From a virus (taxonomy: Duplodnaviria; Caudoviricetes), in the IMG/VR virus record IMGVR_UViG_3300022670_000151, positions 1 to 38,349 of that record: DNA of 38,349 nt; one strand, given 5' to 3'. Every line of letters starts with the position of its first letter. Within the stretch, counting starts at the first letter, position 1. Under the pieces are notes generated by a model that made no database searches, was not told the origin of the DNA, and saw only the letters and a list, made by a program, of their open reading frames with translations. Shown here in pieces: positions 1-38,349 of this stretch. Both the position numbers and the translations under genes were made by a program.

Positions 1-207
1 GAATGGATTGTCGGCAAAGTGGACACATCCCATTTTGAAAATGTTCAAGCGCAAGAGACACGTATTCTTGAAACTGTCAACGAAGCCGAACGCGCTCAAC
101 GGGCAAAAGAAATCAAAGAAACTATGTTCGCCCATGTTGGCCCTAAAACATTGCAAATCACTCAAGATGGTTCTGTCGAACCAGACGGGGACGAAACAGA
201 CGAATAA
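1..207 (+). CDS. C-terminal part of a conserved phage protein whose N-terminus is at 38159-38349
   Basis: Frame 1 is open from base 1 (EWIVGKVDTSHFENVQAQE...) to TAA at 207. Confidence 0.7.
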   Translation, partial: EWIVGKVDTSHFENVQAQETRILETVNEAERAQRAKEIKETMFAHVGPKTLQITQDGSVEPDGDETDE

Positions 208-226
208 TTTCTTTCAATTAAATAAA

Positions 227-390
227 TACCCTCGACCTTTCACTACCACCAGAGGAGGGGTAAAATAGTAAGACACAATAGCTCGCATTCGCTCTCTATT
301 GTGGTGAAGCACTTCTAGTGATTCACAAGAAGCCTAATCGAAGATGGGCCAAGGTGGTTAAAAGTATAAGGCGCATCTTTGTAAATGGCT
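227..390 (+). ncRNA. Candidate structured RNA (3-4 consecutive hairpins)
   Basis: Stems CACAATAG 274-281/CTATTGTG 296-303; GTGAA-g-CACT 304-313/AGTG-a-TTCAC 317-326; AAGATGGGCC 341-350/GGCGCATCTT 370-379 closed by AGCC 331-334/GGCT 387-390. Confidence 0.4.
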
Positions 391-402
391 GGAGGAATTT
401 AA

Positions 403-540
403 ATGGCTAGTTGTCCGAAATGTGGCGCAGTCACGATACGAAAAAAACATATTACTATTGGAAAAGGTGTGTCCAAAAGAAAAGGCATCGTCAGTTGTCG
501 AAGATGCGGAATAATCCGTGACAACACAAACAAAGATTAA
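403..540 (+). CDS. Small basic zinc-ribbon protein (45 aa, not in ORF track)
   Basis: GGAGG RBS at 391-395; MASCPKCG...SCRRCGIIRDNTNKD has two CxxC motifs. Confidence 0.7.
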   Translation: MASCPKCGAVTIRKKHITIGKGVSKRKGIVSCRRCGIIRDNTNKD

Positions 541-549
541 GGAATTAAA

Positions 550-975
550 ATGAATATTTTTACAAGCAACGCCAAACTTAAGGAAGAAGCTACTCGGTTG
601 TTGAAAGAAAATGAACGCGTTAAAATAAAGTCCAAGTTGATGGATGAAAACGCCACGTTAAAGCAGGAAATCCACGACACCAAGCTGGAACTTGAAACCC
701 TTAAAAACAAAAAGAAGATGGCCGACGAAGACATCAAGCACATGGTCAAAATTGATCGTGAGCGTAAGGACCTCGAAGTCGAAAAAGAAACCGTCAAGCT
801 TCAAGGTGAATCCGCAGCAGCCATCGCAAAGGTCAAGGACGAATACCGCGACAAGATGGAAAGCAGCCTTAACAAGCAAGTTGATAAAATGGATGGTATG
901 TATAAAGAACTGCTCGGTCGCCTTCCTAGTATCACTGCCCACATTGGCGACCCTTTGTCTAAAAAGGACGACTAA
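550..975 (+). CDS. Coiled-coil hypothetical protein
   Basis: AAGGA RBS; K/E-rich heptad pattern; TAATG-coupled to next gene. Confidence 0.8.
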   Translation: MNIFTSNAKLKEEATRLLKENERVKIKSKLMDENATLKQEIHDTKLELETLKNKKKMADEDIKHMVKIDRERKDLEVEKETVKLQGESAAAIAKVKDEYRDKMESSLNKQVDKMDGMYKELLGRLPSITAHIGDPLSKKDD

Positions 976-1280
976 TGGCTAGCCCTTTGAGCCCTCTTGA
1001 CCTAATGGTGCAAAATCATGAACGTAATTTAGACAGAGTGTCTAGAGAAATGATGTTGCATACTCCGTCGATGTTGCAGCAACAATCGGCGTTAGGTCAG
1101 GCTCAAAGTGGAATAGGGTTATCTAGCTTCGGATCGGGATTAGCGGCAGAGCCAGACCCGTTTCGTGAATCACAACGGGATCGTAGTGAAACGATTATGT
1201 TTAGAAACCCAGAACCATTGACCATTAGAATGGAACTACAAAAAGACACCGACGAATGGCTCGAAGACGTCGAACTTTAA
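975..1280 (+). CDS. Hypothetical protein
   Basis: Start overlaps upstream stop (TAATG); operon context. Confidence 0.7.
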   Translation: MASPLSPLDLMVQNHERNLDRVSREMMLHTPSMLQQQSALGQAQSGIGLSSFGSGLAAEPDPFRESQRDRSETIMFRNPEPLTIRMELQKDTDEWLEDVEL

Positions 1281-1309
1281 AAAGCATTAGATCATTGGAA
1301 GGATTTAAA

Positions 1310-1609
1310 ATGTCAAGCAAAGCAGGAAATAAATCATTTGATACCGAGAAAGAATTTACTTTCGAATGGTTATCAATTGAATGGAAATGTAAGGCTTCAT
1401 ATACAATTGAAGAAATCGAAATCGGGCAAGGCTCTAATCGTTTTAAAGACGTTTACGACGTCGCAGAGTTGGAAATTCTAAGTCCAGACGGGTACGATGT
1501 ATCAAATTCTATCACTAATCTTTACGCCGTTTCACTGGCGACAGGTGCTAAAGTTTCTATGCTGGCGGTGTTCTTGGCTGAGGCCGAACGCCTAGCCCCG
1601 GAGCTTTAA
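1310..1609 (+). CDS. Hypothetical protein
   Basis: ATG at 1310 follows GGAAGGA RBS (preferred over track start 1256). Confidence 0.7.
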   Translation: MSSKAGNKSFDTEKEFTFEWLSIEWKCKASYTIEEIEIGQGSNRFKDVYDVAELEILSPDGYDVSNSITNLYAVSLATGAKVSMLAVFLAEAERLAPEL

Positions 1610-1611
1610 CA

Positions 1612-1725
1612 ATGAAACCTTATAATCATAGAACAGGCGGTCACAAGCGGGGCCCTGACTTTTGGGTCATCGTCTTGGTGGGTGTCTGCATTTTAATAAT
1701 GTCTTATTTTGAGGTGATAACATGA
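1612..1725 (+). CDS. Small single-TM peptide (37 aa, not in ORF track)
   Basis: Hydrophobic FWVIVLVGVCILIMSYF; fills the gap; ATGA overlap with 1722. Confidence 0.55.
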   Translation: MKPYNHRTGGHKRGPDFWVIVLVGVCILIMSYFEVIT

Positions 1726-1982
1726 GCATGATTGACCAAGCGGCAAAAGCTATATGCAAAGATATTTATCGTGGAGATTTTGATAAATTATCGGATGGTG
1801 AACCCTTAAAAGAAGTTTGTCGAGACATGGCTAGATCGGCCCTTAGCGCAATTCCTTTTGACGCAGCAGGCTACATAAAAAATCTTGAGGAGTTTATTGA
1901 AAGCATTGGCGACGCTTCAGGTCCGTACCCAGCATTGGACGGGATGCAAATTGTCGCAGATAGTAGAAAGGTTTTAAAATGA
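1722..1982 (+). CDS. Hypothetical protein
   Basis: GAGGTG RBS; ATGA overlaps at both ends. Confidence 0.75.
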   Translation: MSMIDQAAKAICKDIYRGDFDKLSDGEPLKEVCRDMARSALSAIPFDAAGYIKNLEEFIESIGDASGPYPALDGMQIVADSRKVLK

Positions 1983-2203
1983 GTAACGATAAATTTATCC
2001 ACAAAGCGGAGACAGACCACGGGACCATTCTCCATTCAAAGCAAGTCGCCGTCATTGTTACGGAAGACGGTTTTCAATTTTTAATTCCTGATAGTGACGA
2101 AGTGGAAATAAGCGAGGCAGCGCAGGCTTTGGTCGCGGCGGCTATGAAAATTGAAGAAGACGAAGATTTTAAAGCTGAAATGATGGAGGTTTATGATGGA
2201 TAA
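1979..2203 (+). CDS. Acidic hypothetical protein
   Basis: ATGA-coupled; D/E-rich. Confidence 0.7.
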   Translation: MSNDKFIHKAETDHGTILHSKQVAVIVTEDGFQFLIPDSDEVEISEAAQALVAAAMKIEEDEDFKAEMMEVYDG

Positions 2204-3143
2204 AATATCAAAAGACGGCATCTATGACATGACAATCGAAGATTACCACAGCGACTGCTGCGAAGGTCCTAGCGTGTCGGCTTCTAGCCTTAAACAAATT
2301 CTTGATTGTCCTGCTAAATATTGGGCCACAAGTTATCTTAACCCTGACCGTATCGAGGTGGAGACAAGTTCCGCCCTTAACTATGGGAAGATTGCCCACG
2401 CCTTGATGCTTGAAGGGAAGGAACCCGAAGACGAGTATCATATGTTACCGAAAGGGTTTAACCCCCGTAACAGCGTCTTAAACAAGTCCAAAGATGAAAT
2501 GACCGCAGCCAAAATTAACCTAGCCGCAGCGGAAAAAGCGGGGAAGATAATTGTCAAAGGTGGTGAGATTGACTTCGAAGAAATTCGGGGAATGCAGCAG
2601 GCCATGAAAGACCACCCTTATGCTTGGGCCTATTTCGAGGGCGGTGAACCTGAAAAGTCCCTTATTTGGAAGTGTCCACTAACCGGCGTCTGGTTGAAGA
2701 CAAGACCTGATTATCTGCCGGGGATAGGACGGGTTATTCCTGACTATAAAACCGCAGCCAGTGCCCATCCAAACGATTTCCAGCGTGATATTGCTAAATT
2801 TAAATATCACCAACAAGCGGCCCTAGTGTGCGACGGAATTCAAGCTGTCACCGATAAACCCTTCGAGCGTTTCGCATTCGTGGCACAGGAAAAGAAAGCC
2901 CCGTTTGTCATTCAAAGTTTCGACTTAGCAAAAGTTGCACTAGACACTGGGCGATTGATGAATATGCAGGCCCTTCTTCTTTTCAAACGATGCTGGGAAA
3001 ACGAATACTGGCCCGGCTATGATTGGAGAGACCCTGAACACGCGATTGAATTAGACCTTCCTAAGTGGACCTGCATTCAATTTGAAGATGCCGTCGAAAA
3101 CGGCGAATACGACGAAGCAACAGAAAGATTATTCAATGTCTAA
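2193..3143 (+). CDS. recE: RecE/exonuclease VIII-like PD-(D/E)XK exonuclease (DUF3799 type)
   Basis: YH...VSASSLK, G..AHAL.LE, E.S..W, KTRPD, DYKT, YHQQAA, F.FVAQEK motifs; adjacent to recT-like gene. Confidence 0.85.
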   Translation: MMDKISKDGIYDMTIEDYHSDCCEGPSVSASSLKQILDCPAKYWATSYLNPDRIEVETSSALNYGKIAHALMLEGKEPEDEYHMLPKGFNPRNSVLNKSKDEMTAAKINLAAAEKAGKIIVKGGEIDFEEIRGMQQAMKDHPYAWAYFEGGEPEKSLIWKCPLTGVWLKTRPDYLPGIGRVIPDYKTAASAHPNDFQRDIAKFKYHQQAALVCDGIQAVTDKPFERFAFVAQEKKAPFVIQSFDLAKVALDTGRLMNMQALLLFKRCWENEYWPGYDWRDPEHAIELDLPKWTCIQFEDAVENGEYDEATERLFNV

Positions 3144-4140
3144 AGATACAAAAAAACCCGAAAAGAAAAACCAAGTTGTCGCCCTTAAGACTGGCGGGTC
3201 TGCAATGGCCATCATTCCCCAAGACGTTGACGAGGTTTGGCGTTTTGCTATCATGATTAAACAAGCAGGGATGGCCCCAAAGTCTCTTGATAGCCCCGAA
3301 AAAATAACAATCGCTATCATGACTGGCCTAGAAGTCGGCCTTAAACCCCTTCAGGCGGTCCAAGGAATAGCCGTGATTAATGGAAACCCTTCCATATGGG
3401 GTGACGCCGCTATCGGTCTTGTAATGGGGTCTGGGCTGGTTGAAGACATTAAAGAATTTATAGAATGTGAAGGCGATCTAATGACAGCCAAATGTGTCAT
3501 TAAAAGAAAAGGCATTGAATCACCTGTCACTGGTAGCTTTTCCGTTGGCGACGCTAAATGTGCGAGGCTTTGGGGCAAGGCAGGACCGTGGACACAATAC
3601 CCGAAAAGAATGCTTCAAATGCGCGCCCGTGGTTTTGCCCTTCGTGATAGCTTCCCCGATATTCTAAAAGGATTGAAAATTCAAGAGGAGGTTCTTGATT
3701 ATGAACCCCGCAGGCCTCGGAACAACCAAAGCGAAGGCACCTCTGCCAAAGCAATTATTGACCAGTCTAAAGGCATTGTCACAGAAGAAAAAAAAGACGA
3801 TGTCGAAGACGCCGAAATCGAAGAACTACCCGCTGAAACCCCGACTTCCAACTCTGAGGGTGAAGCGGTCAAGGTGGAGCCAGAAGACCCCATGCCCCCG
3901 GTAGACGCTGGCTCCACCACTTCGGAAGAAACGGTCGAACCTTTTCAATTAATACGCGACGACGACAAACGGATGGCCCCTGACCAAATTATCACCGTGA
4001 TTGATATGTTAAAAAGTTCCGAAGACGTCAGGCACTTGGTACACCGTCACAGTTTGTTCATCGCCGAATATTCCACAAGTGAGCAAAAAGTTGTGTTCGC
4101 TTGCCGGGATAATAAAATTAAGGAGTTATCCGATGGGTAA
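3136..4140 (+). CDS. recT: RecT-like single-strand annealing recombinase
   Basis: G.E.GL.P.QA.QGIAVING.PS.WGD and W.QYP.RMLQMRARGFALRD.FPD.L.G motifs; acidic C-terminal linker; start at 3136. Confidence 0.85.
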   Translation: MSKDTKKPEKKNQVVALKTGGSAMAIIPQDVDEVWRFAIMIKQAGMAPKSLDSPEKITIAIMTGLEVGLKPLQAVQGIAVINGNPSIWGDAAIGLVMGSGLVEDIKEFIECEGDLMTAKCVIKRKGIESPVTGSFSVGDAKCARLWGKAGPWTQYPKRMLQMRARGFALRDSFPDILKGLKIQEEVLDYEPRRPRNNQSEGTSAKAIIDQSKGIVTEEKKDDVEDAEIEELPAETPTSNSEGEAVKVEPEDPMPPVDAGSTTSEETVEPFQLIRDDDKRMAPDQIITVIDMLKSSEDVRHLVHRHSLFIAEYSTSEQKVVFACRDNKIKELSDG

Positions 4141-4432
4141 GGATTTAAGTTTCCTTGTTTGGAACGTTCCTGCCAATAAAAGGCAAACGGTTGAATGCCT
4201 AAGATGTGGAATGTCTTTCCCGATTTTAGATGTTCCACAAAACAACTTAATTTCGACTGTTTGCGCCGAGGAAAACTGCACAAGGTCTTTTTCCGATAGG
4301 TCACGGGCGGAAGGATTTGAAGCCAAAGTTTATCAAACTCGAATGAATGTTTCAAATACAGTTTGTGCCGCTAAGTATCGCCGGGAACATGGGTTAAAAG
4401 TTGATAACGGCGGGTGTCAGGATTTTGTGTGA
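4133..4432 (+). CDS. Cys-rich putative zinc-binding protein
   Basis: AAGGAG RBS; CLRC and CAEENC motifs. Confidence 0.6.
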   Translation: MGKDLSFLVWNVPANKRQTVECLRCGMSFPILDVPQNNLISTVCAEENCTRSFSDRSRAEGFEAKVYQTRMNVSNTVCAAKYRREHGLKVDNGGCQDFV

Positions 4433-4710
4433 TGTCTAAAAAAGCAAATGAAAAAGAAAGGAGTTTTCACAAAACAATTATGGACCAAGGCTGTTGCGTA
4501 TGTGGTGCACAAGCTGTTTTCCATCATGTTAATAGACCGATGCCACACCAACGCCGCGATCACACATGGGGTGCAGCACTTTGTCACCTTCACCATTCTA
4601 AGTTTCACGACAAGTTCGGAAATAATGACGAATTTTATAAAGCTTATGGCATCCAGTTAGAAGAGGAAGCTGGACACAACAAAAAGGAATATTGGGATGC
4701 TAACGCCTAG
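4432..4710 (+). CDS. HNH-like zinc-finger nuclease (Ref/DUF968-like)
   Basis: CCVCG...HH...RRDH...LCHLHH...H motifs. Confidence 0.7.
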
Positions 4711-5071
4711 ACAAAGCGACTTATTAAAATATATCGCTAGATACCAAGGCGAAAATGACGGGGTGTCGCCGTCCTTTGAACAAATGATGACCGAACTTAG
4801 CCTTCATTCTAAATCGGGTGTGCACAGGCTAATTAGCGGACTTGAGGAGCGTGGATATATTAGAAGGCTACATAACCGGGCTCGGGCAATTGCGATAATT
4901 ATAGACCCAGACGGGAATCCTCAAAACCAAACAACGGAGGACTTCTTAAGGGACGAAAATTTAGATCTAAAAAAACGCAATAAAGTTTTAGAAAAACGGG
5001 ACGACACTAATCAAACTTACATAATCAATCTTAGGAACCAATTGAACGAATTTAAGAGAAACTCCTATTAA
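4697..5071 (+). CDS. LexA DNA-binding-domain protein lacking the S24 peptidase domain
   Basis: MLT.RQ..LL.YI...PSF..M...[27 protein letters not shown] matches alphaproteobacterial LexA N-terminus; C-terminus is coiled-coil-like. Confidence 0.85.
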
Positions 5072-5088
5072 CCACGGAAGGACGAACA

Positions 5089-7116
5089 ATGTTAGACAAA
5101 CTAGAAAACGACAAAGTATTCACCGATTTAAAAGAAGCGGTATCGTTTCAATTTGAGGTCATGCTTGAACACACGGTCTTTGTATCGAAAGCAGATAAAA
5201 ACGAACTTTGGGACACTTATTTAAATTCCTTCCCTGAAGGTTCGAACCCTATCTTTCGGGAGCGCACCCAACACGATTGCAATTGTTGTAAGCAGTTTAT
5301 TCGCACAGCAGGAAACGCCTTGGCCTTTATTGACGGCGAACTTGTTTCTATTTGGGATATTGAAATCGGGGGTCATTATCAAGTGGTTGCAGACGCTATG
5401 TCCAAACTGGTTAAGTCAAAAGGAATTCAAAGTATTTTCCTTCATGACTCCGTCGATGTTGGCACAGACAAAACGCACGAGAATAGTGACGAAGGCGACG
5501 TCATAACTTGGCATCACTTCCACCATGAACTTGATAATCACTTCGTTGTAGAACGCAGCACCATGCCTGCACTTAAGGGCGCGGTGAACACGAACAGTCA
5601 GGTTCTGGCCAGAAGCTTGGAAGAAATTAGTCAAGACGCCATCGAGGTGGTGATTGAACTTATTGAACAAAACTCTTTGTATCGCGGCGAGGAACATTTG
5701 GGCATTTTAAAAATGTTGTCCGGGCTTAAGGCTGAATATGAAGAAGCCCCTAACAAGGTTATTTTTACCATGCTTCATGCCATCGCACTAAAAGGTTCCA
5801 GTGCTATCAGAAATACGGTTATAGGGACGCTCCTTGTTGATTTGAGTAACGGTGTTGATCTTGAAGATGCCGTTCGAATGTTCGAGAGCAAAGTGGCCCC
5901 GCAAAACTACAAACGCCCAACCGCTTTAATCACAAAAAAGATGATTGATAGGGCAAACGAAACCATTAAAGACTTGGGACTTGAAGACGCGCTTTATCGT
6001 CGCTTCGCAGTGAAAAGTGATATCGCTATCAACGATATTCTGTTCGCTGACCGTAGCGTCAAGGAAGCTGCCGGGGTTCTTGATATCATTGAAAACGAAG
6101 CCGTCACCAAAAAGCCTAAATTGGATAAGGTTGAAAAGGTGACTATTAGCGAGTTTATCGAAAACATTGTTCCTAAAGCGGATTCAATCGAACTGTATTT
6201 AGAAAACAAACACGTTAATAATTTGGTCAGCCTTATTGCCCCGAAACATGAAGGAACGAAAGCCCTTCTCAAATGGGACAATGACTTTTCATGGTCTTAT
6301 AACGGCGAGGTGACTGACAGTATCAAAGAACGGGTTAAATCGGCAGGCGGGAACGTCACGGGCGACCTTCGCTGTTCTTTGGCTTGGTCTAATGGGGATG
6401 ATTTAGACATTCATATTATTGAGCCTTCTAGTTTCGAAATTTCTTTCTCACGCAATCGAAACCCCGTAACTTTAGGGGTGTTAGATGTCGACATGAACGC
6501 TGGCGGTGCTGATAACAAAATTAATCCAGTGGAAAATATAACATGGGCTGACAAAGGACGAATGGAAGAAGGGGATTATCGTCTTTTTGTCCATAATTAC
6601 CACAAACGTTCAAACGAAAACTTAGGGTTTGTTGTAGAGGTCGAGTTTGGTGGAGCAATTCACACGTTTAACCACCCTAACGCCATCGCTAATAATAAAA
6701 ACGTCGAAGTCGCGACTTTCAACTATACCCACGCCGAAGGCTTGAAGATTATTAAATCTATTCCTTCAACAACACAAACTAAGGAAATTTGGGGAATTAA
6801 CACAAATAATTTCCATACGGTTTCCATGTTAATGCATTCACCGAATAGGTGGAATGGTTCTAAATCAGGAAATAAACACTTCTTTTTTATGGTTGATAAT
6901 TGCGTCAATCCAGACAAAGCGAGGGGCCTTTATAATGAATTCCTGAAACAAGACCTAGACGAACATAGAAAGGTGTTCGAAATTCTAGGGGCTAAATTAA
7001 AAACCGAAAAATCAATTGACCAGCTGTCTGGTGTTGGCTTTTCATCGACCAAAAAAGATAGTGTGCTCTGCAGGGTGCAGGGTGCATTTAACCGAGTAAT
7101 TGAAATTCAATTTTAG
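5089..7116 (+). CDS. Large conserved phage protein: N-terminal HDCNCC motif, C-terminal YfaP/DUF2135-like domain
   Basis: 675 aa; LRCSLAW...DDLDIH..EP, LDVDMNAG, PVENI.W, G.Y..FVHNY motifs. Confidence 0.7.
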   Translation: MLDKLENDKVFTDLKEAVSFQFEVMLEHTVFVSKADKNELWDTYLNSFPEGSNPIFRERTQHDCNCCKQFIRTAGNALAFIDGELVSIWDIEIGGHYQVVADAMSKLVKSKGIQSIFLHDSVDVGTDKTHENSDEGDVITWHHFHHELDNHFVVERSTMPALKGAVNTNSQVLARSLEEISQDAIEVVIELIEQNSLYRGEEHLGILKMLSGLKAEYEEAPNKVIFTMLHAIALKGSSAIRNTVIGTLLVDLSNGVDLEDAVRMFESKVAPQNYKRPTALITKKMIDRANETIKDLGLEDALYRRFAVKSDIAINDILFADRSVKEAAGVLDIIENEAVTKKPKLDKVEKVTISEFIENIVPKADSIELYLENKHVNNLVSLIAPKHEGTKALLKWDNDFSWSYNGEVTDSIKERVKSAGGNVTGDLRCSLAWSNGDDLDIHIIEPSSFEISFSRNRNPVTLGVLDVDMNAGGADNKINPVENITWADKGRMEEGDYRLFVHNYHKRSNENLGFVVEVEFGGAIHTFNHPNAIANNKNVEVATFNYTHAEGLKIIKSIPSTTQTKEIWGINTNNFHTVSMLMHSPNRWNGSKSGNKHFFFMVDNCVNPDKARGLYNEFLKQDLDEHRKVFEILGAKLKTEKSIDQLSGVGFSSTKKDSVLCRVQGAFNRVIEIQF

Positions 7117-7125
7117 GAGAATACA

Positions 7126-7509
7126 ATGTTTAAGAAGGCATCAAAATTAAATCTACGGTTTGACACTTCAAAGGGACTAATCACTGTCGAGGACCTTTGG
7201 AACCTACCTTTAACCAGCAAGTCTAAAACCTCGTTAGACAGCTTGGCCATCGCGGTTCATAACGAACTTAAAGCGTCAGGCGAAACAAGCTTCGTTGACG
7301 CCAAGCCTGCCGGCAACGCTTTATTAGAATTGAAACTAGATATTCTAAAAGAAGTTATCTCTGATCGTAAGGCCGAAAACGAAGCCAAGATAAACTCCGA
7401 AAGCAAAAAAGCCCGGAATGACCGTATTAAAGAAATAATCGCTGACAAACAGGACGAAGGCTTGAAAGGTAAGTCATCCGAAGAACTTCAAAAAATGCTT
7501 GAAGAATAA
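7126..7509 (+). CDS. Conserved phage protein (LRF...G.ITVEDLWNLPL family)
   Basis: AGGAG RBS; coiled-coil C-terminus; directly downstream of the 675-aa gene. Confidence 0.8.
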   Translation: MFKKASKLNLRFDTSKGLITVEDLWNLPLTSKSKTSLDSLAIAVHNELKASGETSFVDAKPAGNALLELKLDILKEVISDRKAENEAKINSESKKARNDRIKEIIADKQDEGLKGKSSEELQKMLEE

Positions 7510-7518
7510 TAACCTGTA

Positions 7519-7551
7519 GGGGCTTCGGCCCCCACTTAACCGCCTTCGGGC
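7519..7551 (+). terminator. Tandem UUCG hairpins (terminator or RNA processing/stability site)
   Basis: GGGGC-TTCG-GCCCC 7519-7532 and GCC-TTCG-GGC 7542-7551; no strong U-tract. Confidence 0.55.
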
Positions 7552-7573
7552 AAAACTAATAAGGACTAAGACG

Positions 7574-7966
7574 ATGAAAATCAACCCGTTTGTAGCAGCA
7601 ATAATGGCAGTCTTTCTTGTAATCCTAGCGATGATGTGGGGCCTTCCCATTTATGGCGTATGGCAACAAGAATTAAGTGGACGTGCCCAATTAGCCAAAG
7701 CTGAACAGAATAGACAGATTACTATTCAAGAGGCCAAAGCATTAAACGAAAGCGCGCAATATCTCGCTGAAGCCGAAGTCGCTCGGGCGAGAGGTGTTGC
7801 GGAAGCTAATGAAATCGTAGCGCAGGGCCTTGGTGGTCCAGAAGGCTACCTAAGATATTTATTTATTGAAGGTTTGAAACAGGCGAAGGCCAACGGGGAT
7901 ACAGTTATTTATATTCCTACTGAGGCGGGTTTGCCAATCCTTGAGGCTAATCGACTTAAGAAATAG
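7574..7966 (+). CDS. Membrane-anchored SPFH/Band-7-like coiled-coil protein (truncated type)
   Basis: N-terminal TM; AEAEVARARGVAEAN..., YLRYL.I, VIYIPTEAGLPILEA. Confidence 0.7.
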   Translation: MKINPFVAAIMAVFLVILAMMWGLPIYGVWQQELSGRAQLAKAEQNRQITIQEAKALNESAQYLAEAEVARARGVAEANEIVAQGLGGPEGYLRYLFIEGLKQAKANGDTVIYIPTEAGLPILEANRLKK

Positions 7967-7973
7967 TTTTCCT

Positions 7974-7997
7974 TAGCCACCCTTTCGGGGGTGGTTA
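7974..7997 (+). terminator. Stem-loop after SPFH-like gene
   Basis: TAGCCACCC-tTTCGg-GGGTGGTTA. Confidence 0.5.
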
Positions 7998-8032
7998 GAG
8001 TGAACTATCAACCCAAAAATAAGGAGGCTAAT

Positions 8033-8263
8033 ATGGATATTACAGCAATAGTTAAAAAACTTGTGGGTCCTATTGATCCAGTTGGTGAGACAAGAGAAGA
8101 CGAGCGAAGATATGAAAATATTCAAGTTATGACAAAAACTATTGATGAATTATTGACTGAGCTTAAATGGATTGGAAAGCTTAATAAGGACCGTCAAGAG
8201 TTCAGTATGAAAAGGGCAGGCAATCACGCGCAAGATTTTCTAAATGCAATCGAACCAGATTAA
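8033..8263 (+). CDS. Conserved phage hypothetical protein
   Basis: AAGGAGG RBS before ATG 8033; KLVGPIDPVGET..D..R.EN motif. Confidence 0.75.
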   Translation: MDITAIVKKLVGPIDPVGETREDERRYENIQVMTKTIDELLTELKWIGKLNKDRQEFSMKRAGNHAQDFLNAIEPD

Positions 8264-8306
8264 TATTTAAACGCCAATATCGGCAGACCAAAGAGAAGGA
8301 ACTAAA

Positions 8307-8663
8307 ATGTCTAACCCAGACCCTATTGATATCGCAGTCGGAAAACAATTGCGCCGTATTAGACGAATGAAAGACTTGTCACTAAATGAAGTGGGAGACG
8401 CTGTCGGCTTATCCTACCAACAAGTTCAAAAGTACGAACGCGGTGCTAATCGTATCTCAGCCAGTAAGCTGGTTCAGTTAGGCCGCTTTTTCAATGTTAA
8501 CGTTCAAGAATTTTTTGAACACGTTGACCAACCAGAAGAAGGCAAAACTGTGATGGATGATAACTCCATTAAAGCAGCCGCCCTATTCGCTAAAATGCCC
8601 GTGGAATATCAAATGCCTTTACGAGTATTTATGAAGGCCGTCGTCGATATCGCAGGCAAATAA
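8307..8663 (+). CDS. XRE-family HTH regulator (alphaproteobacterial PraR/PhrR-like)
   Basis: PDPID..VG..LR..R...LS...VG..VGLSYQQVQKYERGANRISASKL. Confidence 0.88.
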   Translation: MSNPDPIDIAVGKQLRRIRRMKDLSLNEVGDAVGLSYQQVQKYERGANRISASKLVQLGRFFNVNVQEFFEHVDQPEEGKTVMDDNSIKAAALFAKMPVEYQMPLRVFMKAVVDIAGK

Positions 8664-8705
8664 TTAAAAATTGCCTATTATCAATTTGATAACGGAGAAA
8701 AGAAT

Positions 8706-9581
8706 ATGACTAAGAAAAAAATAACATACAAAGCATTTAATGACGACATGACCTGTCGCGGCTTTCAATATGAAGTTGGAAAAACCTATAATCATACTGG
8801 TAATATATCTTGTTGTAATTCTGGATTTCATGCTTGTGAAAATCCTTTAGATATTTTGGATTACTATAATTTAACAACTTCTAAATTTGCTATTGTCGAG
8901 CAGTCAGGTGAAATAAAAAAAGAAAAAGACAAGACTGTTTCTAGCTCGATAAAAATTGAGGCATCATTAGAACTTGACGGATTAATAAAAGCTGCATTCG
9001 ACTACATTTGGAATAAATGCAAATCAAAAACCAAGGATAAAGACTCCGCTAAGTTGGCCTCGTCAGGGGACTACGCTCAGTTGGCCTCGTCAGGGGACTC
9101 CGCTCAGTTGGCCTCGTCAGGGGACTCCGCTAAGTTGGCCTCGTCAGGGGACTCCGCTCAGTTGGCCTCGTCAGGGGACTCCGCTAAGTTGGCCTCGTCA
9201 GGGGACTCCGCTAAGTTGGCCTCGTCAGGGGACTACGCTAAGTTGGCCTCGTCAGGGGACTACGCTAAGTTGGCCTCGTCAGGGGACTCCGCTCAGTTGG
9301 CCTCGTCAGGGTACTACGCTAAGTTGGCCTCGTCAGGGGACTCCGCTCAGTTGGCCTCGTCAGGGGACTCCGCTAAACAAGAAATTTCTGGTAAGGACGG
9401 AGTCGCTGTATCATGTGGCATTAATGGAAAAGTTAAAGGCATTCGGGGAACCTTGATTGCTTTAACGTGGTTTATTGATCGCAAACCTAAAGATATTATT
9501 AAAGGTCGTATTGGGTGGGGCGGATTAAAGCCAGACACATGGTATGAACTAGATGAAAAAGGCAAGTTTATAGAAGCTTAA
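8706..9581 (+). CDS. Phage protein with conserved N-domain (YK.F..D..CRGFQYEVG...GFHAC..P), 9-aa tandem repeats and K.DTWY.L C-domain
   Basis: Motifs in translation; 12 repeats of (D/Y)(S/Y)A(K/Q)LASSG. Confidence 0.85.
   Translation: MTKKKITYKAFNDDMTCRGFQYEVGKTYNHTGNISCCNSGFHACENPLDILDYYNLTTSKFAIVEQSGEIKKEKDKTVSSSIKIEASLELDGLIKAAFDYIWNKCKSKTKDKDSAKLASSGDYAQLASSGDSAQLASSGDSAKLASSGDSAQLASSGDSAKLASSGDSAKLASSGDYAKLASSGDYAKLASSGDSAQLASSGYYAKLASSGDSAQLASSGDSAKQEISGKDGVAVSCGINGKVKGIRGTLIALTWFIDRKPKDIIKGRIGWGGLKPDTWYELDEKGKFIEA
9042..9377 (+). repeat. 27-bp coding tandem repeat, 12 full units plus a partial unit
   Basis: Consensus (G/T)ACT(C/A)CGCT(A/C)AGTTGGCCTCGTCAGGG, read directly. Confidence 0.97.
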
Positions 9582-9624
9582 AAAGCTTCATAACCACTAA
9601 CCCCCGGCAGGAAAGGTAAATAAA

Positions 9625-9801
9625 ATGGAATGGGCTTTTGCGGTATCTATGGCGTTTATGTTTTTTTGCTGGGTTGTCTGGTTCTTTGTGATTAAGCAAA
9701 AGAATGGAGTTGAAATGGGTAAGTATGACAATCTCAGGGCTTTCAAAGCTTTAATGATCTGGACACCTATTAGCTTTATAATATGGAGTTTAATCTTATG
9801 A
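9625..9801 (+). CDS. Small two-TM membrane protein (58 aa, not in ORF track)
   Basis: GAAAGG RBS; MEWAFAVSMAFMFFCWVVWFFVIK...LMIWTPISFIIWSLIL. Confidence 0.65.
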   Translation: MEWAFAVSMAFMFFCWVVWFFVIKQKNGVEMGKYDNLRAFKALMIWTPISFIIWSLIL

Positions 9802-9962
9802 CCAATGAATTAAAAGTCGGTGATAGCGTCACAAAAAAGGACGGTACTTGGTCTGGGCCCATGACGATAAAAGAAATCGTCGAAAGCTGCGCTGGGCCCT
9901 ACGCCACTTTTGAAGAAGGAGGACTCTGGAGAGTTTCACATTTAAGGAAGGTAAGCACATGA
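9798..9962 (+). CDS. Small SH3/KOW-like protein (54 aa, not in ORF track)
   Basis: MTNELKVGDSV.K...GPMTI; ATGA overlaps at both ends. Confidence 0.6.
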   Translation: MTNELKVGDSVTKKDGTWSGPMTIKEIVESCAGPYATFEEGGLWRVSHLRKVST

Positions 9963-10195
9963 GTAAAGAATTTAACGACCTTGAAAAAAAATTATTAGTC
10001 AGTCTCGCGCAAGATTGTGTAGCTATGCCCTGTGAACACGAGAGCGAAAGAGAAAAAGGGTTCTTCACTTGTGCTGGTTCTATGTTCGCTATTTTGGAAA
10101 ATGAAGGCTTAACATCAACAACAGGACATGAATTTATTGCTTGTCTTGATTTTGCCGTAACAAACCTATCATTCCGAAAAGGGAGGTCTCACTAA
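9959..10195 (+). CDS. Hypothetical protein
   Basis: Translationally coupled within operon. Confidence 0.65.
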   Translation: MSKEFNDLEKKLLVSLAQDCVAMPCEHESEREKGFFTCAGSMFAILENEGLTSTTGHEFIACLDFAVTNLSFRKGRSH

Positions 10196-10464
10196 TGACC
10201 ATCGATCATTACGGTTTCATAACCGCCTTTATTTTCGTGATTTGTTGCGGAGGTTATCCATATTACCGAGCCCGTTTAAAGCCCGTACAGGGACCAAAGC
10301 GCGAAACACACTCCCGAAGTAGGGCGGATATCGAAAAACGAATACATGACGCCTCCGCTGGAATGTCTAGGCATACAATGCACTCACAGTTCTATAAAAT
10401 GCACAACGACAACAAAATTAAGGCAATGGCCGAACTTTTAAAACTGGAAAATGAAAAGGACTAA
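10195..10464 (+). CDS. Hypothetical protein with N-terminal TM segment
   Basis: GGAGG RBS; TAATG coupling; FITAFIFVICCGG hydrophobic. Confidence 0.65.
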   Translation: MTIDHYGFITAFIFVICCGGYPYYRARLKPVQGPKRETHSRSRADIEKRIHDASAGMSRHTMHSQFYKMHNDNKIKAMAELLKLENEKD

Positions 10465-10466
10465 AT

Positions 10467-10934
10467 ATGATTTATATCGACATGGACGGCGTAGTTTCTG
10501 ATTTTGAGCAAAGTATCATTAATATTTTTGGCGAAAAATACAGCAACAAGATTGCAAGTGAATTTTGGAAAACTAAATGCGTTGAAGCCGAGGCATTCCG
10601 TCTTATGCCACCAATACCAGAAGGCATAGAAATGGTTCAGCAAATAGCCGCCGAAAATGACATTTGTTTTATGACCAGCACAGGGGGAATGCCTCACCAC
10701 ATCGACATAGCCAAGCAAAAACTAGACTGGCTTCACAATCACGGTCTAGGTGGACATCCTGTGGCGTTTTGTATGAACACGAGAGGAAAGGGCCAATTTG
10801 CTCAACCACACGCTATCTTAATAGACGACAGACAGAAAGTTTGTGACGCTTGGGAAGAGGGAGGAGGTAATGCCTTATTATTCACCCGCGAATCGGCCCT
10901 ATACACCGCTGAAATTGTGTTAGCTTTTCCATAA
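10467..10934 (+). CDS. HAD-family 5'(3')-deoxyribonucleotidase-like phosphatase
   Basis: IYIDMDGVVSDF (motif I), FMTS (II), K..WL (III), LIDDR (IV). Confidence 0.85.
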   Translation: MIYIDMDGVVSDFEQSIINIFGEKYSNKIASEFWKTKCVEAEAFRLMPPIPEGIEMVQQIAAENDICFMTSTGGMPHHIDIAKQKLDWLHNHGLGGHPVAFCMNTRGKGQFAQPHAILIDDRQKVCDAWEEGGGNALLFTRESALYTAEIVLAFP

Positions 10935-10958
10935 AAAAAGGCCCCGATTAAGGGGCCT
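10933..10958 (-). terminator. Intrinsic terminator of the late operon at the convergent junction
   Basis: AGGCCCC-gattaa-GGGGCCT with A7 run on its left (U-tail on the - strand). Confidence 0.85.
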
Positions 10959-10983
10959 AAGTTGGACAGTCACGGAGTAACGT

Positions 10984-11496
10984 TTATTTTTTATCTTTGC
11001 TTTTTGAACCCATTGAAGAACCGAAGTGAAAATTTATGACGTCTCTGCGTTCCGACATTAAGCCGTTGATGACACCACCAACTACACTGCTTATTACGGC
11101 CACCAAAGCACCGTCTTCGACGTAATTGACGACGCCAACCAAAACTATAAGCGCAACGGCGACCATCCACAGATTGTTATGCATAACGCTTTCAGCAATT
11201 TTGTCTGTCTGTTTGTGGTCCGTGTCTTTGTACATAACCCTTGCGTCTTTGGTATTCTCGAGGTTCAACCGATCAGGGATATGTTTGTCAGCCAATAAAG
11301 CCAGTTCGTATTTGTAGCGCAGTTCGGGGTCAGCGTGTAAGGCCGCGACAGCGTCGTCTTCGTTGTTTGTGCCAGTGATAGACTTCGCGAGGGCGATTGC
11401 CTTGTCCTTAAGTCCACCGTTGCCACCAGTGACCGCTTTAATCAACTTAGGAACCTTTTTCAATAGTCCTAATACGCTTAAAATTCCGATAGCCAT
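10984..11496 (-). CDS. Holin-like membrane protein (GTA 3TM-holin type)
   Basis: Follows endolysin; N..DAR.M motif; two C-terminal TMs; VINFHFGSS.GS..K. Confidence 0.7.
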   Translation of the reverse strand: MAIGILSVLGLLKKVPKLIKAVTGGNGGLKDKAIALAKSITGTNNEDDAVAALHADPELRYKYELALLADKHIPDRLNLENTKDARVMYKDTDHKQTDKIAESVMHNNLWMVAVALIVLVGVVNYVEDGALVAVISSVVGGVINGLMSERRDVINFHFGSSMGSKSKDKK

Positions 11497-11498
11497 AA

Positions 11499-11894
11499 TT
11501 AATCTCCAATAATTTCAAAATGGGGCCAATCATTAAACCGATTGTCTTTTAAATCCCAGTCTTTATCCCAATCACCGCCCCAGCGCAGTTTATAACCCAA
11601 TCCTGCGGCAATGCCTAATATGAAGGCTGCGAAGCGTATAAACGCCTCTCTATCTTTCCAATCATAAGGGGAGGGGAATAAATCAAAAGCCTTTGACGGG
11701 TCGCTGTTGTGCTTACCGTTTGGCCATTCAATTTCAGACTTGCCTGCATTAAAAGCTTGGTTCTGTTTTTCTTTTCCCCGGTGGCCTTCAATAACCGCGA
11801 AATCAACCGTTTTAATGGCTATGTGTGCGATTTCTTGTAATCGGATATCACAAGTCGCAAGTTCTCTTTTTGATTTTGTTCCAAAGTGGGGCAT
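11499..11894 (-). CDS. Endolysin, M15 family (L-Ala-D-Glu type) peptidase
   Basis: DF.VIEGHR...Q, KHN..PS.A.D, RWGGDW, D.PHFE zinc motifs. Confidence 0.9.
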   Translation of the reverse strand: MPHFGTKSKRELATCDIRLQEIAHIAIKTVDFAVIEGHRGKEKQNQAFNAGKSEIEWPNGKHNSDPSKAFDLFPSPYDWKDREAFIRFAAFILGIAAGLGYKLRWGGDWDKDWDLKDNRFNDWPHFEIIGD

Positions 11895-11896
11895 TA

Positions 11897-12121
11897 TTAC
11901 TCTTTCTTGGCAGCTTGTTCTTGATCAAATTTCAGTCGGTTTTTAGCGGCCATATGACCAGACAGAACACTCAAGAACGCAATCATAAACATTAAGGAGG
12001 AATAGTGCCCGGTGATAAAGTTATCGACGGTCCCAACAAATCCCATAAACCCACCAGCTGCGGTTCCGTGGTTAGCGGTCACGTCTATTGCGGTCTGTTT
12101 TACGATTTGCCAAGCGTTCAT
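11897..12121 (-). CDS. Small membrane protein, putative holin/antiholin
   Basis: Hydrophobic segment and charged C-tail; directly upstream of endolysin. Confidence 0.55.
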   Translation of the reverse strand: MNAWQIVKQTAIDVTANHGTAAGGFMGFVGTVDNFITGHYSSLMFMIAFLSVLSGHMAAKNRLKFDQEQAAKKE

Positions 12122-12672
12122 TTTTCAGGTCCCTGTGTGTTTTTCGCCAATTTATTAACTTTGTTAACATTCCCCATATCATCACTGCTAATAGCACATA
12201 TAGAGGAAGATTTCCAATTTCGGGATAAGGAGGAGAAACCATCTCGTAAATATGCCCAATTATTTCTGATACGCTCCCCATACATTGTCACTCCTAAACT
12301 TAAAATTTGTAAAATAATGATCAGGTTAATCAAAATCCCGTAATTGTCGAAAACAAAATTTGTCCCCTCGTTAATATCGACCAATTGTAAAACATGGGCA
12401 CTCGCCGCAATAACCAAAAGAATTCCCTGCCTGAATATTCCTTCGATTATATAGTCCCTTGTGTCCAGCTTCGATAAAATCATCATTAAAAACACAGTCG
12501 CCAAATCTAACAAAACAGCAGAAATTAAGAATAAATCATCACCCATTCCGCTTTGAGAAATCCATAAAACCCAATTGAACATTGATGCAACGAAAAGAGG
12601 CAGGGCAATAGTTTGAACCCTGCTCCCAATCAAATGAAAATAAAATAATGTTATGAAAGCGTTGAAAATCAT
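12118..12672 (-). CDS. Multi-pass membrane protein
   Basis: About 4-5 hydrophobic segments; ATGA-coupled at both ends. Confidence 0.75.
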   Translation of the reverse strand: MIFNAFITLFYFHLIGSRVQTIALPLFVASMFNWVLWISQSGMGDDLFLISAVLLDLATVFLMMILSKLDTRDYIIEGIFRQGILLVIAASAHVLQLVDINEGTNFVFDNYGILINLIIILQILSLGVTMYGERIRNNWAYLRDGFSSLSRNWKSSSICAISSDDMGNVNKVNKLAKNTQGPEK

Positions 12673-12761
12673 TTCTTCTTTTTCTTTCCAGTTTTCTTTT
12701 TACCTTTTGCAGGAACTTTTCGTTTCATCGGCTTACCACGTGTTGCTCTATCAGTAGACAT
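12669..12761 (-). CDS. 30-aa Lys-rich basic peptide (not in ORF track)
   Basis: AAGGA RBS; MSTDRATRGKPMKRKVPAKGKKKTGKKKKK; TGA overlaps ATG of 12672. Confidence 0.65.
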   Translation of the reverse strand: MSTDRATRGKPMKRKVPAKGKKKTGKKKKK

Positions 12762-12785
12762 AATTTTTCCTTTATTTTATTAATA

Positions 12786-13952
12786 TTAAACAGCTACCTT
12801 CACAGTGCCGCTATCATTCCATAATGACCCTGTCGCACCGGCAGAGGTAGGGAGGTTCGCGAATATCTCGCCATTTTTAAGGATGGTAAAAAGATCACCG
12901 CCACCGCCACCGCCAGCAGCGGCTACACCAGTATGTAATTCAAACGCTACAGCGGTTGATGGATCATTATTGTTCGTATCAGTGTATATATGGGCTCCGC
13001 CTCGTGCAGCTAAGTCAAGAATTCCCGCAGTAAATGAATTGATAAATTCCCCGCCAGCAACACCGCCTAATTCCAACTTCTTGCCTTGGTTTAACGCTAA
13101 TATTTGAGCCAGTGCCGCTATGCCTGTGCTGTTATCAAAATGAAGAAAAACAGTCCCATTAGAGCGAAGCTCAATATCAAGACCTTTTGTGGCGTGGGCC
13201 TCTCCATATAGTATGATATTTGCGCCTGTATCCTTAGTGGTTGATGAACTAAGGTGAGTGGCTCCGTCAGGGTCGCCCCCCAAGATTTCAGGATTAGGAG
13301 CATTTAAATCAATATCGCCAGCCGTAAGCACAACGAAAGTAGGGCTATCAGTGGTATTCAAATCTTGGTCAAATGGGTTTTCAGATGTCCCCCAGAAAGC
13401 AGGCGATGAAACAGGGTCATTATTCAAGTTCGCAGCCTGAAGAGATTTGTATATTTGCCCATTAGAGCCAACGACACCACCATCACCAAGCGCATAAGTG
13501 ATATTAGGGTTCCAAGTACGTAAAAAAGACACTTGCTCCCAAAACGTCGCGGAAGCAATAGGATCGTTATTTGTATTGTTGTTTTGGAGGGACTTATAAA
13601 CCAATCCGTCAGAACCCACTACATAAGCACCGATTTCATACTCAACAATTGAATTCCAATCATCGAATGCTGCGCCTGACCCGAATGTTCCAACGTCGTT
13701 AATAGCCCAAATCTGCACGTCGTCAGAATCAGTCAAAATAGCCCGAGCCGTTCCCGCATAAAAAACATTAGGAAGACGACCGTCCCCAGTTAATAAAACA
13801 GGGTTTGCATTAGGGATTGTTTCGTTAACGTCGGCAAACGTATTTTTTGGAGTATCTGTTCCGCTTTCAAAGAAAAACATTTTCCCTGAAATTAAAGGAT
13901 CGCCAGCACTATCAAAAAATTGTGGGCGGGGATTTGAAAATCTACTGGTCAT
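12786..13952 (-). CDS. Tail fibre/tailspike with N-terminal head-binding domain and two CBM5/12-like repeats
   Basis: PRPQFFD..G.P...GK..F..SGT.TP..T..D.....PN.NPV.L...GR; repeats W.....Y..G..V.GS.G..YKSLQ..N.NNDP..S..FW. Confidence 0.82.
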   Translation of the reverse strand: MTSRFSNPRPQFFDSAGDPLISGKMFFFESGTDTPKNTFADVNETIPNANPVLLTGDGRLPNVFYAGTARAILTDSDDVQIWAINDVGTFGSGAAFDDWNSIVEYEIGAYVVGSDGLVYKSLQNNNTNNDPIASATFWEQVSFLRTWNPNITYALGDGGVVGSNGQIYKSLQAANLNNDPVSSPAFWGTSENPFDQDLNTTDSPTFVVLTAGDIDLNAPNPEILGGDPDGATHLSSSTTKDTGANIILYGEAHATKGLDIELRSNGTVFLHFDNSTGIAALAQILALNQGKKLELGGVAGGEFINSFTAGILDLAARGGAHIYTDTNNNDPSTAVAFELHTGVAAAGGGGGGDLFTILKNGEIFANLPTSAGATGSLWNDSGTVKVAV

Positions 13953-15495
13953 TTGTTTTTCCTTCAACTACACCAAAAGCCATCATTCTGGCTATGTTTT
14001 CAGCGGCCTCAGAACCAAAAGTTCCCAAAGCTTCTAAACGGTTTTTAATAACGACGGAACGGTTAGCACGTTTCCTATTTACACCCGAGCGAACCAAAGC
14101 CTGCACAAAGTCGGCGTTTGACTTCTTAATAGCGGCTGCGGAACTTCTGGCTATCTGGCCAGCTATTGGGGCACCAACGGCACCGGGGACGCCAACAACG
14201 GCTGCACCACCACCTGACCCTATAATAGAAGTAAGGGCGTTCTGCGGGGAAAACTTCGACAGGATATCAAGCACCTGCTCACCAGTGTTTCCTTTTGCTA
14301 CTTTTTCCATTGCGGAAAGCTCCTCACGATTGAAAAGGCGACTTTTCTTTTCGTTCCGAAGAATGGCAGCAAATTGGTTTCTAATGCTACGCGCGCCGGG
14401 GTTAGCAGCAAGGCCAGCGTCATTGATTGCTTTTGTCACAACTTCTGATTTTCTTAAACGCTGCCATAAATCACGCGCCTTCGTTAATTGTTCGCCACCC
14501 TTACGAGAATTTCCTGCGTTCACTTGGGACGGCTTAACCTTCAAAACGAATTCATCAACGCTATCACGCAATAAACGGGCTAAACGAGCGTCTGGGCGTT
14601 TGATTGATTGTGTGGCGTCACCAATTATTTTTCTAACTTCTTCAAGTTCGGTTAAGGTCACAACTTCTTTTTCACCCAAGGCGATAACTTCGTCAAAAGC
14701 TGCTCTTGTGTCAGGGTGTAATTTTTCATTAATACGCCCGACTTTTTTTTCAGCGGTTTTAATAAGTTTTTGCACACCAGCAGGCTTGAAAGAAACGCCT
14801 TCATTTTCAGCGGCTTTATATGCTGCGTTCGCTTCTGATCGTAAAACTTCCTCAGTCGGTGCTGCTGCCTTGATTTGTTTTTTAGTCAACGGGGTTTCAA
14901 CTACTTTCCGCTGTTTAGTCACCCTAATTTTAGGAAGCGCGCCGGCAGGAACTTGACCGCCAAGGAACAAGGCCGACTGATTAATAAACTCGGTAATCTC
15001 TTCGCGCGGTGCCCCTGTTACTTCTTCGACAATTTGCCCTGTCGCGTTGAATAATGACTGAATTCCTGAACCACCAACCGCCAAAGCAGCAACGCCGCCC
15101 TGTAAAATGTCTTTGGGAAGGCTTAATAGAAAACTGTTTTGCGCGTCTTCGGGTTTGTCTTCAAGGCCAAAATGTTCAAGCAATCCCTGAAAAGTCACGT
15201 CTAATTGTGCCGTCGGGTCTTCAGCTGTGCCAAAAGGCTCCGCTATTGCTTCGCCTAACCGTCCAACGCCAGCAAGAAAACCGCTTTCCTCTTGGGCTTG
15301 TGCTGCTTGACGGCCTTCGAATTGTTGAATGTCAGTCACGCGACTTCCTACGGTCCGCTGTTCCTCTCCCGGGAGAGTGGGGACGGGCTGTTCGTTGATG
15401 AATTTTTTAACAGCAGCATTAATGACGGTGTCTGGCGTCCCGTCAGGGAAGCTTAGAATTGTTCCGTCTGCTAGTTGTGCCTGAATATCAGCCAT
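13942..15495 (-). CDS. DNA ejection protein (P22 gp16 position)
   Basis: Last gene of ejection cluster; LADGT.L.FPDGTP N-terminal motif; helical, Ala/Gly-rich C-terminal hydrophobic segment. Confidence 0.7.
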   Translation of the reverse strand: MADIQAQLADGTILSFPDGTPDTVINAAVKKFINEQPVPTLPGEEQRTVGSRVTDIQQFEGRQAAQAQEESGFLAGVGRLGEAIAEPFGTAEDPTAQLDVTFQGLLEHFGLEDKPEDAQNSFLLSLPKDILQGGVAALAVGGSGIQSLFNATGQIVEEVTGAPREEITEFINQSALFLGGQVPAGALPKIRVTKQRKVVETPLTKKQIKAAAPTEEVLRSEANAAYKAAENEGVSFKPAGVQKLIKTAEKKVGRINEKLHPDTRAAFDEVIALGEKEVVTLTELEEVRKIIGDATQSIKRPDARLARLLRDSVDEFVLKVKPSQVNAGNSRKGGEQLTKARDLWQRLRKSEVVTKAINDAGLAANPGARSIRNQFAAILRNEKKSRLFNREELSAMEKVAKGNTGEQVLDILSKFSPQNALTSIIGSGGGAAVVGVPGAVGAPIAGQIARSSAAAIKKSNADFVQALVRSGVNRKRANRSVVIKNRLEALGTFGSEAAENIARMMAFGVVEGKTNDQ

Positions 15496-16651
15496 CAATC
15501 TGATTTCCTTTTTCATCAAATCTAATTACTCGACCACTTGGTGTCGGGCCTTGTTGCGGTGCGTCTGTTTCACCAGAAGCGGCTTGTTGTTGCACCGCTT
15601 TTAATCGATCTAATGACGCTATAATTAAATTCAAATTCTCTTTAAGTTGCTTTTCGGATTGACCGATTGACAAGTTTTGGACTGCGGACTGTAAGAAAGA
15701 CAATTCTTTTTCAGTCACTTGGCCCAAAGCCCCACCCGTAGGCGACGCTGCGCGCATTTTTGCCAATTCTTCAAAACCAAGCCTTGCCCGTGTTGTTTCG
15801 ATAAGGGCTTCGAAATCAGCTGATTCCGTTCCGGGGATAGTTGGGAATGCGGATTGAGGACCAACAGCGTCACTGAAACCGGGGTGTGTGAGTAATCTTC
15901 CAACAAGTGCCGATGTATCGGTAATGTTTTGGATAGACGCTGCTGCAGCGAGAGCTACTTTTTCTTCACCAGCCGCTGCTTTGACCTGTCGTTGTTGTGA
16001 CAATTCAGCTTTTTCACGGGCGGCGACACGGGGATCGCTTTCAACTTTACCTGTAAGGCTGCTGCGCTGACCAATGACGCGACCTTGATCGTCAGTGACG
16101 GGGCTAAATGTTTCTTGTGGTTTTGCCACTTGGGGCCTATTTAAAACGGTAATTTTGCCATTAGGTTCAACTTGTGCCGACGTGCCTGCTGGAAGTCCTG
16201 CCGTTGCAATTTCTTGCGGTGTCAAAGGTCGTGTTTTTGCTTGCGGTGCCTGAATAATCCCGGCCCTAGCAGCGTCTTCTAAACCTTCGTCAATTTCAGA
16301 ATTAAGGCGTTTCAGTGACTTCATATCACCGCTAATGGCTGCGTTTGTAATATCCAAAAGTTGCTGCGTGTCGGCAGGGTTTCCACCCAATTCAACAATA
16401 TTCGCGATTCTATTGCTTGCAAGTTCACGAACGCCGATTAGATCTTTTTTATCTAGCAAACGCCGGGCCCGTTGCAAGTCTTCGGCTAAAGCTTTTTGAC
16501 GGCCTAAATCTAATCTTTCTTCTTGCGCCCTTTGATTTGATAAAAATTGTTGACCTTGTCCGGCAACACCAGCACCGAAGGCTGATAAGCCACGGCCTAT
16601 CTTCTGGAATGTTGAAAGTTCTTGTCCGGGGACTTCGAATGCATGGGCCAT
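15488..16651 (-). CDS. DNA ejection protein (P22 gp20 position)
   Basis: Position; SPTGGALGQVTEKEL..LQ....L...QS..Q...NL motif. Confidence 0.7.
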   Translation of the reverse strand: MAHAFEVPGQELSTFQKIGRGLSAFGAGVAGQGQQFLSNQRAQEERLDLGRQKALAEDLQRARRLLDKKDLIGVRELASNRIANIVELGGNPADTQQLLDITNAAISGDMKSLKRLNSEIDEGLEDAARAGIIQAPQAKTRPLTPQEIATAGLPAGTSAQVEPNGKITVLNRPQVAKPQETFSPVTDDQGRVIGQRSSLTGKVESDPRVAAREKAELSQQRQVKAAAGEEKVALAAAASIQNITDTSALVGRLLTHPGFSDAVGPQSAFPTIPGTESADFEALIETTRARLGFEELAKMRAASPTGGALGQVTEKELSFLQSAVQNLSIGQSEKQLKENLNLIIASLDRLKAVQQQAASGETDAPQQGPTPSGRVIRFDEKGNQIDG

Positions 16652-18202
16652 TTAAAAAGCTCCTATTAATGTACCGATACCACCAGCGGCTTGTCCAAGG
16701 CCAGATAGAATGCCTTGTTTTGGTGCTAAACCGGGAAGACCGGGCAACGCAGCACTTTGCGAGGCTGAGCCTGTTGAAATATTAGCTAGCAGGGCGGCTA
16801 ATTGTTGAAGTGATCCACTTTGGTTCGCTCCTGACGATTGAAGCACGTTAGCGATGTTCCCTGTGCCTTGCGCAAGTCGATCTGCTACGCCTGTTCCTTG
16901 TGCATTAACTAACGCAGCCAAAGAACTTCCTGTGTCACCTACAGCGGAAGCTATACCCTCGCCTACGCGCGTGCGCCCACTTGCCAACTGTTGACCAGTA
17001 TTTAAGAACGCCTGACCTCCGAATTGTCCCGCTTGTTGTGCTTGTTGCGCACCGAACTGGCCTAAATTAGACGTAATCCCAGCCAGTGTTTCACCGACAC
17101 CCAAACGGGCCTGAGCCCCGAATTCCCCAGCACGTTGCGCTTGTTGTGCCCTAGATTGTCCGAATGCCGAAGCAAGGCTAGATAAATTTTGACCTGTTGC
17201 AATTTGGGCTTGACCACCAAGCTCTCCAGCCCTTTGCGCGACCTGTGAACGTTGTTGTCCAAACGTAGATTGCAAGTTAGATAAATCTTGTCCTGTTCCG
17301 AGAATAGCTTGACCCCCAAGTTCGCCAGCCCTTTGTGATTGCTGGGCCGCTAATTGACCTAAACCAGAAGTTATACCAGCCTGTTGTCCAAATAATCCCG
17401 CTTGCTGCCCTGAAGCACTAAGGCCAAGTTGTGACAAAGCCCCCAAACGATTAAATTGGTTTCCAAAATCTTGCTGCGCACGACCGAAAGCGCGCCTTTG
17501 TAGTTCCTCTTGAACTTCCCCACCACCAAGACCACCAGTTGCTGAGGCGTTCCTAAGAACGGCCCGTTCCTGCTCTTCTCGTAAAAACGCCTGTCCGGGG
17601 CTTTCGTTAAAGTTTTGGAAAGCTTGACGTTGTGCGTCTGGACCTAATGCGCCAGATTGTGCAGCCTGTGTATTAAATGCACCGACTCCACCTGAAGCAA
17701 AAGGGTCTAACCTAGCAACACCAGAACCTATTTGTTGACCAACATTTTGACCTGTGCGGAAAATATCGCCTCGGGATTGTGACAAACCTCGACCAAGTCT
17801 TGACAACGCTCCCTGTAGGCCTCCGCGTAAGGATTGGCCAGCCAAACCCTCAGCCTGTGATAAATCACCACGAGCGATATTTGCGCCCTGACCAATTGAA
17901 GATAAACCCGTTTGTAATCCGGTCCTTAAATTCTGGCCAGCTAATCCCTCAGCCGCGCCTAAGTCTTGTCGAGCAACGTCGGCACCAGACCCTAGAAAAC
18001 CCAACGCCTCTTGTAAGGCGGTGTTTAAATCTTGCCCGGCTATTTGCCTAGTTTGCGCGATATCGCCACGGGCAAGAGTTTGGCCTTGGGCTACTTGTTG
18101 CAACGCGCCCTGAAGTCCGCCCTGTAAAGCTTGCTCTGACCCTATTAATCCTGTGTCGGGAACATTAATAACTCGTCCGTCTGGTAATCTTTGTAAAGCC
18201 AT
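16652..18202 (-). CDS. DNA ejection/transfer protein (gp7-like) with 33-aa repeats
   Basis: G/Q/A-rich; SPG..F....ERAV.RNASATGGL.GG core; C-terminal GG.G.LIG.F. Confidence 0.75.
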   Translation of the reverse strand: MALQRLPDGRVINVPDTGLIGSEQALQGGLQGALQQVAQGQTLARGDIAQTRQIAGQDLNTALQEALGFLGSGADVARQDLGAAEGLAGQNLRTGLQTGLSSIGQGANIARGDLSQAEGLAGQSLRGGLQGALSRLGRGLSQSRGDIFRTGQNVGQQIGSGVARLDPFASGGVGAFNTQAAQSGALGPDAQRQAFQNFNESPGQAFLREEQERAVLRNASATGGLGGGEVQEELQRRAFGRAQQDFGNQFNRLGALSQLGLSASGQQAGLFGQQAGITSGLGQLAAQQSQRAGELGGQAILGTGQDLSNLQSTFGQQRSQVAQRAGELGGQAQIATGQNLSSLASAFGQSRAQQAQRAGEFGAQARLGVGETLAGITSNLGQFGAQQAQQAGQFGGQAFLNTGQQLASGRTRVGEGIASAVGDTGSSLAALVNAQGTGVADRLAQGTGNIANVLQSSGANQSGSLQQLAALLANISTGSASQSAALPGLPGLAPKQGILSGLGQAAGGIGTLIGAF

Positions 18203-19209
18203 TAGAAGGGGTTCCCTGTGCTAAATCCGCCGCCACCACCACCACTTAAACCTAGTGCGATGCGGGTTAATGCTGGAGGTGTTGTTTGAAGTTGTGGCGC
18301 GACCGTAAGCTGCTGAATAAATGAAGCTGGGTCAAAAATATCTTGTTTAGGTTCTAAAGATTGTAGAATAGCCTCAATAGGAGTCGGTGCTTGTGGCAAA
18401 CTTACGGCTTGCGGTAGGCTTGCCACTTGTGGAACAGCAGCCGCTTGCTCTGCTATTTTATTTAAAACAAACGGGTTCGTTATATTGCCGCCAATAGGCA
18501 AGTTGGGCGTCGTATTAAAATGCTGCAGATCGTCAAAATCAGAAGACACGGTTTGAAAGTTCCCAATGTTATTATTGATAAAATCATTAACCGCTTGCAC
18601 CTGCGGAGTGATAGACGTGTCCCCAAAACTTGTAGGGTCAAAAATATCGCCAGCAGGTTCGGCTATCTGGTCAGGACTTATAGGTGGTCTTGACGTCGCG
18701 GGTGTTGTCTGAAAAATAGAACCTCGTCGATCATTAGAAGGCTGTCCGCCACCACTAAACAAGTTAGCTATGTCGTTTAATGATGTCTGCCCACCAGCAG
18801 GAACGGCAAACGGATTATTCGCAACAGGGCCCTGAACATTTTGTAAAAATGATGTGTCCGCGTTGATTGTCTGTGGTTGTAATGCTGAAAAATCAGTCGG
18901 AAGACCCAATAAAGCAGCCCGGATCAATGGCAGGGTGTCTGCGGTAATTTGCTGGGCCCCTACATTCCCTTGTTGAAATGCTTGTATTTCCGCAGGAATT
19001 CCTTGTCCTAAAATACCTAATGCGCCTTGAAAACCTTGTTGCGAAACGTCTAAAGCTTCTGGGAAAATACGTTGAACGTCACCACGAGCCTGAAGTGTCG
19101 CACGGTTAATTTCCGCTTGACGCGCCCGGTTATCCTGTTGCGTTGTCGCTAGGCTTTCTTCTGAGGCTTTGGATGTACCACCGCCGAAAATGCTTGAAAA
19201 GATACCCAT
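18202..19209 (-). CDS. Putative ejection/pilot protein
   Basis: MGIFSSIFGGG N-terminus after AGGA RBS; Q/P-rich; TAATG-coupled to next gene. Confidence 0.65.
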   Translation of the reverse strand: MGIFSSIFGGGTSKASEESLATTQQDNRARQAEINRATLQARGDVQRIFPEALDVSQQGFQGALGILGQGIPAEIQAFQQGNVGAQQITADTLPLIRAALLGLPTDFSALQPQTINADTSFLQNVQGPVANNPFAVPAGGQTSLNDIANLFSGGGQPSNDRRGSIFQTTPATSRPPISPDQIAEPAGDIFDPTSFGDTSITPQVQAVNDFINNNIGNFQTVSSDFDDLQHFNTTPNLPIGGNITNPFVLNKIAEQAAAVPQVASLPQAVSLPQAPTPIEAILQSLEPKQDIFDPASFIQQLTVAPQLQTTPPALTRIALGLSGGGGGGFSTGNPF

Positions 19210-19228
19210 TTGCTTTCGTCCTAAATTT

Positions 19229-19316
19229 GGAAGGAACTGCGTATTTTCCTTCAATATTTACCGCGATCAGCAAGTGGGCTTATCGCTACATTATATAAAA
19301 ACTAAAAAACAATCAA
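19229..19316 (-). promoter_or_regulatory. Candidate promoter and two-hairpin leader for ejection genes
   Basis: TTGATT (19316-19311) and TATAAT (19295-19290), only 15-nt spacer; hairpins at about 19263-19286 and 19230-19252. Confidence 0.4.
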
Positions 19317-19317
19317 G

Positions 19318-19566
19318 TTAAACCAAAATCCAACCGAACCGATCATCACCCGCGCCGTCGTCAGCGTCGCGTTTCACATAAAGAATATTTCCAGCAGTCC
19401 CCGCCGTATCCATATAAAACCGCGTAGGAAGAGATTTGAATATTCCCTCAGGTGAACCAGTGCCGGTTAGGATTTGCAAATTCGTTAACGTATCGATCCA
19501 AATAAGCATTTCTGAGGTCGTATCGCCGTTTTCATCAACTATATTTCGTGGGGGTGCTGGTATCAT
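19318..19566 (-). CDS. Small tail protein at the P22 gp26 (needle/plug) position
   Basis: ATGA-coupled to gp10-like gene; GTGSPEG...FY.D..G..G.ILYVK...GW module. Confidence 0.6.
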   Translation of the reverse strand: MIPAPPRNIVDENGDTTSEMLIWIDTLTNLQILTGTGSPEGIFKSLPTRFYMDTAGTAGNILYVKRDADDGAGDDRFGWILV

Positions 19567-21023
19567 TTGATGTTTGCCTCCAGTTTAATAAAGACTTTTC
19601 TAACCTTATCGCTCATTACCCACCTAAACGATTCCATGCGCGGAACACGGCCCTGACGACGCCAAATAGCGCGCCTTCCAAATTCGCCAATTTTACCGAC
19701 GCTCCGAGTAATACCGTCAGACCACGTCTTCCCGTCCTTGCTTCTAAGCATTGTTATTTTCGGGTCAGGAACTTCGGCGTTACCTACACCGCTTTCCAGC
19801 GTTAGCTCAATCGAAGGGACAAAAATAGGATCGCCAATATTAGAAAACGGCAACGTCGAAAATTCTGTAATTATGTTCTGGCCATATTCATCATAAAAAT
19901 CTAGGTCAAGCTCACCGACGCGGCCGTCGATACTATCGCCAACAAGAATGCGCCCATAAGCTTTGACAACGCTATTTACCCGATACCTGAATTCGGTCGC
20001 GACATCTTCCACAATGTCAAAACTTTTCCGTTCGTGCCATTTCTTAGAATTCAACTCATAGACTAAAGTTGTTGTTGGTAATGTGAATCCGACAAACCGA
20101 TCACCGCCTTGTGAATAAGCCCAACCAAAGACATTCCTTAACTGCGTTTCAGTTAACTTACCTAGGAGATCGTCTATTGCGTCTGTGGATATTGGAGCGA
20201 ACCTTGACCCTGTAAATCCGTAAATACTTGGTTCGTCATTCTTGCCACCACCAACAAAGAAAAATGTTTCTTGTGCGTTTATTAAAGAAAATGGGGATTT
20301 AACACCGATATTCAAAACGCCACCCTGAATGCGTATAAATGGGAAGCCTGCGCCCACGGTAGCCCCAGCATTACGGAATGGCTCGAAGGTATCGGCACCG
20401 CCAATGTAAACGATGTTATCTTGAACGATTGGGGCCTCGATTGTGTCGGGGTCGGCTTCCGCAGTTCCGAAATCAAGGGCATTATATGCAAGGCCATTAT
20501 TTAGAGCGGAAATAATAAATTTCTTTGTATCTGTTGTGAAAAGGAAGTAGCCGTCTATATAAACAACGTGCTGAGGGTTGCCGTTGGCAGTGAAAGAAGC
20601 GTCTACAATTTCGGTCAACGTGCCCGGCTCTAAAAAAATATAACCTTTACCGCCGGGGGAAAGAATACAAAGCTGGGTGTTGTTGTTTGCCATGCTAACG
20701 CGGCCCTCGCCTTCAATCGTTCCCAAATCAGATACAGTAAAACTTTCAACGCCCTGCGCGCTAATTATCTGGTTTAAACGATAAAGGTTAGTCCCATTTA
20801 CAAAATAAGGGATGCCGTTCATTACGTGCGCCCCTCGGTTTGCTTGTTGTTGTATCCCGCTTGTCGCCAATTGGTGCGCGCCGGGTGTTCCGAAGAGGCT
20901 TTCGTTTGCCAATCCCCCGCCTTGGTTAATGTGGACATAGGCGTTCTTGCACATCTGAGACGAAATAGGAAGACTTCGGCTGACGTAAAAACCGCCTGTT
21001 ATGGGTAATTGAGTTCTAGGCAT
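19563..21023 (-). CDS. P22 gp10-like tail hub / packaged-DNA stabilisation protein
   Basis: LFGTPG, RGAH, YIDGYFLF, F.TAEADPD, W.YSQGG..F, WHER, W.R.GR; beta-propeller-like. Confidence 0.88.
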   Translation of the reverse strand: MPRTQLPITGGFYVSRSLPISSQMCKNAYVHINQGGGLANESLFGTPGAHQLATSGIQQQANRGAHVMNGIPYFVNGTNLYRLNQIISAQGVESFTVSDLGTIEGEGRVSMANNNTQLCILSPGGKGYIFLEPGTLTEIVDASFTANGNPQHVVYIDGYFLFTTDTKKFIISALNNGLAYNALDFGTAEADPDTIEAPIVQDNIVYIGGADTFEPFRNAGATVGAGFPFIRIQGGVLNIGVKSPFSLINAQETFFFVGGGKNDEPSIYGFTGSRFAPISTDAIDDLLGKLTETQLRNVFGWAYSQGGDRFVGFTLPTTTLVYELNSKKWHERKSFDIVEDVATEFRYRVNSVVKAYGRILVGDSIDGRVGELDLDFYDEYGQNIITEFSTLPFSNIGDPIFVPSIELTLESGVGNAEVPDPKITMLRSKDGKTWSDGITRSVGKIGEFGRRAIWRRQGRVPRMESFRWVMSDKVRKVFIKLEANIK

Positions 21024-22609
21024 TAATTAATCCTAATTGACGACTTATTAACCGTTAAGTTCACATTATCGGAGTTATTTTCTATAAATAATTCAATGAA
21101 ATCAGTAGGGGCAAATTCCAATTGCCACATGATAGATGTTGATTTCGGATCATTGGAAGAAACTTTATTTTTACCGTTGGCATTCGGCACTATCACTCCG
21201 TTTTTAAATAAGTGAATTGTTATATCTTTATTGGTGCCCGAGACGGATTCAATTGTTGCCGCAATACTAATAGGCAACGTGGCATTTTTAACGCCGGTAT
21301 AAGTAAGCCTTCCCCCCGCTGTAACGATGAACTGGCTTATTGTTGGCTCTAGGGTCCAAACACCTGTGACAAGAACGGGAGTGTTTACAGTCGCGATAAC
21401 TGTATCGGTCGGCGTGTTGAAGCTAGTCAAAGCGTCAGGCCGTGTATCAGGAATGGTATTATTTAAAGCAAACTGCCATTGATTATCATCTGAGGTAATG
21501 CCTGATAGAGCGGCTCCCGCGCCCGATTGTATAACGTCTTGAATGGTCGCAAAACCACCAGCGTTAATATTTGCAGAAGCAGCCAATCCTGAAACCATTG
21601 TTGCACCAGAGTCAATAAATGGAAATGATGTAGTAAGGGAAAATCCGTCAAATGTAGCTGTTCCAAGGTCCAAGAATTTTCCTGCAGAAAGATTAACAAG
21701 GTTGCCAGTAGCAAGGAAAATACCATGCGCACCAGTGAACAAAAGTCCCGTTGTAGGCAAGCTATCAAACGAAACGTTGTTCATTTGAGACCCTCTTAAA
21801 GCATCCCATGTTCCAATTGATAAACAATCTTTGACGGTCATGTCTAACATTTGGAAAATACCAGTTCCCCCGCCTTGAATACTGGTAAGGGTCCCGGTGG
21901 GACAAGACAATTTTATTTTGGTAATTTTGCTAGCATTTCCGATATCCGTTATCATTACCCCAACGCCAGTATAGGTAAGTTGAATAAGGCTACTATCTGC
22001 CGCAGAAATTAAATTTCCGTTTAAGACGAGCCTATCAGTTCCGATATCAACGTCAGCGGTAAATAAATAATTTATGTCGGCGACAAGATTTATCACGCCA
22101 GCCACAGGTGGTGGTAAATCTGCCTTAACAGCGATGACAACTGTTTTTGTTGAGGCCGGGATGCCTGTTACAGATATTTGAATTTCGCCGGGGGTTCCTA
22201 CAATATTAATTCCAGAACCAGCTACCAATGAACGGAAAACCGCTGAGGAAGCCAAAGGGTCGTCAACAAGTGCTGTACCATCGTCGTTAAATGAAAAGTC
22301 GGTAGATATCTCGACACAATTATCGTCGTTAATTTCAATGAAAATACCAAAGCCATTTTTAAGATTGCGAATACCTTTAATAGAGCCTTGGTCGTCAAGG
22401 ATAGGAACACATAGGGCGTCGCCCACCTGAATAATGGAACCAGTCACGCCTAAAGCAGTTAAAAGGTCGGCAATAGTGATTTTTCTATTTTCGTTGTTGG
22501 TAACAAAATCGAAGGTCGTATCAGCAGGAATATTTTGAATGCCAACGAACTTACTTTTTTTAATACCGCGACGGCGTCGGTTTGTTGCGTTGTTGTCATC
22601 ACCAGACAT
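21023..22609 (-). CDS. Putative structural/receptor-binding protein (beta-rich core, C1q/TNF-like C-terminus)
   Basis: Lies between gp4-like and gp10-like genes; FRSLVAGSGINI fibre-like motif; terminal LFKNG...L...DFIELFIEN. Confidence 0.6.
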   Translation of the reverse strand: MSGDDNNATNRRRRGIKKSKFVGIQNIPADTTFDFVTNNENRKITIADLLTALGVTGSIIQVGDALCVPILDDQGSIKGIRNLKNGFGIFIEINDDNCVEISTDFSFNDDGTALVDDPLASSAVFRSLVAGSGINIVGTPGEIQISVTGIPASTKTVVIAVKADLPPPVAGVINLVADINYLFTADVDIGTDRLVLNGNLISAADSSLIQLTYTGVGVMITDIGNASKITKIKLSCPTGTLTSIQGGGTGIFQMLDMTVKDCLSIGTWDALRGSQMNNVSFDSLPTTGLLFTGAHGIFLATGNLVNLSAGKFLDLGTATFDGFSLTTSFPFIDSGATMVSGLAASANINAGGFATIQDVIQSGAGAALSGITSDDNQWQFALNNTIPDTRPDALTSFNTPTDTVIATVNTPVLVTGVWTLEPTISQFIVTAGGRLTYTGVKNATLPISIAATIESVSGTNKDITIHLFKNGVIVPNANGKNKVSSNDPKSTSIMWQLEFAPTDFIELFIENNSDNVNLTVNKSSIRIN

Positions 22610-22614
22610 AAGAT

Positions 22615-23094
22615 TTATTCCTCTACGGTTCCAGATTCAAGGCCGATAATCCCTGCGGCTTCGGCTAAAATTTCGGCTTCAAGATTGGGATAATAACGGC
22701 GCGAAACTCCGCAGCCATGATTTCCTGACCCAACGGGCAACGTGCCGGGGAATGCACTTACAATAGAACCAACACCAATCCTGCGCATGGCCTTCAATCC
22801 GTCCCGCGCTGACTTAACGGTGAAAGCACCAGCCTCGCCCCCGTAATCACTAACAAGGTCTAGAGCCACATTATAAATGCAGCCACGTAATGCACCTGAA
22901 GGGATTGTCACGTCGTCCCCAAGGTCGGTCACTTCGGTATAGCCAAGGTTCACACCTTCAGCGGCTAGACCTAACATGTAATTATTCATGGTGAAAATTG
23001 CGTCTTTGAATTCGGCAGGCTCCAGAGCGGACTCCGAAGCCTGAACCAAAATTGCTTGCAACGAAGCTTTCAAGACTTGCGCTGCTGTAGCCAT
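22615..23094 (-). CDS. P22 gp4-like head-to-tail adaptor
   Basis: L...E..DA...MN..M......G..LGY, YN.AL.L..DYG, P.TLPVGSGN motifs. Confidence 0.82.
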   Translation of the reverse strand: MATAAQVLKASLQAILVQASESALEPAEFKDAIFTMNNYMLGLAAEGVNLGYTEVTDLGDDVTIPSGALRGCIYNVALDLVSDYGGEAGAFTVKSARDGLKAMRRIGVGSIVSAFPGTLPVGSGNHGCGVSRRYYPNLEAEILAEAAGIIGLESGTVEE

Positions 23095-23300
23095 TACTTA
23101 TCGCCTTTTTTCTTAGCGGGTTTCTTGGCTTCTTTTTTTGGTGCTTCTTTACGTTCCCAGCCTAAACGTTCGGCTTCAGCGATACTTGCTGGAGTGTCGT
23201 TGGTGATCGCTTCGGTTTTGGATTTTCCGGGCTTAATCCAAGTGATTTTAACTCGGGGTTTTACTTCTTCTTCGGTAGTTTCATTTTCTAAATTAGGCAT
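23094..23300 (-). CDS. Small hypothetical protein after coat gene
   Basis: AE.LGW motif; Lys-rich tail; TAATG-coupled to gp4-like gene. Confidence 0.7.
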   Translation of the reverse strand: MPNLENETTEEEVKPRVKITWIKPGKSKTEAITNDTPASIAEAERLGWERKEAPKKEAKKPAKKKGDK

Positions 23301-23340
23301 TGGAACGCCCTTTCAATTTGTTAAAAAGTATAATGTGAGG

Positions 23341-23361
23341 AAAAGAAGGGGCCGAAGCCCC
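23341..23361 (-). terminator. Intrinsic terminator after major capsid gene
   Basis: GGGGC-TTCG-GCCCC followed by TTCTTTT on the - strand. Confidence 0.88.
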
Positions 23362-23368
23362 TATCTAA

Positions 23369-24637
23369 TTAAGGGCTACCGTATGCAAGACCCGCATAAA
23401 GTTGGTTCATTGCGCCAAACGCCGGGCGAATATCGAGACGAACTTTCTGCTCGTTCGCGTCACCGTTTGAATACTTGCTTACCCGCAACATAAGACCATC
23501 TGCAGACTTGGCCAGCGTATCGGTTGCATGTAGTTTTTCCATATCAACAAAACCAATACCGTAGGCGTCACGATGCCAGAATAAACTAGGTTTGTTAACC
23601 GTGGAAGCCGCGCCCAATAAGGTAACAATGTCGCCACCAATGGGGGCACTATCAGCCGTATTGTAAGCACCCGGCGATACTTCGAAGATGGCGGGGCCTG
23701 TTACGATGATTGTACCTTCGCCCGAGCCGTCTAGTGTAACGTCTGCGGTGACGGTGCCTGTCCAAATAATCTGCGCGCCCGTCTCATCGGTGGCAGCTTG
23801 ACGTGTCGCACGGTTAATGCGGAAACGTCCCGTAATTTGGATAACTTCGCCGGCTTTAATCTCAAGGCCAATACCGAAGCTGGCTAGAGCTAAAGCTTGC
23901 GTCATTGTGTCTTTGGCTCCGACATACGTCACGATAGGGCTGGAGTCTAAAACACCAACACGGTCGGCAACGGCAGAAGACACATAAGAAGTTAGACTGT
24001 CCGCGGTCATAACCTTCATACCTGCCTGATTTTCATTAATAACGGCAGTCTCACTTGCTTTTGTAACTTGAGGATTAACACCCAAAGAACGCTGCTCGGT
24101 TGCTAGTGCCACTTGTGAAAATGGATCTAAAGCGAAATTCCACTGACCTTTAGGAACACCAGTTTCGGCCATTAAAGCACCTGCTCGGGCTATTTCTTCC
24201 CAGCTATTTACTTTGTTGTCCGGGGTGCCTGAAAGCAAACCAGCGTTGTTACGCATAAATAAAGCGAAGTTTGTTTCTAGCTTGGTCACGATTTCAATCG
24301 CGGCGTCGTCAAAGAAACGGTTGATGTCGGAACCCATCTCAAGAGCTTGTTTCGCTTCGCTGAATTTTAGCGGAACGGTAATATAGTCTTGGACTGTTGC
24401 GGGTGCTTTGCCGGTGATGATATCGCGGTGTGAGCCTGAGATATCGCCGTCTGAGGTTTCAACTGGCAAGTAGCGTGTTGGTCGTTTCAAGAAGACCGTG
24501 TCACCACTATCGGCGTCAAATTCGCCAGCTAGAAATTGTGTGTTTACATTTTTGGAAAGGACGCGATTGGCTTCAACACGAGCCAAAACTTTCATGGCGA
24601 CCTTTTCGGTGAAATTGCTGTCAAAACTATTAGCCAT
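23369..24637 (-). CDS. Major capsid protein (P22/Sf6 coat family)
   Basis: MAN...SN, SGDTV..KRP.RY, I.TGKA.ATVQDYITV, LFWH.DA; 422 aa; followed by terminator. Confidence 0.92.
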   Translation of the reverse strand: MANSFDSNFTEKVAMKVLARVEANRVLSKNVNTQFLAGEFDADSGDTVFLKRPTRYLPVETSDGDISGSHRDIITGKAPATVQDYITVPLKFSEAKQALEMGSDINRFFDDAAIEIVTKLETNFALFMRNNAGLLSGTPDNKVNSWEEIARAGALMAETGVPKGQWNFALDPFSQVALATEQRSLGVNPQVTKASETAVINENQAGMKVMTADSLTSYVSSAVADRVGVLDSSPIVTYVGAKDTMTQALALASFGIGLEIKAGEVIQITGRFRINRATRQAATDETGAQIIWTGTVTADVTLDGSGEGTIIVTGPAIFEVSPGAYNTADSAPIGGDIVTLLGAASTVNKPSLFWHRDAYGIGFVDMEKLHATDTLAKSADGLMLRVSKYSNGDANEQKVRLDIRPAFGAMNQLYAGLAYGSP

Positions 24638-24646
24638 TTTACTATC

Positions 24647-25471
24647 CTAAGTAAAAGTAGCCCCCTCTATTAAAGGGTCCTTGCCTTCTGGCGCGGCCTT
24701 GCCTTCGACGGGTGTCGCAGGTGTGGGGGCTTTGGTTTTTTCCCGTGCGCTGGATAGTTTAGGTTTCAGTGTCGTTTCAAAGTAAGCACCAAATTCAACC
24801 GAGTTCATGTTTTTAACAGTGTCCAAGTCTTGCATATTACTGGCAAGATGGGCTGTTATAACAGGCCCTAATTCATTGGTAACAAGAAAGCTATGGATTT
24901 CTGGGGATTTAATGCTGTCGCCGACGAATACCATGTCATTGACCATCTTATCCTTATCAATTCCGAAATCTTTCGACCTACTAAAATAAGCGTCACCTTC
25001 CTTCTTTTCTTTGTCCGCGATTTCTCGCTGACTTCGTTCGGTGGCTTCTTTTCGGTCGTTTAATGTACGACTTTGATTAGCCAAGAACACAGCGCGGTTT
25101 GCATTTGCTTCGTCCCGTGTTGCAATTAAGACGTCGAATTTATCTTCTTCTCCGATAAAGTCGTCACGGTTAGGCATTGGTGGAACTACGGGTTCAGTTT
25201 CAACTGGTCTCTGGGCTTCCAATTCGCGGACCCGACTTTCGGCGGCTTCGGCTCTTTGGCGTTGTTCGTGGATTTTTCGGGTCTTTTTAGACGCGACTCC
25301 GTCGATAACAGCCTGTTGTTCAGGTGAAAATTCTACCTTTTGTTCCTGTGAACCATCTTCATTACCTTGATTGTCGGTCGTGGTGTTTTCTGTTGGTTCG
25401 GCTTCCGGGGTCGATGCGGATAGGGTCTGACTTTCGTCTTCACCTTGCGACTGGTTCTGGTCAATAGCCAT
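24647..25471 (-). CDS. Scaffolding protein
   Basis: Between portal and coat; acidic N-terminus, coiled coil, TKAP.P..P..G...GATF C-terminus. Confidence 0.85.
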   Translation of the reverse strand: MAIDQNQSQGEDESQTLSASTPEAEPTENTTTDNQGNEDGSQEQKVEFSPEQQAVIDGVASKKTRKIHEQRQRAEAAESRVRELEAQRPVETEPVVPPMPNRDDFIGEEDKFDVLIATRDEANANRAVFLANQSRTLNDRKEATERSQREIADKEKKEGDAYFSRSKDFGIDKDKMVNDMVFVGDSIKSPEIHSFLVTNELGPVITAHLASNMQDLDTVKNMNSVEFGAYFETTLKPKLSSAREKTKAPTPATPVEGKAAPEGKDPLIEGATFT

Positions 25472-25576
25472 ATTTTAGAATCCCTTTGAAGGTTTTAAGT
25501 TCCTTGCTTTTGCTGCAAGTAAGCTAGAAATAACAAAATTTATTAACCAAATCAAGGTTAATTAACTAAATAATGG

Positions 25577-27775
25577 TTAAGTTCCTCGTTGCCCGTCGAT
25601 AATCATACCAGCTTGGTTAGCGTGTGCGCCAAGCCCTGCGGGAGTTACAACCTCAACCCTAGCCCCCAACCCTTCACGTATTTTTTTGAAGGTATCGGCA
25701 GTAATATTTTGGTTTTTAATCTCGTCATTTGTTAATTCACGATTAAGATTTGCGAAATCCATTGTTTCTTTGTGCGCTTGTTCGGCAGCATCAAGACCTA
25801 ATTTAAACTCTTTTTCACGGGCCGTTAATGCTTGCTCTTGACCTTGTAAATCAAGTTTATTCTGGGCCTGTTGAAGTTGGGCAATCTTAACTTGAAGTTC
25901 ATTATCAGCTTTTTGTGTGTTGAGTTGGATTTGTTTTAACCCATTTTCAGCCTTCATGATTTCGGCTTGACCCAACAATTCGTCGCCGGTTGGCTCCTTC
26001 GGTTGGGCTTCGGCTTCGGCTAATTGTTGTTGTTCTTCGGGTGTCAATTGATCTTGCGGAATCAGACCTTGATTAAGAAGTTGTTGTCTTGCACGGTCCG
26101 CGATCTTATCGGTGCCGGGGCTAGAAACATTTTTAAGAAGCACGTCTAAACCAAGGGAAGCTGTCTCGGGTGCTATTTGTGCAAGTTCCGTAATAGCGGC
26201 CACGGTTTCGGATTGGCGACTATCGAAGGACGGTCCAGCTTTACAAGTCACGTCATACTTGCCGTCGCTTAAATCGTTCAACGTAACTTCTTCGCCTGTC
26301 TCTTCGTCTAACACAACTTCCTTAATCGTTTCCATTTTGAAGGTGCCGTCTTCGTTCATGATACGAACCTGACGATTAGTGTCATAAACAATCGGGATAG
26401 CATCAACGATTAGCTTCGCGGTGTAACAGATAGAAATTTCTAAGGACGTAAAATATTTACTTGTTATGTTGTTGCCTTTTGATTGAAGTTTTTCGATTGC
26501 AACACCAGACTGCGCGTTCGGATTATCGCCCATGCCAGCCTCGAAGATACCCGAAATCCCCGACATAATGTTTTGCATACCGTCGCTGATAATACGAAGG
26601 CCGGGATTGATAGCGGCCCCGCCGATAACGAATGGTGGGGGAACCGCTTCTTCTGGGTCGTGGTTGTAATATTGCACGGCGTCCATGTTGGTATTTAGTG
26701 TTGCCAATGTGTCCTCATGTCCAGCCGCTTGAATTTCAGTCATAAAGATTTTAGACCGTGGGGCTAACGCGCCTTCTTCGATTTCACGTGACAATGAATA
26801 GTTTAAGATACGTTGCGGGTCTTTTAATTTACGTACCGCGCCTTGGTATTGTATCTGGCCCTCGATCACCTTGAAGTTACCATAACAAACCACAAGGGGA
26901 ATATTACTAAACGGAGTTTCTTCTTCTTCACCAAGCCACTTCCCGCCGTCGTATTTACGCATCATGAACCGACTGTCCATTATATCCCGACGCTTTTCGA
27001 TTGGGTCGCCCATCCTAGCTAAATCGTCTTCAACCTTCTTCAAATCATCATCGGCGATAAACACACGCCCGAACTTAGTTTGAACTAAAGTTCTTTTTGT
27101 AAGCTTGCGATAATACAAGTGTCCGATTGTTATCGTGTCATCGTCCCTACAAATATCGCTGGTGGTTGTGTCCCCATTAGAAACACTTAGGCCGCTTCCG
27201 TCTGGGAAGGTTTCGTTATATTCGTTCGTTGGTAGTTGGGACAATAGATGGCCCCAATCTGAATCAGCCTTATCTTGGCGTTGTGCCCCGGTATCAAACC
27301 ATACACGCCTATCGAAGTTATGAATGGCTTTGACAAGGATATCTTGTTCGAAGCTCATGTCGTCCACTTCTTCGGCTACCAACATCCAGCCGTCAATACC
27401 AGCCGTCGCTACATTGCGCCCTGCTTGTGAATAGATTGTTGAAGCGTTTGAAATGGTTTCGATATTACGAACTAGACCGTCAATGAACTGCGCCTTTTCC
27501 TTTGTCGCTTCGCCGCCCGTTGGTTTGATATTGATATCGAAGTCAGCCTTTTCAATTGCCCCAGCTATTTGGTCAATGATTGGACTTGTCATGTCGAACG
27601 TGTACTTCGGCTTTTCGTTATCGTCGGCAATAGCAGAGACGTGGTCCTCCCATTGGCCATCTTCTAACGTGACGAATAGGTGATCTTCTTTGGCTAGGTC
27701 CCGATTTTCTTTATCGGCGTCTTGTGCTTGTTCAAGTAATTTTAGGGCGGTCTTGTGTTCGCTAAAGTCAGGCAT
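25577..27775 (-). CDS. Portal protein (P22-like, with C-terminal coiled-coil barrel)
   Basis: GQW, G.VR.LKDPQR..NY..S, SGVAI..LQ..G, GKYDV....GPSF.SR; Q-rich helical tail; start coupled to TerL stop. Confidence 0.93.
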   Translation of the reverse strand: MPDFSEHKTALKLLEQAQDADKENRDLAKEDHLFVTLEDGQWEDHVSAIADDNEKPKYTFDMTSPIIDQIAGAIEKADFDINIKPTGGEATKEKAQFIDGLVRNIETISNASTIYSQAGRNVATAGIDGWMLVAEEVDDMSFEQDILVKAIHNFDRRVWFDTGAQRQDKADSDWGHLLSQLPTNEYNETFPDGSGLSVSNGDTTTSDICRDDDTITIGHLYYRKLTKRTLVQTKFGRVFIADDDLKKVEDDLARMGDPIEKRRDIMDSRFMMRKYDGGKWLGEEEETPFSNIPLVVCYGNFKVIEGQIQYQGAVRKLKDPQRILNYSLSREIEEGALAPRSKIFMTEIQAAGHEDTLATLNTNMDAVQYYNHDPEEAVPPPFVIGGAAINPGLRIISDGMQNIMSGISGIFEAGMGDNPNAQSGVAIEKLQSKGNNITSKYFTSLEISICYTAKLIVDAIPIVYDTNRQVRIMNEDGTFKMETIKEVVLDEETGEEVTLNDLSDGKYDVTCKAGPSFDSRQSETVAAITELAQIAPETASLGLDVLLKNVSSPGTDKIADRARQQLLNQGLIPQDQLTPEEQQQLAEAEAQPKEPTGDELLGQAEIMKAENGLKQIQLNTQKADNELQVKIAQLQQAQNKLDLQGQEQALTAREKEFKLGLDAAEQAHKETMDFANLNRELTNDEIKNQNITADTFKKIREGLGARVEVVTPAGLGAHANQAGMIIDGQRGT

Positions 27776-29241
27776 TATTTTTTCCATCCACGTGATTGAA
27801 GCTTCTTAGCTTTTTTCTTTTGTATCGGTGGTGCGAACAATGACATCATGACTGAGTCGCTTTCGTTGGGACTATCAATCCCTAGCTTCTTCATGTCGAC
27901 CTTTGACATTATTTGTTCTAACCCTTGACCGTTGGGCTTACGTGGAATCCGGCAAATCTGAGACCGTAGCCCTGTAATATCATCAATTCCCGCACAATTC
28001 AAACTTATCATTTCGTCGGGGTCAATGTACTTCCCTTGTTCGAGGGCCTTATATGCGTTTTCAAATCGGTCCGCTAAGTTGATATAGAACTGCGCGCGAT
28101 TGTTTTTAAATACTTCTTTGTACTTGCGTGGCTTGTCCCGTGATTGGTCTTCGTCTTCGATTGCCATGTATGGAAGTTCGGCGTTGTCTTGTCCGCTACC
28201 CGATAGGCTACCCTTGAACATATGGAACTTGGTTGGCTTACCTTCGAAGGCCGTTGATACTTGACGACGTAACCCCGCGCCCATCCCGTCACCGTCCCAC
28301 ACGAACCAGTCAGCCTTGTCATTGATTGCGTGGTCAGTTGCCCAATCACACACCTCGTCGATTAGTCCGCTTCGTTTGCTATCAACCCTTGTGATTATGT
28401 TTCCATGTCGGCAGGCATAACCCCCGGCGTCGTCGCCATCATCGAACGGGTCATGTGCGGCTATGATTGCCCCATGTGGAACGAAGGCTTCTTTAAACTT
28501 GGGGTTAAGGTGAAGGTCTTTGGCTGCGTCAAACCATTCGGGAAGTATGATTGAATTCTCGACGCTATCATTGAACGCACCTTCCCATATGTGGTCATAC
28601 TTGGCTCGGGTCATGGTTGCCTTATCGTGAAGTCGAAGGGCGTTTTGTGTTTCGTTCCACCACGGATTATCACGCCAGTTCAACTTGATAATCATGTGCA
28701 TGTCGTCTTCATAGAACCCGTCGCGTTCAAGTTCTTTGTGAAAGGGCATGATAAACTTCTGACTAAAGGGGTCGCCGCTTGATTGTGGGTTAGCGGTGAA
28801 CCAACACTCCGCACCGGGTATGCGTAGGATAGTTGGAAGCAACGTATCAAGTGACAATTGGCTGGCCCTTTGTGCTTCTTCGTACCATCCGTATTTAAAA
28901 TTATGTAATGATTGAAGGCCCGTCGCGTTACGTGCTGCCCCTATATACTTTGTTCGTGCCCCGTTGGGTGCAATGATTTGACGTTCTTGTATGTTCCAAT
29001 TGCTTAGACATAAACGTTCGGTCACGCTTTCCTTAAGAACACTATGCACGGAGTCATCAATGGACGCTTGGAATTCACGAAGGCACATGATGTTTGCGGC
29101 TTCACTTGCCATCTTCAAGGCCATGATATCACTAACACCGATTGACTTACCCGAACCACGACCACCATATATAATTTTGAAGGGCTTATGCACGGTCATG
29201 AACCGCTTAAGTTTGCTATTGATACGAAGATTTACAGCCAT
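27775..29241 (-). CDS. terL: Terminase large subunit (PBSX/Sf6 type)
   Basis: Walker A GGRGSGKS, CLREFQ.SI.DSV, WYEEAQ, NP, HIWEG, nuclease HDP...SPN..D; start at 29241. Confidence 0.95.
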   Translation of the reverse strand: MAVNLRINSKLKRFMTVHKPFKIIYGGRGSGKSIGVSDIMALKMASEAANIMCLREFQASIDDSVHSVLKESVTERLCLSNWNIQERQIIAPNGARTKYIGAARNATGLQSLHNFKYGWYEEAQRASQLSLDTLLPTILRIPGAECWFTANPQSSGDPFSQKFIMPFHKELERDGFYEDDMHMIIKLNWRDNPWWNETQNALRLHDKATMTRAKYDHIWEGAFNDSVENSIILPEWFDAAKDLHLNPKFKEAFVPHGAIIAAHDPFDDGDDAGGYACRHGNIITRVDSKRSGLIDEVCDWATDHAINDKADWFVWDGDGMGAGLRRQVSTAFEGKPTKFHMFKGSLSGSGQDNAELPYMAIEDEDQSRDKPRKYKEVFKNNRAQFYINLADRFENAYKALEQGKYIDPDEMISLNCAGIDDITGLRSQICRIPRKPNGQGLEQIMSKVDMKKLGIDSPNESDSVMMSLFAPPIQKKKAKKLQSRGWKK

Positions 29242-29251
29242 GTTTAGTCCT

Positions 29252-29578
29252 TTAAAGCATGAAGACCCATAGGACTTTACAAGCAACGTGCAAGGCTTGG
29301 TCAACGTGTATATTGAATTTGTTCTGACACTTGCCGTGGTCAATTAGTGCGTGACATATCGTTTCGGCAACACCAAGGGCAACGGAACCCGTGACCAAAG
29401 CAACAGCCCCACCATGTATCAATGAATGTGACACAAGGGCATGAACCCAGAACCCTTCGCCCATAAACTTAACGATGTCTTTATCATTTGAATTCTTTGC
29501 TTTTGCTAGAAAGTCGCCTTGTAATGGATAATCACATAAAGCGTGTGCTGATAGTAATATAAACAACATTTCAATCAT
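29252..29578 (-). CDS. DUF3307-like membrane protein between terS and terL
   Basis: H.L.DYPLQ..F.A..K, H..IHG, H..ID..K, DQALH motifs; AAAGGA RBS before 29578. Confidence 0.75.
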   Translation of the reverse strand: MIEMLFILLSAHALCDYPLQGDFLAKAKNSNDKDIVKFMGEGFWVHALVSHSLIHGGAVALVTGSVALGVAETICHALIDHGKCQNKFNIHVDQALHVACKVLWVFML

Positions 29579-29651
29579 GTTACGTCCTTTTTCTATTCTA
29601 AAGTGTTTTACCCCCCTATTTGAAGGCATTTTTAGATCCAAGTTACAACCA

Positions 29652-30077
29652 TTAGTCTTCTTGTTTGGGCGCGTCGACAAAGTTCACGTTGACATTAGCT
29701 TCAACTGGTCCCGTCCCGTCTGGTCCCGTTAGTTGCGTCTTGTCACCCCACTTCTTCGGGTCCCACTTGGCAAGCAAACGAAGCCTTGTGTCTATTCTTA
29801 TGCGTTTGTCCGCCGGGTCCATCTCGTCGTCGTCCGCTATCACTAAGCATTGGTCACCAATGGCTGCGCGTCCCGCCTCGCGTGCGTGGGCGGAAAGTTC
29901 GACGAAGTCGTCCAAATCCCTTGACCATCCATATACCGTTGAATAGTTAAGCTTTAAATCTTCGCACGCTTGTTTAAGACTAACGCCTTCGCCTAACTTG
30001 TCGCAAAGCTTGACGCCTATAGCTTTCGTATACTTACAAGCCTTATGATTTTGATTTGTTTTTTTACCACTTGCCAT
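29652..30077 (-). CDS. terS: Terminase small subunit (Sf6 gp1-like)
   Basis: Y......LC..L.EG.SL...C HTH; AREAG; RIRIDTR..LLAKWDPKKWGDK. Confidence 0.9.
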   Translation of the reverse strand: MASGKKTNQNHKACKYTKAIGVKLCDKLGEGVSLKQACEDLKLNYSTVYGWSRDLDDFVELSAHAREAGRAAIGDQCLVIADDDEMDPADKRIRIDTRLRLLAKWDPKKWGDKTQLTGPDGTGPVEANVNVNFVDAPKQED

Positions 30078-30078
30078 A

Positions 30079-30303
30079 TTAATTCCCCGCTAACGCTGGT
30101 GTGAAGGCTAGGCTCATGATTTTATATGGTATCGCTTTAACTTTCTTACACTTCACCGCTAAAGCGTTAAGGTTATCACACACAACGTCACGACAAACGT
30201 CGGCTATGATTACTTCGCCAACTATCTTCCTAAGCTTATCGCCATCGGTTGTTTTTTCTTGCATCCATATTTTAATTTGTAATTTGTGGGGGTTGGTCTT
30301 CAT
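30079..30303 (-). CDS. Hypothetical protein, first gene of late operon
   Basis: AAAGGTG RBS before ATG 30303. Confidence 0.6.
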   Translation of the reverse strand: MKTNPHKLQIKIWMQEKTTDGDKLRKIVGEVIIADVCRDVVCDNLNALAVKCKKVKAIPYKIMSLAFTPALAGN

Positions 30304-30337
30304 GATATCACCTTTCATAAGTGGCTGTTTCATGGGA

Positions 30338-30365
30338 ATAATACGCTTTTCTTTAATTATTTCAA
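30338..30365 (-). promoter_or_regulatory. Sigma70-like promoter for the late/packaging operon
   Basis: TTGAAA (30365-30360)-N16-TATTAT (30343-30338). Confidence 0.55.
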
Positions 30366-30384
30366 TTTATTTTCATTTCACCCC

Positions 30385-30415
30385 TTGACCAATGGGACAT
30401 TGTGTCCTATATATT
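30385..30415 (+). promoter_or_regulatory. Promoter of accessory cassette with palindromic operator in the spacer
   Basis: TTGACC 30385-30390; TATATATT 30408-30415; GGACA-ttg-TGTCC 30395-30407. Confidence 0.6.
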
Positions 30416-30463
30416 GATTATCAAAACGGGCCCACGGCCCACCAAACAAAGGGAAAAAGTCAA

Positions 30464-30667
30464 ATGGATATCACCCACAATAAATGCAACATAAAACACA
30501 CCCGCACACATTGGGAAAGTATTTGGACCGTTACCGACCAACAAGGTAATACCACCAAATATAAAAATCTAAGAAGCAAGGGCACGTTTGGTCATGGCAT
30601 TAAAGCATACGCCCACATGGACACAATAGCCCCCGGATGGAGAGAATTAGACTTTTCACCAGCTTAA
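30464..30667 (+). CDS. Hypothetical protein (cassette gene 1)
   Basis: AAGGGA RBS before ATG 30464. Confidence 0.65.
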   Translation: MDITHNKCNIKHTRTHWESIWTVTDQQGNTTKYKNLRSKGTFGHGIKAYAHMDTIAPGWRELDFSPA

Positions 30668-30716
30668 CCCCACTAATACTTTAAAGGGCCCACGGTCCAC
30701 GATTTAAGGAAATACA

Positions 30717-30902
30717 ATGATTTACATGAACAAACATTTTAAAAAGCGTGACTATGAAGCGACCAACATCGTCGCGTGTGAAACGTTGGGTAAAGAACTT
30801 CCCGACATGGAGAACTATAGACTCGCTTTAGCGGGTATGGTTTTATCCCACCTTTCACCGCTTTTTATTGAAAATAATATCCGTTACTACGGTTTTTTAT
30901 AG
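30717..30902 (+). CDS. Hypothetical protein
   Basis: AAGGA RBS. Confidence 0.65.
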   Translation: MIYMNKHFKKRDYEATNIVACETLGKELPDMENYRLALAGMVLSHLSPLFIENNIRYYGFL

Positions 30903-30912
30903 GGGAAGTCCA

Positions 30913-31206
30913 ATGACCAAACGCAATCATAAAATAGAACGGGCTTGTAAGTGGTCTTGCCACACACCGAACCTTTTAAATGAAGCTTTAACCAATAAAG
31001 GAATGTATGCACTTGAAAAACCTTTCCAAATCTTCGCCAGAATATTGGGTGAGGTAGCGGAGAGGGCTATAAAATTAGATGACCCAGAATTAAATATCTT
31101 AATGCTGCGCTTAACCTTATATGACATCGCCGACATGGATAAACATGATTCAAAAAAACGCGATGACGCTATGGAAAGCCAATACAAACGATTAGAAGGG
31201 AACTAA
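30913..31206 (+). CDS. Conserved phage protein (HTPNLL.E...EVAERA..L.DP.LN.LM.RL..Y domain, resembles lambdoid Ea-region proteins)
   Basis: AGGGG RBS; motif recognised from memory. Confidence 0.65.
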   Translation: MTKRNHKIERACKWSCHTPNLLNEALTNKGMYALEKPFQIFARILGEVAERAIKLDDPELNILMLRLTLYDIADMDKHDSKKRDDAMESQYKRLEGN

Positions 31207-31207
31207 C

Positions 31208-31477
31208 ATGACACTCGAAGAATATAGAAATAAAATGTCACAACTAGACACTGATTTTTCAATCGCTAATATGAATTCAAAAACTGATATTAGTGAATTT
31301 GTGAATCAGGTTCTTAGCACTCACGCCGTAGGCATAAAAAGAATATTAGGGCTTTTCCCTTTAGAGCTTAGGGTAGAGGCTCTTAAATCAATAACAGAAG
31401 ATGTTATCGAAGACACGAACAAAATTCACGGACAATTAGGGTCAATTGAAAAATCGACTTTCGGTTCGACACACTAA
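31208..31477 (+). CDS. Hypothetical protein
   Basis: Operon context; GAAGGGA RBS. Confidence 0.65.
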   Translation: MTLEEYRNKMSQLDTDFSIANMNSKTDISEFVNQVLSTHAVGIKRILGLFPLELRVEALKSITEDVIEDTNKIHGQLGSIEKSTFGSTH

Positions 31478-31514
31478 ACCACCCTATCAATTATTAATTT
31501 AATAAGGAAATGCA

Positions 31515-31778
31515 ATGAAATATATTTGCACAGTTAACGACGAAGAAGACGAAGAAATCTTTATTTTCCCTAAAGATGTAGACCATGACGCTATGATGGA
31601 AGTGGTAAACTATCTTAAAAACCAAACATGGGGAAATTGGCGGCGCGTCCGTAGACATGTTGTGTCGGCCGGCTTCGTTGATAAGGACCTAAATTGTTAC
31701 GGTGAAAGCGTTAGTTTAGATGTTAAAAGTCGCGGCGACGAAGACACGGAACTATTGAAGAAACAATTCGCCGCTTAA
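31515..31778 (+). CDS. Conserved small phage protein (MKY...IFP...H...VSAGF...CYGES.SL..KSR motif)
   Basis: AAGGA RBS; motif in translation. Confidence 0.75.
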   Translation: MKYICTVNDEEDEEIFIFPKDVDHDAMMEVVNYLKNQTWGNWRRVRRHVVSAGFVDKDLNCYGESVSLDVKSRGDEDTELLKKQFAA

Positions 31779-31842
31779 CACATAACCCTAAATAAAACTG
31801 GTGGACCTTTACCCCAAAGCTTCACCAGTCTAAGGAAATCAA

Positions 31843-32019
31843 ATGAAAATCGAAATTGAGGTAGGCAGTCAACAAATCGAAGCACTCGCAAGGGAAAGAC
31901 TAACTAAGGCGGGTCTAGACCATCAAAAGTTTAAAATGAAGTCCAACCTCCCACTACACGGAGGCGAACGTGGCGACGGAAATATAATGGCCGTTCGTTA
32001 TTACTTTGAAGATAAATAA
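31843..32019 (+). CDS. Hypothetical 58-aa protein (not in ORF track)
   Basis: TAAGGA RBS; MKIEIEVGSQQIEALARERL...RYYFEDK. Confidence 0.65.
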   Translation: MKIEIEVGSQQIEALARERLTKAGLDHQKFKMKSNLPLHGGERGDGNIMAVRYYFEDK

Positions 32020-32028
32020 GGAAAAACC

Positions 32029-32328
32029 ATGACCCAAAAAGAAAAAGATTTAAAAGCTTTCTGGTGTGGTGGTGCACAATTCTTTGTCTTGGACGGCACT
32101 AAACCAATAACAACATATACGGACGAAGAACTGACCACACCACAAACTCACCCACTTATAGCTGATTGTGAAGGTAATTTTCCAGCAGCGTTCGTTCCAG
32201 AGGGTGTTTATAGTCAGCTTTACCACACTAAAAACGGTCATCCTATTTGCGTAGGTGGCTATAAATATCACGGCCCCGGTGTGACCGACTTAAAACCACA
32301 CTTATTCTATGAAAAGGAAAAACCATGA
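32029..32328 (+). CDS. Stand-alone paralogue of the tail-fibre head-binding domain
   Basis: Manual alignment to N-terminus of 12786-13952: 14 identities in 43 columns, one gap. Confidence 0.65.
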   Translation: MTQKEKDLKAFWCGGAQFFVLDGTKPITTYTDEELTTPQTHPLIADCEGNFPAAFVPEGVYSQLYHTKNGHPICVGGYKYHGPGVTDLKPHLFYEKEKP

Positions 32329-32522
32329 CACCCGAAGAAGTAAAAGCCGCCCGTGAAGGGCTAGGACTAACCCAGCGCGGTCTTGAAACCTATCTAGGAT
32401 TAAAAGCTTGTGACGGTCGAACGGTGCGACGTTGGGAAGACCCTAATCACCCGACGAATATCACCGGGCCCTGTCAAAAGCTTATAAGGATTTTCCAGAA
32501 AAAAGGGTTAGACGTCATCTAA
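32325..32522 (+). CDS. XRE/HTH transcriptional regulator closing the cassette
   Basis: MTPEEVK.AR..LGLTQ..L...LGL....GRTVRRWE....I.GP. Confidence 0.85.
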   Translation: MTPEEVKAAREGLGLTQRGLETYLGLKACDGRTVRRWEDPNHPTNITGPCQKLIRIFQKKGLDVI

Positions 32523-32527
32523 AGTGT

Positions 32528-32541
32528 GGGGCTTCGGCCCC
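32528..32541. terminator. Hairpin between convergent operons
   Basis: GGGGC-TTCG-GCCCC between stop codons at 32522 (+) and 32543 (-). Confidence 0.75.
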
Positions 32542-32542
32542 G

Positions 32543-32902
32543 TTACTTGTTTGGAATGAACGTCACGACGACATTATTTTTCACAATGAATTTACCGTCG
32601 AACGCTTTAACCGTGCTATTTCCCCCCGCGAACTTAATCATTCCCCTAACTTCAGGCGTTAAAATCTTATTCCCAATTTCTTCAACGTTTAACCCGTGGT
32701 GACGCTCAAGGAAACGTATCATCACATGGTCCGAAACCGTTATGTCTTGCCCGTAGTGTGACAATTCTTCGTTTAGTTCACGCTGCTTTTGAAGGTTGGT
32801 TTCATGGGCACGATTGGCAACGCGCAAGCCATCCCTTGTCTTCTTGAAGTCGTCAGAAAGCCACTCGATATCTTTTTGTATTTCGTTTTTGCTTCTAGGC
32901 AT
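32543..32902 (-). CDS. Coiled-coil plus putative RelE/BECR-like domain protein
   Basis: VSDH..IRFLER...FIVKNNVVVT pattern; start overlaps kinase stop (TAATG). Confidence 0.55.
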   Translation of the reverse strand: MPRSKNEIQKDIEWLSDDFKKTRDGLRVANRAHETNLQKQRELNEELSHYGQDITVSDHVMIRFLERHHGLNVEEIGNKILTPEVRGMIKFAGGNSTVKAFDGKFIVKNNVVVTFIPNK

Positions 32903-33342
32903 TACCACCACTCCACTTTTTTAAGTCTTAAACTTGGGTCAAACATTGTGACGCCGTAATCATGGCACACTAATTTTCCATTCAATATCCCGAAATTATC
33001 TTTCTTTGTGTCCGTGTTAATAAAATGAGGCAGCTTGTCGGGAAGTTTTCTATATTCCGTAATAGGCTGCGTTCTTTTCATGATTAGAACCGCACCCGTC
33101 GCGGATATGTCCACACATGGGGCCAACCATTTACTATAATCGGGAGCGTGTTTTAATTCGTTCCACAAATCCCATTCAAGAATGTTTTGAAAGCTTTTCG
33201 CTCCACCTTCAAACTTAACGACTAACGTTTTATCGAACCGATGTTCGAAGACCCAACGTCCTGCGCCGTTGCCTAATTCTTTCCCTATAATCATATTTCT
33301 AAATTCACGGTTTAGAAAGTCGTTGTTTTGCATATCATCCAT
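32902..33342 (-). CDS. Minimal protein-kinase-fold protein
   Basis: LGNGAGR.VF (Gly loop), VVK, helix-C Glu (NILEW), DTKKDN catalytic loop, DYG; 146 aa. Confidence 0.8.
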   Translation of the reverse strand: MDDMQNNDFLNREFRNMIIGKELGNGAGRWVFEHRFDKTLVVKFEGGAKSFQNILEWDLWNELKHAPDYSKWLAPCVDISATGAVLIMKRTQPITEYRKLPDKLPHFINTDTKKDNFGILNGKLVCHDYGVTMFDPSLRLKKVEWW

Positions 33343-33351
33343 TTTCTTTCC

Positions 33352-33495
33352 TTAAATTTGACTTGCTATAATCAGAATGGCGGCAAACCATACGTTCATA
33401 CAGATATAAAAATAATTCTTTGTCCCGTCTTCCGCGCCAGCGGCTAAAAAGAAACTGATTAAAAGCATTAGTCCGCAAATTATTAAACTAAACAT
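33352..33495 (-). CDS. Small two-TM membrane protein (47 aa, not in ORF track)
   Basis: MFSLIICGLMLLISFFLAAG...YFYICMNVWFAAILIIASQI; fills gap upstream of kinase. Confidence 0.6.
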   Translation of the reverse strand: MFSLIICGLMLLISFFLAAGAEDGTKNYFYICMNVWFAAILIIASQI

Positions 33496-33832
33496 GAACT
33501 TTCCCTTTCATTAATTTTTCAAGCCAGACAACTTTTACACCGTCATGAAAAAACCTTTTAACGCCATATTTAATATCGTATCGTCCTTGTTTCCTACCCT
33601 CAGAATAGGCCCCGTTCCCACGTTGCCCCGTTCTAAACCCGCTTTGATAACCTTTGTTGTACTCGCTACCCCTTGCGCGCAGGCCGGGCTTCAACCCTAT
33701 CTTTCTTCGTTCTAATCTTTTTAAAAGCTTTTCCGCTTTCGGGATGTGATGTTCCCAAACAGCGCGACCGTCTGCACATTTCCAGTCAGGATTTGAACAC
33801 ATGGCACGACATACCATTTCAACGTCATTCAT
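33488..33832 (-). CDS. Hypothetical protein
   Basis: GGAGGAG RBS; Y..G repeats; ATGA-coupled. Confidence 0.7.
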   Translation of the reverse strand: MNDVEMVCRAMCSNPDWKCADGRAVWEHHIPKAEKLLKRLERRKIGLKPGLRARGSEYNKGYQSGFRTGQRGNGAYSEGRKQGRYDIKYGVKRFFHDGVKVVWLEKLMKGKVHV

Positions 33833-34044
33833 TTTAGACTCCTCCCGTTGAAAATTCTTCGCATCACATACCCGCGCGCCAAACTTGCGACGGTGTAAAG
33901 TATGGTCATTTCAAACGCTTGCTTGTATGAAGGCTCAAAGCCCCACACCGGCAAGACATAAACCGTCAGGATATAAGACACCACGAACCCCACAAAGGTA
34001 CTTGATGCCGTTTCTATTGCGCTATTCTTTCGTGACTGGGTCAA
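33829..34044 (-). CDS. Small two-TM phage membrane protein (QSR..S..E family)
   Basis: TTG start at 34044 after GAAGGA; S..RGY..RR.FN C-terminal motif. Confidence 0.7.
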   Translation of the reverse strand: MTQSRKNSAIETASSTFVGFVVSYILTVYVLPVWGFEPSYKQAFEMTILYTVASLARGYVMRRIFNGRSLK

Positions 34045-34801
34045 AATTAAATCCTTCCATTGTTTCCTTTTTTGGTTCTTCAATAAATAAATCAGGCTGC
34101 TTGTAAGCTTCTTCAATCCGTTTACAGGCTATGTCGAAATACTTTTCCTTTTGTTCAATGCCAATAAACCTCCGTCCCATTTGGGCACAAGCGACGCCCG
34201 TGCTTGCCGATCCCATAAATGGATCTAAAATTAGTTCGCCGGGATTAGAAAATAGGCGGACAAGTTCTTTCATTAATCGGATGGGCTTTTGTGTGGTGTG
34301 GACTGGCTTTTTGCCTTCACCTTTAGGGATATTAAATGTTCCATGCCTGCCGCCACCGTTCCACTTAGACCGACCACCACCTGACCAAGCCGCGACCATG
34401 CTTTCGTATCCCATACCCGGCCCGTCACCGTTGAACTTTGGCATTCCGTCAGGCTTAATCCAAACCATAGGGGATTTATATTTCATCCCGGCAGCTTCGA
34501 TACAATCACGCCACGGAGCCACACCTTCGGCCTGACAAAACGCTATGAACCAGCCTTTAAGTTTGATTTCTACTAGGTCACACACGTTTTGACGTATTTC
34601 TGGGGTCATCATATCAAAATCAAGGGCACCAGCGACTAGACCGTCTTTTTTTTGGACGCTGCGATCCTTTCGGTGGGCTTCTTTTTCATAGGGCGGGTCC
34701 ATTAAGCAAACGTCGATGTCTTCTAGCGTCGGTATGATTTCTTGACATTCCCCTAAATAAAGGACGCAATCGCCGATTATTTGTTTTTGTTGGTGGGTCA
34801 C
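34022..34801 (-). CDS. Orphan DNA N6-adenine/N4-cytosine methyltransferase (beta class)
   Basis: DPPY (motif IV) precedes H.TQKP and LDPFMGS.STG (motif I), FIGIE. Confidence 0.92.
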   Translation of the reverse strand: MTHQQKQIIGDCVLYLGECQEIIPTLEDIDVCLMDPPYEKEAHRKDRSVQKKDGLVAGALDFDMMTPEIRQNVCDLVEIKLKGWFIAFCQAEGVAPWRDCIEAAGMKYKSPMVWIKPDGMPKFNGDGPGMGYESMVAAWSGGGRSKWNGGGRHGTFNIPKGEGKKPVHTTQKPIRLMKELVRLFSNPGELILDPFMGSASTGVACAQMGRRFIGIEQKEKYFDIACKRIEEAYKQPDLFIEEPKKETMEGFNFDPVTKE

Positions 34802-34989
34802 ATAAAATCCTTTCTATGAAATGTGTGGTCAGTGTCAGACATAATTAATATTTGTTTATTAGGATTTTGTTTAAAATACAGAGTAATCCTTCTTTTCATT
34901 ACTAAAGCCCATTGCCTTTTATCTTTCGCGGCTTGGATTTTTTCAGGGAGTTTTGATTTATTCCATCTATAAAAATATGGTTCCTTCAT
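34798..34989 (-). CDS. Hypothetical protein
   Basis: ATGA overlaps at both ends. Confidence 0.65.
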   Translation of the reverse strand: MKEPYFYRWNKSKLPEKIQAAKDKRQWALVMKRRITLYFKQNPNKQILIMSDTDHTFHRKDFM

Positions 34990-35525
34990 AACAACATACC
35001 TCGCTTACTTTTCCCCGTCAGGGTGATTACCGTCATATTTTGTCGCAACCGATCAGCAACAGCTGGGCCCAACAAATTCATAATTGTTTCTTCGTCCGCA
35101 TTCCCAAGCAAAACCAAAGGCATTAAGTTTTCATACCGATAATTAATGATATCAAAAAACCTTGATTTCTCTGCGCGCGTTTCAAATGAACGGGTGATTT
35201 CGTCAACAATTAAAACAGGGTTCTTGTTGAAATGGCTGGCGTTCTTATCAGCCATAACCCGCTGGCTCATAGCGTAGGCCGTGGTACAAATTGCGTTCCG
35301 TGTTTTGCACACCTCTTTCGCAATCGCTGCAGCCATGTGGCTTTTGCCCGTGCCAATACTTCCCACAATCAACAGACAGCCCCAGCCATCGGCCTTAATG
35401 AATTCTTGCACCGCTTCGACGATATCGTCTTCGAAGTCGTCAAGCACAGCCAGTTTAAAACGTTTGGGCACTTCCGAATGTACCATTCTTAATTTTGACC
35501 ATTCTTCGGGTGTATTAGGCATCAC
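34986..35525 (-). CDS. DnaC/IstB-like AAA+ helicase loader
   Basis: Walker A GSIGTGKSH, Walker B LIVDE, IINYRYE, DRL; follows initiator. Confidence 0.88.
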   Translation of the reverse strand: MMPNTPEEWSKLRMVHSEVPKRFKLAVLDDFEDDIVEAVQEFIKADGWGCLLIVGSIGTGKSHMAAAIAKEVCKTRNAICTTAYAMSQRVMADKNASHFNKNPVLIVDEITRSFETRAEKSRFFDIINYRYENLMPLVLLGNADEETIMNLLGPAVADRLRQNMTVITLTGKSKRGMLL

Positions 35526-36268
35526 GTTCTCCTCTTCGGTTTCTTGATTGTTACTTTTACTTGGTCCGTATCTTCCCCGCCAAAATCAAAAGACCTTTCC
35601 ATGTGCCTTGATTGGTCTGGGGCTTTATTAAATTTCACCGCGTTACAATACCAAGTCCTCCAGCCAGCTTCCCAATCAACATAAGTGACACCCTTGGCCC
35701 CTCGATCAGTTATGAATTCGTCCGCTATGTCCGACGCCAAGGGAATTAAATCTAATCGACCTTTGGACTTCCAATATTCCCTTGCATTATCAAGGTTAGG
35801 ATTGAAGTCTTTTGGTCTTTGAGTTTTCCTAGTTTTTTTAACGGCTCTTATATTACTATCTTGTTTAACTTGTTTACTTTGTTTAGATGTGGTCGCTTCT
35901 TGGTCGCTGTCAGGTTGGGTTGTGGGGTTTTGTTGGTCAAAATTTTGGTAATCTTCATAGTTAGTTATTGATATTATTGTATATTTATTGGTTTTTTGCT
36001 GGCTAATTTGCTTTTCCTTTTCAAGAATTTTTATAATTCTCCTTAATTTTGATACAGAAACCCGACTTCTTTCTGAGAAGGATTCGCGGCCATAAATCAA
36101 CTGCCCTCGTTCAATAGTGAGGGGGATACCATTGAACATTATTGTCTTACTTTTATAGTTAGCCTCTAGAAGTAATCTAACCCACACAGAGAGGAAGTTT
36201 GGGTCTTGGGAACACCAATGATCCAAAATAGACCTGTCTAATGTTATGAAGCCTTTATTTTCACTCAT
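35522..36268 (-). CDS. Replication initiator / replisome organiser
   Basis: G.I.L.R.I..HW, LLL.AN, I.RGQ...G...S winged HTH, TIISI.NY..YQ; C-terminal DW.A.WRTW..N. Confidence 0.85.
   Translation of the reverse strand: MSENKGFITLDRSILDHWCSQDPNFLSVWVRLLLEANYKSKTIMFNGIPLTIERGQLIYGRESFSERSRVSVSKLRRIIKILEKEKQISQQKTNKYTIISITNYEDYQNFDQQNPTTQPDSDQEATTSKQSKQVKQDSNIRAVKKTRKTQRPKDFNPNLDNAREYWKSKGRLDLIPLASDIADEFITDRGAKGVTYVDWEAGWRTWYCNAVKFNKAPDQSRHMERSFDFGGEDTDQVKVTIKKPKRRT
35861..36010. other. Candidate replication origin inside initiator gene
   Basis: TTGTTTA x3 at 9-bp period (35861, 35870, 35879); TGGTCGCT x2 (35890, 35901); AT-rich flank. Confidence 0.45.
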
Positions 36269-36687
36269 AAATTTTTCAATCTCTTATTAATAATCTTATT
36301 AACATCAATCATCATTCCATGAGGGTCTAAGGCAAAAGCTTTTTTAAATCTGACTTTAAAAATTCTGAGGGCTTCATCAAGTGAATCATCAATTGTTATC
36401 GTTGGGGCATGAAAATTAATATCAGAGGCATCAATGTCTTCTAATTTTAATTTGTCTGTCTCAATCAAACCGGCTATCTTTTTATAAGCATGTGAAGCGG
36501 TTGAATGGTCCCTATCAAAAATTTCACCAATTTCTTTAAAACTGATTTCAAGTTTAATTCTTAATATGAACATTCCAATATGTCTGACTTCGACAATGTT
36601 AGGCTTCCTTGTTTTTGACCTTAAAACACGCCTTGAAATTCCATATTTGCTGTATAGATAATCAAATATTGCTTGTGTGTTTTTCAT
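36265..36687 (-). CDS. DnaA C-terminal (domain IV) DNA-binding protein
   Basis: L.S..R...IV..R.I.M...R.....S..EIG..F.RDHST..HA.KKI. Confidence 0.85.
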   Translation of the reverse strand: MKNTQAIFDYLYSKYGISRRVLRSKTRKPNIVEVRHIGMFILRIKLEISFKEIGEIFDRDHSTASHAYKKIAGLIETDKLKLEDIDASDINFHAPTITIDDSLDEALRIFKVRFKKAFALDPHGMMIDVNKIINKRLKNL

Positions 36688-36717
36688 AATATTTACAACC
36701 TCTTCAAGGTCATAAGA

Positions 36718-37260
36718 TTAAAGTTTGTGTCTTCCATCGCCGGGCTTTCCTTCACCTTTACATGTTTCTGGTATACCTAGAACGTCCCATCCCGGCACGC
36801 CTTCCCTTATCGCAGCATAATGAAGAACGGCTAAAGCGTCGGCTGTGTTGTCGTCTTCGGGCACCCATCCAAAAGTTTTGCACATATTCATTATGTGGTG
36901 TTTTTTAGCGTGTCCGTTACCCGTAAAGCTTTTTTTAATTGTGCTGACCACGGGCCTATGAATTCTTAATATTTTTCTTTTCTTCGCTACAAATTCAGTG
37001 TGTGCGGCTATACCGATCAACTTCAAAGCGGAGTGAATATTGGGTCTGGACGCTATGATCGGGCATTCGTAATAAATGCAGTTAGGTTTATGAACGGTTA
37101 TCATGTCGTTGAGCCATTCGTCATAAGCAAAAATGAAGTCGCCCAAGCTTGAACCTTCAATCCCTATCTTATGGGTACCATAGTTGGGCCTAGCGTCAGG
37201 ACGGGCGAGTGTGGCCCATCCTGCTTTGTTCGCTAGGTCAAGGGCCATTAAACCCGCCAT
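36718..37260 (-). CDS. RuvC-like Holliday junction resolvase
   Basis: ALDL...GWA, YE.P, KK..TG.G.A.K, DDN.ADAL.V acidic motifs. Confidence 0.85.
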   Translation of the reverse strand: MAGLMALDLANKAGWATLARPDARPNYGTHKIGIEGSSLGDFIFAYDEWLNDMITVHKPNCIYYECPIIASRPNIHSALKLIGIAAHTEFVAKKRKILRIHRPVVSTIKKSFTGNGHAKKHHIMNMCKTFGWVPEDDNTADALAVLHYAAIREGVPGWDVLGIPETCKGEGKPGDGRHKL

Positions 37261-37598
37261 TATTCGTCGCCGCCTTCTTCCGCAGCTACTGGCTCGCCTT
37301 TTTCATCGAACAGGCCAAGTTGAAGACCAAGTTTTAAAATATGACGATAGCTATCAAAAGCGATTAGGAATTCTTCGCGCTTCTTTTCATCCATGTTATT
37401 CAACTTACGAATAAGCTTCATGGCCTCGCCGTGCATTCCGTATGCTTGTTTAAATTCTTTATACATACGAGCAATTGACATACTAGCCTCGCCCTGCTTC
37501 TTAGCTTTGGCGTCAACGTCCGTGATAAAATTCCTTAAAACGGATTCGTCAATTGCAGTGATATTAGTTTTTACGTCAGTCTTCTTCTTACTAACCAT
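37260..37598 (-). CDS. GapR-like (DUF2312) nucleoid-associated protein, divergent
   Basis: LR.FI..., I..MYKE.K...G....MK.IRKL..MD...R.E....FD.Y..IL.L, QL.LF tail. Confidence 0.65.
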   Translation of the reverse strand: MVSKKKTDVKTNITAIDESVLRNFITDVDAKAKKQGEASMSIARMYKEFKQAYGMHGEAMKLIRKLNNMDEKKREEFLIAFDSYRHILKLGLQLGLFDEKGEPVAAEEGGDE

Positions 37599-37624
37599 GA
37601 TATTTCCTTAATATAAAATTGAAG

Positions 37625-37858
37625 TTATTCTAAGCCGTCCATGTTTGGCAGCTGTTCATAATTGAAGTTGTATTCTTGCGGACAAGAAACGCCTTCTTTT
37701 AGGTGGGTGAAGACCCTATCAAAAGTATGTGGGTCTGATACGTTGGGCAGTACTTTAGAAACCCGCTCCGCTATAATCAAAGCTAGGGCACGGGCTTTTT
37801 TGGGTTTGGTTTCTAAAATATATTTCCAAACCCTCATGTTTGTTTCTTGGTCAGACAT
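37625..37858 (-). CDS. Hypothetical protein
   Basis: GGAAGGA RBS; second gene of operon. Confidence 0.7.
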   Translation of the reverse strand: MSDQETNMRVWKYILETKPKKARALALIIAERVSKVLPNVSDPHTFDRVFTHLKEGVSCPQEYNFNYEQLPNMDGLE

Positions 37859-37869
37859 TGTTTTCCTTC

Positions 37870-38052
37870 CTACTCAATATTTAAAGCGTCATGAACTTTT
37901 TTAACTGTCTTTCCAATAAAACTACTGAAATCAAAGTCATCGTTTTCCATGTTCGCAATTGTTTGTCTGCTAACGCCTGCCTCTTTTGCTAGCTTATCTT
38001 GAGACCAGTTTACTCTTGCACGTTCTGCTCTGATTTCGGATTGTTTAGACAT
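37870..38052 (-). CDS. Cro-like XRE HTH regulator
   Basis: IRAERARVNWSQDKLAKEAGVSRQTIANMEN; AAAGGA RBS before ATG 38052; first gene of replication operon. Confidence 0.88.
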   Translation of the reverse strand: MSKQSEIRAERARVNWSQDKLAKEAGVSRQTIANMENDDFDFSSFIGKTVKKVHDALNIE

Positions 38053-38078
38053 TTTGTAAATTCCTTTGTTGTTTTCGC

Positions 38079-38119
38079 TTGACACTTTATTTTTTATGCG
38101 TATATTCGAAATATGTCAA
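38079..38119. promoter_or_regulatory. Overlapping divergent sigma70 promoters
   Basis: + strand TTGACA 38079-38084, N16, TATATT 38101-38106; - strand TTGACA 38119-38114, N17, TAAAAA; palindrome ATATT-cga-AATAT 38102-38114. Confidence 0.7.
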
Positions 38120-38158
38120 CAACACTTTTAACGATTGAAAATTAAGAAGGATTATAAA

Positions 38159-38349
38159 ATGCACAGTTCTAGAAAAGTCTTTGTCCTGAATAAAGACATT
38201 TTATGTGTCAAAACAACCTACGATGCTCACGAAGGGGCGGACCAAAAAGAATATAAAACATTCGACACCACCTTAGAGGTAGGCGGTCTTGTTTTGGTCC
38301 CCACAGGAACTCGTCACAAATTCACTGTTGTAAAAATCGCAGCCATTAA
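38159..38349 (+). CDS. N-terminal part of first early gene (runs off the window end)
   Basis: GAAGGA RBS; MHSSRKVFVLNKDILCVKTTY...YKTFD..L.VG.LV.VPT.TRHKFTVVKI with no stop. Confidence 0.75.
   Translation, partial: MHSSRKVFVLNKDILCVKTTYDAHEGADQKEYKTFDTTLEVGGLVLVPTGTRHKFTVVKIAAI

Follow-up and report, generated by a model that had tools for sequence, protein, structure and literature searches.

The DNA-ejection proteins gp7, gp20 and gp16 of bacteriophage P22 are the closest known counterparts of the proteins analyzed here. P22 gp7 and gp20 are packaged in a disordered state in the portal and tail lumen and then fold into a dodecameric helical channel, according to the available text of a recent study (bioRxiv 10.64898/2026.09.03.749273). 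The amino acid composition of these proteins is not discussed in the available portions of the P22 sources (bioRxiv 10.64898/2026.09.03.749273; PMC8402733; PMC8954989). Selection against chemically reactive residues has precedents in other settings. In MS2 and echovirus exposed to ClO2, reactive residues of host-binding or entry proteins were exchanged for stable ones, as reported in the available text of both studies (PMC5632658; PMC6007107). Met replacement slows the oxidative inactivation of enzymes (PMC4414599), and low Cys and Tyr accompany oxygen tolerance across whole proteomes (10.1101/2024.03.22.586313). The locus described here differs from both kinds of precedent. As far as their available text goes, the ClO2-evolved viruses acquired a few point changes in the laboratory under a disinfectant with no deamidation component, in contrast to a near-complete natural purge over whole proteins. 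The oxidation-hardened examples are engineered single enzymes or weak whole-proteome trends, whereas the depletion seen here is almost total and centred on virion proteins. In the literature searched, which covered topics other than Asn-Gly (NG) and Asp-Gly (DG) avoidance in virion proteins, no comparable report came up.

The window, meaning the whole 38,349-nt stretch of viral DNA analyzed, carries a four-gene block (E1 to E4) predicted to encode the DNA-ejection proteins of a P22-like phage. All genes listed lie on the minus strand. A P22-like portal (25577..27787; PF16510), a P22/Sf6-type coat protein with 9 Tyr (23369..24637; PF11651), a gp4-like head-tail adaptor (22615..23094; PF11650) and a gp10-like tail hub with 16 Tyr (19563..21023; PHROG 578, PF11134) are all present, with Pfam matches above curated cut-offs. 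The coat protein also matches PDB 7sp4/5l35, annotated as 'gene 5 protein' and presumably from Sf6. The hub anchored the survey of relatives and the tree, and the large terminase (27775..29241; PF04466) served as a non-virion control. A 528-aa tail protein (21023..22609) contains only 3 Tyr, and a 388-aa tail fibre or spike (12786..13952; 8 Tyr, 6 Trp) adjoins the ejection genes on their downstream side. As in P22, the ejection genes come after the gp10-like hub. Neither a gp26 tail needle nor a gp14 between the hub and the gp7-like gene was recognized in the window, where just E1 and an 82-aa ORF with no family match separate the hub from E2. A DUF2824/GNAT gene is present in many relatives.

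E2 (16652..18202; 516 aa) matches PHROG 598 'DNA ejection' (E 3.5e-12), and a profile of the surveyed E2 set matched P22 gp7 at 49.5 bits, with strong composition bias in that match. These comparisons support gp7 homology; the E2 profile matched no solved structure. E3 (15488..16651; 387 aa) is the putative gp20-like protein, based on a match of residues 214-366 to PHROG 2534 'released from the phage upon host infection' (E 1.3e-14) and on its position after the gp7-like gene; HHalign against BTP1 gp20 and a profile comparison with P22 gp20 were not significant. E4 (13942..15495; 517 aa), which follows the gp20-like gene, is a candidate gp16-like protein that matches Phage_P22_gp16 in Atlas features (0.94, 168 shared). 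HHalign of E4 against BTP1 gp16 and a profile comparison were not significant, its best PHROG is labelled 'major head protein', and its top Foldseek matches are uncharacterised phage proteins (mean pLDDT of the query model, 54). E1 (18202..19209; 335 aa, Gln-rich) is probably an extra ejection protein with no identified P22 counterpart. Its composition and position fit the ejection block and a family alignment could be built; PHROG and Pfam gave no match. A weak Atlas lead connects E1 to P22_gp7 (0.89), and HHalign of E1 against the gp7-like set was negative, leaving a gp7 paralogue unsupported. This fourth Gln-rich gene sets the window apart from P22. The same four-gene block is found in Pseudoalteromonas phage vB_PspP-H6/1 (KX257490), the closest cultured relative (hub 44% identical), a seawater isolate that differs in holding 2.2% Tyr and 2.8% Met in E1-E4.

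Translation of the ORFs reproduced exactly the counts on which the original prediction was built. The 1,751 residues of E1-E4, start Met left out, comprise 1 Tyr, 1 Trp, 0 Cys, 5 Met and 5 His, along with 70 Phe. E1, E2 and E3 are entirely free of Tyr and Trp, as had been stated. E1 also has no Cys or Met, one His, and neither NG nor DG; E2 has no Cys, Met or His and a single Lys; E3 has no Cys, two Met and two His. The sole Tyr and Trp of the block, E4 Tyr226 and Trp344, are invariant in 5/5 aligned homologs and lie in the better-predicted helical domain of the structural model. All five residues are depleted relative to the 43 other listed ORFs (9,120 aa; binomial P: Tyr 2e-16, Met 5e-13, His 3e-10, Trp 2e-9, Cys 6e-9). 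The claim that flanking proteins are normal does not fully hold, given the Tyr-poor 528-aa tail protein and the Tyr-reduced shell proteins of Tyr-free phages. A fairer baseline is provided by homologous ejection proteins, pooled from Tyr-rich relatives. Tyr (1 vs 42.5 expected, P 9e-18) and Met (5 vs 45.0, P 3e-14) are still strongly depleted by this measure and Phe is raised (70 vs 43), but Trp (4.6 expected, P 0.056), His (2.9) and Cys (0.0) are not significantly depleted. In antisense and in the two remaining sense frames of E1-E4, the same triplets are about as frequent as in shuffled sequence. The depletion is thus no DNA-level effect, which rules out DNA-motif or codon avoidance. Low complexity does not explain it either, since the entropy of E1-E4 is 3.5-3.9 bits, compared with ~4.0-4.1 for coat and hub, and homologs equally rich in Gln, Gly and Ala hold ~3% Tyr.

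The signature consists of two layers. Scarcity of Cys, His and largely Trp is an ordinary, family-wide property of P22-like ejection proteins: P22 gp7, gp20 and gp16 contain no Cys, 0-3 His and 1-3 Trp, much like the window, and the same holds in 19 named phages. Strong NG and DG avoidance is likewise usual for the family, P22 included. Loss of Tyr, largely to Phe, and of Met forms a second, lineage-variable layer that is not ordinary; P22 gp7, gp20 and gp16 hold 11, 11 and 15 Tyr and 4, 17 and 15 Met. The original interpretation, which counted Cys, His and Trp as part of the signal, is not supported as stated on this point. The gp7-like protein has three conserved Tyr columns, which are 35-80% Tyr across 90 Tyr-rich loci; in the 36 Tyr-free loci these columns contain no Tyr and are 82% Phe, bearing out the anticipated Tyr-to-Phe replacement. 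Met-to-Leu, the expected counterpart, did not predominate among the small number of columns that could be aligned. One locus (L016) is Tyr-free yet Met-rich.

NG and DG, sites of fast spontaneous deamidation and isomerisation in flexible chains, fall further below expectation than any other scored dipeptide in E1+E2 of both groups. Observed over expected counts are 8/110 for NG and 8/61 for DG in Tyr-free loci (151 dipeptides scored) and 63/335 and 51/201 in Tyr-rich loci (275 scored), while GN, SG, TG and QG occur about as often as expected or more often and Asp-Pro is not avoided. The window itself has 5 NG+DG compared to 17.1 expected (P 6e-4). P22 shows the same tendency (NG 3/11, DG 2/7), and NG avoidance is absent in T7 (13/8) and P-SSP7 (10/10). 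T7 gp16 is globular in storage, according to the available text of PMC8954989. NG is lower in Tyr-free than in Tyr-rich E2 (0.03 vs 0.18) and also in E3, E4, portal, coat, hub and tail; it is equal in E1 and higher in the Tyr-free scaffold. Per locus, NG+DG avoidance does not follow Tyr% (rho 0.04, n 95), and DG was not lower in the Tyr-free proteins of a separate 120-protein set (0.19 vs 0.14). Both dipeptides form turns, and long helices may disfavour them regardless.

The Tyr-free state was found in 36/141 related loci, a proportion that overstates prevalence because alignments A2, A6 and A7 drew mainly on Tyr-free relatives; among hub- and coat-anchored loci alone it is 12/74. Three of 144 loci (L162, L168 and L170) had been dropped for doubtful E2 calls. 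A tree of 100 dereplicated hubs requires at least 12 switches of Tyr state, eight of them forced by starred branches, and the count is the same when Tyr/Phe and Met/Leu are merged. The coat tree requires 11, nine of them forced. Module swapping could inflate such counts. A single-clade origin, suggested by a first tree with 8 Tyr-free rows and 2 changes, was overturned by wider sampling. Distant phages from one source dataset share Tyr state: among same-dataset pairs with hub identity <70% (one pair lacking a measured identity), 8 were both Tyr-free, 15 both not and 2 discordant. Permutation gave an expectation of 16.8 discordant of 34, and 0/5,000 permutations were as low as observed. Tyr-free phages range from 38 to 57% GC, and no non-virion gene cluster was both confined to and common in the 16 Tyr-free genomes (16 vs 7 genomes compared), which fits several hosts; an accessory gene common to Tyr-free phages was accordingly rejected among these clusters.

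Reduction of Tyr extends beyond the ejection proteins in a graded manner. The groups are defined by E2, making its own group value circular. Comparing Tyr-free with Tyr-rich phages, Tyr is 0.00 vs 3.35% in E1 (21 vs 74 sequences), 0.29 vs 2.33% in E3, 0.42 vs 1.87% in E4, 1.40 vs 2.92% in the 528-aa tail protein family, 2.08 vs 3.17% in coat, 2.31 vs 3.25% in portal (Met 2.6 vs 3.7%) and 2.94 vs 3.97% in hub, a drop of 25-50% in shell and tail proteins. Terminase is unchanged (3.11 vs 3.11%; 7 vs 8 sequences), as is a gp14-like protein of the same gene cluster (3.54 vs 3.65%; 25 vs 50). A C-terminal S74 chaperone domain of ~70 aa holds 2-5 Tyr and 2-3 Trp where the mature part of the same ORF has no Tyr (24/36 homologs in which the domain could be delimited). 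Tyr thus falls in shell and tail but not in terminase, the gp14-like protein or the cleaved chaperone domain, implying that the completed particle is the main target of selection. The scaffold, a protein missing from mature virions, is also Tyr-reduced (1.95 vs 2.61%, p 0.006, group p-values ignoring kinship). Outside virion genes, Y/(Y+F) is 0.45 vs 0.50 (p 0.036; 16 vs 6 whole genomes, one Tyr-rich genome with <500 aa left out), with p 0.085 when 3 genomes having unassigned head genes are removed. Tests on 6-8 independent pairs never ran in the wrong direction for hub, coat, E3 or Met and stayed below significance (median p 0.06-0.63); portal ran opposite in 0.5 pairs on average. Shell Trp (0.94 vs 0.98) and His (0.76 vs 0.85) are not reduced, and some Tyr columns of coat and hub are lost to Trp or His, so there is no blanket avoidance of oxidisable residues.

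The original prediction of selection on these ejection proteins is supported, and its second suggestion, damage in long-lived virions, fits best. We consider it somewhat probable (about 0.55) that Tyr and Met loss age-proofs disordered, unrepaired proteins kept in long-waiting virions, habitat being known for the window only. Selection would remove chemically fragile residues from ejection proteins during long waits between hosts, when these chains would sit disordered inside the particle, beyond repair. Damage as slight as one tyrosyl cross-link, one Met sulfoxide or one isoaspartate kink could kill the virion, since a damaged chain would have to thread a ~30-Å lumen and co-assemble with 11 partners; the folded shell would tolerate more damage. 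Where persistence is longest or oxidation slow, probably in sediments, Tyr and Met would be purged as the last dispensable targets, and buried residues such as E4 Tyr226 would be kept. The one listed run that contains the window comes from a marine sediment metagenome, which may be its source; no RNA run was listed as containing it. Decay at NG and DG is slow and oxidant-independent. It needs time and no oxidant, which favours this ageing explanation.

A habitat-specific, phenol-selective chemistry could instead strike virions, such that the Tyr purge follows from dose and not from waiting time, and NG/DG avoidance is separate and older; candidates include iodine or bromine halogenation, nitration, phenol oxidases and oxidation driven by Mn/Fe oxides. 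The Tyr-specific shell shift, with Phe rising and Trp and His untouched, the clustering of Tyr state by dataset and the independence of NG+DG from Tyr% per locus all agree with it. It is nonetheless unlikely, as the purge is strictest in proteins that are predicted to lie protected within the capsid, Tyr-free phages have less NG in seven of their virion proteins too, and no one candidate oxidant stands out. Oxidation, cross-linking or modification of Tyr in the host outer membrane or periplasm, whether anti-phage or incidental, is considerably less probable again. Strictness declines from E1/E2 to E3 to E4, the outside-to-inside order in the P22 channel; three Tyr-free phage contigs lie within one Thalassospiraceae-labelled MAG, and two window regulators chiefly match alphaproteobacterial plasmids. 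However, coat and portal lose Tyr though never in the periplasm. This parallel drop in coat, portal and hub makes the periplasmic defence first proposed insufficient alone, and NG/DG avoidance, at sites whose decay calls for no oxidant, is equally unexplained by it. Tyr-free phages also span a wide GC range with unrelated replication genes, and the DnaB of one is weakly closest to a gammaproteobacterial DnaB (41%). Searches with DnaB, RecT and DnaA-C gave no firm host. A prophage search of 301 genomes of the MAG's order matched two, the MAG itself and one distant hit, and a P22-like hub close to the Tyr-free group was absent in the 300 other genomes. The 19 named records out of 207 hub matches included no cultured Tyr-free phage with a known host, and the E2 query matched only H6/1.

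Tyr-to-Phe replacement as a biophysical adaptation unconnected with chemical damage, whether for hydrophobic packing or membrane insertion or to cold or pressure, is similarly improbable. Phe is up where Tyr is down, hydrogen bonds of P22 gp7 Tyr in the channel make another packing solution conceivable, and long helices alone may keep NG/DG low. Such adaptation does not predict the joint loss of Met, nor counts of exactly zero along hundreds of weakly conserved residues that are probably disordered (E1 tails, E2 N-termini), and proxies for thermophily and acidity differ little. Translation supply, amino acid cost, DNA-motif avoidance or low complexity would accord with slightly lower non-virion Tyr and Cys in Tyr-free genomes, yet Tyr is retained both in the S74 domain encoded by the same ORF and in the neighbouring gp14-like gene. 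These controls rule out tRNA supply or cost, and the within-ORF comparison largely refutes this whole set of causes. Phe is about as costly as Tyr, the triplets show no anomaly in other frames and the window has no tRNA genes, making these causes very improbable.

If ageing of stored proteins is the cause, ejection proteins may carry a shelf-life signature. It is possible, though somewhat less probable than the ageing of these proteins itself, that many unrelated lineages, on entering long-persistence habitats such as marine sediments, have repeatedly stripped their injection proteins down to an ageing-proof alphabet that excludes Cys, His, Trp, Tyr and Met as well as Asn-Gly and Asp-Gly, and that virion longevity depends on how fast the stored disordered proteins decay chemically and is predictable from sequence. 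Sequence offers few ways to approach what limits the span of phage infectivity, or whether viruses of sediments are adapted to waiting long for a host. A purge that is near-absolute, repeatedly switched and dataset-linked, with controls in the same gene and operon, offers a direct test. It suggests that the virion is weakest in the disordered proteins it stores, and such a residue purge could mark viral lifestyle in metagenomes.

Across the four consecutive predicted ejection genes of the window, E1 to E4 (minus strand; 18202-19209, 16652-18202, 15488-16651 and 13942-15495), the original prediction counted 1 Tyr, 1 Trp, 0 Cys, 5 Met and 5 His, and a recount over the 1,751 residues of the translated ORFs returned exactly these numbers. 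Codons for the missing residues occur at roughly their shuffled frequency in the other reading frames, so the depletion acts at the protein level. In 19 named phages, none of which has Tyr-free ejection proteins, these proteins contain 0-0.07% Cys, mostly <0.7% His (maximum 1.8%), 1.5-2.9% Tyr and 1.3-3.7% Met; the core proteins of T7 and P-SSP7 are likewise almost without Cys. Each P22 ejection protein has no Cys, 0-3 His and 1-3 Trp, yet 11-15 Tyr. Against this family baseline, the depletion in the window is confined to Tyr (P 9e-18) and Met (P 3e-14): this half of the predicted list is exceptional, whereas the other half is ordinary for a family in which P22 is also low in Cys, His and Trp. 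The single Tyr and single Trp of E4 are each invariant in 5/5 homologs and lie inside a better-predicted helical domain. Lys is also almost missing from gp7-like proteins (window 16652-18202 and homologs), at 0.46% in Tyr-free and 1.25% in Tyr-rich phages.

The window is one virus record of 38,349 bases, whose minus strand encodes a P22-type virion module by PHROG and Pfam matches: terminase, portal, scaffold, coat, gp4 adaptor, a 528-aa tail protein and gp10 hub, then the four Gln/Gly/Ala-rich genes and a fibre. E2 (516 aa) is gp7-like by a PHROG match and a profile match to P22 gp7. Position and one supporting match each make E3 gp20-like and E4 gp16-like, direct comparisons with gp20 and gp16 being negative. 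E1, an additional gene that shares this composition and lacks a firm homology match, is possibly a plug or another subunit of the channel. A Gln-rich extra gene of this type precedes the gp7-like gene in aquatic relatives (window 18202-19209; L022 10543-11061), and the gp26 needle is seemingly missing from this family. An antisense frame of 369 codons over E4 (13847-14956, plus strand) is probably a shadow. Elsewhere, the window encodes a LexA-type DNA-binding domain protein without a peptidase match, two Cro/C1-type HTH proteins and a stand-alone DnaA C-terminal-like protein (4697-5071, 8307-8663, 36265-36687 and 37870-38085), and no integrase among the ORFs scanned. A His-rich (24) 675-aa protein of unassigned function (5089-7116) matches PHROG 1735 (E 4e-263) and no Pfam family. 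Two small regulators have matches chiefly in alphaproteobacterial plasmids, and the host is likely alphaproteobacterial. The sole listed sequencing run containing the window, flagged as its possible source, is a marine sediment metagenome.

The depletion proved more general than predicted. Relatives were gathered through hub, coat and E2 anchors, together with the 19 named phages, and classed by Tyr content of mature E2 as Tyr-free (<0.3%), Tyr-rich (>=1.5%) or intermediate. Among 141 loci, 36 were Tyr-free, 15 intermediate and 90 Tyr-rich; the 74 with a hub or coat anchor alone gave 12, 8 and 54. A query-biased search with a Tyr-free profile found 65 proteins lacking mature-part Tyr among the 120 of 414 matches listed. 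Conserved E2 Tyr columns are 82% Phe in the aligned Tyr-free group, confirming the anticipated Tyr-to-Phe substitution. At the column of P22 gp7 Tyr92, which is hydrogen-bonded in the channel structure according to the available part of bioRxiv 10.64898/2026.09.03.749273, the window residue is apparently Gln on a profile alignment. Tyr and Met losses can be uncoupled, since E1/E2 of one locus (L016 3251-5083) are Tyr-free yet Met-rich. Another (L050 6490-7533) carries, between E1 and E2, a fifth ejection-region ORF (347 aa) that is devoid of Tyr, Trp, Cys, Met and His. Tyr-free ejection genes also lie beside head genes outside P22-type portal/coat clusters in three genomes (G311, G313, G318; L315-L318, L327-L328). 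A MAG labelled as Thalassospiraceae includes, through either infection or mis-binning, three related contigs of Tyr-free phages (G002:C2, C218, C254; L117, L118, L139, L140), of which one measures 37.5 kb, and a bacterial genome of the same order carries a distant gp10-like hub (L294, G212:C1 219362-223618).

In Tyr-free phages, E1, E3 and E4 are also near zero in Tyr, while portal, coat, adaptor, tail and hub lose 25-50% of theirs and gain Phe; shell Trp and His are not reduced. Tyr content does not differ between the groups in terminase or in the gp14-like protein, which is encoded between the hub and E1 genes and which we take to be non-virion after P22. Many E2 homologs end in an S74 chaperone domain, a type that is cleaved off, and where it could be delimited it retains Tyr/Trp while the mature part is Tyr-free (24/36 cases). 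The presence of this domain suggests that S74-bearing gp7-like proteins self-cleave ahead of packaging. The domain (PF13884) is flagged in 39 of the 120 of 414 gp7-like homologs listed (P0007, P0009 and others), and further examples end in it (L022 11062-12138; L309 9769-10680). In whole genomes (16 Tyr-free, 7 Tyr-rich), shell Y/(Y+F) is 0.31 (13 genomes) versus 0.47 (7), and non-virion Y/(Y+F) 0.45 (16) versus 0.50 (6). Scaffold Tyr is also lower in Tyr-free phages, which together with the small non-virion shift counts against a purely virion effect.

Hub trees require at least 12 switches of Tyr state, of which well-supported branches force 8, and merging Tyr with Phe and Met with Leu leaves this requirement in place; for the coat tree the numbers are 11 and 9. 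These are quick LG+G4 trees with long branches, in which switch direction was not inferred and module exchange is possible. Independent-pair tests agree in direction, with too few pairs to reach significance. Among distant phages sharing a dataset number (45 loci, 18 datasets), only 2/25 pairs are discordant, a value as low being reached in 0/5,000 permutations, so that the state is shared far beyond chance, although separate datasets may come from common campaigns. None of the non-virion gene clusters is diagnostic of the Tyr-free genomes (16 versus 7 Tyr-rich). The state common within datasets and the lack of such a marker point to habitat or community rather than a single host gene.

A second signature concerns Asn-Gly (NG) and Asp-Gly (DG), the classic dipeptides at which flexible chains spontaneously and rapidly deamidate or form isoaspartate. 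In E1+E2 of Tyr-free and Tyr-rich phages alike, no other dipeptides fall as far below expectation, while Gly-Asn, Ser-Gly, Thr-Gly and Gln-Gly occur about as often as expected or more often; helix preference may be an alternative explanation of the scarcity. The window (13942-19209) has 5 NG+DG against 17 expected. Avoidance is seen in P22 (L357 9369-13313) and absent from the S74 domain and from T7 and P-SSP7 core proteins. This fits the packaging of P22 gp7 and gp20 as disordered chains in the portal/tail lumen (bioRxiv 10.64898/2026.09.03.749273, in part) and the globular storage of T7 gp16 (PMC8954989, in part). In Tyr-free phages, NG is lower still in seven virion proteins, barely reduced in terminase and unreduced in E1 and scaffold; across individual loci, NG+DG is uncorrelated with Tyr% (rho 0.04).

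The simplest account covering both layers, the family-wide scarcity and the additional loss of Tyr and Met, is chemical age-proofing, to which we assign a probability of about 0.55; that composition governs damage, that damage makes ejection fail and that habitat sets the waiting time are its inferred links. Packaged ejection proteins could be neither repaired nor replaced, and would probably lie unfolded beside the DNA, a step resting on the available part of PMC8402733. They would then have to thread a lumen of ~30 Å and co-assemble into 12-mers, as the P22 channel indicates (bioRxiv 10.64898/2026.09.03.749273, in part). Reactive intermediates target Trp, Tyr, His, Met and Cys (PMC7064263, in part). 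The family as a whole has already dispensed with Cys, NG/DG and most His and Trp, and on this account lineages of certain habitats have additionally shed Tyr and Met and cut shell Tyr. Environmental chemistry selective for phenols is a distinctly weaker candidate. Attack in the host envelope and biophysical adaptation both seem doubtful, and supply or cost very improbable.

Literature searches, which missed most subscription papers, found no prior report of such a purge; the available parts of bioRxiv 10.64898/2026.09.03.749273 make no mention of oxidation or deamidation, and those of PMC8954989 none of tyrosine, cysteine or amino acid composition. Loss of Tyr and Met is a labile trait, tied to source dataset and weakly extended over the whole virion, and it goes along with avoidance of NG/DG, an ageing motif that is independent of oxidants. 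The purge is a new property of an already known module.
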